This document shows positions 1 through 61,893 of a DNA stretch of 61,893 nt, piece by piece. Under the pieces are notes generated by a model. The model did no database searches, was not told the DNA's origin, and worked only from the letters and a program-made list of their open reading frames with translations. This DNA is from an uncultured Candidatus Saccharibacteria bacterium (GTDB taxonomy: Bacteria; Patescibacteriota; Minisyncoccia; Phycocordibacterales; Phycocordibacteraceae): positions 1-61,893 of the forward strand of contig CAYGGK010000003.1 in the NCBI GenBank assembly GCA_964349555.1. The letters are read 5' to 3'. A program made the translations under genes and the position numbers. Positions within the stretch are counted from its first letter, which is position 1; every line of letters begins with the position of its first letter.

Positions 1-2
1 GT

Positions 3-809
3 GGTGGAGGTGGCGGCTCGAGCTCACCGAACGTCATACTCTCTGCAGTCCCGCATATCGGCGAGGTACTCGGCGCATCTATCTACCTCTCGCAGATCCC
101 GTACACCGGTCTCGAACTCGGCCCGATCGGTACCGTACTCTACTGGCTCGCCCTCGTCGTGTGGGCGATTGCTCTCGCATATTTGATTCTCTTCGGGGCA
201 GTGCCGTTCGCGAGTCGTTCTGCTCGCAGTTTCGCTTTTCGTATTTCAGCAGAGCCGAATGTGCTGACTCCGGAGCCGCATCGTGCGATTGTTCAAGAAC
301 ACCTTGAGGTGCCGCGCGGGTACTCTCCGTATGAAGGATTCAAATCCTTTGAGCAGAAGAAAGGGACGCTCTCTGTTGAAGACATCGTGAAGGGCCTCGC
401 ACGGAACGTTGAGCCAATATATAAAAACGTTGAACCGATACGTGAGGAGGCCCACTCTCATCTGGTGCCGCCTCCGTCGGCCACTGTAAACAGCCACGAC
501 TTCGTAGCCGCCATCGTCGGTGGCAATCGTGAAGAGGCCTTTGCCAGCTTGCGCCAGTGTGTGCGCGGAGGCGGAGCGCCGGAGAAGCTTGTGACTGAGG
601 CTGTATGTCTTCTTGACGATGCGTACCGAGCTCGTGTTGACGGATCAGACTGCGATGACGGCATTGCGCGCATAACGGCGCGCCTCGATACTCCAACTTT
701 AGAGAAAGTCGTCGCTTCACTCACGACAGCGGTTGACTCAAGCTACACGACCGGCATGACCGGCGTTAAGCTCGCACTTACTCGCGCACTCTCTATTCTC
801 GGCGCCTAG
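3..809 (+). CDS. hypothetical membrane-anchored protein, 5' end outside window
   Basis: Frame 3 is open from nt 3 (GGGGGSSSPNVILSAVPHIGEVLGASIYLSQIPYTGLELGPIGTVLYWLALVVWAIALAYLILF...). It is continuous with the listed 159..809 ORF. One TM helix is followed by a soluble tail; no family recognised. Confidence 0.5.
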   Translation, partial: GGGGGSSSPNVILSAVPHIGEVLGASIYLSQIPYTGLELGPIGTVLYWLALVVWAIALAYLILFGAVPFASRSARSFAFRISAEPNVLTPEPHRAIVQEHLEVPRGYSPYEGFKSFEQKKGTLSVEDIVKGLARNVEPIYKNVEPIREEAHSHLVPPPSATVNSHDFVAAIVGGNREEAFASLRQCVRGGGAPEKLVTEAVCLLDDAYRARVDGSDCDDGIARITARLDTPTLEKVVASLTTAVDSSYTTGMTGVKLALTRALSILGA

Positions 810-3800
810 AGCGGTCTGATCTCTTCAATCGCGAGCGAGACCTCGCCGTTCCTGATAGAAACCTTGCCCTTTGCAAGAAGGCAGGCGCCTGCGACGATTG
901 CGTTCGCGTGCTCTTTAAGTAATTTTGGGAAGACAACAGCCTCCATAGAATCACTCATGTCCTCGACGGTAAGAAACGCCATTTTTTCCCCGCCCTTGGT
1001 GAGAATGTTCCGTACGAGCGTCACGAGGATGGGTAGTATGATCAGCATTCCTGACTGACGTTCCTCTTTAATCTTCGCAATAGTGAGCACGGCCTTTTTT
1101 GCAACCGCCTCATGCGCGTCAAGCGGATGGCCGCTTACATAAATACCGAGCAACTCTTTCTCCCACGCGAGCTTGTCAACGAGCGATACAGGTTTGCCTG
1201 TTGGGAGAATAAGATCAGGTGGGGCGATAACGGCGCCGAAAAGGGAGCCCTGGGACAGGGCCGGCGCAGTTAGCTCGCGATGATAGGAGAGGAGCATTTC
1301 AATGTTATCCAGCAGTGTTCCGCGAGAAGGGTTGAGTGAGTCGAGCGCGCCGCATTTGATAAGCGACTCAAGCGACTTGCGGTTGAGATTCTTTGCACTG
1401 ATACGAGAAAGAAAATCAGGAAGAGTTTTGAAAGGGCCGTGAGCTTTGCGCTCGGCGATGATAGCTTCTGAAATCCCGTCGCCGAAGTTTTTGATTGACG
1501 AAAGTCCGAACCGGATTGCTTCACCGTCCGGCGAACTTCTTTCGCCAACAACCGTAAAGACACTACCGCTTTCGTTTACGTCCGGCGGCAAGACTTTTAC
1601 CCTCATCCTCTTTGCTTCGGCGACGAATATCGCTATAGAGTCGGTGTCGCCCGAGTCTGCGGTCAAAAGGGAAGCGAGATATTCAACCGGATAATTCGCT
1701 TTCATATACGCTGTTTGGTAGGCGACTTTGCCGTAGCTTGCGGCGTGCGCCTTGTTGAACCCGTATGCGGCGAAGGGTTCTATCAGCTCCCATAATTTTT
1801 CTGCCAGCTGTTTGGAAAGTTTGCCGTACTCCACAAATCCTCTTGTCAGCTTTTCTTTCTCCGCCTGCATGACCTTTGGAATTTTCTTACCCATCGCTTT
1901 ACGAAGCGCGTCGGCCTCCAACCACGAATAGCCGCCAAGCTTTATCGCCGTGAGAAGGACGTCGTCCTGATAGACCAGAATGCCGTATGAAAAATCCAAG
2001 TACTCCTTCATGCGCGGGTCCAAATAATGAATGAGCTTTGGATTATGCTTACGCTCAATGTAGTGCGGAATGGTCTCCATCGGTCCCGGGCGATAGAGCG
2101 CCACCATCGCGTTAATATCGTGGATGGAGGAGGGCTTGAGCTCCTTAAGCCAGCGAGTCATTCCTGAACCGTTCAGTTGGAAGACGCCTTCGGTCTCTCC
2201 CCGCGCGAGCATTTCAAATGTTTTAGAGTCATCAATGGAAACATTCTCAATGTCTACGACAATACCGCGAGACTCTTTTACCCGCGCGACGGCGTCGGCG
2301 AGAATCGCGAGATTTTTAATACCGAGGAAATCAAATTTCAAGAGACCGACACCGCCATACTCGTCGGTTACTGAGTACATGTCGTATTGCGTGATGAGGT
2401 TACCGGTGCCTTTTGGGTCCGGCTGAATAGGTGTCCACTCAATAAGCGGCGTCGGTGCTATAACGACACCGGCCGCGTGGACGCCAACGTGCCGTACGCG
2501 GCCCTCAATGCGTTTCGCAAGGTCAATAACCTCCCGCGCCGTATCGTCTTCGTCGTAGAGTGTTTTCAATTCGGGTTCCAACTCAAGCGCGCGATCTATG
2601 CTCATGGGGAACCCTTGGGAACCTATGGGGATAAGCTTTGCGATTCGATCGCCGGTGGTATACGAGTGGCCGAGCGCGCGTGCGACGTCGCGCACAGCGG
2701 CTCGCGCCATCATGGTGCCGAAGGTGCCGATTTGCGCGACGTGATCCTCACCATATTTCTGCTTCGTGTATGCGATCATGTCGTCCCGACGGTCGTCGGC
2801 GATATCCATATCAATGTCCGGCGCTTTCGGTCGCTCCGGGTTGAGGAACCGTTCAAAGGGCAGTTTGTAGAAGAGCGGGTCAACGTTCGTAATGCCGACC
2901 AGATAGGCGACGAGACTTCCGGCGGCGCTCCCGCGCGTGGTCGTCAGTATCCCTTGACTGCGTGCAAACGCGAGAAGGTCGGCGACGATGAGATAATATG
3001 CCGCAAACTTCTTACCGATGATGATGTCCAATTCGTATTCAATTCGTTCAACGACCTCTTTTGTCTCAGTGAGCCCCTTCAGAGCGATGCCGGCGTACGC
3101 TTTTGCGCGCAACTCCTCGTCGTGATTTTTAAAACCGACAGAAACGGGCACGGCAGGGAAGGTCCATTTCCCCAACTCAAAGGAGAGGTTGCACCTCTCA
3201 GCAATCACTCGAGAATTATCTACGGCTTCCGGAGTATCTTTGAATAATGCGAGCGCGGTTTTTTCATTAATAAAAGAGAAATCTTCATCTTCATTTTTGC
3301 CGCGGCCGCCTTGTTGGATTCGACGCATAATCTCAGTTGCTTCTCGATCACCCGGCTCCAGATAGTAGACATCGTGTTGGGCGACGAGTGGTGTGCCGCT
3401 CTCTCGCGCAAGCGCGATAATTTTCTGCATCAGAGCTTCGTGCCCGGCGACTTTCGGGTGGTGCGTAATTTCAAGAAAGACATTCTCGGCTCCAAAAATG
3501 TTTTTGAATTCAGCGAGCGCCGCGGCGGCGCCGTTCGGGTCTCCCGCGCGCAGAAGCTGTGCCACGTCCCCTGCAAAAGAGGGCAGAAGAGCGATAATGC
3601 CGTGACTATGTTCGCGAAGCAGTTCCTTGTCAATGCGCGGGCGCTCAAAAAATCCTTCCGTCCATGACTTCGTCACGAGGGCGAGAAGGTTCTTGTATCC
3701 TTCGTTATTTTCTGCCACCAGTACGATACGCGAACGCTTCGCATCAAGGTTGGGATCTTTTCCATGGCGTGAACGCGCCGCGAGATATGCATCAACGCCG

Positions 3801-4003
3801 AGAATCGGTTTTATACCGGCATTTACTGCCGCCTTGTAGAACTCAATCGCGCCGTGCATGTTTCCGCTATCAGTAAGCGCGAGCGTGTCCATGCCCTCCT
3901 TTCTTGCCTTCTCAACCAGCTCGTCCACCGTCGGTAACGCCTGCAAGAACGAGTAGTGACTATGTGTGTGGAGGTGAATGAATCGTGATGCCATCCTCAC
4001 CAC
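806..4003 (-). CDS. dnaE: DNA polymerase III alpha subunit
   Basis: 1065-aa ORF. It has the PHP motif FIHLHTHSHYSFL, polymerase core motifs (GSAAGSLVAYLVGIT, PDIDMDI, GLLKFDFLG) and a C-terminal OB-fold-like tail. The start is either GTG 4003 or ATG 3994. Confidence 0.95.
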   Translation of the reverse strand: MVRMASRFIHLHTHSHYSFLQALPTVDELVEKARKEGMDTLALTDSGNMHGAIEFYKAAVNAGIKPILGVDAYLAARSRHGKDPNLDAKRSRIVLVAENNEGYKNLLALVTKSWTEGFFERPRIDKELLREHSHGIIALLPSFAGDVAQLLRAGDPNGAAAALAEFKNIFGAENVFLEITHHPKVAGHEALMQKIIALARESGTPLVAQHDVYYLEPGDREATEIMRRIQQGGRGKNEDEDFSFINEKTALALFKDTPEAVDNSRVIAERCNLSFELGKWTFPAVPVSVGFKNHDEELRAKAYAGIALKGLTETKEVVERIEYELDIIIGKKFAAYYLIVADLLAFARSQGILTTTRGSAAGSLVAYLVGITNVDPLFYKLPFERFLNPERPKAPDIDMDIADDRRDDMIAYTKQKYGEDHVAQIGTFGTMMARAAVRDVARALGHSYTTGDRIAKLIPIGSQGFPMSIDRALELEPELKTLYDEDDTAREVIDLAKRIEGRVRHVGVHAAGVVIAPTPLIEWTPIQPDPKGTGNLITQYDMYSVTDEYGGVGLLKFDFLGIKNLAILADAVARVKESRGIVVDIENVSIDDSKTFEMLARGETEGVFQLNGSGMTRWLKELKPSSIHDINAMVALYRPGPMETIPHYIERKHNPKLIHYLDPRMKEYLDFSYGILVYQDDVLLTAIKLGGYSWLEADALRKAMGKKIPKVMQAEKEKLTRGFVEYGKLSKQLAEKLWELIEPFAAYGFNKAHAASYGKVAYQTAYMKANYPVEYLASLLTADSGDTDSIAIFVAEAKRMRVKVLPPDVNESGSVFTVVGERSSPDGEAIRFGLSSIKNFGDGISEAIIAERKAHGPFKTLPDFLSRISAKNLNRKSLESLIKCGALDSLNPSRGTLLDNIEMLLSYHRELTAPALSQGSLFGAVIAPPDLILPTGKPVSLVDKLAWEKELLGIYVSGHPLDAHEAVAKKAVLTIAKIKEERQSGMLIILPILVTLVRNILTKGGEKMAFLTVEDMSDSMEAVVFPKLLKEHANAIVAGACLLAKGKVSIRNGEVSLAIEEIRPL

Positions 4004-4024
4004 AATAGCAAAAACACGGCACTA

Positions 4025-4052
4025 TTGACAAATCGATAGAAGGGAGTATACT
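4025..4052 (+). promoter_or_regulatory. sigma70-like promoter TTGACA-16 nt-TATACT of cassette 1
   Basis: TTGACA at 4025-4030 and TATACT at 4047-4052. The same architecture is repeated at 4528-4555. Confidence 0.6.
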
Positions 4053-4113
4053 TAAACGCAGAACTGAACATAGGCACACCCATCCTGGGAGTGCCAAACA
4101 ATGGGAGAACATA

Positions 4114-4428
4114 ATGGCCCTTCTTGTCGCCGTTGCAATCTGTACCACCTGTATGGTGGCGATATATAGGTTCCGCGAAGATACCGCCATCTTCGCCGCC
4201 CCCGCCATCGCGTCCGTCGCCTTCGGCTTCGCCGTTGTCGACGCCATCTTTGCTTCCACCAACGTCGCCACCATCACCACCATCACCATCGCCACCCTCG
4301 CTACCATCGCCATCGCCAGCGCCGCCGCCAGAGTCGTCGCCGCCACCACCAACGACGGAAGGAGGATTGTCTTAGCCGCGATTGCCCCTATGGTGATTTC
4401 GGCGGGGGCCATGTACTTTAAGATTTAG
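4114..4428 (+). CDS. ultra-hydrophobic Ala/Thr/Ile-rich small membrane protein (cassette 1)
   Basis: 104-aa ORF preceded by GGGAGA 6 nt upstream. It is collinear with the C-terminal 105 aa of the next gene (AVAI..CM..YRFR ... ND.R..L..I..M.ISAG.MYF). Confidence 0.55.
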   Translation: MALLVAVAICTTCMVAIYRFREDTAIFAAPAIASVAFGFAVVDAIFASTNVATITTITIATLATIAIASAAARVVAATTNDGRRIVLAAIAPMVISAGAMYFKI

Positions 4429-4484
4429 CCCCGACTTATGGAGAGCCCCGCTCCCACGAGTCGGGGCTTTCTATTTTCAGTCAG
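4427..4484 (+). terminator. 58-nt 3' module (hairpin AGCCCCGACT...AGTCGGGGCT followed by TTTCTATTTT), copy 1
   Basis: Arms at 4427-4436 and 4459-4468 followed by a T-rich run. Identical to 5304-5361. Confidence 0.6.
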
Positions 4485-4519
4485 TGAAATGAGTGAAGTC
4501 AGACTTCACTCATTTCACT
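4483..4519. repeat. perfect 18-bp inverted repeat AGTGAAATGAGTGAAGTC / GACTTCACTCATTTCACT
   Basis: Arms at 4483-4500 and 4502-4519. It lies between cassette 1's terminator and cassette 2's promoter. Confidence 0.8.
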
Positions 4520-4527
4520 CAATGCTA

Positions 4528-4555
4528 TTGACAAATCCACAGATGAGGATATACT
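4528..4555 (+). promoter_or_regulatory. sigma70-like promoter TTGACA-16 nt-TATACT of cassette 2
   Basis: TTGACA at 4528-4533 and TATACT at 4550-4555. Confidence 0.6.
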
Positions 4556-4618
4556 TTAGTGCGGAGGTCTGAACATAGGCACCCCCGCCAAGGGGATGCC
4601 CAACAACAGGAGAACATC

Positions 4619-5302
4619 ATGAAAAAAGTAGTCATCGCAGTACTGCTCACTCTTCTCTCTTTCTCTTTCACGGCGGTTGCTGGGGAGATGAGGGTGTATA
4701 GGGGCCCTTCGGGGTACAGCCTCGTAGAGGCATCAGGAGACACGGGGATCGTGGTGCAGAGCGGATTAAAGCTCACCGATGAGCAAATCGCTCGCATCAT
4801 CGACAAGGGAGAGTCCGTCCCGCTCGACGCACAAAAGCAAAATGCTCGCTGGAGCACATACCTTACGCACATCGAATACGATACTGTCTCGACGGAGCAG
4901 GCAGTCCTTGACGGGGCGATGATCAAGGCAATGGCGAAGACGGAAGTGAAGAAGAACGAGGAGTTCAACTCCTCCTTCATCGCTGTGGCAATCTATATCC
5001 TCTGTATGATTTGGGTATATAGATTTCGCAAGCCTAGCGTCATCGCCTTCCTCGGCGCCACCTTCGCCACCGTCCCCGTCTTCATGACCCTCACCACCGT
5101 CACCTTCGCCACTTTAGCTTTCTTCATCTTCCTCGCCACCTTCGCCACCACCTTTGCCTCATTCAACTCCGCCAACACCGCTACCTCCTCCCCCATCTCC
5201 CTCTCCGCCTCTGCCACCGCCGCCAATGACAGCAGGACGTTTGCCTTACTCGGAATTATCCTGATGTCGATTTCGGCGGGGATTATGTACTTCGCGCTGT
5301 AA
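4619..5302 (+). CDS. secreted/membrane protein: signal peptide, ~130-aa domain and ultra-hydrophobic C-terminal domain (cassette 2)
   Basis: ATG 4619 (MKKVVIAVLLTLLSFSFTAVAG) with AGGAGA 6 nt upstream. The C-terminus is paralogous to 4114..4428. Confidence 0.6.
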   Translation: MKKVVIAVLLTLLSFSFTAVAGEMRVYRGPSGYSLVEASGDTGIVVQSGLKLTDEQIARIIDKGESVPLDAQKQNARWSTYLTHIEYDTVSTEQAVLDGAMIKAMAKTEVKKNEEFNSSFIAVAIYILCMIWVYRFRKPSVIAFLGATFATVPVFMTLTTVTFATLAFFIFLATFATTFASFNSANTATSSPISLSASATAANDSRTFALLGIILMSISAGIMYFAL

Positions 5303-5303
5303 G

Positions 5304-5361
5304 AGCCCCGACTTATGGAGAGCCCCGCTCCCACGAGTCGGGGCTTTCTATTTTCAGTCAG
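5304..5361 (+). terminator. 58-nt 3' module, copy 2
   Basis: Identical by eye, nucleotide for nucleotide, to 4427-4484. Confidence 0.6.
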
Positions 5362-5365
5362 CGGG

Positions 5366-5394
5366 GCAATACCGAAGTTAAACTTCGGTATTGC
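5366..5394. repeat. perfect 14-bp inverted repeat GCAATACCGAAGTT / AACTTCGGTATTGC
   Basis: Arms at 5366-5379 and 5381-5394. It lies between convergent genes. Confidence 0.75.
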
Positions 5395-5398
5395 GTAC

Positions 5399-5662
5399 CT
5401 AACGATAGATATCTTTGCGGTGTTTTACTTCAAGCAAGCGGACGGTATCGGCGTTTACAAGGTGGAAGGTGACACGCCAGTCCCGCGTGATACGAAATGA
5501 AAGAATGCCGAGGAATGGTTCGGACAGCGGTTTAGTATGGAGCCGAGAGTCGTAGTAGTTTGTGGCAAGGAGCGCAAGAAGTTTTGCCAGTTTCTTTTGT
5601 AGACGAGAATCAAGACGGGATGCTTGTCTTTCAAATTGGCGATCGTACTCGATACGCACCAT
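5399..5662 (-). CDS. RelE/ParE-family toxin
   Basis: 87 aa. The C-terminal pattern KPL..PF.GILSFRITRDWRVTF...D.V.LLEVKHRKDIY is typical of RelE/ParE toxins. It lies 5 nt downstream of a small partner ORF. Confidence 0.7.
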   Translation of the reverse strand: MVRIEYDRQFERQASRLDSRLQKKLAKLLALLATNYYDSRLHTKPLSEPFLGILSFRITRDWRVTFHLVNADTVRLLEVKHRKDIYR

Positions 5663-5667
5663 AAAAG

Positions 5668-5874
5668 TTATGCTTTTGAAATATCGTCGAGGAACTGCTT
5701 AGGTGAGGTAAAGTGCTTCAAGGACTTTCTCGAGAGTGCGGCTAGTGTGCTTTTCACAAACGCAGGACGGTACTCGCCTTCGGTGTCGCGACCAATAAGG
5801 TTTATCACCGCCGAGCGGAGCAAGGTTATTTCTTGTTTAATTGTTAGAGTATCCATAGCCGTACTATACCACAT
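5668..5874 (-). CDS. putative antitoxin
   Basis: Small ORF directly upstream of the toxin. The likely real start is ATG 5856 (MDTLTIKQE), with TATAGT 6 nt upstream. No family recognised. Confidence 0.5.
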   Translation of the reverse strand: MWYSTAMDTLTIKQEITLLRSAVINLIGRDTEGEYRPAFVKSTLAALSRKSLKHFTSPKQFLDDISKA

Positions 5875-5894
5875 CTCCCTGCTATGCTTCTACT

Positions 5895-6488
5895 ATGAAA
5901 TTTCTCATTGGCGTCGACGAGGCGGGGCGAGGGCCACTCGCGGGACCAGTCAGTGTGGGGATAGTCGCCGTGCCGGAGGGGTTTGATGTAACGAAAGAGT
6001 TCCCCGGGGTGAGAGATTCAAAAAAACTTTCAGAAAAGGGAAGGGAGAAGATTTTTACAGAATTAGAAGCGCGCGTCGCTCTTGGAGACGTGCATTTTAG
6101 GGTTGAATTTGAGAGCGCTGAGGCGGTTGATATTGAAGGCATTGCGGTGGCGGTGCGCCGCGCGCTTGCGCGCGGCGTGAATGCGCTCGCGCCGGGTGCG
6201 GCGCTCGTAAAAATACAGCTCGACGGCGCGCTGCGTGCGCCGAAAGAATATTCACAAGAAACGATTATTAACGGCGACGAGCTCGTTCCGCTCATCTCGC
6301 TCGCTTCTATCGCGGCGAAGGTCACTCGCGATCGGTTGATGAGGGAGCTCGCGAAGGAGTATCCGCAGTACGGTTTTGAAAAACATAAGGGGTACGGTAC
6401 TCCCGCACATTATGAAATGCTTAAAAAACATGGCCTTTGCGCTATTCACCGCCAGTCTTTTATACATCTTGATTTAAGGTCAAGATAG
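5895..6488 (+). CDS. rnhB: ribonuclease HII
   Basis: The N-terminus IGVDEAGRGPLAGPV is the RNase HII signature; 197 aa. Confidence 0.9.
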   Translation: MKFLIGVDEAGRGPLAGPVSVGIVAVPEGFDVTKEFPGVRDSKKLSEKGREKIFTELEARVALGDVHFRVEFESAEAVDIEGIAVAVRRALARGVNALAPGAALVKIQLDGALRAPKEYSQETIINGDELVPLISLASIAAKVTRDRLMRELAKEYPQYGFEKHKGYGTPAHYEMLKKHGLCAIHRQSFIHLDLRSR

Positions 6489-6538
6489 GACTATAGTTTC
6501 CACTTGTGTCCAGCCAAGGGGGCAAGGGACACGAAAAC

Positions 6539-6769
6539 ATGATCTTTGGGGAGAAAAAAGTGAGTAAATTATTACGGCGTCCATGGGCCGTTGAGAAGCA
6601 TGTCAAAGCGCTCGAAGGAACGGGCTTTGAAAAATGTGCCACTTGTTATGGATGCGCCGGGGAGATCGTGAACGGATGTATGCGGTGTTCACGTGTCGGA
6701 CCAAAGGGAGCGCTTATAAAACCTGGACAGGCACAGCGTTGCGACGGCACAAAACCGCCGAATTGCTAG
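6539..6769 (+). CDS. small cysteine-rich protein (possible zinc ribbon)
   Basis: 76 aa with 7 Cys (CATCYGC...CMRC...C...C). AAGGGA lies 9 nt upstream of ATG 6539, and a strong terminator follows. Confidence 0.4.
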   Translation: MIFGEKKVSKLLRRPWAVEKHVKALEGTGFEKCATCYGCAGEIVNGCMRCSRVGPKGALIKPGQAQRCDGTKPPNC

Positions 6770-6786
6770 CCAGTCTAGAGAATATA

Positions 6787-6826
6787 AAAACGCCACCTCA
6801 TTACAGGTGGCGTTTTGATTTTTTAC
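6787..6826 (+). terminator. rho-independent terminator
   Basis: CGCCACCT (6791-6798) / AGGTGGCG (6805-6812), followed by TTTTGATTTTTT. Confidence 0.75.
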
Positions 6827-6849
6827 CTGCCCCATGATAGGGTAGCCCT

Positions 6850-7206
6850 ATGTCAATTCGCATGCGCCATACAAGGGGCCACACCGGCAATCGCCGGTCG
6901 CATCACGCGCTCTCTGAAACCAATGTCGTGAAGGATAAGGAGAGCGGGAATCTCCGCCTGCCTCACCGCATTGATGAGGTCACGGGTGTATATCGCGGGA
7001 AACAAATTTTTGTCCCTAAGGTGAAAACCGAGCACAGACCAAAAGTGAGGGGTCCTTCTACGGAACCGGTCGTGAAGCACACACACGAACATGCGGCAGA
7101 GGTGCATGCGAACGCGGAAGCAAAAAGTTCGAAGGGAGTTTTTGGTAAATTGTTTAAGGGAGAAGGGCGCCCGAAGGCGAGAAGCGGTTTCGGAGGGGGC
7201 GCCTAG
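6850..7206 (+). CDS. rpmF: 50S ribosomal protein L32 with long C-terminal extension
   Basis: The N-terminus MRHTRGHTGNRRSHHAL matches the L32 signature. The ORF is 118 aa, versus about 60 aa for typical L32. Confidence 0.8.
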   Translation: MSIRMRHTRGHTGNRRSHHALSETNVVKDKESGNLRLPHRIDEVTGVYRGKQIFVPKVKTEHRPKVRGPSTEPVVKHTHEHAAEVHANAEAKSSKGVFGKLFKGEGRPKARSGFGGGA

Positions 7207-7337
7207 ATTTTTAAGAAGCGAAGCGACTATAAAAATCCAAGTGGGGGTCATTCCTATGAGCCCACGCGTAAGTTAGGAACAGCGGCCGCCTTGCGTGGCC
7301 GCGATGTTTGCTATACTTACATTCATAAGCTCTTTCT

Positions 7338-8276
7338 ATGGCGAATAGACACCTAGCACGTTCCATCGTTCTCCAAACTCTTTTTGAGTGGGACACCGCG
7401 CACGCCTCCGAGGCAGACGCGCAGACGATTCTCGCGCGCAACGTCGCAGAGTTCGGCGGCGACGACACAGATCAGTCGTTCATGGAAAATCTTCTCTCCG
7501 GCGTTCTCGCCAAATGCGGCGACATTGACCTTGTCATCACAAAGGCCGCGCCCGAGTGGCCCTTGGAGCGCATCGCTCCCGTTGACCGCAACATACTGCG
7601 CCTCGGGCTCTTTGAACTCCTTTTTGCCGACCGCTCGCAGGTACCGGCGAAGGTCGCCATTAACGAAGCCATCGAGCTCGCGAAGACCTTCGGCGGGGAT
7701 TCTTCGGGCCGATTTGTAAATGGAGTCCTCGGCGCCATCTATAAAGAGCTCGGTGAGCCAGGGAAGGACGAGCAGGCCGTGAAGAAAAACACGAAGGTTA
7801 AATATGAGGATATGCCTCTCCAAGCGCTCGGCGGGGCGGTCGTCTATGCGAAGCACGAAGGACAGTACTATCTCGCGCTCGTGCACGACGTGTTCGGCCA
7901 TTGGACGCTCTCAAAGGGGAAGTTGGAGCCGGGAGAGAGCCCGGAAGCAGGGACCGCTCGCGAGATTAAAGAAGAGATGGGAATAGACATCGTTATTGAA
8001 GAAAAAATAGGAGAGAACGAGTACGTCGCGTCTCATCCGGAGAAGGGGAAGTATAGGAAACACGTGAGTTACTTTTTGGCGCGCGCCGACTATGTGCCGC
8101 TCAAGCTGGAGCCCGGCAAGGGGGGGCTTGATGACACGAAGTGGTTCCGTCTGCAGGACATCATTGACCTCAATTTTTACGATGATATGCTCCCTATCGT
8201 CACGGCGGCCGTTCAAAAACTCCTGGATCATGCGAGTAAAGAGAAAGGTCTCAACGCCGTAGGTACCGAGCGCTAG
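7338..8276 (+). CDS. nusB: NusB antitermination factor fused to a C-terminal NUDIX hydrolase domain
   Basis: Residues 1-137 are NusB-like (RSIVLQTLFEWD, DRNILRLGLFELLF, AINEAIELAKTFGG, FVNGVLG). Residues ~160-300 carry a perfect Nudix box, GKLEPGESPEAGTAREIKEEMGI. Confidence 0.85.
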   Translation: MANRHLARSIVLQTLFEWDTAHASEADAQTILARNVAEFGGDDTDQSFMENLLSGVLAKCGDIDLVITKAAPEWPLERIAPVDRNILRLGLFELLFADRSQVPAKVAINEAIELAKTFGGDSSGRFVNGVLGAIYKELGEPGKDEQAVKKNTKVKYEDMPLQALGGAVVYAKHEGQYYLALVHDVFGHWTLSKGKLEPGESPEAGTAREIKEEMGIDIVIEEKIGENEYVASHPEKGKYRKHVSYFLARADYVPLKLEPGKGGLDDTKWFRLQDIIDLNFYDDMLPIVTAAVQKLLDHASKEKGLNAVGTER

Positions 8277-8292
8277 CGAGGTATGAAGACAC

Positions 8293-8982
8293 ATGCCTGA
8301 TTTCCAAACATTCGCAAAAAAAATCGATACCCCATTCCATACTCTCAATCTCTTGATTGAAGCGTTGACGCACCGCTCATATTTAAACGAGCATCGCGAC
8401 TATACGGGCTCTCACAACGAGCGTCTTGAGTTTCTTGGCGACGCGGTGCTGGAGCTCGCGATAACCGATTTCCTTTTTAAAAAATTTCCAGCGAAACCTG
8501 AGGGCGAGCTTACTGCCTATCGTGCCGCGCTGGTCAACACAGTGTCGCTCGCCGAGAGCGCGCAAGCACTCGGTATTAACGAGTATTTACTGCTTTCTCG
8601 GGGTGAGGCGAAGGATGTCGGCCGCGCGCGCGACGTTATTCTCGCAAACGCGTTTGAGGCGATTGTCGGCGCGATATACCTTGACTCCGGGTTCGCCTCC
8701 GCTGAAGCGTTTATTTCAAAAAATTTGTATGGCAAAATAGACGACGTTATCACGAAGCGCTCCTATCAAGACGCGAAGAGTCGCTTTCAGGAAATAGCGC
8801 AGGAGAAGCGCGGAACGACCCCGTCGTACGAAACGCTCTCAGAAATCGGCCCCGATCATAATAAGCGTTTTACCGTTGGCGTTTTTATCGGTGTCGAAGA
8901 AATCGCGCGCGGAGAGGGCGAGTCAAAACAAGAGGCCGAACAATCGGCGGCACAAAGTGCGCTGGTATCCATGGGATGGTGA
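8293..8982 (+). CDS. rnc: ribonuclease III
   Basis: Has the NERLEFLGDAVL catalytic signature and a C-terminal dsRBD (GPDHNKRFTV...GEGESKQEAEQSAA). Confidence 0.9.
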   Translation: MPDFQTFAKKIDTPFHTLNLLIEALTHRSYLNEHRDYTGSHNERLEFLGDAVLELAITDFLFKKFPAKPEGELTAYRAALVNTVSLAESAQALGINEYLLLSRGEAKDVGRARDVILANAFEAIVGAIYLDSGFASAEAFISKNLYGKIDDVITKRSYQDAKSRFQEIAQEKRGTTPSYETLSEIGPDHNKRFTVGVFIGVEEIARGEGESKQEAEQSAAQSALVSMGW

Positions 8983-9018
8983 ACGGAGGCCTTTTTCTTT
9001 TGGTACAATAAAAAGACA

Positions 9019-11253
9019 ATGTTGAAACGACTGGAAATAGTCGGGTTTAAGTCATTCGCCAAGAAGACGGTCTTGGATTTCGTGAATGCCACGACGGCTA
9101 TCGTGGGACCGAACGGTTCTGGCAAAAGCAATGTCGCCGAGGCGTTCCGCTTCGCGCTCGGCGAGCAGTCAATGAAAAGCATGCGCGGGAAGCGCACAGA
9201 GGACCTCATTTGGGGCGGCTCTCACACGACGCCGAGAGCGAATCGCGCTTCTGTGGCTATCATTTTCGATAATTCCCGCCTGCCTGCGCAGGCAGGTCGC
9301 ATGTTCAAGATAGATTTCGATGAAGTTTCCATTGAGCGCACAATCTTCCGCGACGGAACTGGCGAGTATGCTATCAACGGTTCGCGCGTCCGCCTCCGCG
9401 ATATTGAAGAGCTTCTTGCGGGCGCGAATATCGGCGAGACGGGGCATCATATCATCTCCCAGGGCGAGTCAGACCGGATACTGCTTGCCAGCGCGCGCGA
9501 GCGGCGCGCGATGCTGGAAGACGCTCTCGGACTCAAGATGTATGAATTTAAGAAGAATGAAGCGCAGAGGAAACTGGTTAAAACGGAGGAGAACATCGCG
9601 CAGGTTAATTCACTTCGGAGAGAGTTGGCGCCGCACCTGCGCTTCTTGGAGAGCCAGGTGAAAAAATTAGAGCGTGCCGATGAGCTCCGGAGCGAACTCA
9701 CTTCGCTCGCACAGACTTACTTCTCTATTGAAGAGGCGTATCTCGCACAGGAAAAGCTGAAGGCCACCGAGGAGAAGCGCAGTGCGTCGGAAAAGCTCTC
9801 GACGGTAACCGTCGAACTTGCACACATAGAAGAACACTCAACGACAGACGTCGAGGGAACGAAGCGTCTTGAATTGGTGCGCAAGATTGAAAGGGATATC
9901 GAACGTATCACAGGAGAGCGCTCAGCGCTCGCGCGCGCCATCGGCCGAGTAGAAGGGTCGCTCTCAGTAGCCGCAGAACATCGGGAGAAGGTTGTGCAAA
10001 AACCGTATGTAAAGGTTCCGCGCGAAGACCTTGCCGCACTTGCGCGCGAAGTGGAGACGCAGATGGCGGAAGAACCACGTACGCCGGATGCGACGACTGC
10101 GGCGCTCGTCGCAGTCGGCACAGCGATCATGGCGTTTATAAATCGTTTCGTTATTCCACAGGACGACATACTCGTTGAAGAGGAGCGTACGACCTACGCG
10201 CTCGAAAATGAGCGAACAGAGCTCCTTAAGAAGGACGCCAGTCTCGCCGAAGAACTTGACCGCGCGAAATCCGCGCTCGCACGTTCGCGCGAAGCGCTCT
10301 CCGCGCATGATGAAACCGGCAGGGAAATGCGTCGCCGCACATTGGATCTCGCGCAGTCTCAAGCGCATGAAGAGGGCGTGATAACGAAGATTGAAGCGCG
10401 CGAACACGAACTCGCTCTCTTGAAGGATATCTTGGAGCGCGATAAGGGTGAGGTCCTCGTTCTTGCCGGTGCCGCATCAGTCTCTTACACTCCGCTCGTA
10501 GCACCTCCCTCCGAAGAGCGAAGAGTACAAGAGGACCGTAGGCGCACTATGGAACGAATGAAAATACGTTTGGAAGAAGCGGGCGGTACTGGTGACGACG
10601 TCAAACACGAACACAAAGAAGTTTCCGAACGCGAAGCATTTCTCGCCACAGAGCTGGACGACCTCGCAAAATCGGCGTCGGGACTTCGCGCGCTTATCAA
10701 CGACTTGGATACAGAGTTGGCCACACACTTCTCCGAAGGGCTCGCGAAGGTGAACGCATCGTTTGGCGAATACTTTGCCCTCATGTTTGACGGTGGCGGT
10801 GCGCGACTAGTCCTCGAAGCCGAGGACGACGTAGAGGAGTCCGAAGATCTCGAGGAGCCAGACGACGAGGGGCTGGATATCCCTAAGGAGAAGGAGAGGC
10901 CCGGCATAGAAATCACTGTCAGTCTGCCGAAAAAGAAAGTGCGCTCACTGATGCAGCTCTCGGGAGGGGAGCGCGCCCTGACCAGTATCGCGCTCATATT
11001 TGCTATGAGCCAGGTGAACCCACCTCCGTTCCTCATCTTGGACGAGACCGATGCCGCCCTCGACGAGGCGAACAGTCGCCGCTATGGGGATATGATAGAA
11101 AATCTCGCGAAACGGTCGCAGCTCATTGTCATCACGCACAACCGCGAGACCATGAGCCGTGCCAATATCCTCTACGGCGTGACTATGGGTAGCGACGGCG
11201 TCAGCAAACTCCTCTCAGTGAAGTTCGACGAAGCCGTCGCTGTTGCGAGATAG
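9019..11253 (+). CDS. smc: SMC-family ATPase, short form without recognisable hinge
   Basis: The N-head is GFKSFAKKT...IVGPNGSGKSN..EAFRFALGEQS. The C-head is LSGGERALTSIALIFA...FLILDETDAALD. It is only 744 aa. Confidence 0.8.
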   Translation: MLKRLEIVGFKSFAKKTVLDFVNATTAIVGPNGSGKSNVAEAFRFALGEQSMKSMRGKRTEDLIWGGSHTTPRANRASVAIIFDNSRLPAQAGRMFKIDFDEVSIERTIFRDGTGEYAINGSRVRLRDIEELLAGANIGETGHHIISQGESDRILLASARERRAMLEDALGLKMYEFKKNEAQRKLVKTEENIAQVNSLRRELAPHLRFLESQVKKLERADELRSELTSLAQTYFSIEEAYLAQEKLKATEEKRSASEKLSTVTVELAHIEEHSTTDVEGTKRLELVRKIERDIERITGERSALARAIGRVEGSLSVAAEHREKVVQKPYVKVPREDLAALAREVETQMAEEPRTPDATTAALVAVGTAIMAFINRFVIPQDDILVEEERTTYALENERTELLKKDASLAEELDRAKSALARSREALSAHDETGREMRRRTLDLAQSQAHEEGVITKIEAREHELALLKDILERDKGEVLVLAGAASVSYTPLVAPPSEERRVQEDRRRTMERMKIRLEEAGGTGDDVKHEHKEVSEREAFLATELDDLAKSASGLRALINDLDTELATHFSEGLAKVNASFGEYFALMFDGGGARLVLEAEDDVEESEDLEEPDDEGLDIPKEKERPGIEITVSLPKKKVRSLMQLSGGERALTSIALIFAMSQVNPPPFLILDETDAALDEANSRRYGDMIENLAKRSQLIVITHNRETMSRANILYGVTMGSDGVSKLLSVKFDEAVAVAR

Positions 11254-11260
11254 GATCTTT

Positions 11261-13225
11261 CTATACCGGAACAAAATCCAGTTCTTTTTCGGCGACGCGA
11301 GCGGCGGTGAGGCGAACGCGAATCGGGTCGCCGAGGCGGTACGATTTCTTCGTACGTCGACCGACGAGACGGTACTGCTTCTCTTCATATTCAAAATAAT
11401 CATCACCCACATCCTTGACGCGTATCATACCGTCGGCGTGTGTCACCTTTTCTTCAACGTATAACCCGCGATCGGTGACGCCAGAAATAACGGCATCGAA
11501 TTCTTCGCCGACACGTCCGGCAAGGAACTCAACTTGCTTCATCTTAATCGAGTCGCGTTCGGCGTCTGAGGCGGCGACCTCGCGTTCAGAGGCGTGGAGC
11601 GCAAGCGCGTCAAACTCCCGCATCTCCTCAGTCGTTATCGGAGTGCCGAGAGAGTGCGCCTTGATGAGTCGGTGAATAACAAGGTCCGGATAACGTCGAA
11701 TCGGCGAAGTGAAGTGGGTGTAAAAGTCAAAGGCGAGGCCGAAATGTCCTATGTTCCGTGTGGTGTAGACGGCCTTGCTCATCGAACGCAGTGCCGCCAT
11801 TTTCACAAGATATTCCTCGGGCTTGCCTTTAACCTGTTCCATCAGTTTATTTAATTCCGCTCCCGTGACGCTTCCGTCGCCGGCTGTCTTCAGGTGGTAA
11901 CCCATGACGCGGAGCAGGTGCGCGAGATTCTCGATGCGGTCGACATCCGGCGCATCATGGACGCGGTAGAGCGAGTAGAAATGCGCCCCGCCGCTCTCTG
12001 TGAGCCGAGACAAATGCTTCGCTACCGCCTCATTCGCAAGGAGCATGAAGTCTTCAATGAGGAGATTGGTCGCTATGCGTTCTTTCAGATGCACAGAAAT
12101 CGGCTTGCCTGTTTCATCGAGCTTCACCTTCACCTCCGCAGTATCAAACTCGATGGCACCCTTGGCCTGCCGTCGCGCGCGAATCTTTTTGGACACCTCA
12201 AGCAGTAGTGAAAGTTCCTTATGCATGACGCCAGCGCCACTATCAAGAACTTCTTGTGCCTCCTCGTAGGTGAAGCGCTTGTCGGAGTGAATGACCGTCT
12301 CGCCGAACCACACTTCCTTAACGTTCGCGTCGCTATCGAGCGTGAAGACGGCGGAGACGGCGAGACGGTCTTCGTCAGGCTTCAGCGAGCAGAGATCGGT
12401 GGAGAGAACTTCAGGGAGCATCGGGATGGTACGGTCTACGAGATACACGCTCGTCGCGCGCGCGACCGCCTCTGTATCGAGCGCGCTATGGGGCCTCACG
12501 AAGAACGAGACATCGGCAATGTGAACGCCAACTTCAATATTTCCATCTGGGAGAGTGCGCACCGACAAGGCGTCATCGAAATCTTTTGCGTCAAAGGGGT
12601 CGATAGTACATGTGGGAACATTTCTAAAATCACGCCGCTTTGGACTCCTCGCCTCCTCCGCGAGCATTGCGCGACCGTTCTTTTCAAGCCGCTCGGCATC
12701 AGCAACCACGCCAGGAGGGAAGTCGCTCGAGAACCCTTGCCCGAGCGCGAGCGCGCGCATCTCGGTCTCGTGTACGCCCGCCTTACCGATAACCTCCTCG
12801 ATAGAGCCGAGCGGATATTCTTTATCTTCCTCCCACGCCCCGAGGAGCACAAGCACTTTGTCTCCTATCTGTGCCGTTCCTCTCTCCAAAATAACGATAG
12901 GGACATGCATCTTCTTATAGTCAGGCTTCATCAGTGTGAGCCCGTTTTCCTCAACAAGCGTTCCAACGAATGTTTCGCGCGCGCGCGATAGTATCTCTAC
13001 CACCTTGCCGGCCGCACGCGCTGGCATTTTGCCCGTCGGATCTTGGTAGAGTCCCTTTGGGGCGATCCTTACGATGTCGCCAGAGAGCGCGTGGTTCGTC
13101 CATTCTGGTGGAATAATTAAGTCCTCCTTCGCCGAGGCTTCGGAGGATGCCGTAGGAACAGCAAAAAAGCCGATGCCCTTGCGGGTCATCGTTATCGGGC
13201 CTTCATACGTAGTCTCCGCAGGCAT
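11261..13225 (-). CDS. rnr: ribonuclease R / RNase II-family exoribonuclease
   Basis: Has the RNB motif IDPFDAKDFDDALSV, OB folds and a C-terminal S1 domain. Start is set at ATG 13225 (MPAETTY) because the longer ORF would overlap rpsP. Confidence 0.9.
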   Translation of the reverse strand: MPAETTYEGPITMTRKGIGFFAVPTASSEASAKEDLIIPPEWTNHALSGDIVRIAPKGLYQDPTGKMPARAAGKVVEILSRARETFVGTLVEENGLTLMKPDYKKMHVPIVILERGTAQIGDKVLVLLGAWEEDKEYPLGSIEEVIGKAGVHETEMRALALGQGFSSDFPPGVVADAERLEKNGRAMLAEEARSPKRRDFRNVPTCTIDPFDAKDFDDALSVRTLPDGNIEVGVHIADVSFFVRPHSALDTEAVARATSVYLVDRTIPMLPEVLSTDLCSLKPDEDRLAVSAVFTLDSDANVKEVWFGETVIHSDKRFTYEEAQEVLDSGAGVMHKELSLLLEVSKKIRARRQAKGAIEFDTAEVKVKLDETGKPISVHLKERIATNLLIEDFMLLANEAVAKHLSRLTESGGAHFYSLYRVHDAPDVDRIENLAHLLRVMGYHLKTAGDGSVTGAELNKLMEQVKGKPEEYLVKMAALRSMSKAVYTTRNIGHFGLAFDFYTHFTSPIRRYPDLVIHRLIKAHSLGTPITTEEMREFDALALHASEREVAASDAERDSIKMKQVEFLAGRVGEEFDAVISGVTDRGLYVEEKVTHADGMIRVKDVGDDYFEYEEKQYRLVGRRTKKSYRLGDPIRVRLTAARVAEKELDFVPV

Positions 13226-13273
13226 TTTCTTACACTCTAGCAATATACGGGGAGTTCTGCTATAGTCGCACTC

Positions 13274-13831
13274 ATGTTGATGATTCGATTTCAAAGAATC
13301 GGCCGGACCAATGATCCGGCGTTTCGTATTGCGGTGCTGGAGAAAGAGCGCGCCGCGAAGGCCGGCAATGTCGTTGAACTTCTCGGTACCTATAATCCGC
13401 GAAGCAAGGCGCTGACATTGAATGAGGCGCAGGTGAAGGAATGGATACTGAAGGGAGCTCAGCCGACCGATTCAATCCGGAACCTCCTTATCACGAAGGG
13501 CATCATAGAGGGGAAGAAGGTTAATGTATTACCGAAGAAGACGCCGCAGAAGAATGAGGCAAAAATTGCAGAAGAGGCGGCAGCCGTAGCAACTGCCGCC
13601 GCCGAAGCCGCGGCCGCTAAAGCTGTCGCCGAAGCTCCAGTCGCAGAGGCCGCCTCAGAACCAGAGCAGACGGTGGAGGCTCCGACCGAGGCAGAGATTG
13701 TTGCCGAAGGTGCTGACGAAGGAAGTGCCGAAGGTGCTGATGCGGGAAGTGCTGAAGCCGAGCCGGTAGCTGAGGAAGCGCTAGTAGCAGTTGAGGAGGC
13801 TCCGGTAGTTGAAGAGACCCCGGCCGCATAA
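13274..13831 (+). CDS. rpsP: 30S ribosomal protein S16 with Ala/Glu-rich C-terminal extension
   Basis: The N-terminus IRFQRIGRTNDPAFRIAV...GTYNP is S16-like. About 95 aa of A/E-rich tail follow. Confidence 0.9.
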   Translation: MLMIRFQRIGRTNDPAFRIAVLEKERAAKAGNVVELLGTYNPRSKALTLNEAQVKEWILKGAQPTDSIRNLLITKGIIEGKKVNVLPKKTPQKNEAKIAEEAAAVATAAAEAAAAKAVAEAPVAEAASEPEQTVEAPTEAEIVAEGADEGSAEGADAGSAEAEPVAEEALVAVEEAPVVEETPAA

Positions 13832-13871
13832 CCGCCGCCGAAGGCGTGCTACCTATCACTAATATTCCTCT

Positions 13872-14189
13872 ATGGAACCAGACCAAGCATTTCTCGAATA
13901 CGCGGTAAAGGCGCTCGCTGACCACCCCGAGGCGGTTGAGACGACGCGTACCATCGACCAAATGGGAGTGTTGCTAACGCTAACCGTACACCCGGAAGAC
14001 ATGGGCAAGATTATCGGCAAGAGCGGAAAAACCGCAGAAGCGCTCCGCATTCTTCTAAGAGTCGTAGGGATGAAAGGGAACGCGCGGGTGAATCTTAAAA
14101 TAAACGAGCCCGTCGGTGGCAAGCGCCTGCCTGCGCAGGCAGGCGAACAGGAGCACAAAACCGTCGATCAGGTTGTAGAAGAGCTCTAA
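13872..14189 (+). CDS. KH-domain RNA-binding protein (YlqC/UPF0109-like)
   Basis: Has the KH core MGKIIGKSGKTAEALRILL and the conserved position after rpsP. Confidence 0.8.
   Translation: MEPDQAFLEYAVKALADHPEAVETTRTIDQMGVLLTLTVHPEDMGKIIGKSGKTAEALRILLRVVGMKGNARVNLKINEPVGGKRLPAQAGEQEHKTVDQVVEEL
14124..14145. repeat. 22-nt perfect palindrome CGCCTGCCTGCGCAGGCAGGCG, in frame in the KH gene
   Basis: Self-complementary by direct reading. The core recurs at 9279-9296 (smc) and, degenerate, at 41276-41297 (uvrC). Confidence 0.9.
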
Positions 14190-14199
14190 CGCTCGCTCG

Positions 14200-14265
14200 G
14201 GAATTGCAATTTTTGATAGCGTTCCGAAGACTGCACTTGGCTTCACTATCAAAAATCACAATTCC
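14200..14265. repeat. 20-bp inverted repeat (18/20 complementary) spanning the KH-trmD intergenic region
   Basis: GGAATTGCAATTTTTGATAG (14200-14219) against CTATCAAAAATCACAATTCC (14246-14265). It ends 10 nt before the trmD ATG. Confidence 0.7.
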
Positions 14266-14275
14266 ACCGCTCGTT

Positions 14276-14953
14276 ATGAAATTTCATCTCGTTACATTAT
14301 TTGAAGAAGCATGCGATGCGTACCTGAATGTGTCGATAATCGGGCGCGCGCGGAAGGAGAAAAAGATTGTAATTAAATACCAGAACCCCCGCGACTTTGT
14401 CGCGGGGAAGGCGGGGAGTTATAAGAAAGTGGATGATAAGCCGTACGGAGGCGGCCCCGGGATGGTCATCGCCGCAATGCCGATTGTGAAGGCTGTAGCA
14501 AGAGCATTGCGGCGAAGCACGAAGCACCAAGCACGAAATTCTAAACAAATAATTATCTGGTTCAACCCAAGTGCCAAACAGTTTACGAACAAAGACGCCG
14601 ACGCGCTCGCTAAATGTACGGACATCGTGCTCGTCTGCGGTCGCTATGAGGGCATTGATGAGCGCGCTAAGAAAATATTGAAGACACTCGCTCCGGTGAG
14701 AGAATTTGCCGTTGGCTCTGCGGTCTATACGGGCGGGGAAGTGCCGGCGCTCGCAATAGTAGACGCCGTTACGCGCCGCCTGCCGGGAGTCCTCGGGGAA
14801 GATACCTCAGTAGAGGAGCGCCGCATCTCTTCGAGCGCCGTCTATACCCGTCCCGAAACCATTTTGTATCAAGCGAAGCAGTACAAAGTCCCTGCGGTGT
14901 TGCGAACAGGCCATCATTCAAATATAGACAAGTGGAGACAGGCGAAACGATAG
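14276..14953 (+). CDS. trmD: tRNA (guanine37-N1)-methyltransferase
   Basis: Has TrmD motifs (YGGGPGMV, CGRYEGIDER, DEL-type C-terminus) and the conserved position after rpsP and the KH gene. ATG 14276. Confidence 0.9.
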   Translation: MKFHLVTLFEEACDAYLNVSIIGRARKEKKIVIKYQNPRDFVAGKAGSYKKVDDKPYGGGPGMVIAAMPIVKAVARALRRSTKHQARNSKQIIIWFNPSAKQFTNKDADALAKCTDIVLVCGRYEGIDERAKKILKTLAPVREFAVGSAVYTGGEVPALAIVDAVTRRLPGVLGEDTSVEERRISSSAVYTRPETILYQAKQYKVPAVLRTGHHSNIDKWRQAKR

Positions 14954-15254
14954 AATATCCTTATCTTTACCGACCGGTCACTCATAAGGATATGTCACTA
15001 TCCACAAAATCTGCTATCGCGGAAATTATTGATGAACGCAGGGAGGAAGCTTCGCTTATCCCCAACGGCACTTGCGCGGAAAGGGGTGAGGTGGTAGGTT
15101 AAAAATACAAGATACGAGTGAGTAATGGAGGGAGGGCATAGACTTACATACGGGAGTCGAAGGAAAACGCACAAGCGCAAGCGGATTTGTTTCCGTGTGT
15201 TCGCTTTATATATTTTCAGAAAAAGAGTTATTCACCACTTCACGCCACCCTCAC

Positions 15255-18200
15255 ATGCGCAAACATATCGTTCAAAAAACCTTCGGTTCGTATCGGGCAC
15301 CTTCGGTGCCGTTTCCGGACCTTGTTGGGCATCAACGCTCCTCGTTCAACTGGCTTCTCAAAGACGGTCTCACGGAACTTTTTAAAGAATTTTCTCCCAT
15401 AAGCGATTATTCGGGGAAGAAGTTTGAATTGCGATTTGAGGGTTTTGAAATTGGAGAACCGAAATATGACGAAGCGTTCGCGCGCGACAATATACGTACC
15501 TACGAAGCGCCGATAAAGGTGACGGTGAAACTCGTGAATAAAACCTTCGGCTCGGAGAAGTCGCAGGAGATTTTTCTCGCAGACATACCGATGATGACGC
15601 CGCACGGCTCGTTTGTCGTCTCGGGAGTGGAGCGAGCTATCGTGCCACAGCTCGCGCGTAGCTTCGGAGCGTTCTTTACCTCGGAGCTCATCCGCGGTAA
15701 GCAGTTCTTCGGCGCCAAGATTATCCCGCTTCGTGGCGTCTGGATAGAGTTTGACTCCGAGGCGGACGGCGCCATTTTCGTTAAGATTGATAGAAAGCGC
15801 AAATTTCCCGTCACGCAACTTCTTACCGTGTTCGGCGGAGGGCTCGGCGAGGCGGTAACGAAGCATTTTGCAAAGGACCCTCTCGCCCTCTCTGCGATTG
15901 CCGCCACACTCAAGCACGACGACGCGAAGTCCGTTGAGGAGGCGTATATCGAGATTCATCGTCGTATGCGTGATGGGGACCTTGCGACGCCGGAGAATGC
16001 GAAGAACTTCGTACAATCACTCTTCTCAGCAGAACGCTACGATATCGGAAAGGTCGGCCGCCACCGCCTCAACGCGCGTTTCGGCCTCCCGGTCACGGAG
16101 AAGGCGCTTGAAAAACATACTCTCTCTCTCGCCGATTTCGTCCGTATCATTTCAGAAATTACAAAATTGAATGCAGATTCTGCCGCGACTCCGGACGACA
16201 TTGACCACCTCGGGTTCCGCCGCGTCCGCTTCGTCGGCGAACTACTCCAGTCCCGCATGCGTGTTGGCATGAGCCGCATGAAGCGCAATATCCAGGACCG
16301 CATGAGTACGATAGAGAGCGAGACGACACTCCCGATGGCGCTCGTTAATCCACGCCCTTTCCACGCATCGGTGCACGAGTTCTTCACCGCCAACCAACTC
16401 TCGCAGTTCATGGACCAGCAGAATACTCTCGCTGAGCTTGAAAACATGCGCACGCTCTCGGCGCTCGGCCCGGGCGGACTCACTCGAGAGCGAGCGGGCT
16501 TTGAGGTACGCGACGTGCATCCTTCCCACTACGGCCGTCTGTGCCCAATTCATACGCCAGAAGGCCAGAACATTGGTCTTATTCTGCGTCTTGCGACGCA
16601 CGCGCGCACGAATGACTTCGGCGTTATAGAAACGCCCTATGTCCGTGTTAAGAACGGCAAAATGACCGACGAAATCGTCTACCTTAACGCGCTTGACGAA
16701 GAGCTTGAATACATCGCACACGGCGCAACCAAGCTTGACGGGCAAGGCCGCATCACACTCGACTCCGTTGAAGCGCGCCATAAGGGCGACCCGATTATCG
16801 TTCCGCGCGAGACGATCACTCTTATAGACTCCTCCACGTACCAGATGTTCTCCATCGCCACCGCGATGATTCCGTTCGTTGACCACGATGACGCGAACCG
16901 CGCTTTGATGGGTTCAAACATGCAGAAGCAGGCCACACCCGTGCTGATTCCGGAGGCTCCGCTTGTTGCCACCGGAATTGAAACACATGCCGCCCGAAGC
17001 ACTGGCCGCCTCGTGCTTGCCGAAGAATCCGGCGAAATAACGCATGTAGACGCACGCAAGGTGACAGTGAAAAATAAAGAAGGGAAGTCTAAAGAATACC
17101 GCCTGCAGGGACTTACCCAGACCAATCAAAACTCCGCATTCATGCAGAGGCCTTCCGTGATGCTCGGCGACAAGGTGAAGAAAGGCGACGTCCTCGCCGA
17201 TAACTCCTCTACCGACCAAGGCCAGCTCGCACTCGGCCAGAATGTGCGCGTTGCGTTTATGAGCTGGAACGGCGCGAACTACGAAGACGCCATCATTATT
17301 TCCGAGCGGTTGGTGCAAGAGGCTAAATTCACCACAGTACATATTGAAGATTTTGACTGCGTGGTGCGCGACACGAAGCTCGGTCCCGAGACGACGACGC
17401 ATGATATTCCGAATGTCGGCGAGATGCGATTAAAAAACCTCGATGAGGAGGGCGTTATCCGCATCGGCGCCGAAGTGCGCCCCGGCGACATCCTCGTCGG
17501 CAAGGTGACGCCGAAGGGTGAAACCCAACTCACGCCTGAAGAGCGACTCCTCCGCTCTATTTTCGGCGATAAGGCTAAAGACGTGAAAGACACCAGTCTT
17601 CGTATGGAGGGCGGCAAGCGCGGGAGAGTCATCGGCGTTCGAGTGTTCAGTCGCGAGAAGGGCGACCAGCTGGAGACTGGCATTATCAAAAAGATCGTGG
17701 TGACGGTCGCGCAGGTGCGTAATGTCTCGGTCGGCGACAAGCTCGCGGGGCGCCACGGCAACAAGGGTGTTATCTCGCGCGTTCTTCCTGTTGAAGACAT
17801 GCCGTACGACAAAGACGGCAACCCGGTGGATCTCATTCTCACGCCGCTCGGCGTTCCTTCTCGTATGAATCTCGGACAGATTCTGGAGATGCATCTTGGG
17901 CTTGCGGCGCACACGCTCGGGTATCAGGCAATCGTTCCTCCCTTCAATGGCGCGACCGCCGACGAGATTCGCAGTGAGCTTGAAGCGGCGGGCTTTGACA
18001 GAGGAGGCAAGATGCAACTCTACGACGGACGTTCGGGCGACGCTTTCGCTCAAACGATCGCCGTTGGTTACATGTATATTCTTAAACTGCATCACATGGT
18101 GGAAGATAAAATCCATATGCGCTCCATCGGCCCGTACAGCCTCATCACCCAACAGCCGCTCGGCGGCAAGGCGCAGAACGGAGGCCAGCGTTTCGGTGAA

Positions 18201-18431
18201 ATGGAAGTGTGGGCCCTGCTCGGTTATGGTGCCGCATACACGCTTCGCGAGATGCTTACCATCAAGTCGGACGACATTCACGGCAGAAGTGCCGCCTTTG
18301 ATGCGATAGTGAAGGGTGAGCCGATTAGTCACGTCGGCACTCCCGCTTCTTTCGCAGTCCTTACGAACCAGATTCGCGGCCTCGCGCTCGACATCGAGCC
18401 CTTGAACTTGCCGCCAGAGCCAGACGCATAG
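15255..18431 (+). CDS. rpoB: DNA-directed RNA polymerase beta subunit
   Basis: Conserved beta motifs throughout (GRHGNKGVISR, GGQRFGEMEVWAL). Start is set at ATG 15255. Confidence 0.97.
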   Translation: MRKHIVQKTFGSYRAPSVPFPDLVGHQRSSFNWLLKDGLTELFKEFSPISDYSGKKFELRFEGFEIGEPKYDEAFARDNIRTYEAPIKVTVKLVNKTFGSEKSQEIFLADIPMMTPHGSFVVSGVERAIVPQLARSFGAFFTSELIRGKQFFGAKIIPLRGVWIEFDSEADGAIFVKIDRKRKFPVTQLLTVFGGGLGEAVTKHFAKDPLALSAIAATLKHDDAKSVEEAYIEIHRRMRDGDLATPENAKNFVQSLFSAERYDIGKVGRHRLNARFGLPVTEKALEKHTLSLADFVRIISEITKLNADSAATPDDIDHLGFRRVRFVGELLQSRMRVGMSRMKRNIQDRMSTIESETTLPMALVNPRPFHASVHEFFTANQLSQFMDQQNTLAELENMRTLSALGPGGLTRERAGFEVRDVHPSHYGRLCPIHTPEGQNIGLILRLATHARTNDFGVIETPYVRVKNGKMTDEIVYLNALDEELEYIAHGATKLDGQGRITLDSVEARHKGDPIIVPRETITLIDSSTYQMFSIATAMIPFVDHDDANRALMGSNMQKQATPVLIPEAPLVATGIETHAARSTGRLVLAEESGEITHVDARKVTVKNKEGKSKEYRLQGLTQTNQNSAFMQRPSVMLGDKVKKGDVLADNSSTDQGQLALGQNVRVAFMSWNGANYEDAIIISERLVQEAKFTTVHIEDFDCVVRDTKLGPETTTHDIPNVGEMRLKNLDEEGVIRIGAEVRPGDILVGKVTPKGETQLTPEERLLRSIFGDKAKDVKDTSLRMEGGKRGRVIGVRVFSREKGDQLETGIIKKIVVTVAQVRNVSVGDKLAGRHGNKGVISRVLPVEDMPYDKDGNPVDLILTPLGVPSRMNLGQILEMHLGLAAHTLGYQAIVPPFNGATADEIRSELEAAGFDRGGKMQLYDGRSGDAFAQTIAVGYMYILKLHHMVEDKIHMRSIGPYSLITQQPLGGKAQNGGQRFGEMEVWALLGYGAAYTLREMLTIKSDDIHGRSAAFDAIVKGEPISHVGTPASFAVLTNQIRGLALDIEPLNLPPEPDA

Positions 18432-18464
18432 GCACTCTACCAACTACACTATTAACTTCTTATT

Positions 18465-21400
18465 ATGGCACCTATTCTACGCAAAAATTTCTCCTCGCGT
18501 CTGCCTGTCGGTAAACAAGACACCTGGAATGCTCTTCGTCTCGCCCTCGCCTCGCCAGAGCGCATTCTTGCTTGGTCCTCCGGCGAGGTGACCAAGCCGG
18601 AGACCATCAACTATCGCACTCAGCGGAGCGAGAAGCATGGCCTCTTTGACGAAAAAATCTTCGGTCCGGAGAAGGATTACGAATGTTATTGCGGTAAGTA
18701 CAAAGGCATTCGGTACAAGGGTATTGTCTGCGACAAATGCGGCGTTGAGATTACGCGCTCAATCGTCCGGCGGGAGAGGATGGGCCACATAGAACTCTGC
18801 ACACCGGTCGCGCATATTTGGTTTCTGCGCAGTGTGCCGTCGAGGATGGCGCTCCTCCTTGGCGCCTCCGCTACGGATATTGAGAAGGTTGTCTACTTCG
18901 CCGGATACATCGTGTCTCGGATTGCGGAAGAAGAAAAGAAACGCCTTCTCGCTGATCTTGAGAGCGAATATAAGTCTAAGTACAAGTCGCTCAACTCCGA
19001 CAAGGAGCGCGACGCTCTCAAGGAAAAAATGACACTCTCCAAGGCGGAGATTGAAGGCGTTGTGGTGGGCAGGGTTCTCGATGAGCTCGAGTATCACCGC
19101 TTCTCGGTGAAGTACGGCGGACTTTTTGAGGCGCGCATCGGGGCTGAAGCTATCTATGATCTTTTCTGCAAGTTGGATTTGAAAGAGTTGGAGAGGACTC
19201 TTTCAGCGCGCTATGTGCACGCCGGCGTCGCCGAGCGCGAGAAGCTCGCGAAGCGCCTCTCGCTTATCGCAGGGTTTATCGCCTCTAAAGTGCGCCCGGA
19301 ATGGCTCTTCCTCACGCGCATTCCGGTTATTCCGCCGGCGCTCCGGCCGATGGTCGCGCTCGAAGGCGGTCGCCACGCGACCTCCGACGTAAATGACCTC
19401 TATCGCAGAGTCATCAATCGCAACAACCGCTTGAAGAAACTTATTGATATCCACGCACCGGAGGTTATTCTGCGCAACGAGAAACGTATTCTTCAAGAGG
19501 CGGTGGATGCGCTCCTTGATAACTCAATCAAAAAGAGCGGAGCCTCTGCCGGCGCCATGACGCTCGCACAGCGCCGCCCGCTCAAGTCGCTCGCCGATTA
19601 TCTGAAGGGCAAGCAAGGCTATTTCCGTCAGAACCTGCTCGGCAAACGCGTTGACTACTCGGGACGTTCGGTTATTGTCGTCGGCCCCGACCTAGAACTT
19701 GACGAGTGCGGTCTGCCTAAGCACATGGCGCTCGAGCTCTTCCGCCCGTTCGTCATTGCCGGGCTCCTTGAACGTGAGCTCGCTTTTAACATTCGCGGGG
19801 CAGGTCGCCTCGTTGAAGATGGGGTCGCTGAAGTGTGGGAAATTCTTGAAGAGGCGATTGCCGGCAAGTACGTGCTTCTTAACCGCGCGCCGACGCTCCA
19901 CCGCCAAGGCATTCAGGCGTTCCGTCCGCGTCTTATTGAAGGCGACGCTATACAGCTCCATCCGCTCGTCTGCAACGCGTTCAACGCGGACTTCGACGGC
20001 GACGCGATGACTGTGCATGTCCCGTTATCAGAGGAGGCTCAGTGGGAAGCGAAGAATATCATGAGTGCGAATAAAAACATCCTGAAGCCTGGGTCGGGCG
20101 ATATGATCGTTCTCACCGGCAAGCCGCAGGATATCATTCTCGGCGTCTATTGGCTTACGAAGGCAATCGAAAAGGCAAAAGGTGAAGGCGAGTACTTCGC
20201 ATCGCCAAACGCGGCGATTCTCGCGTCAGAGTACGATGCGATAGACCTGCGCGCAAAGATCAAGGTGCTCCCCGTGTCCGGCAAGGAGAAGTACGCGGCG
20301 TTTGACGGCCGTCCGTTTGAGACAACCGTCGGCAGACTCCTCTTCAACACAGTTCTCCCCGCCGATCACCCATTTATCAATGAAACCATCAACAAGAAAG
20401 TGCTCGCCAGAATCATGGCCGACTGCATCAAGCAGTACGGCCTTGACGCCGTGCCGGACATCGTGAACAAGGTGAAGCGTTTCGGCTTCGACTACGCGAC
20501 TCGTTCAGGCATTTCGTGGGCTATGAATGATGTCTCGGTACCAGAGAAGAAACAGCACATTATTGCCGAGGCCGTTGCCAAAGTCGCCGCCGTAGAAAAG
20601 GACTACCGAAACGGCCTTCTTTCAGAAGAGGAGAAGCGTCGCATGGCCATTGAAATATGGCAGGGGACGAAACAAGAAGTTGAAGAGCAGGTGGCTCTTG
20701 AACTGGACCCGATGGGTTCGGCCGCCGACATGATAAAAAGCGGAGCTCGCGGAACGCTCGGCAACCTTACGCAGATGTCCGGTATGAAGGGACTCATTCA
20801 GGACACTTCCGGCAAGACCATTGAGGTGCCGATTATCTCCTCAATGATAGAAGGACTGAACCCCATTGAGTACTTCATGAGTACGCATGGCGCGCGTAAG
20901 GGCCTTACCGACACCGCGCTCGGTACCGCTCGAGCGGGGTATCTTACCCGCCGTCTCTTTGACGTCGCGCAAGATTCTATAGTAACCGAGAAAGACTGCG
21001 GCACCGAGAGAGGAGTAAAAATCAATCGAATCAGCGCGTCCGGCATCCAGATTAACTATGCCGAAGCTCTCCGCGGCAGAGTGCTCGCGGAATCTGTCAG
21101 CGGTAATTTTTCCGCCGTAGGCGGACCAGCCTCAGGCTGGAAGAAAGGGCACTACCTCTCTGCAGAAGATGCTCAGGTGCTTGACGCCTCTCCAGTCGCC
21201 ACTATTGTGTCGCGCTCTCCCATGTCCTGCGAAACGCGCTACGGCATCTGTCAGGTCTGCTATGGTATGGACCTCACGACGCAAGAAATTATCGACCTCG
21301 GTGAGGCGGTCGGCACTGTCGCAGCGCAGGCCATCGGCGAGCCGGGTACCCAGCTCACTATGCGAACCTTCCACGCTGGAGGCGTCGCGTCAATCGGCGG

Positions 21401-22232
21401 AGACATCACGAGCGGCTTGCCTCGCGTTGAAGAAGTGTTTGAGAAGCGCTCCCCGAAGAATCCGGCGGTTATCTCCAAGTCCGACGGCATCGTCGCCGAG
21501 ATTAAGGAGGAGGGCCGAGAGAAGGTTATCGTTGTCGCTCCGTCGGCGGGACAGGGCAAGAAGGACGGCTCGGCCTACGAATATCTCGCGCCGTATCCGC
21601 GCGTTCCGCTCGTTAAAGAGGGCGACACTGTCGTGAAGGGACAAATTCTCACCGACGGCTCGGCTGATTTGGACGACCTTTTTGAGTATGCGGGTCGCGC
21701 GATGGTGCAAGAATATATCATCACCGAAGCGTCCAAAATTTACGAGATGCAGGGCGCATCCGTATCACGTAAGCATCTTGAAGTCATCGTGAAGCAGATG
21801 TTCTCGCGCGTGAAGATCACGGACGCGGGCGACACGGACTATTCGGTCGGCGACGTCGTGGAAGATTGGGAAATCGTGAAGGCGGTCAAGGAAATGGAAG
21901 ACGCGGGGAAGATGGCTCCGCAATCGCGCGAGATAGTGCTCGGCATTAAGGAAAGCGCTCTTTCTCGCCGTTCGTTCCTCTCGGCGGCGTCCTTCGAGCA
22001 GACGACGAAAATTCTCATCAACGCCGCGCTTCGCGGGAGCGTGGACCGCTTGCGCGGATTGAAGGAGAACGTCATTCTCGGACGCCTTATCCCCTCGGGC
22101 ACTGGCTTTGCAGGAAGCAAGAAACACGCTCACATCGAGAAGCTCCAAGCTTCTCGTCCTGCGCCTTCGCTTCCTTCGCGCACTACCTCGTTCGCTCCGC
22201 GCACTCCGCGCACTCCCCGCGCTCTCTCGTAA
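18465..22232 (+). CDS. rpoC: DNA-directed RNA polymerase beta' subunit
   Basis: Has the zinc motif [13 protein letters not shown], the catalytic NADFDGD and the trigger-loop region; 1255 aa. Confidence 0.97.
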
Positions 22233-22254
22233 CAAGGTGCTATAATCACTGCCT

Positions 22255-22974
22255 ATGGACAATAAAATAAACGACAAATACTTTTTACCGGCGACCGTTA
22301 TAATCGCGGGGCTTCTTATCGCCGGCTCAATTGTGTGGAATGGTATGCGCCCCGTGGATTCGACCCTTCAAGACATTTCAGGGCAGGCAGGCTCACCACA
22401 GGCTGGCACCGCGTCTAAGGTGAACGTTAAGAACATTAAGACTGACGGGAATCCTTTCATCGGGAAAATGAGCGCGCCGGTGACCATAGTCGTGTGGGGC
22501 GACTTCCAGTGCCCTTTTTGCAAACGGTTTGAGACCGAAACCCTGCCGCTTATCGTGAAGGAGTATGTGGAGAAAGGGAGCGTGAAAGTCGTCTTCTTGG
22601 ATTTTGCATTCTTGGGTCCCGACTCAATTACCGCGGGCGAATATAATCGCGCGATCTGGAAGCTCCATCCGGAAAAATATGCCGAGTGGCGCGCCGCGAT
22701 GTATAAAGCCCAAGATGCTGAGCACGGAGGGTTCGGCAACGCCGCTTCTATCGACAAGCTAAACGCGACGATTCCCGGTGTTGACGCGGCGAAGGTTGCC
22801 GCTGATGTGAAGGCGAATGCGAGCGCATATCAGGCAATGATGGATGCCGACAAGAACGAGGCACAAAAGGTCGGCGTGGACGCAACCCCCTCCTTCGTCA
22901 TCGGTGCGCAAGTCATAAAGGGCGCTTATCCGTATCCGACGTTCCAGGCGGCGATAGACGCCGCTCTTAAGTAG
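22255..22974 (+). CDS. DsbA-family thiol:disulfide oxidoreductase, N-terminally anchored
   Basis: A TM helix is followed by a thioredoxin fold with WGDFQCPFCKRF (CxxC). Confidence 0.8.
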   Translation: MDNKINDKYFLPATVIIAGLLIAGSIVWNGMRPVDSTLQDISGQAGSPQAGTASKVNVKNIKTDGNPFIGKMSAPVTIVVWGDFQCPFCKRFETETLPLIVKEYVEKGSVKVVFLDFAFLGPDSITAGEYNRAIWKLHPEKYAEWRAAMYKAQDAEHGGFGNAASIDKLNATIPGVDAAKVAADVKANASAYQAMMDADKNEAQKVGVDATPSFVIGAQVIKGAYPYPTFQAAIDAALK

Positions 22975-23033
22975 TTGTTACTATATACAAATCGTACGGA
23001 GCGAACGGTGAACGCTCGGGTATACTAGAAGAG

Positions 23034-25820
23034 ATGGAATCAACGCCGAAGTTGTCTACGCCGGAGGAGGAGCTCGCGTACCTGCGCGAGCAAGTCGCGC
23101 GTAAAGAGGCGGAGCTCTCTAAAAATTCCTTAGCTACCGACACACAGAGCGAACAAGCGACGATTATTTCGGAGACCATTCACGAGCATCACGACGCTCC
23201 CGCCGAGATACTCGCAAGCGGATACCGCATCAGCGAAGCCACGGCTAGGAGCGAGGCAGAAGCGATACTCGCCGAGCTGAATCTCGGCGGGAGCGAGCAA
23301 GCAGTTAAGAGTCTTGGGCAGACGATGGAGGAGAAGGGAATTAAGAACGCGCTTTCGGTGCTTGAGAAGCTCCATGACCCGCATGTTGCCGACGACTTTC
23401 ATCGGTACCTTGTCCGGTATATTGCCTCTGGCCTTGTCGCAAAAGGAATTGACGAGAAAGCGCCGCGTTTCCGGGCGCTCCGGATGACGCTCTACGAAAT
23501 AGCCCTCCCAGAGCCGAAGAATGCAGAGCCGAATGCTCGTGCGAAGACGCTTAAAGAACTCGTCTCCAGCATGGAGCAATTCTACGCAGGGCTCCTTTCG
23601 GTTGAAAAGGCTGAGGGCGGCGAGCCGCATTACTACGCGCTCGAGCTCGCGGTGCCTGCCGATAACCCCGAGCTCCAGTTCTACGCGGCGGTCCCCAACA
23701 GCAAATGCAATCTTTTTGAAAAACAAATTCTCGCCATATTTCCCGACGCGCATTTGGTACCCCAACCGTACGACTACAACGTATTCGCTACGGGAGGGAC
23801 GTCGCTTGCATCGACAGCGCGCTTTACCGAGAATCCGGCGCTTCCGCTTAAAGACTACACAGACTTTGACTACGATCCTATTAATGCGATTACGAACGCA
23901 TTTGCGAAGATAGAACATACTGGTGAAGGGGCGGCGCTTCAGATTATTATTGAGCCGCGCGGCGAGCGGCATGTGAAGCATTACCGGAAGATTCTTCAGG
24001 CCCTTCGTAAAGGCGAGAAACGTTTAACCGCGTTTAGTACGCCTGAGACCGCCCTCGGCGAGTTCGCGCGCGAAATCGGTACCACGCTCTTTTCAAGCAA
24101 GCCGAAGGATGTGCAGAAGGCGAAGGAGGCCGAGACGCGGCAGGTAGAGGCGAACAAGACGCACATTGAGCAGGTGGAAAAGAAGATCGCGTCGCCTATT
24201 GTCGGAACCACGATTCGGCTCATCGCCTCGGGGAGCGACGCGCACAAGGCTGAGCAGGTTCTTGGTGAGCTTGAAGCGGCTTTTAATCAGTTCGCGAATA
24301 CGCAGGGGAATCGACTTGAATTTACGCGGTCAAACGTTCGACAAGCCGCGCGCGCCTTCGAAAATTTCTCATTCCGTCTTCCCGACGCTACGGCGCTCCC
24401 TCTGTCGCTACGCGAACTCACCACTATCTATCACTTTCCGCCCTCCGGCATCGGGTCATCGCCTCACTTGAAACAGGCGCGCTTTACTCATGCGTCCGCT
24501 CCGCTCTCCCTCCCGCATCCGCCCCCGGGAGAAGGTGTCCTGCTCGGCACCAACACTTATCGTAACCAGCAAACCGCGATTTATCTGGAACCCGAGGATC
24601 GTCTGCGTCACCTCTACATAATCGGTCAGACAGGTACCGGTAAAACGGGACTGATGAAATCAATGATTATTCAGGACATTAAAAACGGCGAAGGATGTTG
24701 CTTCATTGACCCACACGGCACCGACATTTTAGACATCCTTGCCGCGGTGCCGCCCGAGCGGTATCAGGATGTTATCTACTTTGACCCGGCCGATCTCGCG
24801 CGCCCATTCGCACTTAACTTCTTGGAATACGACCTCTCGCGTCCGGAGCAGAAAACCTTCATCATCAACGAACTCTTGATGATTTTCCGTCGGCTCTACG
24901 GCGACGTGCCCGAGAGTATGGGGCCAGCCTTTGAACAGTATTTCCGCAATGCGACACAGCTCGTGATGGAGGATCCAGCAAGCGGGTCGACCATTTTGGA
25001 CATCGCGCGCGTGCTCTCCAACAGTGAGTTTCGCCGAGAAAAGCTCGCGAAGAGCATGAACCCGATCGTCAATCAATTTTGGCAGGAAATAGCGACGAAG
25101 GCCGGCGGGGAAGCGTCTCTGGAGAACATCGTCCCTTACATCACCAACAAATTTGACGACTTTACCGCCAACGACTTCATTCGTCCGATTATCGGCCAGC
25201 AGGAATCTTCCTTTAAGTTCCGCGAGGTGATGGACACAAAGAAAATTCTTCTCATCAACCTTTCCAAGGGGCGTCTCGGCGAGAAGAACGCAAACCTGCT
25301 CGGTCTCATCATCGTCGGGAAGCTCTTTATGGCGGCGCTCTCCCGCGCTGACTCTCCGCGCGTGGAGCACCCGCCGTTTTACCTCTACATCGACGAGTTC
25401 CAAAACATTACGACCGACTCCATCCCCGGCATCCTCTCTGAAGCGCGCAAGTACAAGCTCTCGCTCTCCGTGGCGCACCAGTTTCTCTCACAAGTAGATG
25501 AAAAGACGCGTAACGCTGTGTTCGGCAACGTGGGCAATATGGCAGTCTTCCGCACCGGCGAAGAAGATGCGGAGTTTTTCGCGAAGCAGTTCGCGCCGGT
25601 CTTCACCGCGCTTGACTTCGTCAACTTGGAGACGAGAAACGCATACATGAAGATTCTCGCGAAAGGCATTCCGCAAAAGCCGTTTGACATGAAGACAGCA
25701 GACTTGCCGTCCTTAAACCATGCACAAACGGACGACCTCATCCACCTCTCATCCCTGACATATGGACGGGACCGTGCTACCGTTGAAAGCATGATTCGCG
25801 AGCGCTACCTTACGCGTTGA
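23034..25820 (+). CDS. FtsK/HerA-superfamily ATPase resembling type IV coupling proteins (TraD/VirD4-like), with a large novel N-terminal region
   Basis: Has Walker A GQTGTGKTG, Walker B FYLYIDEFQN and the T4CP-like tail EARKYKLSLSVAHQFLSQ. No TM segment was seen. The N-terminal ~500 aa are unassigned. Confidence 0.7.
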   Translation: MESTPKLSTPEEELAYLREQVARKEAELSKNSLATDTQSEQATIISETIHEHHDAPAEILASGYRISEATARSEAEAILAELNLGGSEQAVKSLGQTMEEKGIKNALSVLEKLHDPHVADDFHRYLVRYIASGLVAKGIDEKAPRFRALRMTLYEIALPEPKNAEPNARAKTLKELVSSMEQFYAGLLSVEKAEGGEPHYYALELAVPADNPELQFYAAVPNSKCNLFEKQILAIFPDAHLVPQPYDYNVFATGGTSLASTARFTENPALPLKDYTDFDYDPINAITNAFAKIEHTGEGAALQIIIEPRGERHVKHYRKILQALRKGEKRLTAFSTPETALGEFAREIGTTLFSSKPKDVQKAKEAETRQVEANKTHIEQVEKKIASPIVGTTIRLIASGSDAHKAEQVLGELEAAFNQFANTQGNRLEFTRSNVRQAARAFENFSFRLPDATALPLSLRELTTIYHFPPSGIGSSPHLKQARFTHASAPLSLPHPPPGEGVLLGTNTYRNQQTAIYLEPEDRLRHLYIIGQTGTGKTGLMKSMIIQDIKNGEGCCFIDPHGTDILDILAAVPPERYQDVIYFDPADLARPFALNFLEYDLSRPEQKTFIINELLMIFRRLYGDVPESMGPAFEQYFRNATQLVMEDPASGSTILDIARVLSNSEFRREKLAKSMNPIVNQFWQEIATKAGGEASLENIVPYITNKFDDFTANDFIRPIIGQQESSFKFREVMDTKKILLINLSKGRLGEKNANLLGLIIVGKLFMAALSRADSPRVEHPPFYLYIDEFQNITTDSIPGILSEARKYKLSLSVAHQFLSQVDEKTRNAVFGNVGNMAVFRTGEEDAEFFAKQFAPVFTALDFVNLETRNAYMKILAKGIPQKPFDMKTADLPSLNHAQTDDLIHLSSLTYGRDRATVESMIRERYLTR

Positions 25821-25826
25821 TGACGT

Positions 25827-28595
25827 ATGTCTGAAAAACCTCCACAACAAAAAACGAGTTTGAATTCGCCGAATTTCTATGAACGATTGGGTGTGAGTCC
25901 TTATGCAGCAGCAGGCGAGATTAAAGAGGCGCATCGAAAACTTGCGAAAAAATTGCATCCGGATACGAACGGAGAATTGGATCCACGTACAAGGAAGAAA
26001 AACGAAGATGATTTTAAACTGATTAATGAAGCGTATGACAGCCTTAAAAACAAGGACCGCCGGCAAAGATACGACGACGGAACATTATCCTTTGACCCAT
26101 CGCGAGAGACAAGAAGGGCTCGTCGAGAGCAGAATTTTGCTACGAGAGAGGCAGAAAAGCGACAACAAGGGAGAAAGAAAAAAGAGGCGGAGAGAACAGC
26201 CGCTCAAACGGCGCAGAAAGAGCAACCACAAGAACCGCCTCCAGAAGAAGCGAAGCCAGACGAAAGATTTGAGCCAGCAACGGGTTCTGGCGCAGTACCT
26301 GAGACAGAACCCCAAGTCGATCTCAAGGTCGACGTTAAAGAACCAGAACCGACAACGGACTTTGGCCATGCGTTTAAGAACGCAAAACCACTCACAGGAA
26401 AGAGTAGGCGGAGAAGAGAAAATGGAAATAAAAATGAGGAAGCGAAGAAAGCGCCTGAAGCCTCTCCTGTTGTTGAAACCGAAGAACCAAAAGTAGAGTC
26501 CACATCCAAGCCAGAAGAGCCAACTGAAAAAAAGAATCCTTGGGCTCCAGGAGGAGTAAGCCGTGCGGCGGTACTTGTGGACTTCGCCAAGATTTTCCCG
26601 AAAGGACAAATTCCCGAGAGTGTACATGGGGCTTTAATAAAGCTCATCAACGAACAATACTTGAACTTTTCTCTTAAAGATGAAGTCGCACAGAAGGGAG
26701 TCGAGGAAGAGATATCTAGACTTTTTGGTGAACAGCGTAAGGAGGGAGAAGCAAGGACAAACGCAGAAAAGACCCAAGAGTCGACTGGGTTGGTAAGCCA
26801 GTCTGTCGTAGAGGAGAAACTGCCAAACACGGAACCAGCGCTAGAAACGGAGCCAGTATTAGAAGAAGAAAAAGCTCCCCCTTCTCCGCTTGTCGCAGAT
26901 AGGGAGGAAGCCCTTGATATAGATGCGATTTCGCGCGGAGTGAACGGTAATGAGAAGACGCCAGCGGAATGGAGGAGAAAGCTTAGCTCTCTAATTGGTG
27001 CCATGCAGAAAACAGGTGAAAGTGCTTCCGAGCAATTCAAGAGGTCAAAAAAAATCCTCACAGACCGGGACACGAGTCTTACTGAGAAGGCGAAAACAGT
27101 AGGTAAAGAAACGGGGAAACTTCTTATAGATGTCGGAGAACGCTACCGCAAGCTTCCGCTTAAATATAAAATCGCCTTGTCAGCCGTGCTCATCGGCGGT
27201 TCAATTCTCAGCGGCGTCGGCATACTCGGCACCGTTTTGGCCGCGGCAAAGCTCGGACAGCGTACAGCCGCCTCGCTCGGCGTCTATGTGCTCGTTAACG
27301 GACTCATGGAAAAAAGAATTGCTGATAGAGAAGAAAAGAGCAGGGAGGAAAAGGACATGAATTGGGAGAGGCTCCCAGGAGAAAACAGAATAAAACAAAC
27401 TGTTTCTGTAGGTGCCGCGGCCGCGGTTTTTCTTGGCCTTCCAGGATATGGGATTAAAGAAGGATTTGAAGCCGCGGGTGGTGAGCGCGTGATTGCATGG
27501 CTCGGCGGTATGCTCGGACATTCTGTGCCGACAGGAGCGCCTGAAGTTATTCCACAGCCAGCGCCTGGGCCCGCGGCCGTTGCGGCCGCGGGTGAAGCCA
27601 TCGCTCCTATTGTTGCGCCGGAAGCGCCAGAGTCCGTGCCCGCACCAAAACCAGAAACTGTCTTTGTCGCATCCGTGAACGAACCAAATTTTTCTAAGGA
27701 ACCACCATTAGAGCCAGTGGCCGCCGAGGCCGTGCCAGAAGCCGCCGCCGTCTCTCCGGAGATGCCCGAGACTGAGGTTAAGGCGACGCCCGGCAAGGGC
27801 TACGAATACATGGCGAAGCGGCTTTGGGAACAGTTGCAGGACAAAGGTCTTGATCCGACGCAGTATGCCGAAGGGAGCGATATCCGCCGATTGCTTGAGG
27901 CCGATGCGAAGTCAATTGATACCGTCGTGCATCAAATCGCCGCCGACCCTGCACACGGATTTTTTAATCCTGACGGCACAAGTGTTCTTATTGACTCTGA
28001 CTCGCACATGACAATTAACGCAGAAGGGAACATACAGGTCGGTGACGCGGTTATGGCGCCCGAGAATGCGCCGACAACGCCGGCGTACCCTCCTCCCGAG
28101 GCTCCCTCAGCCGCCGAGGCGTTTCCTGTGCATGGCGAACCAGCACCCCTTCCGTCTGTAGAAGTACCACCATATGAAGTGGCACCGGCTCTGGAACCGA
28201 CTGTTGAACAAACATCTCCCCAGGAAGAAACAGCCGTGCGGTCAGAAGTTATCGCAGAGACCCCCACATTCCTAACGAAAGTTGATGGTGTTCTGATTGA
28301 CCCGCAAACCCCGGCGATTTATGAGGCCCAATCACCCTCTGGAGAAAAGTATCTTACAGCCTATGGAGGAAGCGATGAAGAGCGATTCAAACTTATTCAG
28401 GATTATCTCGCGCGCCCGGAGAATCAGGATCAATCAATCCGCTTTGTGCATGAAGTCCCCTCAATGCTCGGCTCTCAAACCAGGGTAGACGAAATCGGAG
28501 CCGGCACGAACGCTGGAAAGACTTCATGGTTTATTGACTTCTTTAAGAAGCCGATACCACCACCATCCCCAAGCACTTTCCTGAGACGATTATAA
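25827..28595 (+). CDS. J-domain (DnaJ-like) giant membrane protein
   Basis: The N-terminal J domain is FYERLGVSPYAAAGEIKEAHRKLAKKLHPD...INEAYDSL. It is followed by a long K/E/P-rich region, central TM helices and a Pro/Ala-rich C-terminal half. It starts 6 nt after the ATPase stop codon. Confidence 0.75.
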   Translation: MSEKPPQQKTSLNSPNFYERLGVSPYAAAGEIKEAHRKLAKKLHPDTNGELDPRTRKKNEDDFKLINEAYDSLKNKDRRQRYDDGTLSFDPSRETRRARREQNFATREAEKRQQGRKKKEAERTAAQTAQKEQPQEPPPEEAKPDERFEPATGSGAVPETEPQVDLKVDVKEPEPTTDFGHAFKNAKPLTGKSRRRRENGNKNEEAKKAPEASPVVETEEPKVESTSKPEEPTEKKNPWAPGGVSRAAVLVDFAKIFPKGQIPESVHGALIKLINEQYLNFSLKDEVAQKGVEEEISRLFGEQRKEGEARTNAEKTQESTGLVSQSVVEEKLPNTEPALETEPVLEEEKAPPSPLVADREEALDIDAISRGVNGNEKTPAEWRRKLSSLIGAMQKTGESASEQFKRSKKILTDRDTSLTEKAKTVGKETGKLLIDVGERYRKLPLKYKIALSAVLIGGSILSGVGILGTVLAAAKLGQRTAASLGVYVLVNGLMEKRIADREEKSREEKDMNWERLPGENRIKQTVSVGAAAAVFLGLPGYGIKEGFEAAGGERVIAWLGGMLGHSVPTGAPEVIPQPAPGPAAVAAAGEAIAPIVAPEAPESVPAPKPETVFVASVNEPNFSKEPPLEPVAAEAVPEAAAVSPEMPETEVKATPGKGYEYMAKRLWEQLQDKGLDPTQYAEGSDIRRLLEADAKSIDTVVHQIAADPAHGFFNPDGTSVLIDSDSHMTINAEGNIQVGDAVMAPENAPTTPAYPPPEAPSAAEAFPVHGEPAPLPSVEVPPYEVAPALEPTVEQTSPQEETAVRSEVIAETPTFLTKVDGVLIDPQTPAIYEAQSPSGEKYLTAYGGSDEERFKLIQDYLARPENQDQSIRFVHEVPSMLGSQTRVDEIGAGTNAGKTSWFIDFFKKPIPPPSPSTFLRRL

Positions 28596-28612
28596 AAATA
28601 ATTAATAATGCT

Positions 28613-28918
28613 ATGATTACTCCTATGCAAGACGAGCTGACCAAAGCTATCGCCACCGACCTCGGGATTGGAGATTTGCCGATGAACGAACAGCAGGAGC
28701 TCATCGCGCAGTTCGGCGAGGTGGCGCTGAAGGCGGCGATGTTATCGGTCGTCGAGAAACTCGCTCTCGACAAGCGGGACGAATTCGCGAAGCTTGCAGA
28801 AGCGGGGAATCCTGCGACCATTAAAGTGTTCCTTGACCGCGAGGTTCCCGGGCACGAAGATATCACGAAGGCCGCGGTCGCCGAGGAGGTAAAGCGGTTT
28901 AGAGATTTTCAATCATAA
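28613..28918 (+). CDS. small acidic helical protein, unknown function
   Basis: 101-aa ORF in the same orientation as the J-domain gene, which stops 17 nt upstream. No motif recognised. Confidence 0.45.
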   Translation: MITPMQDELTKAIATDLGIGDLPMNEQQELIAQFGEVALKAAMLSVVEKLALDKRDEFAKLAEAGNPATIKVFLDREVPGHEDITKAAVAEEVKRFRDFQS

Positions 28919-28929
28919 ATTAACTTCAT

Positions 28930-29430
28930 ATGAATCCAACACAAACAGGTATCGCCGTAGCGCTCGCATTAGTCGTCGTCGCGCTGTTCTTCGCCTTCCC
29001 TGGCCTCTTGCCATTTCAAGGCGCAAGCGTGCAAGAGGATCAGCAAGTTACCGATACTAATCAAACCACATCTATGCCAACAGAACCCATAGTAGAACTC
29101 ATGATAAAGGACGATGTGGTGGGCACGGGCGCTACCGCGGAGGCTGGTGACAGCGTGACGGTCAACTATGTCGGGGCGCTCACGAACGGCACGGTCTTTG
29201 ACGCGTCTGCGAATCACGGCACCGAGGGTTTCACTTTTAATCTCGGAGCAGGGCAGGTTATTAAGGGGTGGGACCAGGGCATTGTCGGTATGAAAGAAGG
29301 AGGGAAGCGTACGCTCGTTATCCCCTCCGCGCTTGCGTACGGGTCTCAAGAAGTCGGAGGAATTATCCCTGCGAATGCCGACCTCGTCTTCCAGGTAGAA
29401 CTCCTGAAGGTGCAAAAAGCGGCTCGTTAG
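28930..29430 (+). CDS. FKBP-type peptidyl-prolyl cis-trans isomerase, membrane-anchored
   Basis: A TM helix is followed by the FKBP core VTVNYVGALTNGTVFDAS...GAGQVIKGWDQG..GMKEGGKR.L.IP...AYG. Confidence 0.85.
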   Translation: MNPTQTGIAVALALVVVALFFAFPGLLPFQGASVQEDQQVTDTNQTTSMPTEPIVELMIKDDVVGTGATAEAGDSVTVNYVGALTNGTVFDASANHGTEGFTFNLGAGQVIKGWDQGIVGMKEGGKRTLVIPSALAYGSQEVGGIIPANADLVFQVELLKVQKAAR

Positions 29431-29446
29431 TAAAAAAGAAATGATG

Positions 29447-29488
29447 ACGGGCGCGAACTGCAAAGCAGTCGCGCCCGTTTTCGTTTTT
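29447..29488 (+). terminator. rho-independent terminator after the FKBP gene
   Basis: ACGGGCGCGA (29447-29456) / TCGCGCCCGT (29469-29478), followed by TTTCGTTTTT. Confidence 0.7.
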
Positions 29489-29504
29489 GGAACTGAATCC
29501 TGCG

Positions 29505-30176
29505 TTACCGCGGAGGCGGTGGAGTGAATCCTCCGCTCCGTGCTCCAGAGTATCCCGGCGCTGGTGCATCGGAGACCCCCGGGAGCTTTGATTTTCCTGC
29601 GTGTAGAGGGACGATGAAAATTCTGCGGAGTTTCCATTCCAGCTCATCGGCCTTGTAGACCATGCCAGTCATGCAGTAGCCATGAGCAACATTCAGCATC
29701 GTCTCGAATGTTATCTTGCCGCTCCCGAGACCGCCGCCTAGACCGGTCATGCCGATGTACGCGAGGTAGTCCACCGGGTGTATGGCACTTCCGAATCCTA
29801 TCCTAGCGCCGAGCGCACCGAGAAGTCCTTGAAAGCCGCCGTAGATCCCGCCCTGCTTCAGCATCTCCTTAATTTCGCCCTCCAGGTCGCCAACCTTCTT
29901 GGAGCAATACCAGTCAAGCTGTGCGAGCTGGTTGTACTCCGTTAAGGTCAGCTTCGGATCCGGGTCGAAATTCTCATCGAGACCTGGGTAGATGTCCACT
30001 CGGTAGTGGTGAGTGAACTGGCCTTCCGAGACGGCGCTCACATCGTTGGCCCGGCTCGGTGGACTGGCCTCCGCCGGTCCACCACGCATCGTATAACCCG
30101 TGCCATTTAGGCTGGAGCACGCGCTAAGGGCGAGCACCGCCAAAGCAGCGAGCCCGCAATTCAGAATTTTCCTCAT
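29505..30176 (-). CDS. lipoprotein with Gly-rich (glycine-zipper-like) segment
   Basis: The signal peptide has the lipobox LALSAC. It is a lone minus-strand gene with no recognised family. Confidence 0.6.
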   Translation of the reverse strand: MRKILNCGLAALAVLALSACSSLNGTGYTMRGGPAEASPPSRANDVSAVSEGQFTHHYRVDIYPGLDENFDPDPKLTLTEYNQLAQLDWYCSKKVGDLEGEIKEMLKQGGIYGGFQGLLGALGARIGFGSAIHPVDYLAYIGMTGLGGGLGSGKITFETMLNVAHGYCMTGMVYKADELEWKLRRIFIVPLHAGKSKLPGVSDAPAPGYSGARSGGFTPPPPR

Positions 30177-30295
30177 GTTTTCTCTCCCATTTTGTTTAGC
30201 TTGCCCAGGATGGGCAAGCTAGAAAGCATCCGAATATAAGGATAATTCAAATATAGAGTTTGTCAAGACCGCGGCGATACGTTAGGGTAGGGGGT

Positions 30296-31561
30296 ATGAG
30301 TGCGATTGACTTTAGAATAGAGGCCCGTTCAGCTCCACGTGGGGCACGGGCGGGCATGCTCACAACGCCACATGGCGTTATACGCACCCCCGCCTTTGTG
30401 CCGGTAGGCACGAAGGCGGGGGTGAAGGGTATTTTGCCCGACCAGTTGAGAGAACTCGGCGCCGAGGTCGTGCTCGCCAATACGTATCACCTCTACCTTC
30501 AGCCGGGTGAGGAGGTGGTGCGCGAGGCCGGAGGACTCGCGCAGTTCATGGGCTGGCAGGGCTCGCCCCGCGGAGCTTCAGTGGAGTGGGGGCCTACCAT
30601 CACCGACTCCGGTGGCTTCCAAGTCTTCTCACTCGGAGCAGGTTTTGGAAAAAAAGTCTCTAAATTCACTAAAGAGGACGCGCCGAAAGAAGAAGCAGTC
30701 TCTGTTTATGACGAAGGGGTTATGAGCCAACACGGGCAGCTCGCGATTATTGACGATGAGGGAGTTTCCTTCACCTCGCACATCGACGGATCGCTTCACC
30801 GCTTCACGCCCGAACGTTCAGTGGAGATTCAGCACGCGCTCGGCGCTGACATCTTTTTCGCCTTTGATGAATGTACTGCGCCGACAGAGTCGTACGAATA
30901 TCAGAAGGAGGCGATGGAGCGCACCCACCGGTGGGCGCAGCGTAGCTTGAAGGCGCACCGACAAAATATTGAAGCGAGTAACACGCAGGCGATCTTCGGC
31001 ATCGCGCAGGGCGGACAGTTCGACGACTTGCGCAGGCTAAGCGCTCAGACGATTGTCGACATGAGTTTTGACGGCTTCGGGCTTGGAGGTTCGTTTAGTA
31101 AAAAGCATGGCGACGACTCTCTTCAGTCGGCGCTCGCCATGTTGCGCGAACTACCCGACACTCTTCCCGTACACGGTCTTGGTATCGGTGAGCCAAGTGA
31201 TATCCTCGCGAGTATCGCCGCTGGGGTTGACCTCTTTGACTGCGTCTCTCCAACGCGTCTCGGGCGGCACGGCTCTATCTACACGAAACACGGCCTCATC
31301 CACCTCAAGAACGAGAAATATAAAAATGATTTTACGCCCCTTGATCAAAAAATTCAGACATCGGATGTCTTAACTTCGGGGTTTACGAAAGCGTACGTGT
31401 CGCATCTTTTACGGAGCGGCGAGATGCTTGGTGCCATCATCGCCTCTCTGCACAATGTGGGATTCATCCTCTCCCTCGTTTACGGCGCACGTACGGCTAT
31501 TCTTAATGGACAATTTGACGAATACCGCGCAGACTTCATACGCGGCTACTACTCCAAATAG
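30296..31561 (+). CDS. tgt: queuine tRNA-ribosyltransferase (tRNA-guanine transglycosylase)
   Basis: Has the motifs T.HG.I.TPAF.PVGT.A.VK and TDSGGFQV, plus the zinc-site region CDC..PTR. ATG 30296. Confidence 0.9.
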   Translation: MSAIDFRIEARSAPRGARAGMLTTPHGVIRTPAFVPVGTKAGVKGILPDQLRELGAEVVLANTYHLYLQPGEEVVREAGGLAQFMGWQGSPRGASVEWGPTITDSGGFQVFSLGAGFGKKVSKFTKEDAPKEEAVSVYDEGVMSQHGQLAIIDDEGVSFTSHIDGSLHRFTPERSVEIQHALGADIFFAFDECTAPTESYEYQKEAMERTHRWAQRSLKAHRQNIEASNTQAIFGIAQGGQFDDLRRLSAQTIVDMSFDGFGLGGSFSKKHGDDSLQSALAMLRELPDTLPVHGLGIGEPSDILASIAAGVDLFDCVSPTRLGRHGSIYTKHGLIHLKNEKYKNDFTPLDQKIQTSDVLTSGFTKAYVSHLLRSGEMLGAIIASLHNVGFILSLVYGARTAILNGQFDEYRADFIRGYYSK

Positions 31562-31633
31562 CCCCTTCTCTAATTCGCGCGAATAGGAGAATAGAGAAAA
31601 GGGTCGGTTCCTCTGATATAGTGAAGCGTCCAT

Positions 31634-33691
31634 ATGTCGAGTAATTTCAAACTTAACCTACCGTTCCAGCCCGCGGGAGATCAGCCGAAGGCAATACGAG
31701 CACTCGCACAAGGACTTAAAAAAAATTTGCGGCATCAAACGCTCTTTGGCGTGACCGGTTCGGGCAAGACTTTTACCATCGCGAACGTTATTGCAAAGAA
31801 CGATATGCCAACGCTCGTTCTCGCGCACAATAAGACGCTTGCCGCCCAGCTTGCGCAGGAGTATCGGGAGTTTTTCCCCGAGAATGCCGTGCACTACTTT
31901 GTCTCCTATTACGATTACTACCAGCCGGAGGCGTATCTGGCGCACTCGGATACGTATATAGAGAAGGAAGCGATGATTAACGCCGAGATAGACCGCCTGC
32001 GCCACGCGGCGACGCAGGCGCTTCTCACGCGCAAGGACGTCATCATCGTCGCCTCGGTCTCCGCCATCTACGGCCTCGGCTCGCCGGAAGAATATGAAAA
32101 GGTACATATAAAACTCGCCGTGGGAGCGCCAGAGGCGAGGAGTTCGCTCATACGAAAACTAATCAGTATCCACTTTGAGCGGACGAACGCCGACGTGAAT
32201 CCCGGGCAGTTTCGCGCTGTCGGCAACTCGCTTGAGTTCATGCCAGTCAACGAACGTTCACTGTATCGCGTGACCTTTTCTGCCGGAGACGACAGCGTCA
32301 TTGAGCATATCGACCAGCTTGATCCGGTTTCGCGCGCGAAGCGCGCAGAACCAAAGACAGTTTTCGTCTTTCCGGCCAAACACTTTATTACGAGCGAAAA
32401 TGAGCGCGCCCGCGCAATGATTGACATAAAACTTGAACTGGAAGAACAGCTCGCCAAGTTCAAACGGGAAGAGAAGCCTCTAGAGGCGGAGCGGCTGAAA
32501 CGCCGCACGCACTACGACTTGGCACTCATCAGAGAAGTCGGATACACCAGCGGCATTGAAAATTATTCTCGTCATTTTGACGGAAGAAAGCCGGGCGAGC
32601 CGCCCTTCACACTTCTTTCATACTTTCCGAAAAATTTTCTGACGGTCATAGACGAGTCGCATGTCACCGTCCCGCAGATAGGCGGCATGTACGCGGGTGA
32701 TAAGTCGCGTAAGGACGCCCTCATTGAACACGGCTTTCGCCTCCCGTCGGCGCGCGACAATCGCCCCCTTCGGTTTGAAGAATTCGAGAGCCGCGTTGGG
32801 AAAGTCATTTACACGAGTGCGACACCGGGGCCATATGAACGCGCTCATTCGGAACAGATAGTCGAGCAAGTAATCCGTCCGACTGGTCTCATAGATCCCG
32901 AGCTCACCGTGCGTCCCGTTTCCGAAGGCGCAGAAATGAAAGGTTTCGTAAACCCTTCATTTGATGAAGGGTTTACGAAACCAAAATACCGAGGACAGAT
33001 TGCGGATTTTATCTCTGAAGCAGAGACGGTTATTAAGCGCGGAGGGAGAGCGCTCGCGACGACACTGACGAAACGAATGGCCGAAGACCTCTCGACGTTT
33101 CTGCGCGAGAAGGGAATGAAGGCCGAATACTTGCATTCCGACGTAAAAACGATTGACCGTATCGATATCCTTACTAATTTTCGCAAAGGCAAGTTTGATA
33201 TTCTCATCGGGGTGAACTTGCTTCGTGAAGGCCTTGACCTGCCGGAGGTTGAGCTCGTCGGCATCTTGGATGCTGACAAGGAAGGATTTCTGCGGAGCGA
33301 AACATCGCTCATTCAGACAATCGGACGAGCGGCACGCAACGTGCTCGGTCGCGTGATTCTCTACGCCGATACGATGACTGGGTCGCTTGAGAGGGCGATA
33401 AGCGAGACAAATCGTCGCCGTACCGTACAAATGGCGTATAACAAAAAACACCGCATCACGCCGAAGACCATCAAGAAAGAAATTCACGATATCGCGGCGT
33501 CTATGCGCACCGAGCATGAGCGCACGATTGACGAGCTTCTTGTTCTGGACACTCTTGCGTATAAGAATAATCCGAAAGCATTCATAAAGCGAAAGAAAGA
33601 AGAGATGAAAGAAGCGGTTGAGCAGTTAGATTTTGAAACAGCCGCGCTCATACGTGATGAACTATATAAGCTGGAGGGCGCGAAGTCGTGA
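31634..33691 (+). CDS. uvrB: excinuclease ABC subunit B
   Basis: Has PAGDQPKAI, the helicase motifs GVTGSGKT and DESH, and a C-terminal UVR domain (FETAALIRDEL). Confidence 0.95.
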   Translation: MSSNFKLNLPFQPAGDQPKAIRALAQGLKKNLRHQTLFGVTGSGKTFTIANVIAKNDMPTLVLAHNKTLAAQLAQEYREFFPENAVHYFVSYYDYYQPEAYLAHSDTYIEKEAMINAEIDRLRHAATQALLTRKDVIIVASVSAIYGLGSPEEYEKVHIKLAVGAPEARSSLIRKLISIHFERTNADVNPGQFRAVGNSLEFMPVNERSLYRVTFSAGDDSVIEHIDQLDPVSRAKRAEPKTVFVFPAKHFITSENERARAMIDIKLELEEQLAKFKREEKPLEAERLKRRTHYDLALIREVGYTSGIENYSRHFDGRKPGEPPFTLLSYFPKNFLTVIDESHVTVPQIGGMYAGDKSRKDALIEHGFRLPSARDNRPLRFEEFESRVGKVIYTSATPGPYERAHSEQIVEQVIRPTGLIDPELTVRPVSEGAEMKGFVNPSFDEGFTKPKYRGQIADFISEAETVIKRGGRALATTLTKRMAEDLSTFLREKGMKAEYLHSDVKTIDRIDILTNFRKGKFDILIGVNLLREGLDLPEVELVGILDADKEGFLRSETSLIQTIGRAARNVLGRVILYADTMTGSLERAISETNRRRTVQMAYNKKHRITPKTIKKEIHDIAASMRTEHERTIDELLVLDTLAYKNNPKAFIKRKKEEMKEAVEQLDFETAALIRDELYKLEGAKS
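32942..32982. repeat. 41-nt perfect hairpin (19-bp arms, 3-nt loop) in frame inside uvrB
   Basis: GGTTTCGTAAACCCTTCAT-TTG-ATGAAGGGTTTACGAAACC was checked base by base. It encodes GFVNPSFDEGFTKP. Confidence 0.9.
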
Positions 33692-33706
33692 TACCATAGT
33701 AGGGTC

Positions 33707-35095
33707 ATGCGAAGGTCTGTATCCTTTGTTTTTTTGTGCGTTTTGAGTATTGCGCCCTTTTCCGCGTTCGCGCAGAGCGTAACGCAGGCGGTTACCAATC
33801 GCCAACAAGAATTACAGAGCCAATTGAGCGATCTGGAGAATCAAATCGCCGCACAACAGAAACTTCTTGAGAAGGCGCAGGGACAGCGGCAGACGCTCCA
33901 GTCCCAAGTAGACGCTTTTAACGCGGAAATAAAGAAGACACAACTCCAGATTCAGGCGATAAATCTGACCATAACACGACTGAACGGCGATATAGATGTG
34001 CGCGACAAGACGCTCTCACAACTTTCCGCGCAACTCTCCGCCGAGAAGGAGTCGCTTGCGCGGATTCTGCGGCAGACGCAGGTGTTGGATGACTATTCAA
34101 TCGTCGCCGTCACACTTGGTTCCGAGAGCGTCTCTGGATTCTTCAGCGACCTTGACGCCTTCGTCTCCATCAAGCGGTCGCTCGCAGAATCGTCAAGTCG
34201 CATCAAGCGGACCAGTTCTGCGACCGAAGCCGAGAAAGAGGCTCTCCACGTGCGCCTCACCGAGCAGGAACAGTTGAGGACCGTGGCACAGCTTGCTAGA
34301 CAGCGAGTCCAGGCGCAGGAGCAAGAGAAACGGAAACTGCTCACGCAGACCAAGGGCGTTGAGGCTAACTATCAGAAACTTATTACGGCGACTCGCCGGA
34401 CGGCGGCGCAGATTCGCTCCGAGCTCTTTACGCTTCGCGACACTGCGGCGATCCCGTTTGGCACCGCACTCCTGTATGCGCAGGCGGCCGAGCGGGCGAC
34501 GGGCACGCGCGCGGCTCTCACGCTCGCTGTGCTTAAACAAGAGACCAATCTCGGAGAGAACCTCGGCTCGGGCACCTGGCGAGTGGATATGAATCCGACA
34601 CGCGACCAGCCTGTATTTGTGTTTATCACACAGACGCTCGGTCTGGATCCCGACCAAATGCGGGTTTCTAAAAGGCCCTCATATGGCTGGGGTGGCGCGA
34701 TGGGGCCGAGTCAATTTATTCCCTCAACGTGGGTGTGTTACGGAGGATTTGTGAATATACATACCAACGGATGCACACCTCCCTCGGGAGCAGGCAGTTC
34801 GTTCTGGCAGGGGCCGTGGCAATATAGCGTGAGCAAGGACCGCGTACGGAAGCTTCTCGTGGGCACGGGGCCAAGCAATCCGTGGAGTCCACAGACGGCT
34901 ATTATGGCAACCGCGATGCTTATGGCCGACAACGGTGCGGCACTGCAGACGTACGCGGCAGAGCGGCTCGCGGCTCTGCGTTACTTCGCCGGCTGGACGG
35001 GCGCGCGCAACCCGGCCTTCGCATTTTACGGCGACGGCGTAATGGGGTTCGCCGCGAAGTTCCAAAAGGATATTGATCAACTGAGCGGCTCATAA
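33707..35095 (+). CDS. secreted coiled-coil protein with C-terminal lytic-transglycosylase-like domain
   Basis: A signal peptide is followed by ~230 aa of Q/L-rich coiled coil. The C-terminus has LAVLKQETNLG...GGAMGPSQFIPSTW, resembling MltB/SLT_2-type transglycosylases. Confidence 0.65.
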   Translation: MRRSVSFVFLCVLSIAPFSAFAQSVTQAVTNRQQELQSQLSDLENQIAAQQKLLEKAQGQRQTLQSQVDAFNAEIKKTQLQIQAINLTITRLNGDIDVRDKTLSQLSAQLSAEKESLARILRQTQVLDDYSIVAVTLGSESVSGFFSDLDAFVSIKRSLAESSSRIKRTSSATEAEKEALHVRLTEQEQLRTVAQLARQRVQAQEQEKRKLLTQTKGVEANYQKLITATRRTAAQIRSELFTLRDTAAIPFGTALLYAQAAERATGTRAALTLAVLKQETNLGENLGSGTWRVDMNPTRDQPVFVFITQTLGLDPDQMRVSKRPSYGWGGAMGPSQFIPSTWVCYGGFVNIHTNGCTPPSGAGSSFWQGPWQYSVSKDRVRKLLVGTGPSNPWSPQTAIMATAMLMADNGAALQTYAAERLAALRYFAGWTGARNPAFAFYGDGVMGFAAKFQKDIDQLSGS

Positions 35096-35185
35096 TATCT
35101 CCAACCATCCACGTGGGGACAACCCTAACGACAAGGCTTCGTTCCATGAGATAATTAAAGGTACTAGCTAACACTAAGAGAATCC

Positions 35186-36124
35186 ATGCAAAAACAACAA
35201 TTCGCGGCAACAGCCTTCGTCCTCAGCGCCCTTCTCGCCTTCGCTTCTGTCGCGGCCGCCTGGACAGGTCCAACCGCCACCCCTCCGGGCAACAACACTC
35301 CCGCGCCGTTAAACGTGAGCAACGCTGGGCAGGAAAAGGTGGGCGGCCTGTTGTTAAATACGGGAGGGACAGCGGCAAGCTCGGGGTTAATTGTCTCAAA
35401 CGGCAGAGTCGGCATCGGAGTAGCAAGTCCGACGCAGAAGCTTGATGTTGCCGGAACGATCAAAATGACCGGATTTAAGCTCGGGATCTCAGCCACCGCC
35501 GGTCATGTCTTAACCGCCGACGCTTCAGGTGTCGGAACTTGGCAAGCGGCATCCGGTGGCGGAGGGGGAGGTAGCGGCGCGGGGTTCTCAATGCGAGTTT
35601 TTGATTCCGCTAACACCCCTACTGGTAGTGGCACATGGACAAAGCCAGCGGGAGTAAGAACAATTAAAGTAACTGTTATTGGCGGAGGAGGTTCGGCCCA
35701 GTCTGACGCTTCGGGATCGGGACGTCAAAGCGGAGGTGGCGGCGGTATTTGCGTTAAAGTGATTGATGTAACTGCTATTGACACCATTCCTGTTACAGTT
35801 GGTCTTACCAACACTGCGCTAAACAGCGATGGTAAAACAAGCTCTTTTGGCGGCTGCACTTCCACAGGAGGAAAAAGGGGACAGGTAGGAGTAGGAGCAT
35901 CATCAGGTGGTATACCGGGCTTCGGTAGCGGTGGGGATTTGAATGGTTATGGTGGCTTGGGAGACGAAGAGTACGATACCCATAGCTCTGGTGGTGGCGG
36001 GGGAGCCGGTTTTTTCGGTTACGGTAAAGGTGGAAATTTCAACGCTTTAAATGACGGGGCTGCAATTGTAAATGTCCACTCCAAAGGTACAGGTGGTGCT
36101 GTCATTGTCGAGGAATACAGGTAG
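35186..36124 (+). CDS. secreted glycine-rich, tail-fibre-like protein
   Basis: Has a signal peptide, then the motif WTGPTATPPGNNTPAPLNVS...QEKVGGL, then IGVASPTQKLDVAGTIK...GHVLTADASGVGTWQ, then a Gly-rich domain (GGGGSAQ...GGGGGAGFFGYGKGG). Confidence 0.6.
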   Translation: MQKQQFAATAFVLSALLAFASVAAAWTGPTATPPGNNTPAPLNVSNAGQEKVGGLLLNTGGTAASSGLIVSNGRVGIGVASPTQKLDVAGTIKMTGFKLGISATAGHVLTADASGVGTWQAASGGGGGGSGAGFSMRVFDSANTPTGSGTWTKPAGVRTIKVTVIGGGGSAQSDASGSGRQSGGGGGICVKVIDVTAIDTIPVTVGLTNTALNSDGKTSSFGGCTSTGGKRGQVGVGASSGGIPGFGSGGDLNGYGGLGDEEYDTHSSGGGGGAGFFGYGKGGNFNALNDGAAIVNVHSKGTGGAVIVEEYR

Positions 36125-36144
36125 CTCTGCAAAAATGGTGAGGT

Positions 36145-36176
36145 AATGGGGTAATTGGGACAGCCCCATTGTTTTA
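36145..36176 (+). terminator. probable terminator of 35186..36124
   Basis: AATGGGG (36145-36151) / CCCCATT (36164-36170), followed by GTTTTA. Confidence 0.5.
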
Positions 36177-36223
36177 GAAATTGCATAAAAACAAACAAGG
36201 ATTAACCTTGTTCCGTTTCAAGT

Positions 36224-36253
36224 CAACAATTCTTGCTATAGCAAGAATTGTTG
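36224..36253. repeat. perfect 13-bp inverted repeat CAACAATTCTTGC-TATA-GCAAGAATTGTTG
   Basis: Read directly; intergenic. Confidence 0.8.
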
Positions 36254-36302
36254 ACAACCCTGACCCCATTTATTCTTTATTCGAGCGGAAGACCACCCTT
36301 AA

Positions 36303-36333
36303 CCCCACTTGGAAGCTTAGCTTCCAAGTGGGG
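36303..36333. repeat. perfect 15-bp palindrome CCCCACTTGGAAGCT-T-AGCTTCCAAGTGGGG
   Basis: Read directly. It lies 18 nt downstream of the stop of the minus-strand gene 36351..36626 and is probably its terminator. Confidence 0.8.
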
Positions 36334-36350
36334 TACGGCTCCCACTGTTT

Positions 36351-36626
36351 CTACTGTCCGTCTGCAGGTGCGGTGAGTTGTTCCAATATCGCTTCTCGCT
36401 CGGCGTCCGGAATCGTCGCTCCGCCCTCCGGCGCGGTCAAGTCTTGGAGAATGAGAGCTTTTTCTTCTTCTGTCAGGAATACATTTTCCTGCTCTGCTTG
36501 GTTAGGAAGAAGCGCCCAAGCATCTTTCCCGTACAACCACCACACAGCGCCAGCGACAACCGCGACTAACGCGAGCACTCCGAGAATGACATACACTCTT
36601 CGCTGATTTCCTGTATTGGTATCCAT
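36351..36626 (-). CDS. small N-terminally anchored protein with internal repeat (E..ILQDLTAP.GG / E..ILEQLTAP.DG)
   Basis: Starts at ATG 36626 (MDTNTGNQRRVYVILGVLALVAVVAG), with TACGAT 6 nt upstream. Confidence 0.45.
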   Translation of the reverse strand: MDTNTGNQRRVYVILGVLALVAVVAGAVWWLYGKDAWALLPNQAEQENVFLTEEEKALILQDLTAPEGGATIPDAEREAILEQLTAPADGQ

Positions 36627-36689
36627 ACGTCTATCGTACCATCCTCTATGAATACGTATCCACACCTCTTCTCGGTGGATAGCCAATAA

Positions 36690-37901
36690 TTGGCATCGGA
36701 AAGAAGTATACTGTTGGTAGTGAACACATCCTCTCGCCTCACCGGCGTTTTCGCCCTCGCCATACTGGCTATCTTTATCGTGTCATACGCCGGAGGGGCG
36801 GAGAAGGCGATGTCCCAGCCGGCCTCAACCCCCATCAATGGCTACGCATGGAGCGACAATATCGGATGGATATCCCTCAGTGGCGCGAACTACGGGCTGA
36901 CGGTCGCTGGCGACGGCACCGGCACGGTATCTGGCTACGCATGGAGCGACAATATAGGGTGGGTGAGCGCCAACGTCTCAACCGGATGTCCCTCCGGCAC
37001 CTGCACCCCTCGCTTGCAAAGTGGCGCTCTAACCGGGTGGCTTAAGGCACTCTCGGCAGACGGCAACGGCTGGGACGGGTGGATAAGTTTGAGTGGTTCG
37101 GGGTACGGCATAACGCATAGCGGAACTGCCTTTTCCGGATTCGCGTGGGGGAGCGACGTTGTCGGATGGGTAGATTTTTCTTTCGCCACTGTCTCCCTGC
37201 CCGCCCCAACCTGCACCAACGGCGCAAACAACCCACCTGCCTGCAACCAGTGTCCCGCAAACCTGTTCTGGAATGGCGCATCCTGCATCCCATGTAGCAA
37301 CGGCGGTTGCACCGGTCTAGGTGGGAACGCCGGAGACCCTGACGGTTCTCTAGTCTGCATCAACGGCGCCACCAACCCTCCCGCCTGCGACGCTCTCACC
37401 CCATCCTGTTCAATACTCACTGCAAATCCCGACACCATCACCGCAGGCGGCACGCTTACTCTCAGATGGGAATGTCAGGACGCTGCTGCCTGTACCCAGG
37501 TCGCAAACACCGACGGCTTTTCCACCGGCGGGGCACTGATCGGCACCGACAGTACGGTGACGCCCTCAGCCACTAGCGGAGACGTCACCTATGGGCTGAC
37601 CTGCGACGGCACCAACTTCCTCTTCCCATCCGTCACCGTTCTCTCCCCACAGGTCTCTATTTCGGCCGACCCAGCCCGAGTCAGAACAGGCAACACCTCA
37701 ACCATCTCCTGGAGTGCCACCGAGGTGGACTCCTGCACCATCACCGGCCCCGGCCTCACTCCAAACCCCCGCTCCGACTTCTCTGCGGTGACAACCTCAC
37801 AGCCGGTCACTATCTCCACCCAGTCCACCTACACCATCACCTGCGACTCTCTTTCCGACTCTGTGACGGTGAACATCATTCCTGTTTTTGACGAGTTTTA
37901 A
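36690..37901 (+). CDS. secreted repeat protein with GYAWSDNIGW(I/V)S motifs, Cys-rich NPPAC repeats and Ig-like C-terminal modules
   Basis: Carries three copies of the G(Y/F)AW(S/G)(D/S)(N/D)(I/V)(I/V)GW(I/V) motif and repeated CxNGA(N/T)NPPAC. It has an N-terminal TM/signal segment. The start is uncertain (TTG 36690 or GTG about 36720). Confidence 0.6.
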   Translation: MASERSILLVVNTSSRLTGVFALAILAIFIVSYAGGAEKAMSQPASTPINGYAWSDNIGWISLSGANYGLTVAGDGTGTVSGYAWSDNIGWVSANVSTGCPSGTCTPRLQSGALTGWLKALSADGNGWDGWISLSGSGYGITHSGTAFSGFAWGSDVVGWVDFSFATVSLPAPTCTNGANNPPACNQCPANLFWNGASCIPCSNGGCTGLGGNAGDPDGSLVCINGATNPPACDALTPSCSILTANPDTITAGGTLTLRWECQDAAACTQVANTDGFSTGGALIGTDSTVTPSATSGDVTYGLTCDGTNFLFPSVTVLSPQVSISADPARVRTGNTSTISWSATEVDSCTITGPGLTPNPRSDFSAVTTSQPVTISTQSTYTITCDSLSDSVTVNIIPVFDEF

Positions 37902-38001
37902 CCGAGGGCTGCCCTCGGTAAATGAAATAAAGCCCATACGTTAGTGTGGTACACTCGCACCGTACCTGCCCCACCACGGGCAGGGGTTTACGTATCTTCC
38001 A

Positions 38002-40719
38002 ATGAAAAAGCAAACTGCCAAAGAGCATCACCACAAGCACGGGAGCGACCCCTCGATGCGACAAGCACTCGGGGTAGGTTGGCTCACGGTCAAGGGCGCG
38101 CGCACCCATAATCTGAAAAATATTTCGGTCAGCATGCCGAGAGGCGCGATGACGGTTATCACCGGCCTCTCGGGGAGCGGCAAATCCTCGCTCGCCTTTG
38201 ATACGATTTTCGCAGAAGGCCAGCGGCGCTATGTGGAGTCGCTCTCCGCCTACGCGAGGCAATTCCTTAATCAGATGGCGAAGCCGGACGTTGATGAAAT
38301 TTCCGGCCTCTCGCCCGCCATCTCCATAGACCAGAAGAGCCGCTCCAACAACCCGCGCTCGACTGTGGCGACCGTTACCGAGATTTATGATTATCTGCGC
38401 GTGCTCTACGCACGCGCTGGTCAGCCGTACTGTATTCATCACGACGTGCCTATCGCCCGGCTCTCTAAGGAGGAAATGATTAAGATGGTCCTCTCGCGTG
38501 TGGAGGAGAGGCGTCAAAACCGAAGCCAAACTTCGGTAATGGGGGTGGCGGTAGACAAAAGCGCCGTGACCATTTATGCGCCGGTGGTCGTTGGGAGGAA
38601 GGGCGAATACTATCAAATGCTCTATGATTTGCTCGGCAAAGGGTATGAAAAAGTGTTGATTGACAGCAAAGTCCAGTCGCTCCGCGAGAAGATAGTGCTG
38701 GATAGAAACAAGAGACACGACATAGACGCGGTTGTTGACTCAATTTATGTTTCGGAACTCGCGCCTGCCGGAGGCAGGCCCTTCTCCGGAGGGCGCGAGA
38801 GGCTTTCGGAGGCGTTAGAGCTCGCGCTTAAAGAGGCCGGCGGACTAGTAAAAATCCGACATGCCGACGGAACGCTTGAGACCCTTTCCTCCAAGTTCAT
38901 CTGTCCGGAAGACGGAGCGTCCTTTCCTGAAGTAGAGCCGCGTCTTTTCTCCTTCAATTCGCCCTACGGCGCGTGTCCCTCGTGCCACGGCCTCGGCACC
39001 GAAACTCTCTTTTCTGAAAAAGCATGTCCGGCCTGCGAAGGGAAGCGACTTAGGCAAGAAGCACTGCGTGTCTTCTTGAAAAGCACCAAGCACGAAGCAC
39101 CAAGCGCGAAGAAGTCCAAGAATCCTCTAGGAACCAGTATTGTTGATTTCACTAACATGTCCATCAGAGAAGCGAAGGATTTTATTGATTCTATAGAACT
39201 TTCAGAAATGAAAAAAGACATTACCGCGCCGATTTTGAAAGAAATAGACAGCCGTCTTTCTTTCATGCTCAACGTCGGTCTTGATTATTTGACACTGAAC
39301 CGCTCCGCCGCGACTTTGTCAGGCGGAGAGAGCCAGCGCATACGGCTCGCCTCACAGCTCGGGAGCGGACTCACCGGAGCGCTCTATGTTCTTGATGAGC
39401 CGACCATCGGGCTCCATCAGAAAGATAACGACCGACTCATCAAAACATTGCTCATTTTGAAAGAGCTTGGGAACACGATTCTTGTCGTTGAGCATGACGA
39501 GGACACGATATACTCCTCTGATTATATTGTAGATATCGGCCCCGGTGCGGGCATACACGGTGGCGAGGTCGTGGTTTCGGGCTGGCTGGATGATTTGCTG
39601 ACCGCACATAAAAATGAAAGCAATTCGCTCACTCTCTCGTATCTGCGGCAAGAAAAAGAAGTGCAACTTCCGGAGACGCGCCGTACGAGCGAGAAGGGTT
39701 GGATTAAAGTGCGCGGCGCCTCTCTGCACAACCTGAAGAATCAGAATATTGACGTGCCGTTGGGGAAGCTCGTCTGCGTCACGGGCGTCTCGGGAAGCGG
39801 CAAGTCAACCTTTCTGTATAATATTCTGCACCGCAATATCGCGGCGCGCTTCGCGCGCCGCGAGACGAAGCTTGAGCATGTCGCGGCGCTTACCGGCACA
39901 GAGTACGTCAGCCGGGTAATCCTTATAGACCAGTCGCCGATAGGTCGCACGCCACGTTCCAACCCAGCCACCTACACGGGCGCGTTCACTCATATCCGCG
40001 ACCTCTTCGCCGCCACTGCTACTGCGCGCGCTCGCGGATGGAAGCCCGGACGGTTTTCGTTCAATGTTCCAGGAGGCCGCTGTGAAGCATGTGGGGGGAA
40101 CGGCCTCATCGCTGTTGAAATGCACTTCCTCCCCACTGTGTATGTCGTGTGCGATATCTGCAACGGCACGCGCTTTATGAGCGAGACGCTTGAGGTAACC
40201 TTCCGCGGGAAGAATATTCACGAGGTGCTCAAAATGACTATTGAGGAGGCCGAGAAGTTTTTTGAAGATATACCAGCTATCAACGATCGCCTTATGAGCT
40301 TGAACGCCACCGGTCTCCAATATCTCACACTCGGACAGAGCGCGACCACGCTCTCCGGAGGGGAAGCGCAGAGAGTGAAGATAGCAAGCGAACTCTACCG
40401 CTCCATGACCATGAAGACCCTGTATCTGCTGGACGAGCCGACCGTCGGTCTCCACTACGAGGATGTCGCCAAACTCATAGAAATCCTGCAAGAACTCGTG
40501 CGGCGAGGCAACACAGTTGTCGTCATTGAGCACAATCTTGACGTGGTGAAGAGCGCTGATTATATAATTGACTTCGGTCCCGAGGGCGGGGAGGGTGGCG
40601 GGAGGGTAGTCGCGAAGGGTACGCCCGAGGAAGTTGCGGATACCGAAGGTTCGCACACCGGCGAATATCTGCGTAAGGCATTACGACGTCATGCAAAAAA
40701 ACGAACTGCAAAAATATAA
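38002..40719 (+). CDS. uvrA: excinuclease ABC subunit A
   Basis: [25 protein letters not shown], two ABC modules and zinc-finger cysteines; 905 aa. Confidence 0.95.
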
Positions 40720-41971
40720 CCTGCCGGACGTACCCGGAGTATATTTCTTTAAGCAGGGGAGGAAAGTCCTGTATGTCGGCAAGGCGACTTCCTTACGCGA
40801 TCGGGTGCGGTCATACTTTGACGATGCTCTCATCCACGCGCGCGGAGCGCGCGTGGTAGACATGGTAACGAGGGCCGACAAAATCGCGTACGAGACGACG
40901 CCGACTGTGCTTGAAGCGCTCGTCCGCGAAGCGGCGCTTATCAAGAGACATCATCCAGTCGCGAACACAGACGGTAAAGACGATTCTACTTTTTTGTATG
41001 CGGTTATTACGGATGAAGAAATTCCTCGCGTGCTCACCCCCCGTGGTAAGGATATTGATTTCAAAATGAAAAAGTTGAAAGATCAAAAATTAAAAAGCAT
41101 TTTCGGACCGTTTCCTTCGGGGGTCCAACTCCGCGAAGGACTCCGACTCATCCGCCGCATCTTTCCATTTTTCGATACGCAAAAGCCCCTCAACTTCGCT
41201 TGGGGCAGGCCGGTCGCGAATGGTAAACAACAGCAGGCGCAACTAGAGTTCAATACGCAGATTAGGCAGTACCCGCGCCTGCCTGCGCAGTCAGGCACGT
41301 TTGATGCGGCAGAGTATCGTCGGACTATGCGTCATATCGCGCTCTTTCTTGGCGGTAAGGCTACAGAACTTCGGAAAGTGCTCGCTCAAGAGATGAAGCA
41401 GTCGGCCAAGAGAGAGCGTTTTGAGGATGCCGCCCGCGCGCGCCGTCAGCTCTTCGCCCTCGACCATATCCAGGACGTCTCGCTTATCAAGGACGAGAAT
41501 CAAGTATCCTTATCAACAGCCGGTCGGCCAGAGATAGGGATACGAGTTGAGGCGTATGATACGGCGCATTTGTCGGGGACAAATGCGCTGGGTGTGATGG
41601 TGGTTGTCGAGGGCGGTACGCCGGTTAAAAAAGAATATCGGACGTTCAAAATTCGCGGATTAAAAAAGAATGACGACATCGCCTCGCTCCAAGAGATTCT
41701 TTCACGTCGCTTGAATCACCCAGAGTGGCAACTCCCGAAAGTGATTGTTGTGGATGGCGGCATGGTGCATAAAAAGGCGGCGGAAAAAGTTCTCTCTGAC
41801 GCGGGTGTCGGCATTCCGGTCGTTGCCGTGGTGAAAAACGAGCGTCACCGTCCGCGCGAAATTATCGGCGCTCGCCGTGTCAGCGTTTCTGAACCAGACA
41901 TTGTCCTCGCCAACGCCGAGGCGCACCGCTTCGCGCTCTCACGGCATCGCCGAGCTCGCAACGTTGTCTGA
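40691..41971 (+). CDS. uvrC: excinuclease ABC subunit C, short form lacking the C-terminal (HhH)2 domain
   Basis: Has GIY-YIG (PGVYFFKQGRKVLYVGKA), a UVR domain (FEDAARARRQLFAL) and an RNase-H-like endonuclease region (EAYDTAHLSGT). It ends right after EAHRFALSRHR. ATG 40691 overlaps uvrA by 29 nt. Confidence 0.85.
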   Translation: MQKNELQKYNLPDVPGVYFFKQGRKVLYVGKATSLRDRVRSYFDDALIHARGARVVDMVTRADKIAYETTPTVLEALVREAALIKRHHPVANTDGKDDSTFLYAVITDEEIPRVLTPRGKDIDFKMKKLKDQKLKSIFGPFPSGVQLREGLRLIRRIFPFFDTQKPLNFAWGRPVANGKQQQAQLEFNTQIRQYPRLPAQSGTFDAAEYRRTMRHIALFLGGKATELRKVLAQEMKQSAKRERFEDAARARRQLFALDHIQDVSLIKDENQVSLSTAGRPEIGIRVEAYDTAHLSGTNALGVMVVVEGGTPVKKEYRTFKIRGLKKNDDIASLQEILSRRLNHPEWQLPKVIVVDGGMVHKKAAEKVLSDAGVGIPVVAVVKNERHRPREIIGARRVSVSEPDIVLANAEAHRFALSRHRRARNVV

Positions 41972-42019
41972 TATACACAGTGCAGAGAGAAACGCTGGGT
42001 CTTGGTGTAGAATCAAGCT

Positions 42020-42142
42020 ATGAAAACAAAAGCAGTGCGCAGCGCTATCACTGGGCGGTTTGTCCATAAAGGGAAGGCCAGAGCCAATCCGAAGACGACC
42101 GTTACCCAAACACTCCGAATCAAGAGGCGGAAGAGAGGTTAG
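42020..42142 (+). CDS. possible 40-aa highly basic small protein
   Basis: Encodes MKTKAVRSAITGRFVHKGKARANPKTTVTQTLRIKRRKRG, which is below the ORF-track cutoff. A hairpin follows at 42163-42182. Confidence 0.35.
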   Translation: MKTKAVRSAITGRFVHKGKARANPKTTVTQTLRIKRRKRG

Positions 42143-42162
42143 TGCTCGGAAGTATAAAAAGA

Positions 42163-42182
42163 GCCGCCCTTCATAGGGCGGC
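42163..42182 (-). terminator. terminator of the HD gene (minus strand)
   Basis: GCCGCCCT / AGGGCGGC with a TCAT loop. On the minus strand it is followed by CTCTTTTTA. Confidence 0.6.
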
Positions 42183-42197
42183 GAGCGGGGGTTCTCC

Positions 42198-42806
42198 TTA
42201 CTGATACTGTGCAATTGCCTCGGCAATCTTCTGTTCAAGCGCATCGGCGTACATTATCCACGGAGTGCCGTACGTGCGAAGTGTGGGGATAAGAAGCGGC
42301 ACGTGATACGACAGGCTCTCTTCTATTTGCGCCAGCCTCTTTTCTTCAGGACGGCGGTGGAGCGTACGCAGGTTATGTAGCCGATCGCAGAGCTTCACAA
42401 CAATCGTCCGCGGCCCTCGAGCTATGACTCTCTCGAGATACTCTCGTGTTGTCTCCTTCCCCCGCGGGAGCTTTGTGAGCGCCCGCAGATCAAGGGCGAT
42501 TTCTTCACCGAAGTTCATGCCGATCCGGTAAGGCGACAGTAGATAGGCATCTTCCGAGATATCGTGCAGGAGGGCGTTGATGATGATATGAGCATCCCTA
42601 CCGTTTAGCTCGGAGATGTAAATCCACGCCGCTGCCTTCGGATGGTCAAAATATCGGTAGCCATCATCGCGCACTTGTCCTGCATGCCCATACTTTGAGG
42701 CAAAGTAGGCAAACTGCACGCGCTCGTGTTCGCTCGGATTGAGTGCGATTTGGAGCGGTGCGAAAAACAATTCGTATCCCGGGGGACGTCGCTCTGTTTC
42801 GGCCAT
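42198..42806 (-). CDS. HD-domain (p)ppGpp-hydrolase-like protein (SpoT/RelA HD family)
   Basis: Has the motif HAGQVRDDG.RYFDHP...ALLHDISED. ATG 42806 is preceded by AAGGAG. Confidence 0.7.
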   Translation of the reverse strand: MAETERRPPGYELFFAPLQIALNPSEHERVQFAYFASKYGHAGQVRDDGYRYFDHPKAAAWIYISELNGRDAHIIINALLHDISEDAYLLSPYRIGMNFGEEIALDLRALTKLPRGKETTREYLERVIARGPRTIVVKLCDRLHNLRTLHRRPEEKRLAQIEESLSYHVPLLIPTLRTYGTPWIMYADALEQKIAEAIAQYQ

Positions 42807-42955
42807 CAGGTACTCCTTGTGCGGTTGGTTATGAAGGGATGAGTGCGGTTCTCTAAGAACTGAACGCTCTAAATCCATTAAACCAACCAAATATATCCCT
42901 GTCAATTTTCTTGCCGGAGGCAACTGTTCAATAGTTCTTTTGATATACTGGGAGG

Positions 42956-43918
42956 ATGCAAACCGTCGTCGGGGTACTGCGAGGCGGACCGTCTAGAGAG
43001 CACGAAGTTTCGTTGCGCTCTGGAGCCGCCATACTCGCGAATTTGCCAGAGGAGCGCTACACCGTGCGCGATATTTACATCGATAAGGAGGGGCAGTGGC
43101 ACGATCGCGGTCGGGCAACCGCACCCGAGCGCGTACTGCGGCAAGTAGATGTTGTCCTCATCGGCCTTCATGGGGAATACGGAGAGGACGGAGAAGTGCA
43201 AAAGCTTCTTGAACGATTCGGCGTTCCGTATGCCGGCGCAGACTCGTTCGGCTCGTATCTCGCGATGCACAAGCTTATGGCGAAGGAGCGCGCGAAGGAG
43301 CATGGCCTTCTCACGCCAGAGTACCGTTATATTGAAAAGAGAGAAGATGCTGTAGAAAAAGCGAGCGAAGTCATAAGAAGCTTTCACCAGCCGGTCGTCG
43401 TTAAGCCAGTCGGATGGGGTTCGTCCGTCGGTGTTTCCATCCTTGGCGGGTACGCGCCGGTGCTCGGGGCGATTGAAAAACTCTTTGACGAGGGCGCGCC
43501 GAGCGTCATCGTTGAAGAACACATCCGCGGACAAGAGGCGACAGTTGGTGTTGTCGAGGGGTTGCGCGGCGAGGCGTTGTATACGCTCCCGCCCGTTGAA
43601 ATAATTCCTCCGGAGGGCGACTTTTACAGTTTGGACGCAAAATATTCCGGCGCGACACGGCATGTGTGTCCTGGTAATTTTTCTCGCGTTGTCCGAGAGG
43701 AACTGCAGAGAGCGGCGAAGGTGATACACCGCACGCTCGGCCTGCGCCACTACTCGCGCTCGGACTTCATAGTTACGCCGAAGGGCGTTTATTATTTGGA
43801 AACAAACACTCTTCCCGGACTTACAACCGAATCAAATATTCCAATCGCTCTTTCTGCCGTCGGCGTTCCGCTCCCCGATTTCCTTACGCATCTGGTTAAC
43901 CTCGCGCTTAATCGCTAA
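42956..43918 (+). CDS. ddl: D-alanine--D-alanine ligase
   Basis: N-terminal GGPS.EHEVSL.SG, an ATP-grasp core and C-terminal LE.NT.PG.T; 320 aa. Confidence 0.9.
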   Translation: MQTVVGVLRGGPSREHEVSLRSGAAILANLPEERYTVRDIYIDKEGQWHDRGRATAPERVLRQVDVVLIGLHGEYGEDGEVQKLLERFGVPYAGADSFGSYLAMHKLMAKERAKEHGLLTPEYRYIEKREDAVEKASEVIRSFHQPVVVKPVGWGSSVGVSILGGYAPVLGAIEKLFDEGAPSVIVEEHIRGQEATVGVVEGLRGEALYTLPPVEIIPPEGDFYSLDAKYSGATRHVCPGNFSRVVREELQRAAKVIHRTLGLRHYSRSDFIVTPKGVYYLETNTLPGLTTESNIPIALSAVGVPLPDFLTHLVNLALNR

Positions 43919-43919
43919 T

Positions 43920-44252
43920 ATGCAAGAACCGCTCAGTCGTCGTAAGTGCGTCCCTTGTGAAGGAGGAGTAAAGCCGCTCACCCGCGAGCAGGCGCGGAAA
44001 TATATGCAAGAAGTACCGGTGTGGAAATTGAGCGAGGATGGGAAGTCTATCTCGCGGGAATTCTCATTCCCGACCTTTATTAAGGCAATAGGATTCGTCG
44101 ATCAAGTCGCCGACCTCGCTGAGTTCGAGGGTCACCATCCAGATATCCATCTTTCTTATACCGACCTGCGTCTTGAACTCTCAACCCACGCGATCAGCGG
44201 CCTCTCTGAAAACGACTTTATCCTTGCCGCCAAGATCGAGAATTTGATATGA
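43920..44252 (+). CDS. pterin-4-alpha-carbinolamine dehydratase
   Basis: Has the signature F..A..F...VA..AE...HHPD......V...L.TH...GL...D; 110 aa. Confidence 0.85.
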   Translation: MQEPLSRRKCVPCEGGVKPLTREQARKYMQEVPVWKLSEDGKSISREFSFPTFIKAIGFVDQVADLAEFEGHHPDIHLSYTDLRLELSTHAISGLSENDFILAAKIENLI

Positions 44253-44839
44253 AAAAAATCGATGCAAGGCGGAGCACAGCGTTCGTGCGCCTACTTCACG
44301 CATTTCAATCGGTCGAACGGACTGCACATGTGCCTGACCTATCGCGTAAAGAGAATGATGTAGAGCACTCATACCTGCTCACTATGTTCTCATGGTACCT
44401 CGTGGATACGCTGGGCCTGAAATTAGATAAAAAGAAAGTGCTTGAGTATGGTCTTATCCACGATCTCGTAGAGGTTTATGCCGGAGACACATATATTTTT
44501 GACTCAGAAGCATTAAAGTCAAAGCACGAGCGTGAGGAGAAAGCACGTCTCCGGATTGCCAAGGAATTTCCAGAATTTAAAGATTTGAATAGCTCGATCA
44601 AGGGTTATGAGGGTCAGAAAGATCCTGAAGCGGTTTTTGTCCGAACGGTAGACAAATTTATCCCCGTCATTATCAACTTCGTACAAGAAGGGCACACGTG
44701 GAAAGTAATGAATGTGGGACATGTAGATTTATTCGCTCACAAAAGGGAGAAAATGGGAGAGCAAAAAGAAGTGCGGGAATTACTTGAGCAGATTATTAGA
44801 GAGATAGAAAAAGATTGGAAGAAGTACTTTAATTTCTAG
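44249..44839 (+). CDS. HD-domain phosphohydrolase (YfbR-like 5'-nucleotidase family)
   Basis: Has the motif ENDVEHSY...GLIHDLVEVYAGD. Its ATG overlaps the preceding stop codon (ATGA). Confidence 0.75.
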   Translation: MKKIDARRSTAFVRLLHAFQSVERTAHVPDLSRKENDVEHSYLLTMFSWYLVDTLGLKLDKKKVLEYGLIHDLVEVYAGDTYIFDSEALKSKHEREEKARLRIAKEFPEFKDLNSSIKGYEGQKDPEAVFVRTVDKFIPVIINFVQEGHTWKVMNVGHVDLFAHKREKMGEQKEVRELLEQIIREIEKDWKKYFNF

Positions 44840-44864
44840 GCAGAGGTGCTAGAGTGGACATATT

Positions 44865-44937
44865 GGGCCCTTAGCTCAGCTGGTAGAGCACCTCATTTGC
44901 AATGAGGGGGTCAGCGGTTCAAATCCGCTAGGGTCCA
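44865..44937 (+). tRNA. tRNA-Ala (anticodon UGC)
   Basis: Hand-folded cloverleaf of 73 nt. It has the G3:U70 identity pair, anticodon loop TTTGCAA and T-loop TTCAAAT. Confidence 0.9.
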
Positions 44938-44993
44938 CCCAAGTTTTTAAGCCCAGAGGGTAAGGCTGAATATTTTCGTAGTATACTGCGCTT

Positions 44994-45686
44994 ATGGAAC
45001 TCATCGCGGGCGATGCAGAGCTTGAAGCGCTCAATGTAGAGCTTAACGATCCGGAGCTGTTGCGCTCCTATAAGGAGCCGTACGACAACTACTGCCCCCA
45101 CTTCATCCCGCGCCTCCTTGGCGGTTTTCTCGTCGGGTGCGGCACCATCATGTACGGACGTGAACCGTCATATTTGAAATTTCGGTCAATAGAGGTCATC
45201 GCGCGCGTACCGTATCATTCGTGGTCCTCTGCGGCGTATACACTTCTCACGGTTTTTTACTCCGACGAACAGAGAGCTCTGCGGCTCTCCCGCGTCGCCC
45301 GATACTCACGCATGGCGCAAGACAACGAAACCATGCACGTGGTCGTCGTGTCGCACCTTGCCAGCCGAGAAGGGAAGGCGGGACTTGTCCGCCACACACT
45401 TATACCGATGTTTTTCGCGTTTTTCTACTTTTGGGCGTCCTACCTCCTTTACCTGATACGGCCTCGTTGGTCACTAGAGATCAACTATCTCTTCGAGCAA
45501 CACGCATTCGAGCAGTACAGCCGCTTTCTCGACCTCCACGAAGAGGAGCTTAAAAAGAAACCGGTTGAGAGCGACTTTCTCGCGCAGTACGGGCGCAATC
45601 CGCGGAGCCAGTACGAGTTCTTTCAATCTGTCCGCAACGACGAGCTCATCCATCGGAATCAGTCGGTAAAGAATATGGGAATGTAG
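44994..45686 (+). CDS. alternative-oxidase-like di-iron carboxylate protein
   Basis: 230 aa with four motifs in AOX/PTOX order: IEVIARVPY, DNETMH (ExxH), FEQHAFEQY and RNDELIHRN (ExxH). Confidence 0.6.
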   Translation: MELIAGDAELEALNVELNDPELLRSYKEPYDNYCPHFIPRLLGGFLVGCGTIMYGREPSYLKFRSIEVIARVPYHSWSSAAYTLLTVFYSDEQRALRLSRVARYSRMAQDNETMHVVVVSHLASREGKAGLVRHTLIPMFFAFFYFWASYLLYLIRPRWSLEINYLFEQHAFEQYSRFLDLHEEELKKKPVESDFLAQYGRNPRSQYEFFQSVRNDELIHRNQSVKNMGM

Positions 45687-45715
45687 TCGGATATCTGATA
45701 TGGTAAGCCGTGTTC

Positions 45716-45789
45716 GCGCTCTTAGCTCAGTTGGTTAGAGCGTCCGCCTCACACGCGGAAGGTCGCAAGTTCGAATCTTGCAGAGCGCA
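45716..45789 (+). tRNA. tRNA-Val (anticodon CAC)
   Basis: Hand-folded, 74 nt, with anticodon loop CTCACAC and T-loop TTCGAAT. Confidence 0.9.
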
Positions 45790-45790
45790 C

Positions 45791-45861
45791 CGGGCTGGAG
45801 TATGCCGGTAGTACGCACGCTTCGGGTGCGTGTAGACCGGGTTCAATTCCCGGCAGCCCGA
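45791..45861 (+). tRNA. tRNA-Pro (anticodon CGG)
   Basis: Hand-folded, 71 nt, with a C1:G72 pair and anticodon loop TTCGGGT. It starts 1 nt after tRNA-Val. Confidence 0.8.
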
Positions 45862-45862
45862 C

Positions 45863-45933
45863 GGGCCTATAGTAAAGTGGTATTACGCGGCATTCGCATT
45901 GCCGAGGCGCGAGTCCGATTCTCGCTAGGTCCA
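45863..45933 (+). tRNA. tRNA-Ala (anticodon CGC)
   Basis: Hand-folded, 71 nt, with G3:U70 and anticodon loop TTCGCAT. The T-loop TCCGATT is unusual (C at position 55). It starts 1 nt after tRNA-Pro. Confidence 0.75.
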
Positions 45934-45944
45934 CAAAATAAGGA
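45929..45944 (+). repeat. 16-nt direct repeat GTCCACAAAATAAGGA (tRNA-Ala 3' end plus flank), copy 1
   Basis: The identical 16-mer recurs at 52198-52213. Confidence 0.75.
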
Positions 45945-45988
45945 GGGCAGCGATTGGCGAGCATAGGCGAGGAAATACTGAGGCCGAC

Positions 45989-46078
45989 AGGCCGAACGTG
46001 CCATATTTTGTGAGAGTCCTGAGGAGTCTTCGACGTAGGGGTCCACTCGACTTGCTCCGCTCGCTCGTGGTAAACCAC
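45989..46078 (+). repeat. island-flank repeat, copy A (~90 nt)
   Basis: 46003-46078 aligns with 52225-52300 (few mismatches). 45989-46046 aligns with 52311-52368. Confidence 0.75.
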
Positions 46079-46105
46079 AAAACAACGAGCACTCGAGAAC
46101 GATGT

Positions 46106-46513
46106 TCACAAAATCTTTCTCAAACCTTCGGCTGTCTTTGCCAATTCTTCGTCGCTTGGATTCGCTCGCGTACCTTCAAGTAAAGATTTTGAGGTTATAT
46201 CGTGGTAATCGTGCATAGGCACGATATGAACGTGAGCATGCGGAACATCCCAGCCAGCGACAATAAGACCAACTTTTTTCGGATGAGAAAAAGTATTGGC
46301 CACATCAGCTAACTTTTTTACCGCAAACATCAGCTTGGAATAGGACTCATCATCAAGTTTGTAAAAATCGACCACGTGCTTCTTCGGGATGACAAGAATA
46401 TGGCCTGAATGTATTGGATGTATGTCCAAAAAAGCAAAGACAAAATCGTCCTCATAAATTTTATGAGCTGGAATTTCACTTTTTGAGATTTTGCAAAATA
46501 GGCAATCGTCCAC
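46106..46513 (-). CDS. HIT-family (histidine triad) nucleotide hydrolase
   Basis: Has CLFCKI...HILVIPKKH and the triad HAHVHIVP; 135 aa. Confidence 0.85.
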   Translation of the reverse strand: MDDCLFCKISKSEIPAHKIYEDDFVFAFLDIHPIHSGHILVIPKKHVVDFYKLDDESYSKLMFAVKKLADVANTFSHPKKVGLIVAGWDVPHAHVHIVPMHDYHDITSKSLLEGTRANPSDEELAKTAEGLRKIL

Positions 46514-48129
46514 ACCCGCATTTTAACATTTTTTCTATGCTGGTATCTGTTATAGTGCAACACGTGGGGCCTATAGTTCAGCGGTAGAACGCGTCCATGG
46601 CATGGACGAGGTCGGGGTCCGACTCCCCGTAGGTCCACTAGCAACGGTTTTTGAGCCTCTGGGAGGGTAAATACCCTTAAGGGGAGCGATAAAATAGCGG
46701 TTTCAAACCCGCTATTTTTGCTATACGCCAAATTGGCCTCGAAAACGAGCTTTAGAACCAGCTTTTTAGTGTGAATATTGCCTTCCTTCCATTGTTTACG
46801 CGGATTCTTGAGGAAGTCGAAGACGATGTCCAAGGCGGTTTCAATACTCGGGCCATGTTCGGCCAAAGACATGAGGGAATCTTTTAGAACCACGCCTTTA
46901 TCGACCAACGCACCAATGCGTTCCTCGTAAGTGCCGATGACTTGTTCGTTCGTTGCTCTGGCGACCAACTGCACCAGTCTGGCGCGTTCTTTTTCAATTC
47001 TTTCAATCTCTCTTTCTATATCTGCCTGCCGGTCTACTCTCTCAGAGATTTTCTTACGCCACACCTCTGCAACGATAGTCTTCGTTAGAGCCAACACTTC
47101 TACGCTCGGTTTAATATTCCCGAGAATCGCCTCGAATCGCTCGTCTATATCCGCCTTGCGAATGCTCTTATAGCGCTCGGGGCACCCTTTCGTCTTGCAG
47201 TGGTAGTAAGGGAACTTTCCCTTAGCCCAGCTCGCTGTGTCTGGCTTCCTGCAAGCGGCGCACAAAACGAATCCCCTAAGCGGAAAATCCTCGCTGAGGA
47301 AATTCTTCTTGTGTGTCGTTGTCCTTCCGCTCAGTCTATCTTGAATACGCTGGAATGTTGCCAAGTCAATTATACCTTCGTGCTTTGCCGGCCTTCGGCT
47401 AACCTCCCATTCTGGGTAGTCAATATAGCCCGCATAGAATATTTTCGTGAGTAGTCTCTTCACAAAGGATAGGTGAACTGGCTTCCCCTCGCGAGCATCT
47501 CTCTCTTCGAGAAAGCGTCTAACATCTTCTTGCTCTTGGAATCTTCCTGATGCGAACCCCTCAAGTGCCTCTTTAATTATTTCGGCGACCTTCGGAACAA
47601 TTACCGGCAACATCCCATGCACTGGGTCTCTCTTGAAGACATAGCCCGTCGGCATATCAGGGAACGTCCAGTAGCCTAGCTCCAACCTCGCCTTCATCTT
47701 CTGCATCACTTGTCTTCGATTCTGCTCGCGCTCGAGTTGTGCTGTCGCCGCCATAATCGTCTCTACATACTGGCCTTCTGGTGAAGCCGTGAAGACGAAG
47801 TTAGGACACTCTACGACAGCCCTGCGAAGTTCTAGAGCCCTCTTTAGCTTGATATATTGCTCCGTATCCCTCGCTAGTCGCTTCAGGTCATCGAAGATAA
47901 CCATGTAGCTGTTGTAGGGCTTGGCATCCATGTAGGCGAGCATCTCGGTCATTGCAGGGCGTTTCGTATAATCTCCGCCACCAGAGAAGCTATCTCGGAA
48001 TACTTTTTCTATCTCATAGCCCTTACTGCTCGCATACTCCCGACAGCGATGCTCTTGGCTCTCAAGGCCGTGCCCCTCGGTCTTCTGCCGTTCAGATGAC
48101 ACTCGCGCGTATATCAGTGCTTTTTGCAT
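46330..48129 (-). CDS. large serine recombinase (3' end uncertain)
   Basis: Has the N-terminal resolvase motif ALIYARVSSERQ, a recombinase domain, a zinc ribbon CAACRK...YYHCKTKGC and a coiled coil. The ORF has no stop codon until 46330. It therefore runs antisense through tRNA-Ala(GGC) and 184 nt into the HIT gene, and the last ~110-130 aa are probably not native. Confidence 0.8.
   Translation of the reverse strand: MQKALIYARVSSERQKTEGHGLESQEHRCREYASSKGYEIEKVFRDSFSGGGDYTKRPAMTEMLAYMDAKPYNSYMVIFDDLKRLARDTEQYIKLKRALELRRAVVECPNFVFTASPEGQYVETIMAATAQLEREQNRRQVMQKMKARLELGYWTFPDMPTGYVFKRDPVHGMLPVIVPKVAEIIKEALEGFASGRFQEQEDVRRFLEERDAREGKPVHLSFVKRLLTKIFYAGYIDYPEWEVSRRPAKHEGIIDLATFQRIQDRLSGRTTTHKKNFLSEDFPLRGFVLCAACRKPDTASWAKGKFPYYHCKTKGCPERYKSIRKADIDERFEAILGNIKPSVEVLALTKTIVAEVWRKKISERVDRQADIEREIERIEKERARLVQLVARATNEQVIGTYEERIGALVDKGVVLKDSLMSLAEHGPSIETALDIVFDFLKNPRKQWKEGNIHTKKLVLKLVFEANLAYSKNSGFETAILSLPLRVFTLPEAQKPLLVDLRGVGPRPRPCHGRVLPLNYRPHVLHYNRYQHRKNVKMRVWTIAYFAKSQKVKFQLIKFMRTILSLLFWTYIQYIQAIFLSSRRSTWSIFTNLMMSPIPS
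46567..46637 (+). tRNA. tRNA-Ala (anticodon GGC), island-borne
   Basis: Hand-folded, 71 nt, with G3:U70 and anticodon loop ATGGCAT. Its acceptor stem is identical to tRNA-Ala(CGC). The T-loop TCCGACT again has C55. Confidence 0.75.
46691..46718. terminator. bidirectional hairpin AAAATAGCGG / CCGCTATTTT
   Basis: A 10-bp stem flanked by an A-run and a T-run. It lies downstream of the tRNA and inside the 3' part of the recombinase ORF. Confidence 0.55.
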
Positions 48130-48275
48130 GGCTCTACATTAGCACTAGATGAGTCTAGATAATTATCGAGCACGTTCTCGACCATTGCATAAAGACTACC
48201 GCGCAGACGCTCCACCTGCTCATCACTGAGCTTGATATCTCCGAGATATTCTCTACACGCTTCCGTGCTCAACAT
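48114..48275 (-). CDS. possible 53-aa protein overlapping the recombinase start
   Basis: Encodes MLSTEACREYLGDIKLSDEQVERLRGSLYAMVENVLDNYL... and ends 16 nt inside the recombinase ORF. No family recognised. Confidence 0.3.
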   Translation of the reverse strand: MLSTEACREYLGDIKLSDEQVERLRGSLYAMVENVLDNYLDSSSANVEPCKKH

Positions 48276-48277
48276 GT

Positions 48278-48526
48278 CTAGACTTCTTCCACTGGAGAAT
48301 CTGCATCGACAAGACCCCTCTCCTCGTCTTTCCAAATCAGATTCTTTATAACGAGTCCCTCTGTGAGTAACGGCTCCCAGCGCGAATAATTCCGATTCCC
48401 GAGGACAAGATATACCTTGCCGCTTGAACGACTGGCCTCGAATAACTTGAATGTAACGATACGACAAAACTTTCCATCCCGACCCCTAAAAAAGGGCCCG
48501 ATCCATTTAATTTCTCCTCCAAACAT
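48278..48526 (-). CDS. hypothetical 82-aa protein
   Basis: An ORF in the island gene direction. An imperfect palindrome, AGGACTATCGA..TCGATAAAGTCCT, lies just upstream. Confidence 0.35.
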   Translation of the reverse strand: MFGGEIKWIGPFFRGRDGKFCRIVTFKLFEASRSSGKVYLVLGNRNYSRWEPLLTEGLVIKNLIWKDEERGLVDADSPVEEV

Positions 48527-48643
48527 AGTGGTATAGGACTATCGAATAATCGATAAAGTCCTCTCTTGGCTTGGCAGGCCCTATTGCAAGGCAACCCGCA
48601 AAGCCAACAAAGGGCTTTACGACGTGCAATAGGTTTAATGCAA

Positions 48644-48671
48644 AGCAAAAACGAGGCACACCTATGCCTCG
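48644..48671 (-). terminator. rho-independent terminator (minus strand)
   Basis: CGAGGCA / TGCCTCG stem. On the minus strand it is followed by TTTTTG. Confidence 0.6.
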
Positions 48672-48834
48672 TCTCTCGGGATTCGCTATCGAATGACCCG
48701 AAAGACAAAGCAAAATGCTTTTCTTTACGGGTATTCGGTAGCCGCGGGGGAACTTACACCTGCTCCATGGCGCCCTCCGCAACTGTATGCGCCGATGTGA
48801 GAACCGTTATTAGATGTAGCCTACAAGAAAATTG

Positions 48835-49134
48835 TTATTTTTGCAACCTCTTTGACTTAAGAAAGTCCTTTATTCTGTTCCGAAAAGTGATTTCTTTAAG
48901 ACCGATTCTCGTAGCACGACGTCGAATTTTTTTCTTTTCTAAAGTAACGTAAAAATCATCGTCATTTTGTATGAGTGCACTTTCTTCTTTTAGGTCTTCC
49001 GAAATAATCTGCACGCCTTGATAGTGCATGGATTCTTTTATCCACTCGTATAATTCTCTTAGATGCTGAAATTGCGGTGCTCCATTCTGCTTATTCCAGT
49101 CATTCAGTATCTTCTCTTCCGTGTTCTGTTCCAT
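48835..49134 (-). CDS. hypothetical 99-aa protein with basic C-terminus
   Basis: An ORF in the island direction with coding-like composition. No motif recognised. Confidence 0.4.
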   Translation of the reverse strand: MEQNTEEKILNDWNKQNGAPQFQHLRELYEWIKESMHYQGVQIISEDLKEESALIQNDDDFYVTLEKKKIRRRATRIGLKEITFRNRIKDFLKSKRLQK

Positions 49135-49170
49135 ACTGTTATTTAACTGTTCTGCAGCACTGACATTGTT

Positions 49171-49542
49171 TTAATTTTCACACGCCCACCCATCTCCGTC
49201 TCTATCAAGACCGTATTCATCATAACCAATCACTTGAACCATCCCAGTATAATTAGGACCATTACCAGAACCACCAGCACAATCATAGTCTCCAGCGTTT
49301 TTCTTTAAACAACCAGAGTAATTTGGATTGCATTGAGAAGAAGTTTGTATGGGCTTAGGAGTAGTAGGAGTGGGTGTCGGTATGGGAGGATTTATAGTAG
49401 TGGTCGTTTGTATAGGATTTCCTCCTCCTTGAAAGATTTTCCAACTGAAAGGATTCCACCATGCTGCGAAAGCAATCTGAGGCACGACAAGAGCCAACAC
49501 CATGAGACTTAAGAGAGTAGAAAGACGCTGAGTTTTCTTCAT
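49171..49542 (-). CDS. secreted protein with C-terminal Excalibur-type calcium-binding domain
   Basis: Has a signal peptide (MKKTQRLSTLLSLMVLALVVPQIAFA), a Pro/Thr linker and CNPNYSGC...DYDC...GLDRDGDGWACE. Confidence 0.7.
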   Translation of the reverse strand: MKKTQRLSTLLSLMVLALVVPQIAFAAWWNPFSWKIFQGGGNPIQTTTTINPPIPTPTPTTPKPIQTSSQCNPNYSGCLKKNAGDYDCAGGSGNGPNYTGMVQVIGYDEYGLDRDGDGWACEN

Positions 49543-49634
49543 ATAGTTATTAACCAAATGCTACTCTCATCTCAAGGGGGCGCAAGAGGAGATGTTGCGC
49601 AACTTGAGACCCTTTTACCTGCTCGAAATTATGA

Positions 49635-49997
49635 CTAAGACCTACTACTTGGAGCCGGTTCAGACGGAACCAAACCGTTCCTAATAGCAACTTCTTCAGA
49701 TATTTGAAGTGAATTTTTATATTGAGGCAACGAAGAATCCCTTTCTCGGATGACGACTATGCTCATCCCCTCTTGAGAAAGCTCCTCTGCGGTAGCCTGC
49801 GGTGCACGCCCCCACGCTCGGTCAAAAAGCTCCTTTATTGCCCGTATATCGCCCTTCTTGGCTTGTGAGATGAGAGCTTCGCTGATCGGACCAATCTCTT
49901 GTGTAACCCTCTCTGAAAGCAGTTTACGAGCTTCTTCAGCGTTCTTCGCCGCGAACCCCCGCTTCCTCCCTGCTCCTGCTCGGTATCCTCCTCTCAT
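49635..49997 (-). CDS. phage-like small DNA-binding protein (basic GGYRAGAGRKRG N-terminus)
   Basis: The N-terminal G/R-rich motif plus KKGDIRAIKELFDRAWGRAPQ resembles small-terminase/phage helper proteins. This is a weak, motif-level call only. Confidence 0.4.
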   Translation of the reverse strand: MRGGYRAGAGRKRGFAAKNAEEARKLLSERVTQEIGPISEALISQAKKGDIRAIKELFDRAWGRAPQATAEELSQEGMSIVVIRERDSSLPQYKNSLQISEEVAIRNGLVPSEPAPSSRS

Positions 49998-50005
49998 AAT
50001 TTTAA

Positions 50006-50386
50006 TTATACTTTGGACAGATATCTTCCCGAGATTTCAATGAAAACCTTCTCAGCTTCCTTGTCGTAATCTTTCCCCTCAAATTTCGGCTTTAGTCCAC
50101 TCCAACTTTGAGCAAGTTTCAGTGCATCTTCGTGTGGAATAAATAGGTCAAGTAGAGGCTTTATCTGATTCAGTAGTTCCTTATCTTCCTCATCAGTGGA
50201 TGTCACGGAACAAAGTATCGCGGCTTCTTCAATTTGTTTCTTGCTCGCGGGCAGTAGGTCTTCAGAATATAGACCAACCGGACTGTCAGGAGATAATTCA
50301 TGTAGGTATACCCGTAATGCACCAAATTTCTGAATCAATCGTTGTGCGTTTTCTATAGTCATATCCTGATAGGAATTAAATCGCAA
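50006..50386 (-). CDS. hypothetical 126-aa protein
   Basis: An ORF in the island direction. No motif recognised. Confidence 0.4.
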   Translation of the reverse strand: MRFNSYQDMTIENAQRLIQKFGALRVYLHELSPDSPVGLYSEDLLPASKKQIEEAAILCSVTSTDEEDKELLNQIKPLLDLFIPHEDALKLAQSWSGLKPKFEGKDYDKEAEKVFIEISGRYLSKV

Positions 50387-50392
50387 ACGAAT

Positions 50393-50848
50393 CTATAGCA
50401 ATTCTCTTTTTATGTTTTCAATCTCATTTTTGGTTTTTGTAACGGCTTCTGCATAATCATCCAAGTTTTGAAATACACTCCCCGAAGATGCAGATGGTTT
50501 GATGAGCATTTTGAATTTAAATTCTTGTTTGATTATGTCCAACACCAAAGTCTCTACGTCGGGGTATTCCTTACTACAAACACTCTCATCTGCATATTTG
50601 CTGGCACAAAATTCTTTTTGTATCGACTTTAACGAATCGTTCTCGTTGCCCCCGTTTTTCTCGAGCTGCCCTCTGTATCCTTGCAACCAATACCTGATAC
50701 GCTGTTTTCTTCCAGAGTAATAAACGAAATCAAAAACTAGTAATCCAATGGCAATAACTCCAAAAATCAGCCACTTGCCAGTAATATATCCAAGGACAAA
50801 TGAAGCAAGAGCCAGTGGGATTAATGAAATTCTTATTAGGTGTTTCAT
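50393..50848 (-). CDS. hypothetical membrane protein (two N-terminal TM helices)
   Basis: Has hydrophobic segments IRISLIPLALASFVLGYITG and WLIFGVIAIGLLVFDFVYY. Confidence 0.45.
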   Translation of the reverse strand: MKHLIRISLIPLALASFVLGYITGKWLIFGVIAIGLLVFDFVYYSGRKQRIRYWLQGYRGQLEKNGGNENDSLKSIQKEFCASKYADESVCSKEYPDVETLVLDIIKQEFKFKMLIKPSASSGSVFQNLDDYAEAVTKTKNEIENIKRELL

Positions 50849-50866
50849 ATTTTGATAAGAATCAAT

Positions 50867-51202
50867 CTAGTAGCTTTTGAAATCCGTTACCACCTCCGTT
50901 TTGCCATCCGCATTAGTAATTAGATATTTATACTCCACCCTACAAGCGTCATTGAAATCCTTTCCATCGAAAGGATTGCTTGAAGGTTCGTAATATTTAG
51001 CATCTACGACGCTGTTGTGCTGTTCTTTTTCCATACTTCTTTCCCTTTCCAATATCGCATAACACTCCATTCTTCTTTTCCCAATGTATTCTTGTCTGTC
51101 TTGGGCACGAATGGCATCCTGTTTCCCTGAGTAGTCCGCATACAAAAATAAACCCACCACAATTAAACCGATTAACAACACGATTCTTGGCCAGTTGTTC
51201 AT
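50867..51202 (-). CDS. hypothetical N-terminally anchored protein
   Basis: Has the TM segment WPRIVLLIGLIVVGLFLYA. It shares an identical 21-nt upstream junction with the next gene. Confidence 0.45.
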   Translation of the reverse strand: MNNWPRIVLLIGLIVVGLFLYADYSGKQDAIRAQDRQEYIGKRRMECYAILERERSMEKEQHNSVVDAKYYEPSSNPFDGKDFNDACRVEYKYLITNADGKTEVVTDFKSY

Positions 51203-51215
51203 ATTTTGATAAGAA

Positions 51216-52007
51216 TCAATAATCGTTATACACGACCCTTATATTAAACTCCTCAAGATTGACTGCCCTTTCGAAAAGAGCTGAAAACCGGCAAGGCACA
51301 CCTGGTTTCAACGACATAGTGCTGAATGAACGATAAGTGTCACTCGGGTTACCATATTCTCTTAAGAGGTTGCCACAATGAAATACCGAGTCCGCCTGAT
51401 AAACCCTCGCATCTTGGTCTACTAACTCAATTCTTTTCAGTGTAAAGGGAATTGCGGATGATTCCTCACTAGTTATCTGAAATACTAGTTTCGTGAATAC
51501 CCCTGACGATATCTTTGGATTCCATGTGCTGTAGCCAAAATCGTTATCAACCCTCGACCCCAGGTTTGTTCCATTTACAAATTCAAAACTGAGTTTACCA
51601 TCATCGCTTTTGGTGACCCCAGTTCCAAAGGTTACTGCTTGTGGGAGAAAAGAATTGAGACCCGACTCATAACTTACTGTTGATGGTTCTGGTGTTTCTT
51701 CGTGCGTCAAAGCAATGAATATAATTGCTACACTACATACCAATAAAATCGCCCATAGAATTTTTTTACGGGTAATCAAACTCTTCAAGAAAGCTATCCG
51801 ATTTTGTGTGAGAAGAAGATCCGCATTACGATTTTCTGACACAGCAATCTTTTTCCAACCCAAAGTATAAAAAATCAGAAAACCAGGAATCAGGGCGACA
51901 AAAAGAGCAGCAAAAGTTGAGTAATCTGAATTATCTATTGCTATCAACCAAAGAAGAAATCCAAAAACGTAAATCGTCAGCAATTGTCCTTTAGTGATTT
52001 TATACAT
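51216..52007 (-). CDS. hypothetical membrane protein with beta-rich extracellular domain
   Basis: Has three TM helices followed by a ~150-aa domain (FTLKRIELVDQDARVYQADS). Confidence 0.45.
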   Translation of the reverse strand: MYKITKGQLLTIYVFGFLLWLIAIDNSDYSTFAALFVALIPGFLIFYTLGWKKIAVSENRNADLLLTQNRIAFLKSLITRKKILWAILLVCSVAIIFIALTHEETPEPSTVSYESGLNSFLPQAVTFGTGVTKSDDGKLSFEFVNGTNLGSRVDNDFGYSTWNPKISSGVFTKLVFQITSEESSAIPFTLKRIELVDQDARVYQADSVFHCGNLLREYGNPSDTYRSFSTMSLKPGVPCRFSALFERAVNLEEFNIRVVYNDY

Positions 52008-52197
52008 AGGTTCTATCTAAGCTTACACCCATTTAAGACGACTTAGGAATACTCTGTGTTTAACTAACCCCTTGTGATACCTAGGCACTGGCATATCCAC
52101 TAGATTCCACTACTTTCCCAACACGCGAAGCCTCTAAAATCGCCTCAGAGCCCTCTAAAACCCAAGAATGTATCAGGTTCCAACTTTCGTTCACCAT

Positions 52198-52213
52198 GTC
52201 CACAAAATAAGGA
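52198..52213 (+). repeat. 16-nt direct repeat GTCCACAAAATAAGGA, copy 2
   Basis: Identical to 45929-45944. Confidence 0.75.
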
Positions 52214-52224
52214 ACGCAGAGACT

Positions 52225-52368
52225 ATATTTTGTGAGAGTCCTGAGGAATCTTTGACGAAGGGGTCCACTCGACTCGCTCCGCTCGCTCGTGGCAAGCCAC
52301 CCCAAGTAGCAGGCCGAATGTACTATATTCTGTGAGAATCCTGAGGATTCTTATCCGAAGGGGTCCAC
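52225..52368 (+). repeat. island-flank repeats, copies B1 (52225-52300) and B2 (52311-52368)
   Basis: Both align to copy A at 45989-46078. The shared core is ATATT(T/C)TGTGAGA(G/A)TCCTGAGGA...GGGGTCCAC. Confidence 0.75.
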
Positions 52369-52480
52369 ACAATAGGAAAGTGTGCTAAAATTTAAGAAGC
52401 CTGGGAAAACATCGGCTTGAACCATGTGGTGTGGGGGAAAAGAAAAATTTTATTCATATGGTTTAATCCAAATAACTTTT

Positions 52481-53182
52481 ATGAATCGTAATATTTTGAT
52501 TGGCATCATCGTTGTGGTGGTTCTCGTTGCAGGAGGGTGGTGGTACATGAACAAGTCGAGCGTGCCTGCGACTTCCGAGACGACTCAACTTCCGACTTTG
52601 CAGGAAACAACCAACGCCCAAACTCAAACTGTCACAAAGCCGTCGGTGCCTGCCGCACAGACACAACCTTCCAATCAACCTGTTTCTAGCCCTGCCGATA
52701 ACGAAATCTCTTACACGGCTCCAATCGGATACCATATTAGAGAATCTTGGTACGGGTCGCAAGATGAAGTATACGGAATTGACAAACAAATTGGGTTCAT
52801 TAGGGACACTTATTGGCAGGAATCCTATGTCAATTCGTCCGGGGGCAAAGGTGCTCCCGCACAAATCAGTATAAGTTTCTATCGCAATCCGCAAAACCTC
52901 ACCGTTCAGCAATGGCTGGAAATGAAAGAAATTACATACGGAGGGAAAATCCCCACCGGCAACTTCCAAGGGGTCACATATGGAGAACCGATCGTCACTT
53001 ACAACTTCAAAGATAGAACCGGGGTACGATTTACTTACATGCCAGAAATGCATTATTCCGATTCTGTTGTTGTTCAGCATAAAAATTGGATTGTGTATTT
53101 TCACAATGGTCATGATGGGCCCACGGATTCTCAAAACCAGGTCTTTGAGCAGTTGCTCACTTCAATTACTTTTGCGAAGTAG
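52481..53182 (+). CDS. hypothetical N-terminally anchored secreted protein
   Basis: Starts at ATG 52481 (MNRNILIGIIVVVVLVAGGWWY). It has a Thr/Gln/Pro linker and its composition is still AT-rich. Confidence 0.5.
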   Translation: MNRNILIGIIVVVVLVAGGWWYMNKSSVPATSETTQLPTLQETTNAQTQTVTKPSVPAAQTQPSNQPVSSPADNEISYTAPIGYHIRESWYGSQDEVYGIDKQIGFIRDTYWQESYVNSSGGKGAPAQISISFYRNPQNLTVQQWLEMKEITYGGKIPTGNFQGVTYGEPIVTYNFKDRTGVRFTYMPEMHYSDSVVVQHKNWIVYFHNGHDGPTDSQNQVFEQLLTSITFAK

Positions 53183-53495
53183 TTGAAGGGCGGTACGCGC
53201 TTCGCGCGTTCCAAGGACCTTTTTGCCGCCAAAGAAAAACTTGAAATTGTCAGCGGTGCGGCGAAGCCGCACCGCTGGACGCCTTGAGCAAGGGTTACCC
53301 TTGCTCAGGCTATGTCGAATCTCCCATAGCAACGAACGCTCCGAAACGGCTCAAACAGCCCGAGACCACAGGGTACCGAACGGCTCATTTCTTCCCGTAT
53401 GAGCCGTTCCCGCCCACAATCGCGCGGTGAGAGCGCCGAGTCAACGAGGCGCGAGTTAGTCGTTGTTTGTCACAAACATGGTACAATACGCACCT

Positions 53496-54458
53496 ATGGA
53501 CAAACCGAAAATAACACCGAAGGATTTCTTTGTATGGGCGGGGGCTATGGTTGCGTTCTATTGGGCCGTTATCGCGTATATCTTTCTTGTTTTTAATTAT
53601 ATAGACTACACGTTTCCGAACCCTCTCGCCTATTACCCGGCCGACCCGTACCAGAGCGGCATCAGTTACCAGATGGCGTCCATCATCGTGCTTCTGCCAA
53701 TCTGCATGTTTCTCATGCGCATGATACGCAAGGGGATTGAGGAAGACTCCTCAAGGGGGGAGCTATGGGTGCGTCGCTGGGCGCTGATACTGACACTCTT
53801 CGTCGCGGGCGCGGCGATAGCGGCAGACCTCATCACGCTCCTCACCACCTTTTTGAACGGGGAAGAGCTCACGACAGCGTTCCTACTTAAGACGCTCGTC
53901 GTCTTCCTTATCGCGGCCGGCGTCTTTATGCACTTCAGTGCAGACTTGAAGGGATATTGGGATACCTTCCCTCTACGTAAACGGTACGTAGGTATCGGCG
54001 TCGGAGTCCTCGCCACGGTAACGATACTGGCAGGATTCCTTATCGTCGGCACGCCTAAGGAGGCGCGCCTCGCGCGTTTTGACGCAGAAAAGGTAAGCGG
54101 TCTTCAAGATATTCAATATCGCGTTATCGGTTACTGGCAGGCGAAACAGAAGTTGCCTCCCTCCCTCGACGTTTTGAGCGATCCTCTCTCGTATGGTCCT
54201 CTGCCGTTTGATGTACAGACGGGGGAGTCGTATATCTATCGGGCGACAGGGACGCTCTCGTTCGAGCTCTGCGCGGTGTTCAACGCGCAGAGTCGCGGGA
54301 GCCAGGGCCAGCTCACAGAAACTAGAGCTCTGATGCCAGTGCCTGCCGGCGGTAAGGGTGTGCCGCCGCAGGACAACTGGCAACACGGTGCGGGCGAAGT
54401 ATGTTTTGACAGAACCATTGACCCGAGCTTCTACCCGCCGCTCACCAAACAGCTCTAA
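53496..54458 (+). CDS. polytopic membrane protein of unknown function
   Basis: Starts at ATG 53496 (MDKPKITPKDFF). It has 5-6 TM helices and a soluble C-terminal domain. TGgTACAAT lies 8 nt upstream. Confidence 0.6.
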   Translation: MDKPKITPKDFFVWAGAMVAFYWAVIAYIFLVFNYIDYTFPNPLAYYPADPYQSGISYQMASIIVLLPICMFLMRMIRKGIEEDSSRGELWVRRWALILTLFVAGAAIAADLITLLTTFLNGEELTTAFLLKTLVVFLIAAGVFMHFSADLKGYWDTFPLRKRYVGIGVGVLATVTILAGFLIVGTPKEARLARFDAEKVSGLQDIQYRVIGYWQAKQKLPPSLDVLSDPLSYGPLPFDVQTGESYIYRATGTLSFELCAVFNAQSRGSQGQLTETRALMPVPAGGKGVPPQDNWQHGAGEVCFDRTIDPSFYPPLTKQL

Positions 54459-54480
54459 GGGTTCTCGAGCATATTGATTG

Positions 54481-57297
54481 ATGGCGTACGACCATTCATC
54501 CATTGAGAAGAAATGGCAGGACCGTTGGGAGCGGGACGGGCTCTATCGCGCCAGCGAAGAGGAGGGGAAGGAGAAAATATACGTACTTGACATGTTCCCG
54601 TACCCTTCAGGCGAGGGGCTTCATGTCGGCCATCCGAGAGGGTACATCGCTACCGACATTTATTCCCGCAAGAAGCGCATGCAAGGGTTCTCGGTACTCC
54701 ATCCGATGGGATGGGACGCCTTCGGCCTGCCTGCGGAGAACTACGCGCTCAAAAACAAGACGCATCCGCGCAAGGCGGTAGAGCAGAATATCGCCACCTT
54801 CAAGAGTCAGCTCGCGCACATCGGCTTCGACTACGACTGGACGCGAGAGATAAACACCACCGACCCCGCGTATTACAAGTGGACACAATGGATATTCCTA
54901 AAGCTCTTTGAGCAGGGGCTCGCGTACCAATCAAATGAGCCCATTAATTGGTGCCCGTCTTGCATGACGGGGCTCGCGAACGAAGACCTTGACGGGAACG
55001 TCTGTGAACGATGCGGCACAGTCGTCGAGAAGAAGCGCCTGCCGCAGTGGGTGCTGAAAATTACCGAGTACGCCGACCGAATGCTCGAAGACCTTGTCGG
55101 GCTCCAGTGGCCCGAGCACGTCAAGGAGGCACAGAGAAATTGGATCGGTCGTTCCGAGGGTGCGGAAATATCCTTTGAAGTTAGGACATCAGATGTCCAC
55201 AAGATTAACGTTTTCACCACGCGCCCGGACACTATATATGGCGCAACGTACCTCGTCCTCGCTCCCGAACACTCCCTGTTTTCTAATTATGGATTTACGA
55301 AGTCCATAAGTAATTACCGCGAGGTGGAAGCGTACATCAAAGCGGCAGAGACGAAAACGGAAATAGAACGCGGCGCAGAAGGGAAGGAGAAGACTGGAGT
55401 GCGGCTCGAAGGAATAACGGCAGTGAATCCGGCGACCAAAGAAGAAATCCCCATTTTTGTCGCCGACTATGTGCTCGGTTCCTACGGCACAGGCGCCATC
55501 ATGGCCGTCCCTGCCCACGACGACCGGGATTTCGTATTCGCAAAGAAATATGGCTTGCCAGTCCGGCGTGTCATCGAGCCAATAACCGGTTCGCCGCAAG
55601 AGAAAGCGGAACCAAAAGAGAAGATAATCGCCATTGTGGAAGATGATGGGAAGGTGCTCACTATTAACTGGAAGCCCGAGCTCGGAGGGCGGCTCACTGT
55701 AGGCGGTACGGGGGAAACGGGAGAAGACCCGGCCGCTACAGCTCGGCGTGAAATAGCAGAAGAAACCGGATATACGGATCTAGAGCTCGTCGAGCGGGCC
55801 GAAGAAAGGGTGCATCACGAGTATTTCGCGCACTCAAAGAACAAGGCATTCATTGCCCACACAACTCTTTTTCATTTTCGTCTCAAATCCGACGCTCAGA
55901 ATAAGGTACAGCTTGAAGATAACGAGAAGGGCAAGTTCATAGTCGAGTGGGTGCCGATAGCCCAAGCTCTCAGTGAGATCACCGACCCTCTCCATCACTA
56001 TGCGCTTGAACGGTTCCTTGTCGGGAAGGCGTATAATGGTTCTGGTTTTCTTACCAACTCAGGAGGATTTACGGGGAGAGGAAGTGAGGAGGCGATGGCG
56101 GACATTGTTGTCGCTGTGGATGGCAAGAAAGTAGTGCGGTATAAGTTACGCGATTGGGTCTTCTCGCGACAGCGCTACTGGGGCGAGCCCATTCCTATCA
56201 TCCACTGTGAGAGAGACGGCGCGGTCGCGGTGCCCTACGAGGACCTGCCGGTAGTGCTCCCCGAGGTGGAGCACTACGAGCCGACCGGCACCGGCGAGTC
56301 ACCGCTTGCGGCGATTGACGATTGGGTCAATACGACCTGTCCCAAGTGTGGTGGAGAAGCGAAGCGAGAGACGAACACGATGCCGCAATGGGCGGGCTCT
56401 TCTTGGTACTACCTGCGCTTTATGGACCCGCACAACGACCACGAGCTTGTTTCGAGCAAAAATGAGAAGCGCTTCGCGCCGGTTGACGTCTATGTCGGTG
56501 GCGACCACGCCGTGCGCCACCTTATCTACGCGCGTTTCTGGCACAAGTTCCTCTACGACACTGCGGTGGTGAGCACCAAGGAGCCCTTCGCCCGTCTCGA
56601 GTTCCTCGGCTTCATCCTTGCCGAGGACGGCAGGAAGATGAGCAAGCGATTCGGGAATGCTATCAACCCCGACGAGGTCGTCGCCAAGTACGGCGCTGAC
56701 GCATTTCGCGCCTACGAGATGTTTATGGGTCCCTTTGAGAACACTACCGCGTGGAGCACGACCGCTATCGCGGGGACGAGACGCTTCTTCGAGCGGCTAT
56801 GGAGCGCACAAGAACTTGTTACCAAGGAGCCGGCTAGAGCGCTCGACCAGCCGCTTCACCAAACCATCAAGAAAATCGGCGATGACATTGAAGCGTTTAA
56901 ATTTAATACCGCAGTGAGCCAGGCGATGATATTCCTGAACGCTCTTGAGAGGGAAGGGAAGATTGGTCGCGAGCAGTGGAGTGCGTTCTTGCGACTGCTC
57001 GCGCCCGTTGCTCCGCACATTACCGAGGAGCTCTGGGAGAGACTTGGCGAGCAGTATTCTATCCATCTTGCTCCCTGGCCCGCCTACGACAGCGCATGCC
57101 TCGTCTCGAGCGCCGTAGAAGTCGTGGTACAGGTGAACGGCAAACGCCGCGGCTCGGTTACACTTGCCACAGCCGCCTCCGAGGACGTCGCAGTTACCGA
57201 AGCTCGCAAACTTCCTGCCGTCGCCGCCTCCCTCGCCGGGGGAGAGCCAAAACGCGTTGTGTATGTGCCAAATAAAATAATTAATCTGGTGATATAG
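54481..57297 (+). CDS. leuS: leucine--tRNA ligase with an inserted NUDIX domain
   Basis: Has the HIGH-type motif PYPSGEGLHVGHPRGY, the TTRPDT editing domain, the VPAHDDRDFVFA motif and KMSKR. Residues ~369-518 carry the Nudix box GTGETGEDPAATARREIAEETGY. Confidence 0.95.
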   Translation: MAYDHSSIEKKWQDRWERDGLYRASEEEGKEKIYVLDMFPYPSGEGLHVGHPRGYIATDIYSRKKRMQGFSVLHPMGWDAFGLPAENYALKNKTHPRKAVEQNIATFKSQLAHIGFDYDWTREINTTDPAYYKWTQWIFLKLFEQGLAYQSNEPINWCPSCMTGLANEDLDGNVCERCGTVVEKKRLPQWVLKITEYADRMLEDLVGLQWPEHVKEAQRNWIGRSEGAEISFEVRTSDVHKINVFTTRPDTIYGATYLVLAPEHSLFSNYGFTKSISNYREVEAYIKAAETKTEIERGAEGKEKTGVRLEGITAVNPATKEEIPIFVADYVLGSYGTGAIMAVPAHDDRDFVFAKKYGLPVRRVIEPITGSPQEKAEPKEKIIAIVEDDGKVLTINWKPELGGRLTVGGTGETGEDPAATARREIAEETGYTDLELVERAEERVHHEYFAHSKNKAFIAHTTLFHFRLKSDAQNKVQLEDNEKGKFIVEWVPIAQALSEITDPLHHYALERFLVGKAYNGSGFLTNSGGFTGRGSEEAMADIVVAVDGKKVVRYKLRDWVFSRQRYWGEPIPIIHCERDGAVAVPYEDLPVVLPEVEHYEPTGTGESPLAAIDDWVNTTCPKCGGEAKRETNTMPQWAGSSWYYLRFMDPHNDHELVSSKNEKRFAPVDVYVGGDHAVRHLIYARFWHKFLYDTAVVSTKEPFARLEFLGFILAEDGRKMSKRFGNAINPDEVVAKYGADAFRAYEMFMGPFENTTAWSTTAIAGTRRFFERLWSAQELVTKEPARALDQPLHQTIKKIGDDIEAFKFNTAVSQAMIFLNALEREGKIGREQWSAFLRLLAPVAPHITEELWERLGEQYSIHLAPWPAYDSACLVSSAVEVVVQVNGKRRGSVTLATAASEDVAVTEARKLPAVAASLAGGEPKRVVYVPNKIINLVI

Positions 57298-57316
57298 CCA
57301 CGACCACAACATGGGG

Positions 57317-57345
57317 TTGACTATATATAAGCCGTTTGCTATAAA
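57317..57345 (+). promoter_or_regulatory. sigma70-like promoter TTGACT-17 nt-TATAAA
   Basis: TTGACT at 57317-57322 and TATAAA at 57340-57345. The ATG at 57355 is 9 nt downstream. Confidence 0.6.
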
Positions 57346-57354
57346 TTAGACCAC

Positions 57355-58434
57355 ATGAAGAAGATCACAAAGGCGAAGAGACAGGACAAGGCGGGAGCGG
57401 GTGGCACAATCTCCCTTTCCTTTGACAGCGCCGCACTCGTGAAGAAGCTTCTCTCTGCGGCGCCGGAGCGCGCCCGCAAGGTGCTTATTCGCCGTTTCGG
57501 CCTCGGGGACAATCCGAAACGCGAGACGCTTGAATCTATCGGTGACCGCACCGGTATCACCCGTGAACGCGTCCGCCAAATTGAGGCCGCCGGGCTCGAT
57601 GCGGTGCGCACCAGTAAGGCGTTCAAAGAAGCAAGCGTGGCATTTGATGAAATTATAAAACATGTTCATTCGCTTGGAGTTCTCGTGCCCGAAGAAGCGC
57701 TCCTTTCTGCGTTCGGCAAAGATGAGGGGAGCCGCAACCGGTTCCGCTTTTTTCTTATGGTTAACTCCGCGTTTTTCCGCGAACGCGAGACGAACGATTT
57801 CCTCGCCCGCTGGCACGTGAATCACGCCACAGCCAAGAGCATTCACGAGGCGCTTTCAAAGCTGTACTCCTCCCTCTCCGATGAAGAGGTTGTGACCGAA
57901 AGCGAACTTATGGATCGTTTTCTTGACGAGCTAAAGGGCGTCAACGATGCCTACAAGAGCGAGGAGGTTTTGAAACGGTGGCTCTCGCTTAGTAAGCATA
58001 TCGACCGCAATCCGCTTGCGCAGTGGGGTCGCTCTACCGCACCGGCCGTCCGTATCAAGGGCGTCCGCGATTATGCGTATCTTGCTATCAAGCGCCACGG
58101 CGCCCCGATGCATTTCTCGGAGGTGGTTACGGCCATCGGCACTCTTTTCTCTAAGAAGGCGCATGTCGCCACTACGCATAACGAACTTATCAAGGACCCG
58201 CGTTTCGTACTTGTTGGTCGCGGGCTCTACGCACTTACCGAGTGGGGCTATACGCCTGGTGTTGTGCGCGATGTTATTCGCGAGACGCTCGAGAAGGTCG
58301 GCCCTCTGAAGAAAGATGAGATTATTAAGCATGTGAAAAAGGCGCGTTTTGTGAAGGACAATACTATTCTCGTTAATCTTAACGACTCTCGCTACTTCAA
58401 GCGTCTTAAGGACGGCCGTTACACGGTGGCATAA
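57355..58434 (+). CDS. DNA-binding protein with sigma-70 region-4-like HTH and C-terminal HARE-HTH-like domain
   Basis: RRFGLGDNPKRETLESIGDRTGITRERVRQIE is region-4-like. AYLAIKRHGAPMHFSEVV...DPRFVLVGRGLYALTEWGY is HARE-HTH-like. Confidence 0.65.
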   Translation: MKKITKAKRQDKAGAGGTISLSFDSAALVKKLLSAAPERARKVLIRRFGLGDNPKRETLESIGDRTGITRERVRQIEAAGLDAVRTSKAFKEASVAFDEIIKHVHSLGVLVPEEALLSAFGKDEGSRNRFRFFLMVNSAFFRERETNDFLARWHVNHATAKSIHEALSKLYSSLSDEEVVTESELMDRFLDELKGVNDAYKSEEVLKRWLSLSKHIDRNPLAQWGRSTAPAVRIKGVRDYAYLAIKRHGAPMHFSEVVTAIGTLFSKKAHVATTHNELIKDPRFVLVGRGLYALTEWGYTPGVVRDVIRETLEKVGPLKKDEIIKHVKKARFVKDNTILVNLNDSRYFKRLKDGRYTVA

Positions 58435-58447
58435 AAGAAATGCACAC

Positions 58448-58484
58448 AAAAAAGGACGGCGCCCCTCGGCGCCGTCCTTTTTTG
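58448..58484 (+). terminator. rho-independent terminator
   Basis: GGACGGCGCC (58454-58463) / GGCGCCGTCC (58468-58477), flanked by A- and T-runs. Confidence 0.8.
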
Positions 58485-58497
58485 TTATACTAGTCCC

Positions 58498-59862
58498 ATG
58501 TTGCCGTTCTTGGACAGTCTTAATAATGCAAAGAGTACGATTACCGACAAGATAGGCCTCCGCTTCGAGCCGTGGCCGCTGTTTATTGCCGGAGTCATCC
58601 TCCTCTTCGTCTCCTTTATTTTTATGCCGGGTGTTGTTTCGCTCGCGCTCTCTATCGCGCTCTTTCTTGCTCCTGTATGGTTGCCGTTTCTACTTGTCGG
58701 AGGAGCATTCAACACGTGGTATCTTCTCAAGCGTTCAGAGTTTATCGCTGAAAAAAAATGTATTCTTCTTGAAATTAAGCCCCCGCGCAGTCTCGTTAAG
58801 ACGCCGATTGCTATGGAAGCATTTCTCTCAACCCTGCACCTCACCGGAGGTGAGTCAACGTGGTACCAGCGTTTCCAGGGCGGCACACGACCGTTCTTTT
58901 CTCTAGAAATAGCCTCATTTGAAGGAAGGGTGCATTTTTTCATATGGACGCGCGCGGACCTCAGACGATTGGTAGAGTCTCAGATATACTCGCAGTATCC
59001 GGGCGTACAAGTGGTTGAAGCTCCCGATTACGCAAGGACTATTAGTGCGGACCCGAGCGAATGGATTGTGTGGGGTTGTGACTTTAAACAGACCGCTGAA
59101 GATCCGCTCCCAATTAAGACGTACATAGAATACGGATTGGATAAGGTGCAGAAAGAGCCGGAACAGGTTGACCCGCTCGCAAACCTCATTGAATTTATGG
59201 GCTCAATAGGCAAAGGCGAATACCTCTGGCTTCAATACATCATTCGCGCTCATAAGGGCGAAAAGTACGATAAGCTCAACAAAAAAGGGAAGCCGTATAC
59301 TTGGAAGGATGAGGCGGAAGAGATGGTAGAGGAGATACGCCGGAAAACGCGAGACTCGTACACGGATATATTTACCGGCGAACTACGCCCGGGATTTCCG
59401 AACCCAACAAAAGGACAGTCTGAAAAAATGGCGGCGATAGAACGAAACGTGTCAAAGCTCGCCTTCGACGTGGGCACGCGCGGTATTTATTTGGCACGAA
59501 AAGAACATTTTCACGGTCCTACCATCGCTCACCTGATTGCTCTCTTTAAGCCGTTTAGTACCGAGGGGTGGAATGGTATTAATTCAACCGCGTGGATGAA
59601 GCGATTTGACGACTACCCTTGGGAAATAGGCGTTGAGAAGAAAAAGAGTCTCTATCGTCGGAAAATGATTGAAGCGTATCGTCGCAGACAGTTCTTCTAC
59701 GACCCGGCTTTCCAGGGAGGGCTGTCGGCGAAGGAGGCGATGGTGATGAGTACGGAGGAAATCGCGACACTCTTTCATATCCCGTCGCACTCTGTGGAGA
59801 CGCCGGGCCTTGGGCGCATCCAATCAGCCACGGGCGAAGCTCCCGTCAACCTGCCAACGTGA
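58498..59862 (+). CDS. membrane protein paralogous to the N-terminal domain of the T4CP-like ATPase
   Basis: Has 2-3 N-terminal TM helices. The rest is collinear with residues ~150-330 of the 23034 protein: LLEIKPPR / LYEIALPEP; AMEAFLSTL / SMEQFYAGL; FFSLEIAS...VHFFIW / YYALELAV...LQFYAA; APDY / QPYDY. Confidence 0.6.
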   Translation: MLPFLDSLNNAKSTITDKIGLRFEPWPLFIAGVILLFVSFIFMPGVVSLALSIALFLAPVWLPFLLVGGAFNTWYLLKRSEFIAEKKCILLEIKPPRSLVKTPIAMEAFLSTLHLTGGESTWYQRFQGGTRPFFSLEIASFEGRVHFFIWTRADLRRLVESQIYSQYPGVQVVEAPDYARTISADPSEWIVWGCDFKQTAEDPLPIKTYIEYGLDKVQKEPEQVDPLANLIEFMGSIGKGEYLWLQYIIRAHKGEKYDKLNKKGKPYTWKDEAEEMVEEIRRKTRDSYTDIFTGELRPGFPNPTKGQSEKMAAIERNVSKLAFDVGTRGIYLARKEHFHGPTIAHLIALFKPFSTEGWNGINSTAWMKRFDDYPWEIGVEKKKSLYRRKMIEAYRRRQFFYDPAFQGGLSAKEAMVMSTEEIATLFHIPSHSVETPGLGRIQSATGEAPVNLPT

Positions 59863-60818
59863 TTGGTTTTTTAAAACGTTACCAGTGGTGGTTTTGTTCA
59901 TTCATTCTTGTCGCCGTCGGTATCGGTGGCTACGCGTTCTTGCTCGCGCCCCCGCCAAACTTTCCTTCAGGCGATATCATTGTTGTTAGTCGCGGGTCGT
60001 CCGTGTCTGATATCTCACGCAGTCTTGCCAATGCGCACATCATACAGAATCCGTTGGTCTTTAAGCTCATCGTACGTATTTCAGGTGCGAGCTCCCAAAT
60101 GAAGTCTGGTGCGTATCTCTTCAGCGCTCCGGAAAACGTGTTTACCGTCGCGAACCGGCTGGTGAGAGGCGCATACGGCATCCCCCCGGTGAGCCTTACC
60201 TTCCCCGAGGGTGTAACCGTACGCGATATGGCGGAAAGAATCTCTCAAGCATTGCCCATCGTATCAGCCAAAGACTTTATCTCGATAGGAAAGTCGCACG
60301 AAGGATATCTTTTCCCCGACACCTATTTCTTCCCGCCTGACGCGACCGCCGAGCTCGTGATTGAGGCGATGCGAAAAAATTTTGATGCGAAAATAACTCC
60401 GTTATCAAGTGACATACAAGCGTCAGGACATTCATTCCCCGATATCATCATCATGGCATCTCTCGTGGAGAAGGAGGCGCGTACAGAGACGAGCAAGCGC
60501 ATCGTAGCCGGCATCCTTTGGAATCGGATGAAGATCAGCATGCCGCTCCAGGTAGACGCAGTTTTTGGTTATATCTTTGACCGCGACACCTACTCACCTT
60601 CGTTTGCCGACTTAAAAGTCGATTCACCGTACAATACTTATCTCCACACCGGACTCCCTCCCGGGCCGATAGCTAATCCGGGCCTTGAAAGCATTCGGGC
60701 GGCTCTGTATCCAGCGACCACCACGTATCTCTACTACCTTACGGGCAAAGACAACCTCATGCACTACGCGACAACCTACGCCGAGCATCAATCTAACAGA
60801 AAGAAATATTTGTATTAG
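59859..60818 (+). CDS. mltG: endolytic murein transglycosylase MltG (YceG-like)
   Basis: Has an N-terminal TM segment, ASLVEKEA and YNTYLHTGLPPGPIANPG. The GTG start overlaps the preceding stop codon. Confidence 0.85.
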   Translation: MIGFLKRYQWWFCSFILVAVGIGGYAFLLAPPPNFPSGDIIVVSRGSSVSDISRSLANAHIIQNPLVFKLIVRISGASSQMKSGAYLFSAPENVFTVANRLVRGAYGIPPVSLTFPEGVTVRDMAERISQALPIVSAKDFISIGKSHEGYLFPDTYFFPPDATAELVIEAMRKNFDAKITPLSSDIQASGHSFPDIIIMASLVEKEARTETSKRIVAGILWNRMKISMPLQVDAVFGYIFDRDTYSPSFADLKVDSPYNTYLHTGLPPGPIANPGLESIRAALYPATTTYLYYLTGKDNLMHYATTYAEHQSNRKKYLY

Positions 60819-60821
60819 ACT

Positions 60822-61763
60822 GTGCAAATGAATGTACGAGGGAAAAAGATATTTGTGGGGCTGTCGGGAGGGGTGGATTCGGCCGTATCGGCCGCCCTGC
60901 TGAAACAAAACGGCGCGCTCGTAACGGGTGTATTCATAAAGGGCTGGTACCCCAGAGGTATGCCCTGCACGTGGGCGCAGGAGCGCCGCGCCGCGATGCG
61001 GGTGGCAGCGCGACTCCGTATTCCTTTCCGTACGCTTGACGCAAGCGCCGAGTATAAAAAAAGCGTGATTGATTATTTAATCGCAGAGTACCGCGCGGGG
61101 CGGACGCCAAACCCAGACGTTATGTGCAACAGGGAAATTAAGTTCGGTGTGTTTTACCGGTACGCGATGAGTGAGGGCGCTGACGCCATCGCAACGGGGC
61201 ATTATCGCTCGGGAGAGAAAGACCAGAGTTACTTTCTGTGGGCGGTGCCAAAAGATATTTTGAACGCAACGATATTTCCGGTCGGTAACTATGAAAAAAG
61301 AAAGGTTCGCAGACTGGCACAACGATTTGGATTGCCCGTTGCAGAGAAGAAAGACAGCCAAGGAATCTGTTTCCTCGGAGCGGTCTCCGTCAAAGAGTTT
61401 TTACAAAAAGAGCTGGGGAGCGATAACCCGGCGCTTCTTTACACGCTCGGCCAACGAGTGGCGGAGGCGAGAGAGGGGCCGTGGTATGTGGTCGGGAAGA
61501 ATGTAGAAAAGAAAGAGATACTGATTTCAAAATCACGCGAACCTGCAGAACGCGAGATTCGTTTTACCGATGCGAATTGGTATGGAGAATCTGCGGGCGT
61601 TCAGGAGGCACAGTATCGATACCAAGGGCCCCGCGTGCGCGGGCACGTAGAAGGGAGTAGTTTCGTCAGCGCGGCCCCGCTTTCGGAATACCCGGCCCCG
61701 GGACAATCGGTTGTTTTTTATAACGATGGCGAACTTATCGGCGGTGGTATAATCGCCGCATGA
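60822..61763 (+). CDS. mnmA: tRNA 2-thiouridine(34) synthase MnmA (short form)
   Basis: Has the PP-loop VGLSGGVDSAV, then GRTPNPDVMCN and DSQGICFLG; 313 aa. Confidence 0.85.
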   Translation: MQMNVRGKKIFVGLSGGVDSAVSAALLKQNGALVTGVFIKGWYPRGMPCTWAQERRAAMRVAARLRIPFRTLDASAEYKKSVIDYLIAEYRAGRTPNPDVMCNREIKFGVFYRYAMSEGADAIATGHYRSGEKDQSYFLWAVPKDILNATIFPVGNYEKRKVRRLAQRFGLPVAEKKDSQGICFLGAVSVKEFLQKELGSDNPALLYTLGQRVAEAREGPWYVVGKNVEKKEILISKSREPAEREIRFTDANWYGESAGVQEAQYRYQGPRVRGHVEGSSFVSAAPLSEYPAPGQSVVFYNDGELIGGGIIAA

Positions 61764-61893
61764 GTCATACGCGTCTATGGGCTTCCGCGGCCATTATCGC
61801 AGGTGTCATTTTGGTCTCCTTCGCGTTTTTCGTGACGCGCACAGGCGACGTTGAGGTGGAGTCATCCAGGCTTTCTGAGGAGGCACCGGTGCC
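61760..61893 (+). CDS. possible membrane protein, 3' end outside window
   Basis: The ATG overlaps the mnmA stop codon (ATGA). It encodes MSHTRLWASAAIIAGVILVSFAFFV..., open to the window end. Confidence 0.3.
   Translation, partial: MSHTRLWASAAIIAGVILVSFAFFVTRTGDVEVESSRLSEEAPV

Follow-up and report, generated by a model that had tools for sequence, protein, structure and literature searches.

The KhpA-type KH gene at 13872-14189 (+ strand) carries a 22-nt perfect palindrome, CGCCTGCCTGCGCAGGCAGGCG (14124-14145), the core of which recurs in other housekeeping genes of the window, i.e. the whole stretch of 61,893 nucleotides that was analysed. The question addressed here is whether this word is a mobile DNA element, a functional site, a product of repair or mutation, or the trace of a protein motif.

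The 18-nt self-complementary word CCTGCCTGCGCAGGCAGG, of structure (CCTG)2-CG-(CAGG)2, is abbreviated P in what follows. One exact copy (14126-14143) lies in the C-terminal tail encoded by the KH gene, after the Pfam KH match. Another (9279-9296) lies in an SMC-like gene (smc; 9019-11253, + strand) encoding a 744-aa SMC_N protein, to which it adds LPAQAG between Arg86 and Arg93. A third copy, at 41278-41295 in uvrC (40634/40691-41971, + strand), is located between the GIY-YIG and UVR domains and has a single mismatch (G14T, giving LPAQSG). These positions agree with the original prediction, as does the common reading frame: all three copies are read in codons as CGC CTG CCT GCG CAG G/TCA GG, giving RLPAQ(A/S)G in three unrelated genes. 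The repeated unit is nevertheless the 18-mer and not the 22-nt unit first proposed; the 22-mer is the KH copy of P with its own CG/CG flanks, and similarity among the three copies ends at about 22-24 nt. The P hairpin (18-22 nt) has a DNA folding energy of -6.5 to -10.9 kcal/mol. Chance recurrence had been judged very unlikely, and rightly so: 0.02 matches at three or fewer mismatches were expected from 100 dinucleotide-preserving shuffles of the window, and no shuffle contained three.

A shorter relative had also been placed in uvrA (38002-40719, + strand). The hairpin does exist at 38764-38778 (CCTGCC-GGA-GGCAGG, CCTGCCGGAGGCAGG; DNA folding energy -7.4 kcal/mol), in a region that is 4 aa longer than in the UvrA of locus L236, and CCTGCC-loop-GGCAGG hairpins with different loops are present in other genomes; its kinship to P is one of resemblance only and its membership of the P family is uncertain. 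Half-sites are indeed present at 6955-6963 and 22384-22392, and they are unremarkable, as had been stated.

Empty and filled sites, turnover and decay

Alignment of the SMC, KH and UvrC orthologues, which had been suggested as a check for lineage-specific insertion, revealed such an insertion in each of the three genes: the filled site exceeds the empty one by exactly 18 nt (6 codons), and the insertion point is between bases 2 and 3 of an Arg codon (CG|N). For smc, 115 of the 120 closest orthologues are without P and read FDNSR-RxF, the empty site being TCT CGA CGC in relative L124 and the filled site TCC CG[P]T CGC in the window. The KH site is empty in L128 (AAA CGC GAA) and in L121, and filled in the window (AAG CG[P]C GAA); the KH gene of L124 has a slipped 21-nt derivative (LPTGQAG) at the same codon. 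The ancestral uvrC reading is QYPR-xFDAKEY, with an empty site in L236 (CCG CGC GAA) and a filled site in the window (CCG CG[P']C ACG). Two further clean 6-codon insertions were found in relative L121, in the NusB/NUDIX and RNase R genes, at sites that are empty in both the window and L124, while the DnaE and aaRS copies of L121 lie in regions of variable indels that leave the boundary less sharp.

No target-site duplication was detected at 89 of 125 copies of P, and the remainder have 1-3 nt, as by chance. The flanks are otherwise unrelated, with a purine preferred on the 5' side of P and a pyrimidine on the 3' side (position -1: G58 A42 C15 T10; position +1: C50 T46 A17 G12) that holds in non-coding copies too. 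CG adjoins P in 9/9 copies from the window, L121 and L123, and over all copies a flanking CG is enriched 2.7-fold. Insertion adds exactly 18 bp between a purine and a pyrimidine, without target duplication, and in this Paceibacteria lineage the insertion step directly adjoins CG, typically inside the Arg codon CG|N. A 16-bp element with a 2-bp 'GC' target duplication was also considered and is compatible with only 22% of copies. One copy of P is nested inside another in L128.

The set of occupied sites differs between relatives. L121 contains 5 copies in 22 kb and has the smc site alone in common with the window, and P was absent from the 22 kb of L124 that were searched. At the strain level, no polymorphism was observed between two assemblies of the L121 species, which are identical at 5/5 P sites. 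Intact P is carried at one smc codon by three lineages, each of which has closer relatives without it; 4-fold degenerate sites differ by 50-62% among the three carriers, yet P is identical at 18/18 positions, an identity with a probability of about 0.45^18 per pair under neutrality. Of 120 orthologues, 22 have an insertion at the uvrC codon, and they are scattered over the tree in no fewer than 8 separate places. Some 16 of the 22 inserts are LPAQAG-like (LPAQAG, LPAQTG, LPAQVG, LPTQAS, LPAHAG, LSAQGG and similar), the remaining ones being 7-aa inserts of LPAGRRG type and three unrelated ones. Old copies of P decay via point mutation and CCTG/CAGG slippage, and many lineages continue to gain new, identical ones, in many cases at one and the same permissive codon.

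Distribution and reading frame

An exact-match scan of GTDB genomes recovered the 18-mer in at least 120 loci. Patescibacteria labels are attached to at least 71 of these, covering all major classes and about 32-55% GC, for the most part 32-50%; Bacteroidota account for 15 among the P matches listed, further phyla are also present, and isolate genomes of Litoribacter and Rosettibacter carry P. The same 18-mer occurs unaltered in genomes whose GC content runs from 32% to above 60%. Additional copies within the fetched loci were exact or one-mismatch versions only, although the apparent homogeneity is inflated by the choice of loci for their exact copies of P. In most genomes 1-4 exact copies were detected, compared with 3 copies in 62 kb in the window; on the 599-kb contig JBAZKU010000001.1 they are dispersed, at 40.7, 151 and 344.5 kb. 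Among IMG/VR viral contigs, 25 P loci were found versus 2 and 0 for two control palindromes of the same composition, and the P-bearing contigs are mostly of 58-67% GC and not related to CPR. By shuffles and control palindromes alike, the enrichment over composition that the original prediction had anticipated is very large. P is spread over the whole phylum and beyond, and is not confined to this genome or its close relatives. A literature search for the 18-mer, a 16-mer and LPAQAG, and by keyword, found no description of P.

ORFs of at least 150 aa contain 78 of the 125 copies (62%), in which the frames are distributed as 56 LPAQAG : 14 PACAGR : 8 CLRRQ, whereas in short-ORF contexts the frames are roughly equal. 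P has no stop codon in any frame on either strand; being six codons long and stop-free on both strands, it therefore never breaks a gene by its insertion and just adds six residues. Selection would remove copies that are read as PACAGR or CLRRQ or that fall in structurally important positions, and the surviving copies would be those read as LPAQAG in loops, linkers and tails. The proposal that the element survives only in frame does not extend to other genomes, in which about one third of copies are in short-ORF or non-coding DNA with all three frames open.

A probable insertion element and its possible mover

P is probably a selfish, non-autonomous, REP/RPE-like 'nano' insertion element of 18 bp, mobile now or recently. 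A miniature palindromic element inserted in frame, akin to the Rickettsia palindromic elements (RPE), had been the first of the explanations in the original prediction, and it gives the best fit, all three window copies being lineage-specific 6-codon insertions. Counting against it are the low number of copies in most genomes, the agreement of the two L121 assemblies at every P site, and the searches described below, in which neither a mobilising enzyme nor a recurrent neighbouring gene nor a larger element was found. The alternative of a sequencing or assembly artefact was rejected because of the frame bias, the decayed orthologous copies in independent studies, the identical sites in two independent assemblies and the presence of P in isolate genomes.

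Several known systems offer comparisons. REPs can occur within genes, in particular those of replication and repair, and one REP class, which is CGTC-tagged, is without a dedicated transposase (Di Nocera et al. 2013, PMC3733652). P is, like REPs, a short GC-rich stem-loop with a number that varies between relatives, and it may also match them in being multi-copy (3 copies in 62 kb in the window and 5 in 22 kb in L121, with 1-4 detected in other genomes), but it is shorter (18 nt), perfectly self-complementary and identical across phyla, whereas REPs are species- or genus-specific. A GTAG or CGTC tag adjoins P in just 1 of 125 copies, none of 83 Y1 genes examined is flanked by P, and P is mostly intragenic and solitary rather than arranged in dimers or BIMEs, with the exception of mosaic intergenic repeats in one Sphingobacteriales MAG. 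RPE are about 100-150 bp long, add 30-50 residues and are known only from Rickettsia; like P they are selfish palindromic repeats lying in frame in housekeeping genes and adding a tolerated peptide, but P has 18 bp, lengthens the protein by 6 residues and is found throughout a phylum and beyond it, with Patescibacteria and others as hosts. The cyanobacterial HIP1 (GCGATCGC), a word of 8-10 nt occurring about once per kb and arising by substitution, resembles P as a palindromic word found across a whole phylum, frequent inside genes and with a preferred reading frame; P is longer (18 nt) and sparse, and all its examined copies are insertions relative to empty orthologous sites. The GC-cluster or double-hairpin mobile elements of fungal, algal and sponge mitochondria, usually 30-100 nt, are comparable in that they are small and GC-rich, form hairpins and have spread through compact, AT-rich genomes, where they also lie in frame within coding regions; for them, too, no transposase is known. 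They differ in being organellar, longer, heterogeneous and lineage-specific in sequence. Known IS200/IS605 elements have two different subterminal hairpins and range from at least 100 nt (PATEs) to 0.7-2 kb. Their 'peel and paste' mode has in common with P a precise insertion without target duplication beside a short word (CG in this lineage) and a dependence on DNA hairpins, and seamless excision would be possible; the difference is that no cognate transposase was found for P. MITEs, of 50-500 bp, have terminal inverted repeats around an internal region and duplicate their target site; P, by contrast, consists of two abutting 9-nt arms, with no internal region and no target-site duplication.

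If P is such an element, a trans-acting enzyme would recognise the perfect hairpin or cruciform and then copy or move P, and the enzyme, or P itself, would pass from phylum to phylum, perhaps carried by phages, although the viral contigs with P are mostly unrelated to CPR. A hairpin-specific single-strand (HUH/Y1-type) transposase would be the first candidate to consider, a link that was tested and not found: P occurs in 0 of 80 RAYT-like Y1-transposase loci (302 kb, up to 2 mismatches, in a sample biased to relatives of the query). A Y1_Tnp gene lies beside smc in L127 and three more Y1 genes are near copies of P, but the Y1 genes in L127, L031 and L029 are flanked by palindromes other than P, and the distance of 130-185 nt between two copies of P and Y1 genes is not significant if Y1 genes are multi-copy. 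A cognate RAYT for P is thus not supported, since Y1 genes carry their own hairpins and the 80 RAYT-like loci are without P. CPR metagenomes are rich in RAYT-like genes with flanking hairpins of 19-27 nt, the majority of which are perfect.

All-against-all clustering of the ORFs within 2 kb of P identified no recurrent gene family beyond the tRNA-Gln neighbourhood and a pilin-like family. For the former, a tRNA intron or insertion was considered and rejected, as ARAGORN shows a duplicated 5' tRNA-Gln fragment upstream of an intact tRNA-Gln. At 4 loci P has a small GIY-YIG or HNH gene close by, which is suggestive, but the cases are too few. No larger element with CCTGCCTGC...GCAGGCAGG termini was found in about 1.3 Mb, nor were paired solo half-sites. 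A parent element was also sought between paired copies of P and discarded; the pair in L033 flanks ordinary housekeeping genes and that in L220 a single phage gene. Rfam detected no family over the non-coding copies of P, and in the window tRNAs only.

In its strongest form, the interpretation as an insertion element would make P the smallest transposable unit yet seen, actively mobilised in trans, harmless to translation, and kept identical across Patescibacteria, some Bacteroidota and phages by one conserved or horizontally travelling enzyme, which would time and again add the same six residues to essential proteins at the same codons. This fuller version is put forward tentatively, as a reading that we would not yet favour over its negation. 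Such an enzyme would either be a hairpin/cruciform-specific transposase of a new kind or belong to a known nuclease family and have a new activity.

Other explanations and implications

To our knowledge, perfect cross-phylum identity is not found in REP-like repeats, which normally co-diverge with their host, and the identity of P could instead point to selection on the sequence. P would then be a functional cis-acting site, such as a parS-like binding or loading site, an uptake signal or a regulatory hairpin, held identical through selection by a conserved reader protein, which we consider unlikely. The identity of the 18-mer across phyla, over that whole range of GC content, and the restriction of additional copies to exact or one-mismatch versions would be accounted for in this way. 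Phylum-wide palindromic words inside genes have precedents in parS and the cyanobacterial HIP1, and some non-coding copies of P lie between A-runs and T-runs, like bidirectional terminators (L062, L118). However, the presence of P varies between close relatives (3 copies in the 62 kb of the window and 5 in the 22 kb of L121, against none in L124), and 302 kb of other CPR DNA are without it; the uvrC and KH orthologous sites of P decay freely, and no non-coding copy is overlapped by Rfam. Its sites arise by 18-nt insertion, which selection on a binding site cannot yield alone. Unlike DUS/USS, which occur at a roughly even density of about 1 per kb in every genome of a clade, P has a highly uneven density between relatives, and in contrast to parS, with its few copies close to the origin, its copies are dispersed rather than clustered on the 599-kb contig, at sites that are not conserved between relatives. 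The uptake or recognition signal envisaged in the original prediction is not supported, the copies being sparse, patchy, dispersed and subject to decay at orthologous sites.

Less probable again is a repair scar, in which a nuclease or transposon system would leave the same 9-nt 3' extension, CCTGCCTGC, at both ends of a break and the ends would be joined into the symmetric 18-mer; excision footprints of this general kind are left by the eukaryotic P-element or Tc1. The perfect dyad symmetry, the symmetric purine/pyrimidine flanks and the lack of target duplication are all consistent with such joining. One Sphingobacteriales genome joins different short modules pairwise via P, as if units of 'module + half-P' had been joined head to head, and P is at the centre of much longer palindromes in L065, L069 and L077. 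Against a scar, no full-length element bounded by both halves was found, solo half-sites in pairs are not meaningfully in excess, P is uniform where footprints normally vary, and recurrence at the same codon would need the parent element to have been present repeatedly in essential genes.

Local hairpin-templated mutation (of the template-switch, quasi-palindrome kind), or chance and composition, is very improbable as the source of the copies of P. The window does contain 28 perfect hairpins versus 5.6 in Markov simulations, with 7 coding stems of at least 10 bp versus 0.43 under synonymous-codon shuffling, and two uvrC hairpins derive from clustered substitutions in conserved motifs, a signature of template switching. 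Copies of P are clean insertions and not substitutions, however, and local copying cannot give one identical 18-mer in more than 150 unrelated contexts and phyla; chance is excluded by the shuffles and control palindromes. A hairpin-templated or chance origin, the former raised in the original prediction, is effectively refuted for P, while template switching seems active on other hairpins of the window.

The weakest alternative, that LPAQAG is a selected protein motif with the DNA identity being secondary, would explain the strong preference for the LPAQAG frame within genes but is refuted, because orthologues with LPAQAG at the same site use the same 18-mer and not synonymous variants, as expected for the DNA element originally suggested, and the same codons occur in genomes of very different GC, one copy in three is read in another frame or lies outside coding sequence, neither the host proteins nor the positions are related to one another, and the peptide drifts freely at the uvrC site.

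If P is mobile, it would set a new lower size limit for transposable DNA and imply an enzyme able to recognise a perfect palindrome of 18 bp, to copy it or cut it out, and to paste it to the exact nucleotide without duplicating the target, an activity of interest to mobile-DNA biology and genome engineering. P is also a very cheap marker of recent insertions, for strain tracking and for horizontal exchange in groundwater communities, and the peptides LPAQAG, PACAGR and CLRRQ constitute a recognisable annotation artefact or feature for curators of protein families. From the excess in the window of perfect hairpins produced by clustered substitutions, palindrome-generating mutation would seem to be more active than usual in this lineage, or better tolerated. 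CPR genomes are extremely reduced and gene-dense, and selfish DNA nonetheless persists in them as a tolerated loop of six residues, lodged in essential genes such as smc, uvrC, dnaE and RNase R; part of the 'unexplained insertions' typical of CPR proteins is accounted for by P.

Precise 18-nt insertions in smc, the KH gene and uvrC

The palindrome predicted at 14124-14145 was confirmed as CGCCTGCCTGCGCAGGCAGGCG, perfect over 22 nt. Its 18-nt self-complementary core, CCTGCCTGCGCAGGCAGG (hereafter P), occurs exactly at 14126-14143, in the gene for a 105-aa KhpA-type KH protein, and, as had also been predicted, at 9279-9296, in the gene for a 744-aa SMC_N protein. The copy announced in uvrC, which here encodes a short UvrC, is present, and its 18-mer (41278-41295; hereafter P') has one mismatch. 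All three copies are read as CGC CTG CCT GCG CAG G/TCA GG, in the common frame first described. Since similarity between them stops at about 22-24 nt, the repeated unit is the 18-mer rather than the 22-nt unit proposed, the 22-nt palindrome itself being real. The possible relative of P noted in uvrA, the gene just 5' of uvrC, is a hairpin with the same arms and a GGA loop (38764-38778). Chance recurrence, judged very unlikely beforehand, amounted to 0.02 expected matches in 100 dinucleotide-preserving shuffles of the window, none of which had three. The window has a GC content of 53-55%, and the proteins closest to its SMC and UvrC (both short) are labelled Paceibacteria, Minisyncoccota or Kaiserbacteria, i.e. 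Patescibacteria ("CPR"). The observation is real, and much larger than sequence alone could show.

P inserts as a precise 18-bp block without duplication, and alignment of smc, KH and uvrC orthologues bore out the suggested lineage-specific insertion, with 18-nt (6-codon) insertions facing empty sites. The ancestral SMC state among the closest 120 SMC-like proteins is FDNSR-RxFKIDFDEV, against FDNSR[LPAQAG]RMF in the window; in DNA, TCT CGA CGC in the empty locus of a relative (L124) corresponds to TCC CG[P]T CGC. The KH gene has AAA CGC GAA in a second relative (L128; GGKR-EPE, empty) against AAG CG[P]C GAA, this insertion being also missing from a third (L121). For UvrC, whose ancestral state is QYPR-xFDAKEY, CCG CGC GAA in a fourth relative (L236, empty) corresponds to CCG CG[P']C ACG. 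At all three sites, exactly 18 nt were gained between bases 2 and 3 of an Arg codon, and comparison of filled sites with empty orthologues revealed no target-site duplication. The species represented by two independent assemblies (L121 and L122) has five copies in 22 kb, hosted by genes for an aminoacyl-tRNA synthetase, DnaE, NusB/NUDIX, SMC and RNase R. In the NusB and RNase R genes of L121, six codons have been cleanly inserted compared with the window and L124; the copies in DnaE and the synthetase lie within stretches of length already variable among relatives. Only the smc site, out of the five, is common to L121 and the window.

Frame, flanks, turnover and distribution of P

The survival of P depends on reading frame, and its copies decay. 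ORFs of 150 aa or more contain 78 of the 125 exact copies, read as LPAQAG (56), PACAGR (14) or CLRRQ (8), and the three frames are used about equally in short-ORF contexts; none of the six frames of P includes a stop codon. Long-ORF copies are somewhat over-represented in the first 10% of the reading frame (17/70) and evenly spread elsewhere. The target rule is weak but real: the preceding base tends to be a purine (G58 A42 C15 T10) and the following base a pyrimidine (C50 T46 A17 G12), non-coding copies behaving likewise. No correlation between these two positions above their marginal frequencies, and no target-site duplication or further conserved flank, was detected around the exact copies. 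Overall, a CG at a flank of P is enriched 2.7-fold, and CG abuts P in 9/9 copies of the window, L121 and a further relative (L123); no GTAG or CGTC tag was found at P. P consists of (CCTG)2-CG-(CAGG)2, and variants with slippage or partial duplication are also present. A nested copy in the NusB/NUDIX gene of L128 (5026-5061; CCTGCCTGC|CATGCCTGCGCATGCAGG|GCAGGCAGG) has a two-mismatch P interrupting another P precisely at its midpoint. Folding energies as single-stranded DNA are -6.5 kcal/mol (18-mer) and -10.9 kcal/mol (22-mer).

P turns over between relatives, and hot spots are hit recurrently. The three smc carriers (the window, L121 with protein P0017, and L123 with P0120) share 72-78% protein identity, and each has nearer relatives without the insertion; P0119, the nearest relative of P0120, bears a 15-nt PGRAG version. 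Their 4-fold degenerate smc sites differ by 50-62%, and P is identical at 18/18 positions in all three. Neutral descent from a common ancestor would give such identity with a probability of about 0.45^18 per pair, so improbable that either three recent independent insertions at one nucleotide or a process keeping P exact has to be considered. A single uvrC codon carries an insertion in 22 of 120 orthologues, at no fewer than 8 separate places of the neighbour-joining tree; about 16 are LPAQAG-like (LPAQAG, LPAQSG, LPAQTG, LPAQVG, LPTQAS, LPAHAG, LSAQGG and similar), the remainder being of a 7-residue LPAGRRG/LPAGRQD type plus three unrelated. The KH site of L124 holds a 21-nt slipped derivative of P (LPTGQAG). 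From these variants and the smc identity it follows that old copies decay, that exact ones are young and that insertions recur at the same permissive codons. Copies with 2-3 mismatches are apparently absent from the fetched loci, which is partly an ascertainment effect.

P is distributed without regard to the phylogeny or base composition of its hosts. Scanning GTDB, at one genome per species, for exact matches, with taxa taken from record titles, gave at least 120 loci, among which those listed comprise 71 from all major groups of Patescibacteria (WWE3, Microgenomates lineages, Dojkabacteria, Saccharibacteria, many Paceibacteria/Parcubacteria lineages), 15 from Bacteroidota (7 of them in one Sphingobacteriales MAG; the isolate Litoribacter ruber is also represented), 10 from "uncultured Gammaproteobacteria/Pseudomonadales" TPA bins, some of which appear from their neighbours to resemble CPR, 8 unclassified and 16 from other taxa (a Rosettibacter isolate, WOR-3, Terriglobia and some high-GC taxa). 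Among the matches listed, host-locus GC is mostly 32-50%, the GC-rich P being embedded in unrelated AT-rich flanks. The per-site probability of P at 40% GC is about 1e-12, and well under one chance match would be expected over all CPR genomes of the collection. IMG/VR viral contigs yielded 25 P loci (L210-L234) versus 2 and 0 for two composition-matched control palindromes; these contigs are mostly of 58-67% GC, and CG often flanks P.

Several contexts of P and of similar palindromes were recorded in other genomes. In five Parcubacteria genomes (L027 1718-2105, L037 3530-4013, L042 360-487, L038, L110), P lies within a duplicated 5' tRNA-Gln fragment (…GCCGGRYCR[P]TCTAATGGTAGGA…) followed by the intact tRNA-Gln; the fragment is 5' of a small GIY-YIG or HNH homing-endonuclease-like ORF in L027, L037 and L038, and about 45-270 nt from the tRNA in L042 and L110. 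In a pilin-like family (L025, L026, L032, L039), P directly precedes the prepilin-type N-terminal helix (…AGLPAQAG|WTLAELLIVVAII…), so that the inserted Gly takes the place of the Gly at the leader-peptide cleavage site. Another very small palindromic family, TCCGCC-GGA-GGCGGA-TCCGCC, forms an in-frame insert (SAGGGSAFG) in the SMC-like proteins P0008 and P0113, three codons 3' of the SMC P site (L128 smc, ~7430-7470), and recurs in an unrelated metagenome contig (L145 2233-2270).

Alternative explanations and other hairpins of the window

A repair or excision footprint, with an identical 9-nt addition on each end of a break, would account for the perfect dyad and symmetric flanks of P and fits the head-to-head "module-P-module" mosaics of the Sphingobacteriales MAG; no parent element was seen in the loci searched. 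In this MAG (JAAFJW01; L012, L033, L071, L077, L083, L102; a Bacteroidota of 36% GC) all P copies are intergenic and join shuffled short modules (e.g. gcgttaacgacggtagcgg, aaaaaaggatg, gcgtgtta, aaacgccc) in varied pairings, a mosaic like those of BIME type. P could also be a functional site with a conserved protein as its reader (parS-like, uptake signal or regulatory hairpin). This would account for its identity across phyla but leaves unexplained why its presence is patchy between relatives, why copies are scattered over a 599-kb contig and decay freely at orthologous sites, and why they originate by insertion. The same features argue against the uptake or recognition signal originally considered, and P resembles neither DUS nor parS.

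Local template-switch mutation cannot have produced P, one sequence in more than 150 contexts being beyond its reach; the original idea of hairpin-templated mutation has merit for other hairpins of the window. Two uvrC hairpins (40834-40856 and 41564-41588), compared with the relatives L235 and L236, arose through clustered substitutions in conserved motifs rather than as insertions (LIATRGPRVV to LIHARGARVV; codon changes in AHLSGTNA[I->L]), and look like quasi-palindrome correction ("perfection") by template switching. A protein-level motif is excluded by identical codons and non-coding copies, and an artefact by the frame bias, decayed orthologous copies from independent studies, the same sites in independent assemblies and presence in isolate genomes.

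The window has a general excess of perfect hairpins (e.g. 6156-6177, 27570-27592, 39839-39863): 28 combine a stem of 8 bp or more with a loop no longer than 5 nt, versus 5.6 in Markov-1 simulations, and coding sequence contains 7 stems of 10 bp or longer versus 0.43 under synonymous-codon shuffling. A 41-nt perfect hairpin at 32942-32982 (GGTTTCGTAAACCCTTCAT-TTG-ATGAAGGGTTTACGAAACC), in frame within uvrB (31634-33691, + strand), corresponds to some 17 inserted residues (…AEMKGFVNPSFDEGFTKP…) when compared with L236 UvrB; thus uvrA, uvrB and uvrC, all three excision-repair genes in the window, carry palindromic additions. The hairpin CCTGCCCCACCACGGGCAGG just 5' of uvrA (37965-37984), kept in L236 (4795-4812) as CTGCCCCGCCACGGGCAG, is not a P copy and may be a terminator or regulatory stem. 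Perfect palindromes of 34 nt (36222-36255) and 33 nt (36302-36334) lie 47 nt apart in an apparently intergenic stretch (36125-36689), with no further copies in the window or fetched loci. Next to a cluster of five tRNA genes (44864-46638) lies a probable integrated mobile element, a low-GC island (46330-52007; 42-49% vs ~54%) that encodes a large serine recombinase of 599 aa (Resolvase + Recombinase + Zn_ribbon_recom) together with a series of small ORFs lacking annotation.

P as a probable mobile element and the search for an enzyme

The simplest account of the facts, to which we give somewhat better than even credence, is that P is a selfish, non-autonomous insertion element. The miniature palindromic element of the original prediction, surviving as in-frame insertions, was essentially right, with the correction that non-coding copies also exist. 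A trans-acting enzyme would recognise the perfect hairpin or cruciform of P, and either this enzyme or P itself would move horizontally. Hairpin-specific HUH/Y1 transposases are the obvious candidate class. RAYT-like genes (Y1 transposases of the type linked with REP palindromes) are very common in CPR metagenomes (>600 pattern matches) and usually have 19-27-nt hairpins of their own, mostly perfect, at either side (L127 12841-13491; L031 1498-2205; L029 3675-4313; L130-L209), many with a common …AAGG-loop-CCTT… core. P was found in none of 80 RAYT-like loci, and Y1 genes 130-185 nt from a P copy have flanking palindromes that differ from it. Because of this negative test, the mobile element is considered no more probable than stated above, and any specific enzyme much less so. 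Literature searches appear to give no description of REP/RAYT systems in Patescibacteria, and string and keyword searches found none of P.

REPs and the Rickettsia RPEs are the systems that P works most like. Unlike REPs, P has no terminal tag, no cognate RAYT was found for it, and it is mostly intragenic, solitary and not confined to one lineage; RPEs exceed it about tenfold in length. Lacking both target duplication and an internal region, it does not qualify as a MITE, and it is not HIP1-like, because it comes by insertion and not by substitution. P is grouped with the small palindromic repeats, among which its size, perfection, translation-neutral design and pan-phylum identity are unusual.

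Follow-up and report, generated by a model that had tools for sequence, protein, structure and literature searches.

A T4CP-like ATPase with a predicted VirB4-like N-terminal domain and a variable membrane partner in a Candidatus Kaiserbacteria genome

In this study, we analysed a DNA stretch of 61,893 nucleotides (the window) from one Candidatus Kaiserbacteria genome, 98.5% complete, in which five co-oriented + strand genes are separated by short intergenic gaps of 6-59 nt (Table 1). Our analyses suggested that this block is a composite and not one machine: a conserved module of a motor ATPase, a large membrane protein (BIG) and a small protein is accompanied by local additions, and the ATPase would serve as a translocation motor docked at the membrane, its partners in the envelope being specific to the lineage. 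We give this reading as a whole a probability of roughly 60%, and the motor role within it is our best guess. The conserved core of the block is the ATPase, BIG and a helical protein of ~100 aa; since only this trio recurs in related ultra-small bacteria, the J-domain, DsbA and FKBP being local additions or neighbours, the block is not a dedicated folding machine. The initial annotation had placed the five open reading frames correctly and every motif that it quoted is present, including the CPFC of the DsbA-like protein (aa 86, behind a hydrophobic anchor at aa 11-29), the J-domain of the 922-aa membrane protein, the N-terminal anchor of FKBP (aa 8-26) and the 6 nt between the ATPase stop and the ATG of BIG. 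Its proposal that DsbA, the J-domain, FKBP and the ATPase form one translocation-and-folding apparatus was not supported by the comparison of synteny, the test that it had named itself.

Table 1. Features of the block and one related gene in the window
Feature	Position	Strand	Evidence or remark
DsbA-like thiol-disulfide oxidoreductase, 239 aa, membrane-anchored	22255..22974	+	Thioredoxin_4 98.9 bits, 4.5e-28; DSBA 45.7 bits, 8.7e-12
Motor ATPase, 928 aa	23034-25820	+	TraG-D_C 7.5e-6, DUF87 1.1e-5, both above Pfam cut-offs
ATPase aa 1-148, N-terminal helical/coiled-coil region	23034..23477	+	AF2 helices H10-131; conserved PEEELxYLR motif
ATPase aa 149-499, VirB4-NTD-like domain (predicted)	23478..24530	+	N-domain AF2 model and PDB matches; PF26449
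ATPase aa 500-928, TrwB/VirD4-type P-loop engine	24531..25820	+	Walker A GQTGTGKT, Walker B YIDEFQN, TraG-D_C tail
BIG, 922 aa, fast-evolving membrane protein	25827..28595	+	variable partner directly behind the ATPase
J-domain of BIG, aa 16-83, HPD at aa 44	25872..26075	+	DnaJ 62.7 bits, 3.6e-17
Hydrophobic/Gly-Ala-rich membrane core of BIG, aa ~447-545	27165..27461	+	hydropathy
~90-aa conserved domain of BIG, aa 651-743	27777..28055	+	flanking Pro/Ala-rich acidic linkers
Small acidic helical protein, 101 aa, DUF5663-like	28613..28918	+	DUF5663 22.7 bits vs cut-off 23.7
FKBP peptidyl-prolyl isomerase, membrane-anchored	28930..29430	+	FKBP_C 111.8 bits, 2e-32
Free-standing ATPase N-domain paralogue, 454 aa, membrane-anchored	58498..59862	+	outside the block; hydrophobic anchor aa 29-47

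Architecture and kinship of the ATPase

The ATPase is composed of a helical N-terminus, a VirB4-NTD-like domain and a TrwB/VirD4-type coupling-protein engine. The motifs GQTGTGKTG, LYIDEFQN and RKYKLSLSVAHQFLSQ are all readable in its translation as had been reported, and the catalytic motifs and residues are invariant across 58 sequences. Profile comparison with T4CP families, as earlier suggested, gave TraG-D_C above the Pfam cut-off and TrwB_AAD_bind (4.8e-4) just below it, and a VirD4-like CD1115 profile spanned aa 521-847. In the AF2 model of the full-length protein (pLDDT 85), the back half matched TrwB in Foldseek with TMt 0.62-0.67 at rmsd 4.4-5 Å, and the best overall structural match of the whole model was full-length TrwK/VirB4 (E 2e-14). 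A model of the N-domain only (pLDDT 87, pTM 0.81) found significant matches in the PDB to 13 TrwK/VirB4 chains alone (E 4e-5 to 7e-4, the next match having E 0.05), with a geometry that was weak though specific (TMq 0.27-0.34, rmsd 7-11 Å, ~10% identity). These models predict for the front half (aa 149-499) a fold like that of the VirB4 N-terminal domain and no other, and precomputed annotation gives PF26449 for all ATPase homologues. Hydropathy indicated no TM segment in the ATPase, its sole hydrophobic peak (aa 752-770) being a conserved helix in the core of the ATPase domain; judged from its sequence, the protein is soluble and not itself anchored in the membrane. The relative L031 differs in having a TM segment in place of the N-terminal helical region.

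The likeness to TrwB of R388, VirD4, TraD, DotL and Cag-beta lies in the TrwB-like engine fold, in the TraG-D_C motif block and in an insertion of helices at the position of the T4CP all-alpha domain. Unlike TrwB/VirD4-type T4CPs, the present ATPase lacks an N-terminal TM anchor, a relaxase and an adjacent T4SS, carries an N-terminal extension of ~500 aa, scores far under the cut-offs of all NCBIfam T4CP models (e.g., 47 vs 366 bits) and is inherited vertically. With VirB4 (TrwK of R388) it shares a two-domain plan in which a RecA-like ATPase comes after an N-domain of ~350 aa, but it shows no CagE_TrbE_VirB signature, reaches only 14 bits with TIGR00929 against a cut-off of 643, and its gene is not beside VirB3. 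The genome also has a genuine VirB4-like gene elsewhere, together with PrgI, and the engine half of the present ATPase is closer to T4CPs than to VirB4. A recent survey counted 5,713 VirD4-like T4CP homologues across 2,918 genomes of Patescibacteria, with just 148 close to virB4, and raised exaptation to another function without excluding it (Quinonero-Coronel et al., 2025, Microb Genom; PMC12102498). The present ATPase fits these catalogued orphans and is another copy of a known motor module: like them, it is chromosomal, lies away from virB4, occurs in about two T4CP copies per genome and has no relaxase. That survey counts genes only, and the VirB4-like N-domain, the BIG/small protein cassette, the free-standing N-domain paralogue and the J-domain fusion seen here are not part of it.

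The ATPase gene is a strongly conserved chromosomal gene of Paceibacteria and encodes one of two T4CP-like paralogues per genome. A full-length copy was found in 41 of 41 order relatives (40-83% identity), and more than 574 relatives, belonging to Kaiser-, Nomura-, Taylor- and Zambryskibacteria and Paceibacter, were present in genome_contigs. Its position in other families is between secY-adk-map and ndk. The earlier statement that this is not a classical conjugative system agrees with the housekeeping context of the gene and with searches for Pfam Relaxase, Mob_Pre and MobA_MobL, which returned no match across the 98.5%-complete genome. The accompanying statement that no other T4SS components occur is right for the window and wrong for the genome. 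A cluster on a different contig (C2, 86.9-92.1 kb), adjoining dnaA-dnaN, encodes a VirB4-like ATPase (P-loop_TraG 2.8e-26), PrgI/VirB3 (2e-9) and a T4SS pilin (3e-11), and the second, shorter T4CP-like ATPase lies on contig C9.

BIG, its J-domain and the three-gene module

Conservation in BIG is limited to aa ~360-570 and 651-743. The first of these regions includes the hydropathy peaks at aa 449-467 (2.17) and aa 522-540; most homologues possess such a central hydrophobic segment, and identity across the core region is 25-37%. The ~90-aa domain, presumed to be extracytoplasmic, shows 40-72% identity among the closest relatives, and jackhmmer retrieved with it 18 ORFs, each one a BIG protein from the closest clade. 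The linkers consist of 21% P and 21% A. A Pfam search of BIG detected no domain besides DnaJ and no recognisable DNA-binding domain.

Only two of ~45 positional homologues of BIG carry a J-domain, namely the window protein and that of G014, as does 1 of 43 database homologues; BIG of the window's sister genome (G022) has none. The two J-domains share 39% identity, and each is at least as close to canonical DnaJ as to the other. The J-domain is a lineage-specific N-terminal addition, probably gained twice. The genome carries a single DnaK and a single canonical DnaJ. An HPD J-domain fused to a large non-DnaJ membrane or envelope protein is also seen in DjlA of E. coli, TopJ of the Mycoplasma terminal organelle and Sec63 of the ER translocon, and TopJ, from a bacterium with a minimal genome, likewise has its J-domain at the N-terminus and, in addition, a long, acidic region rich in Pro. 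Matches of BIG to the TopJ and DjlA models of NCBIfam are confined to its J-domain, and the scores (53 and 46 bits vs 300 and 512 for TopJ; 19 vs 162 for DjlA) place BIG outside both families. The J-domain of BIG is a rare add-on in a family normally without one. It must be on the cytoplasmic (cis) side, whereas that of Sec63 is lumenal.

The pairing of the ATPase with a large membrane protein, noted in the initial annotation, proved to be a real linkage that recurs across related loci. Among 34 Kaiserbacteria-clade loci with enough downstream DNA, BIG was present in 28, as an ORF of 583-1417 aa beginning 0-64 nt past the ATPase, and the small protein likewise in 28; both occurred in 26 and neither in 4. 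The small-protein family was found in 38 loci, every one near the ATPase. These include complete trios in two other families (L091 and L132), where unrelated genes follow. BIG and the small protein, lost at least two times on the ATPase tree, are an accessory pair that is gained or lost jointly.

Proposed function and alternative readings

In the composite reading, the ATPase would form a hexameric translocation motor lacking its own membrane anchor, which may dock at the membrane via its VirB4-like domain, with BIG or the T4SS encoded beside dnaA as the docking site, and would move a macromolecule, either DNA or an unfolded protein, into the envelope or across it. The N-terminus of BIG would lie in the cytoplasm, its core in the membrane and its further domains outside on a stalk rich in Pro and Ala, a topology that follows from hydropathy and from the need of the J-domain to be cytoplasmic. 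It may act as a lineage-specific envelope partner or substrate of the ATPase, and in the present lineage its J-domain would recruit the single DnaK to its cytoplasmic face. Because the orthologous ATPases of most other families do without BIG and the small protein, BIG is not a universal docking site.

That all five genes constitute one envelope apparatus, in which the ATPase translocates while DsbA, FKBP and an Hsp70 recruited by the J-domain fold or handle the substrate, is very improbable, even though co-orientation, short gaps and the anchoring of both enzymes in the membrane would fit it. The rarity of the J-domain argues against it. DsbA lies 1.4-4.6 kb upstream of the ATPase in 11 of 24 clade loci, and within the closest subclade (≥70% identity) each of the 11 informative loci has it there on the same strand, which is in favour of the apparatus; however, it is adjacent in the present genome only, 1-5 unrelated genes intervene where it is upstream in relatives, and near the ATPase it is absent in the subclade of 59-67% identity and found in 0 of 45 other-family loci. 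In addition, the DsbA gene (TATAAT 7 nt ahead of its ATG) and the ATPase gene each have their own -10-like box directly before the ATG, so that transcription of the two probably starts separately. DsbA is a neighbour and not a conserved module member. FKBP follows the ATPase in 34 of 34 clade loci, and given this adjacency a functional tie between them may exist; however, it stays with tgt and uvrB even in the 4 loci without BIG and the small protein, and as these two genes keep the same order, its position reflects inherited clade gene order. It is missing in 37 of 38 other-family loci (present in one), and in the trios of other families the next gene is DNA polymerase III delta'-like or flavodoxin-like. 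FKBP is a conserved neighbour in the Kaiserbacteria clade only, and together with DsbA belongs to the ordinary anchored extracytoplasmic folding enzymes alongside the module.

A role of the long ATPase as coupling protein for the chromosomal T4SS beside dnaA, delivering effector proteins or DNA to a host with BIG and the small protein as substrates or adaptors, is unlikely in our view. The C2 cluster, the TrwB-like engine half and the frequent distance of T4CP genes from virB4 (PMC12102498) are consistent with such a role; the two T4CP-like paralogues per genome have different partners, the TM anchor of canonical T4CPs is missing, a VirB4-like N-domain would double up VirB4's own role, and in Southlakia epibionticum the T4CP homologue is reported to be dispensable for epibiotic growth, whereas other T4SS genes are essential (PMC12102498). 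A function of the family in DNA uptake or nucleotide scavenging, the long form being a second DNA pump beside the short ComEA/LTD-coupled paralogue, is decidedly doubtful. CPR bacteria lack nucleotide synthesis and DNA scavenging by them is thought likely (PMC6744442), and in the present genome a ComEA-like HHH_3 gene (2.1e-19) overlaps the short paralogue, which in relatives is followed by ComEA-like or LTD+PKD proteins, but this DNA-receptor link belongs to the short paralogue and not to the long ATPase, and BIG lacks a recognisable DNA-binding domain. In favour of this reading, ndk lies ≤2.2 kb after the long ATPase in 18 of 38 other-family loci, although this adjacency is possibly plain gene order at the end of a ribosomal-protein operon.

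A free-standing paralogue of the N-domain

The protein encoded at 58498, called a membrane paralogue in the initial annotation, is a paralogue of the ATPase N-terminal domain and showed no similarity to BIG. BLASTP aligned it with ATPase aa 191-494 (E 5e-5), and hhalign matched the ATPase N-domain with its family at a probability of 99.5% (E 2.3e-23). Like the ATPase itself, it is present in 41 of 41 order relatives.

The ATPase and its neighbors

In this analysis, 108 loci from two independent retrievals were compared and their features counted. The comparison showed that the recurring unit is a conserved, anchor-less VirB4/VirD4-hybrid ATPase together with a hyper-variable membrane protein (hereafter BIG) and a small helical protein, and that DsbA and FKBP are neighbors of this unit.

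The window covers a housekeeping region within a genome of 674 kb (98.5% complete), and the homologues bear the names Candidatus Kaiserbacteria and Paceibacteria. The five plus-strand genes described by the initial annotation were all recovered exactly where it had placed them, downstream of rpoB-rpoC, with successive intergenic gaps of 22, 59, 6, 17, and 11 nt at the block. The Walker A, Walker B, and TraG-D_C-type motifs quoted for the 928-aa ATPase were present, as were the membrane anchors ascribed to the DsbA-like protein and the FKBP, and the spacing of 6 nt between ATPase stop and BIG start was confirmed. The DsbA-like protein showed the thioredoxin fold (Thioredoxin_4, 98.9 bits; DSBA, 45.7 bits) with the claimed CPFC motif at aa 86, and the FKBP matched FKBP_C over its full length (111.8 bits, cut-off 21.1; profile positions 4–94 of 94).

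Features of the window and of other contigs of the same genome (C1, C2, C9, C10)
Feature	Contig	Position	Strand	Length (aa)	Remark
NusB with C-terminal NUDIX domain	window	7338–8276			NUDIX 6.5e-14
-10-like TATAAT before DsbA	window	22239–22254			7–9 nt before start codon
DsbA-like protein	window	22255–22974	+
-10-like TATACT before ATPase	window	23019–23033			7–9 nt before start codon
ATPase	window	23034–25820	+	928	N-domain aa 149–499, engine half aa 500–928
BIG with J-domain	window	25827–28595	+	922
-10-like AATAAT before small protein	window	28600–28612			3–9 nt before start
Small helical protein	window	28613–28918	+	101
FKBP	window	28930–29430	+
Large serine recombinase region	window	46330–52007		599	Resolvase + Recombinase + Zn_ribbon_recom; beside five tRNA genes
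Leucyl-tRNA synthetase	window	54478–57297			inserted NUDIX domain, aa 385–504, 4e-13
Motor-less N-domain paralogue	window	58498–59862		454	membrane-anchored
DnaJ	C1	166207–167301			adjoins DnaK
dnaA-dnaN	C2	81.8–84.4 kb
T4SS cluster	C2	~85.6–92.9 kb			beside dnaA-dnaN
VirB4-like ATPase	C2			607	in T4SS cluster; P-loop_TraG 2.8e-26
PrgI/VirB3	C2			147	in T4SS cluster; adjoins VirB4-like gene
T4SS pilin	C2			226	in T4SS cluster
Protein upstream of VirB4-like gene	C2			213	no Pfam match; possible TrsD-type VirB4 N-part
Two secreted proteins	C2				in T4SS cluster; no family assigned
Putative type IV pilus set	C2	99.7–105.1 kb			pseudopilins, PilC, PilB (610 aa)
Short T4CP-like ATPase	C9	5173–7532 (compared locus L002, 1456–3815)		599	Pro/Gln-rich tail
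Putative type IV pilus set	C10	708–8955			PilM-like, PilB (595 aa), PilT (353 aa), PilC, pilin

The Kaiserbacteria clade, defined as ATPase identity of at least 59%, comprised 47 non-redundant loci, 34 of them with at least 4.5 kb downstream. BIG, an ORF of 583–1417 aa starting 0–64 nt after the ATPase, was present in 28 of these 34, and so was the ~100-aa small protein; 26 carried both partners and four neither. The four empty loci, where FKBP stands directly behind the ATPase, fall in two places on the ATPase tree, and the pair has therefore been lost at least twice. Outside the clade, two other-family loci, L091 and L132, also carried a member of the small-protein family after a large ORF that follows the ATPase, and the next genes after these trios were DNA polymerase III delta'-like and flavodoxin-like. 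The window's small protein scored 22.7 bits against DUF5663 (cut-off 23.7; E 1.5e-4, aa 45–95).

FKBP lay downstream of the ATPase in all 34 clade loci. The order FKBP-tgt-uvrB is kept as faithfully as ATPase-FKBP, so synteny at this depth reflects inheritance, not function, and FKBP occurred near the ATPase in 1/38 loci of other families. In those families the ATPase typically follows secY-adk-map (17/45), where the ribosomal-protein operon ends, and precedes ndk (18/38). This placement of the long ATPase was seen in loci L022–L029, L095, L106, L113, L115, L119, L133, L134, and others. Behind ndk in L022 come type IV pilus genes (PilB, PilC, and pseudopilins).

DsbA adjoins the ATPase in the window only and never in relatives; rpoC is upstream in the window's genome only. 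In the subclade of at least 70% identity, all 11 informative loci had DsbA on the same strand, 1.4–4.6 kb upstream, with unrelated membrane-protein genes in between. No DsbA was found within 8 kb in the 59–67% subclade or in the other families (0/45). Additionally, -10-like boxes read by eye precede the DsbA and ATPase start codons and a further one precedes the small protein (see table), with no Shine-Dalgarno at any of the three. These are consistent with the leaderless-mRNA pattern noticed earlier elsewhere in the window, and give a weak hint that DsbA and the ATPase may lie on separate leaderless transcripts. The BIG start, close behind the ATPase stop, has no such box. A promoter/terminator scan of 22.0–30.4 kb did not rise above shuffled sequence (promoter-like 7 vs. 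4.1±2.0; terminator-like 12 vs. 10.4±3.7).

Composition and relatives of the ATPase

Every genome of the order (41/41) had a full-length orthologue of the ATPase, 40–83% identical, and the species-representative genome set yielded more than 574 relatives, with Kaiser-, Nomura-, Taylor-, and Zambryskibacteria and Paceibacter among the names. The catalytic residues were invariant (G531–K537, D787/E788, and the R805-K806...Q816 block). The C-terminal half was placed among coupling proteins by the TraG-D_C (26.3 bits, cut-off 22), DUF87, TrwB_AAD_bind, SXT_TraD, and CD1115 VirD4-like profiles. TrwB_AAD_bind remained below its cut-off (19.6 vs. 20.5 bits), and the curated T4CP scores were not reached (SXT_TraD 47.3 vs. 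366; CD1115 39.5 vs. 250; TOL_TraD 33 vs. 648). The VirB4 signature CagE_TrbE_VirB (PF03135) had no match across the whole genome, and TIGR00929 (VirB4_CagE) gave the ATPase 14.1 bits against a 643-bit cut-off. Precomputed annotation assigned PF26449 to the N-domain, which we take to be the family named DUF8128; a literature search on DUF8128 found no paper.

The PDB sequence search returned 0 matches, and fold comparison was therefore needed. In an AlphaFold2 model of the full-length protein built on 58 sequences (mean pLDDT 85), the best full-length matches were TrwK/VirB4 of R388 (E 2e-14), and the C-terminal half superposed on TrwB (TMt 0.62–0.67, rmsd 4.4–5 Å; Foldseek). When aa 1–505 were modelled separately to test the front half alone (pLDDT 87, pTM 0.81), all 13 significant PDB matches were TrwK/VirB4 chains (E 4e-5 to 7e-4, ~400–440 aligned columns) and the next match had E 0.05. 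The geometry was loose (TMq 0.27–0.34), and the modelled N-domain appears to resemble VirB4 remotely but specifically. No hydrophobic segment, and so no N-terminal transmembrane anchor, was found in aa 1–500: aa 1–131 are soluble helices in the full-length model, and the sole hydrophobic peak of the protein (aa 752–770, 1.57) is a conserved core helix. The full-length model also has a helical block at aa 606–734, where T4CPs have the all-alpha domain, with TrwB_AAD_bind aligned over positions 9–54 only. Based on the profiles and on the full-length and N-domain fold matches, the ATPase is thus predicted to join a VirB4-like domain plan to a T4CP-like engine, without the transmembrane anchor of canonical T4CPs. 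In contrast to VirB4 itself, it has the predicted N-terminal fold without the sequence signature, and it is adjoined by DsbA, BIG, the small protein, and FKBP, not by VirB3 or inner-membrane T4SS parts. One locus of a relative (L031, G034:C1) encodes a 789-aa long form with a hydrophobic segment in place of the N-terminal helical region, which reads as an anchored, fused variant.

Two other relatives of the ATPase were found in the same genome. The idea that the 58498–59862 protein might be a paralogue of BIG was rejected, as it showed no similarity to BIG (best E 0.41) and proved homologous to the ATPase N-domain instead (BLASTP E 5e-5; hhalign probability 99.5%, E 2.3e-23, aa 86–454 to aa 149–499). 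It was single-copy in 41/41 relatives of the order, and its gene is flanked by sigma-r4/HARE-HTH and mltG/yceG genes, its stop overlapping the mltG start. The short paralogue on C9 is 41% identical over the engine (TrwB_AAD_bind 1.5e-10), and together the two could make up, in separate pieces, what the long ATPase carries in one chain.

The large membrane protein and its J-domain

BIG evolves extremely fast; the sister genome G022, whose ATPase is 82% identical, shares only aa ~360–570 and 651–743 of it. A Pfam scan of seven BIG proteins found no domain beyond DnaJ, in two. The canonical J-domain described for the window's copy is bona fide (PF00226, 62.7 bits, cut-off 27.8; aa 16–83, HPD at aa 44), and is followed by a region rich in E and K, then by a hydrophobic core rich in Gly and Ala (aa ~447–545) and an acidic C-terminal half rich in Pro and Ala. 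The G/F region and the zinc-finger and C-terminal substrate-binding domains of canonical DnaJ were not found in BIG (TIGR02349 59.6 bits vs. 377, J-domain only). Likewise, its matches to TopJ (53.3 vs. 300 and 46.4 vs. 512) and DjlA (19.4 vs. 162) were confined to the J-domain.

By phmmer, the J-domain occurred in 2/45 BIG-position proteins, those of the window and of G014 (Pfam 2.9e-20 in the latter); in a collection of 5.8 billion proteins, PF00226 was found in 1/43 BIG homologues, the window's own. The two J-domains are no closer to each other (39% identical, 38.9 bits) than either is to the canonical DnaJ of the genome (40–43%, 50–52 bits). Their carriers belong to different subclades, each with a near relative without known J-domain, and G022, which has no J-domain, is the sister of the window's genome (support 96/89). 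The simplest reading of these sequences is that two lineages gained the J-domain separately, apparently by independent fusion to the cytoplasmic N-terminal end of BIG. "HPD" strings in ORFs near other ATPase loci were rejected as J-domains; one was tested, and this 213-aa ORF of L091 was DNA polymerase III delta'-like.

The J-domain would fix the N-terminus of BIG on the cytoplasmic side, ahead of a membrane core and a Pro/Ala stalk with presumed outside domains. Such a layout suggests a protein that is exposed at the surface, faces the host, and is under diversifying pressure.

Possible roles and genomic context

Like the proteins it resembles in structure, the ATPase would act as a hexameric motor that moves a macromolecule. 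It would contact a membrane docking partner by means of the VirB4-like domain, and either BIG or the T4SS near dnaA might offer the docking site. BIG may be partner or cargo of the motor, and in the window's genome its J-domain would bring the single DnaK to its cytoplasmic face. That the module handles unfolded polypeptide, with Hsp70 assisting and a coupling protein driving the export or display of a giant surface protein by ultra-small episymbionts, we regard as very improbable; if true, this route would be separate from Sec, Tat, and the classical T4SS.

The proposal of a dedicated translocase with three folding factors drew on five genes that do exist, yet synteny fails it: the J-domain is rare at this position, DsbA is never adjacent in relatives, and FKBP follows by inherited order. 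The impression of a folding machine came from the J-domain fusion and a chance juxtaposition of DsbA, both specific to the window. The ATPase/BIG/small-protein module is real and moderately interesting, and the system-level interpretation is not supported. A rival reading takes the ATPase as the coupling protein of a remote T4SS. The ATPase shares with VirD4/TrwB/TraD the P-loop engine of the FtsK/HerA superfamily, a TrwB-like fold, TraG-D_C motifs, and invariant Walker A/B, and the T4SS cluster on C2 fits the dnaA-proximal patescibacterial T4SS (Quinonero-Coronel et al., 2025; PMC12102498). This cluster is not near the ATPase, however, and the N-terminal anchor of canonical T4CPs is missing. 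The three Pfam models Relaxase, Mob_Pre, and MobA_MobL detected no relaxase in the genome. A further rival reading is a DNA-uptake pump: a ComEA-like HHH_3 gene overlaps the stop of the short paralogue by 4 nt, and a ComEA-like gene also follows this paralogue in four genus loci, which hints at a DNA-handling pair; this evidence concerns the short paralogue, not the long motor. A role as FtsK replacement was rejected, since the genome has a genuine FtsK (FtsK_SpoIIIE 4.2e-63).

The value of these results is mainly negative, as the translocase-plus-folding-factors picture was a local accident of gene order plus one rare domain fusion, not a system. Patescibacteria account for much of bacterial diversity and probably live at the expense of other cells, and the motor may bear on how they carry DNA and proteins across the envelope. 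Its family, near-universal and strongly conserved in Paceibacteria, is catalogued already, only as a count: 5,713 VirD4-like T4CP homologues in 2,918 genomes, with only 148 near virB4 and exaptation left open (PMC12102498). The literature counts these genes only as T4CP homologues away from virB4. Experimental handles are offered by the VirB4-like front half, by the hyper-variable envelope protein and the small helical protein that travel with the motor, and by the free-standing anchored front-half copy in every relative.

ComEA was rejected as a universal neighbor of the short paralogue: 10 downstream proteins, mostly from other-family loci, were five LTD+PKD surface proteins and five glycosyltransferases. 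Both putative pilus sets were called by eye from ORF N-termini and weak FtsK-profile P-loop matches only. In the window, NUDIX domains were found in NusB and in leucyl-tRNA synthetase. The 46–52 kb region, where the coordinates of tRNA-Ala GGC fall within, or antisense to, those of the serine recombinase ORF, has a G+C content of 39–48% against ~54% elsewhere in the window, and is probably an integrated mobile element.

Follow-up and report, generated by a model that had tools for sequence, protein, structure and literature searches.

An in-frame hairpin in the uvrB gene of a Patescibacteria genome as a probable REPIN of a REP-RAYT-type system

We found that a perfect hairpin embedded in the uvrB gene of a small Candidatus Kaiserbacteria genome (CPR/Patescibacteria, 0.67 Mb) is very probably a REPIN of a Patescibacteria REP-RAYT system, which would be spread by a cognate Y1 transposase and whose copies lie mostly inside genes. 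The repeat family, the link between its units and a transposase gene, and the in-frame state of the copies were observed directly in this genome, and empty sites and covarying stems were observed in its relatives. The hairpin was located in a window of 61,893 nucleotides, the window being the whole stretch of DNA that was analyzed, and the features identified in it are listed in Table 1.

Table 1 Coordinates of the features identified in the window.
Feature	Position	Strand	Remark
uvrB, 685 aa, intact gene carrying the insert	31634..33691	+	ORF
In-frame insert, REPIN (inverted doublet of the REP unit), 51 nt, 17 codons, M435-K451	32936..32986	+	
Perfect hairpin, 41 nt, 19-bp stem and 3-nt loop	32942..32982	+	
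Left REP unit, ATGAAAGGTTTCGTAAACCCTTCAT, 25 nt	32936..32960	+	
TTG spacer, loop of the long hairpin	32961..32963	+	Identical TTG in the miaA doublet
Right inverted REP unit, partial, first 19 nt intact	32964..32982	+	
Hairpin of a different REP family, core GTGAAGTC-A-GACTTCAC	4483..4519	.	

The uvrB hairpin, GGTTTCGTAAACCCTTCAT-TTG-ATGAAGGGTTTACGAAACC, is far beyond chance. Its arms are complementary at 19 of 19 positions and it lies in frame in uvrB, as the first-pass annotation had reported, with GFVNPSFDEGFTKP as the encoded peptide. The stem folded as RNA to -30.4 kcal/mol, compared with -9.9 ± 2.7 kcal/mol for 200 shuffled sequences (z = -7.6), and the 19-mer arm would be expected to occur 0.01 times in the window. 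The 685-aa product matched the Pfam families UvrB, UvrB_inter, Helicase_C, ResIII and UVR, and was aligned with the solved UvrB structure 2FDC with an E-value of 3e-229. The gene had been described as an essential coding region, which overstates the case, as uvrB serves in repair and is not strictly essential.

The extent of the insert depended on the reference used. Compared with Bacillus UvrB structures (2FDC and others), residues 430-452 are additional, which agrees with the stretch of about 23 residues that had been proposed, but compared with CPR relatives with an empty site, the mobile insert is only 51 nt or 17 aa; the other six residues are common to CPR UvrB. The distance between the DP and GQ anchors is 93 nt here and 42 nt in the empty-site relatives, a baseline found in nine same-genus genomes and in nine of 11 genomes from other families. 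The junction follows the RPTGLxDP...VRP segment and precedes the C-terminal part of UvrB that matches Helicase_C. Each strand of the insert has one stop-free frame, and the stop-free frame is the frame used; it would be translated as MKGFVNPSFDEGFTKPK. The left REP unit is identical to the reverse complement of the REP overlapping the stop codon of a RAYT gene (C1:136260-136284). In the right unit the outer 6 nt have diverged (AAAATA for TTTCAT), and the outer pairs are the least conserved pairs at orthologous uvrB REPIN sites. An AlphaFold model of UvrB built from 40 sequences was rejected as unusable (pLDDT 52); the insert was modelled in it as coil.

To characterize the repeat family, we searched the genome with the 19-mer arm, as the first-pass annotation had proposed, and obtained 10 places with up to three mismatches and none for a control pattern. 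The REP unit is a 25-nt palindrome, ATGAARGGTTT-CGT-AAACCYTTCAT, which was found at seven loci across three contigs. Doublets were located in frame in uvrB (19-bp stem), tsaD (Pfam TsaD, 2e-78; 23-bp stem with a 2-nt spacer) and miaA (Pfam IPPT, 1e-64; 24-bp stem with a 3-nt spacer), the miaA doublet being a perfect palindrome of 24+3+24 = 51 nt, and a singlet was located in frame in folD. All four copies away from the transposase gene are thus in frame within genes, and the other three, all singlets, are associated with one transposase ORF, one preceding it, one within it and one at its stop codon. One arm match, at C1:34992, was rejected as a REP copy; it is weak, within the chance range, and belongs to the native N-terminus of ValRS.

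The genome contained 132 perfect hairpins with stems of at least 10 bp, compared with 1-5 in shuffled sequence. They include several REP families, which are paired with several transposase paralogues; the family of the last hairpin in Table 1, for example, brackets a second RAYT paralogue (C1:215017-215559) with copies at C1:214856-214882 and C1:215606-215638. Many of the intergenic hairpins resemble ordinary terminators in having an A-run before the stem and a T-run after it. The earlier suggestion of one palindrome-spreading process that also hits genes is supported, the process being that of a REP/REPIN family associated with a Y1 transposase of the RAYT type, but the hairpins of the window do not form a single family.

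The transposase gene at the center of the family (C1:136284-136964) encodes a 227-aa HUH/Y1 protein and carries one REP 14-40 nt upstream of its start, one overlapping its stop and one inside, in frame, all three sharing one loop orientation. The sole family matches of the protein were NF047646, REP-associated tyrosine transposase (2.6e-8), and Pfam IS200-like Y1_Tnp (1e-4), both below the curated cut-offs (33.9 vs 80 bits and 22.9 vs 23 bits, respectively). When homologues were aligned, NF047646 was matched by 14 of 14 (best 1.9e-13) and Y1_Tnp by 12 of 14 (best 1.3e-10); NF047646 was the only NCBIfam match of the 14, all of them under its 80-bit equivalog cut-off. Because a single-sequence search of the PDB gave chance matches only, a profile search with the transposase family was needed, and its top match was E. 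coli TnpA-REP (4ER8, E = 0.006), with an alignment running through the HxH and Y-x3-NP motifs, both of which are invariant in the family; in the 227-aa protein the histidines are H78 and H80 and the tyrosine is Y138. As judged from these sequence comparisons, the protein appears to be a distant member of the RAYT/TnpA-REP family. An AlphaFold model from a 22-sequence alignment was too poor for fold comparison (pLDDT 45). Four transposase paralogues are present in this genome and up to 10 in relatives, and at least two of the other paralogues here have palindromes of their own nearby. Besides this gene, the genome-wide search recovered only three paralogues, which are distant (about 30-34% identity), and therefore no second copy of the gene-carrying unit was found in it.

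Comparative analysis of 20 orthologous transposase loci in the genus showed that most have perfect palindromes shortly before the start codon and at the stop codon, and that at least nine of the 20 have a palindrome inside the gene, at about codons 46-62. The sequence of the bracketing palindromes differs from genome to genome, changing along with the transposase protein, and an inverted arrangement of the flanking REPs was seen at several orthologues. In their sequence organization, these palindrome-bracketed loci have the REP-RAYT ('REPtron') layout. In the relative G057, one REP family gave 34 matches when both strands were counted; it lies on either side of two RAYT paralogues and is also found in uvrB, tsaD and miaA, which links the uvrB palindrome of that genome with a RAYT gene. 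At least 14 of the 18 other REP loci fetched from G057 are inside long ORFs, including those of GluRS, AlaRS, DnaG, PheRS-beta, transketolase and TGT. The uvrB palindromes of five further relatives (G013, G018, G012, G009 and G007) were not found beside the best RAYT orthologue of each genome, and those of G013 and G018 had no further copy in their assemblies, which are incomplete.

Alignment of uvrB orthologues showed that the insert is present in some relatives and absent in 11 of 22 same-genus genomes, and the uvrB tree shows at least 10 switches between the filled and empty states. The miaA site was empty in all four relatives examined (93 nt vs 135 nt). At the same uvrB codon position, in-register 51-nt REPINs with differing stems were found in at least nine genomes or contigs. 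All inserts at the site keep the frame without stops. Inserts of 12 nt or more were seen in 10 other genomes of the genus, eight of which have a near-perfect hairpin within the insert; the same peptide encoded without self-complementarity was not seen. The nearest protein to this UvrB among 5.8 billion searched was 84% identical in the region searched, and among these no strain-level pair of filled and empty alleles was found.

Comparing the orthologous REPINs of nine genomes or contigs, we found that both partners had changed in 12 of the 25 pairs and a single partner in none, with a covariation score of 0.50, compared with 0.16 when shuffled and 0.04-0.12 when partners were slid. Since the arm changes are two-sided and never one-sided, the hairpin is maintained at the DNA level and not merely recent, which settles in favor of maintenance the 'recent or maintained' alternative posed in the first-pass annotation. 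The loops of the units also pair with each other in nine of nine orthologous REPINs, and G-T/G-U type pairs are absent; together these two observations indicate complementarity at the DNA level.

The same data bear on whether the hairpins are instead host-selected structures, such as ribosome-pausing stems, RNase III or mRNA-stability sites or sites for host proteins, with the transposase-like gene as a domesticated partner or a bystander and with mobility playing no present role. The persistence of a perfect stem at one uvrB codon position in many species, the placement of the insert at the border of two HMMER-aligned halves of UvrB, the presence of an RNase III gene in the window (8311-8964) and the reported long-lived, vertically inherited and possibly host-useful nature of REPIN-RAYT systems (PMC5581495; bioRxiv 10.1101/2021.07.10.451892) are all in keeping with such selection. 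We nevertheless consider it quite unlikely, because no pair varies on one side alone, although G-U pairs would be tolerated under selection at the RNA level, because the sequence and not just the fold is common to unlinked, functionally unrelated genes and to the transposase flanks, and because the uvrB and miaA sites are so often empty and the uvrB site so often changes state.

It is very improbable that the palindromes arose in place, through template switching or snap-back synthesis perfecting quasi-palindromes, with no transposase involved and their likeness convergent. Arms that stay perfect while their sequence drifts between species, and the excess of perfect hairpins over shuffled sequence, would fit such an origin, but convergence cannot account for an identical 25-nt unit at unlinked loci, filled and empty sites differ by a clean 51 nt or 42 nt, and in many genomes a Y1 transposase gene is bracketed by the unit, whose sequence co-varies with the gene. 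Template switching may still contribute to preserving the perfect arms of an inserted copy. Palindromes can result from chimeric reads or from errors of the assembler, but the hairpin is almost certainly no artefact of assembly or polishing, as the identical UvrB protein, insert included, is present on five contigs of public assemblies, one of which, a 105-kb MEGAHIT contig from a different assembly, has the same DNA sequence over 4058 nt, the reading frame remains open, and independent NCBI, JGI and ENA genomes and metagenomes contain homologous in-register uvrB REPINs.

The reading that we prefer is that of a REPIN spread by its cognate transposase. If it acts as E. coli TnpA-REP and the IS200/IS605 transposases do, the transposase would recognize REP hairpins on single-stranded DNA, cleave these and join them again, and could in this way spread or exchange REP doublets; the mobility of the REP elements is suggested by their distribution. 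Copies would then persist mostly where little harm is done, namely inside genes, in a stop-free frame and at tolerant junctions, and the 51-nt uvrB insert would simply be translated through the stem as 17 extra residues. Bypass of the insert by ribosomes, or its excision, was judged unlikely, the inserts at this site all being frame-preserving and stop-free. The uvrB site appears to be an old landing place common to related genomes. Because related stems differ yet stay perfectly complementary, the resident copy has seemingly been renewed from, or exchanged with, the REP population of its own genome without decaying, possibly by transposase-mediated replacement or by gene conversion.

A further reading, in which the REPINs in housekeeping genes and the REP inside the RAYT gene are working parts of a host-level system with stems kept by selection, seems unlikely to us. 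If it were true, the RAYT would act on hairpins within genes, tuning their expression or copy repair, the internal REP might regulate the RAYT itself, and the hairpins might drive exchange of gene segments between related cells.

In the literature searched, we found no description of REP/RAYT or of in-frame palindromes in Patescibacteria. REP/REPIN-RAYT systems are defined as extragenic and are treated mainly for Proteobacteria in the literature consulted, and RAYT groups have also been reported in other classes (PMC5581495). The present case would be a REP-RAYT-type system in an ultra-small CPR genome that leaves hardly any space between genes, where the hairpins form in-gene loops that are presumably translated. 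It would also link two classes that have been treated separately, REPINs, which have a known transposase, and in-frame palindromes of the Rickettsia type, for which none is named (PMC10969869). The loci offer natural material for studying the tolerance of proteins to insertions at domain borders, the handling of perfect stems of 19-24 bp by ribosomes and polymerases, and a fixed-site repeat kept in step with its own transposase. In-gene REP inserts inflate and confuse the annotation of genes and proteins in CPR metagenomes.

The closest known systems are REP/BIME or REPIN elements with RAYT (TnpA-REP), the 'REPtrons' of E. coli, Pseudomonas and Stenotrophomonas (PMC2817692, PMC3116915, PMC3333891, PMC3479197, PMC5581495). 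Shared with these are a short palindromic unit (25 nt here), inverted doublets with a short spacer that form one long hairpin, a HUH/Y1 transposase gene bracketed by its own REP unit, co-variation of the unit sequence with the transposase across genomes, and singlets that resemble decayed or partial doublets. The differences begin with the host phylum, Patescibacteria, and with location, as the known elements are extragenic, whereas the copies here are mostly in protein-coding genes, in frame and probably read through; a REP in frame within the transposase gene itself is likewise unlike known REP-RAYT. Copy number is seven loci here and hundreds in Pseudomonas or E. coli, whereas RAYT, single-copy per genome in known systems, has several paralogues in these genomes of 0.5-0.8 Mb, four here and up to 10 in relatives. 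The stems here are perfect and the terminal ATG...CAT is the only invariant part of the units, whereas E. coli TnpA-REP depends on a mismatch in the stem and on a 5' GTAG tag (PMC3333891), and classical RAYTs are described with inverted flanking REPs, whereas those of this genome have the same orientation.

Rickettsia palindromic elements are alike in being in-frame palindromes in unrelated housekeeping genes of a small genome, translated as an extra peptide at tolerant positions, the copies here being in frame, stop-free and probably translated. They are set apart by their described size of about 100-150 bp, compared with 25-51 nt here, by the lack of a transposase tied to them in that description (PMC10969869), where an evident cognate transposase gene is present here, and by a host lineage unrelated to the CPR host. 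The IS200/IS605 elements (IS608, ISDra2) share the Pfam Y1_Tnp superfamily, ISDra2 chains being among the weak PDB profile matches, as well as sub-terminal hairpins on both sides of the gene. Unlike in IS200/IS605, it is short hairpins that are dispersed here and not the gene-carrying unit, while the scar-free excision known for those elements would fit the clean empty sites observed in the relatives.

The perfect hairpin that the first-pass annotation had described in uvrB was recovered at window positions 32942-32982 as GGTTTCGTAAACCCTTCAT-TTG-ATGAAGGGTTTACGAAACC, with arms complementary at 19/19 positions, and it lies, as claimed, in frame within a 685-aa ORF (31634-33691, + strand). This ORF encodes a complete UvrB (Pfam UvrB, UvrB_inter, Helicase_C, ResIII and UVR; E = 3e-229 against solved Bacillus UvrB structures). 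The chance expectation for the hairpin arm in the window was 0.01 occurrences, and the predicted RNA fold of the stem reached -30.4 kcal/mol, compared with -9.9 +/- 2.7 in shuffles (z = -7.6). The HMMER alignment to Bacillus UvrB (2FDC) breaks at the insert, leaving residues 430-452 unmatched between Bacillus T427 and K428, and the earlier figure of about 23 extra residues is right with this protein as the yardstick. Based on this alignment and the Pfam domains, the insert peptide appears to lie, and to be tolerated, at a junction that precedes the C-terminal, Helicase_C-matching portion of UvrB.

The uvrB hairpin belongs to a repeat family with further copies in the genome that holds the window (G000; 673,648 bp, 34 contigs). 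The proposed search of this genome with the hairpin arm gave 10 matches when up to 3 mismatches were allowed, against 0 for the reversed control pattern. The repeat unit (REP) taken from the site contexts is a 25-nt palindrome, ATGAARGGTTT-CGT/ACG-AAACCYTTCAT, occurring singly or as inverted doublets (REPINs). The unit at C1:136260-136284, read as its reverse complement, is identical to the left uvrB unit (32936-32960). Two of the three frames of each doublet contain stop codons on either strand, and the sole open frame, which gives a near-identical peptide in both orientations, KGFVNPS(F/S)(D/N)EGFTKPF, is the frame used by all three host genes (uvrB, tsaD and miaA).

Repeats, hairpins and transposase genes of G000; C-numbers are its contigs, and C3 is the contig of the window
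Feature	Position	Context	Detail
REP inverted doublet	C3:32936-32986	uvrB	
REP inverted doublet	C1:35464-35511	TsaD gene	Pfam TsaD 2e-78; 23+2+23 = 48 nt
REP inverted doublet	C1:75996-76046	MiaA gene	Pfam IPPT 1e-64; perfect palindrome, 24+3+24 = 51 nt
Single REP unit	C12:4242-4266	FolD gene	between its two Pfam domains
Single REP units (3)	contig C1	one ORF, C1:136284-136964	
Transposase-like ORF	C1:136284-136964	- strand	227 aa
Upstream REP unit		transposase-like ORF	14-40 nt before ATG
3' REP unit		transposase-like ORF	overlaps stop codon; supplies TGA
Internal REP unit	C1:136790-136814	transposase-like ORF, codons 51-58	imperfect, in frame; encodes VRDFVNPS
ACTAGTGAAGTC-N-GACTTCACTAGT	C1:214856-214882 and C1:215606-215638	both sides of second RAYT paralogue, C1:215017-215559	
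Hairpin AGTGAAATGAGTGAAGTC-A-GACTTCACTCATTTCACT	window 4483-4519		18 bp, perfect
TTGTTCAAGTCTGACTTGAACAA-type hairpins (4)	C2:6451-6739	directly beside third RAYT paralogue, C2:5986-6393	
GC-rich palindromes	C7:15878-15907, C10:14617-14646, C1:51908-51935, C2:20075-20102, C2:59884-59911, C5:8316-8343		
Perfect hairpins	window 36222-36255 and 36302-36334	after ORF ending 36124	17 bp and 16 bp; without T-run
Perfect hairpin	window 5366-5394	after ORF ending 5366	14 bp; without T-run

The three REP units at the transposase-like ORF have identical loop orientation. The only family matches of its 227-aa product were NCBIfam NF047646, REP-associated tyrosine transposase (RAYT; E = 2.6e-8, 33.9 bits, equivalog cut-off 80), and Pfam Y1_Tnp (IS200-like; E = 1e-4, 22.9 bits versus 23). 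Among aligned homologues from the genus, NF047646 was matched by 14/14 (best 1.9e-13) and Y1_Tnp by 12/14 (best 1.3e-10), with no other family. A PDB search with the profile of this alignment ranked E. coli TnpA-REP (4ER8) first (E = 0.006), followed weakly by ISDra2 transposases; the 4ER8 alignment spans two motifs that do not vary within the family, HxH (NHYHLL) and the Tyr motif Y-x3-NP (YLHLNP). A large protein collection contained 3,722 homologues at E <= 1e-5, some of them named 'transposase' at source (Candidatus Kaiserbacteria, Paceibacterota, Minisyncoccota) and several with precomputed PF01797. The AlphaFold model of the protein was poor (pLDDT 45). From the sequence and profile matches, we conclude that the protein probably belongs to the Y1/RAYT superfamily as a distant member.

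The association of REP with the transposase gene recurs in other genomes of the genus, and the two vary together. Of the 60 other same-genus genomes in the sample, 37 contained transposase homologues (38/61 with G000); a single genome had as many as 10 of them, and G000 had four. Twenty orthologous loci (51-82% identity) were fetched, and in most of them perfect palindromes lie both immediately before the start and at the stop; at least 9 have a third within the gene, at about codons 46-62. The palindrome sequence varies by genome (for example ATGAAGGGTTT-CGT- in G042, ATGATGGATTT-CGT- in G047, ATGAAAGACCTC-A- in G068, CCCATGTCGGGACGT-CGT- in G005, ATGTGGGACTT-ACG- in G040 and AAGTTAGGACAC-CCA- in G041). 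The in-gene REP, seen at loci L041, L047-L051, L053, L055 and L057 and missing from distant paralogues, varies together with the gene's flanking REPs; it may serve self-regulation, or may merely be another tolerated landing site. One same-genus relative (G104; 0.6 Mb) carries 37 matches of the G000-type variant GAGGGGTTTCGTAAACCCCTC on many contigs, often as close pairs or arrays, a local burst compared with 1-9 matches in other genomes having this unit type.

UvrB was compared across 22 same-genus genomes (including G000) and 11 from other families of the order, the relatives being a sample of the genus with several incomplete assemblies. The alignment of relatives proposed by the first-pass annotation showed that ten other same-genus genomes have an insert (12 nt or longer) at this position; in 8 of them the insert contains a near-perfect hairpin that differs widely in sequence. 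The anchors RPTGLxDP and GQ(I/V)xDF are 42 nt apart in 9 same-genus genomes and 9/11 from other families, versus 93 nt in G000; the insert is therefore 51 nt (17 codons, M435-K451), the full doublet length. These 51 nt are probably translated, since frames are intact at every insert. The miaA site was empty in 4/4 relatives examined (93 nt versus 135 nt in G000); with the perfect 24-bp arms also considered, the element seems to have entered miaA recently, on the G000 lineage. Divergence at the six outer right-hand positions makes the uvrB copy look older. Among the 120 nearest UvrB proteins of the large collection, the empty-site length was seen in 19, and many of the rest carried 15-21-residue inserts with a recognisable two-arm peptide pattern (for example MMGFVNPSSDDGFTKP, MYDLRGPTTDVGPRRS, MSDLRSPTSDVGLRKS, MKDLGGPSSDEGPPRS and MSDITCPTSDVGHVMS).

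DNA was obtained for eight of these insert-bearing proteins, and the REPINs were cut and aligned in register. Across the 25 pairs of the long hairpin, both-sided changes numbered 12 and one-sided changes 0, and the inner 19 pairs were nearly always paired. The covariation score was 0.50, compared with 0.16 +/- 0.03 in shuffles (0/500 reached 0.50) and 0.04-0.12 with partners slid by 1-3 columns. In all sequences the loops of the two units (CGT, ACG and variants) are mutually complementary, the outcome expected when a unit is followed by its inverted copy. No G-T/G-U type pairs occurred in the long hairpin of this alignment, which points to complementarity of the DNA itself and speaks against an RNA fold as the target of selection. 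Of the earlier proposal that the hairpin is either recent or maintained, maintenance is borne out by the compensatory stem changes.

Several uvrB-site stem types resemble transposase-flanking REP types elsewhere in the genus (for example those of G047, G068, G040/G057 and G045), and the tsaD site holds differing hairpins in G047, G013, G034 and G057. The link from transposase gene to uvrB is direct in G057, where the GGACATCGTAAGTCC family (34 matches, both strands counted) brackets two transposase paralogues and sits in uvrB, tsaD and miaA. At least 14 of 18 other loci of this family fetched from G057 lie within long ORFs, including those of GluRS, AlaRS, DnaG, PheRS-beta, transketolase, a GT1 glycosyltransferase and TGT. 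Individual host genes of G057 (L087, L090, L096 and L097) also combine several REP-derived peptides drawn from different families, for example LeuRS (TDIVSP, GLTKSLDTGTECKDFVSP and DEGFRKP), TGT (MSGRTTSRH and VGLPMSHMGDERFTRPF), UvrA, and Dus (GHRMSSFEIGHPMS).

On a UvrB tree built with the insert site masked, the filled or empty state of the site requires at least 10 changes. A tree uniting the 11 filled same-genus alleles, a group defined only after the tree had been seen, was rejected (delta lnL 182, p-AU 6e-59). A left flank common to the filled alleles, CCNGTNTCNGARGG, encodes Pro-Val-Ser-Glu-Gly and has TCN for Ser; the three empty-site alleles with Ser there use AGC. Two readings may be considered: local homologous recombination carries an old filled allele from species to species and the insert is lost in places without a scar, or insertion into a preferred target has been repeated. 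Under either reading, the inserts at one and the same uvrB codon are unrelated even between sister genomes (G057 and G047, for example), a difference that point mutation could not create with both arms kept perfect. We infer that each genome's own REPs must be the source for replacing or converting the copy at the site. Enzyme-mediated REP exchange at this site is plausible, because TnpA-REP has been reported to cleave and transfer strands between REPs in vitro (PMC3333891).

Two other transposase paralogues of G000 are adjoined by palindromes of their own. The hairpin at window 4483-4519 represents a second REP family, since its core is common to the palindromes flanking the second paralogue. 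The TTGTTCAAGTCTGACTTGAACAA-type cluster alternates with terminator-like hairpins and looks like a BIME-like array. Genome-wide, 132 perfect hairpins (stem >=10 bp, loop <=6 nt) were counted versus 1-5 in shuffled sequence, and many intergenic ones resemble ordinary terminators. A GC-rich palindrome family, CCGCC(G/A)GAGGCGG-NN-CCGCCTC(C/T)GGCGG, sits within long ORFs. The window also carries an RNase III gene (8311-8964; TIGR02191, 251 bits, above cut-off); perfect 19-24-bp mRNA stems would be candidate substrates of RNase III.

By analogy with IS200/IS605 and the TnpA-REP literature, the putative enzyme would recognise the REP hairpin on single-stranded DNA and move or exchange doublets. Full-text literature searches returned no paper linking Patescibacteria to REP/RAYT or in-frame palindromes. 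Rickettsia palindromic elements likewise have in-frame copies within housekeeping genes, but they are larger, and the review names no transposase for them (PMC10969869). The transposase loci with flanking palindromes show the REP-transposase-REP arrangement known as a REPtron (PMC3333891, PMC2817692), and the inverted doublets fit the REPIN definition (PMC3116915). The system departs on two counts from REP/REPIN-RAYT systems, whose copies are extragenic and whose transposase is single-copy. The enzyme's match to the curated RAYT family falls below cut-off. The palindromic unit, the inverted doublets and the Y1 transposase gene flanked by the unit are common to both, and on these structural features the system described here appears to work like REP/REPIN-RAYT systems.
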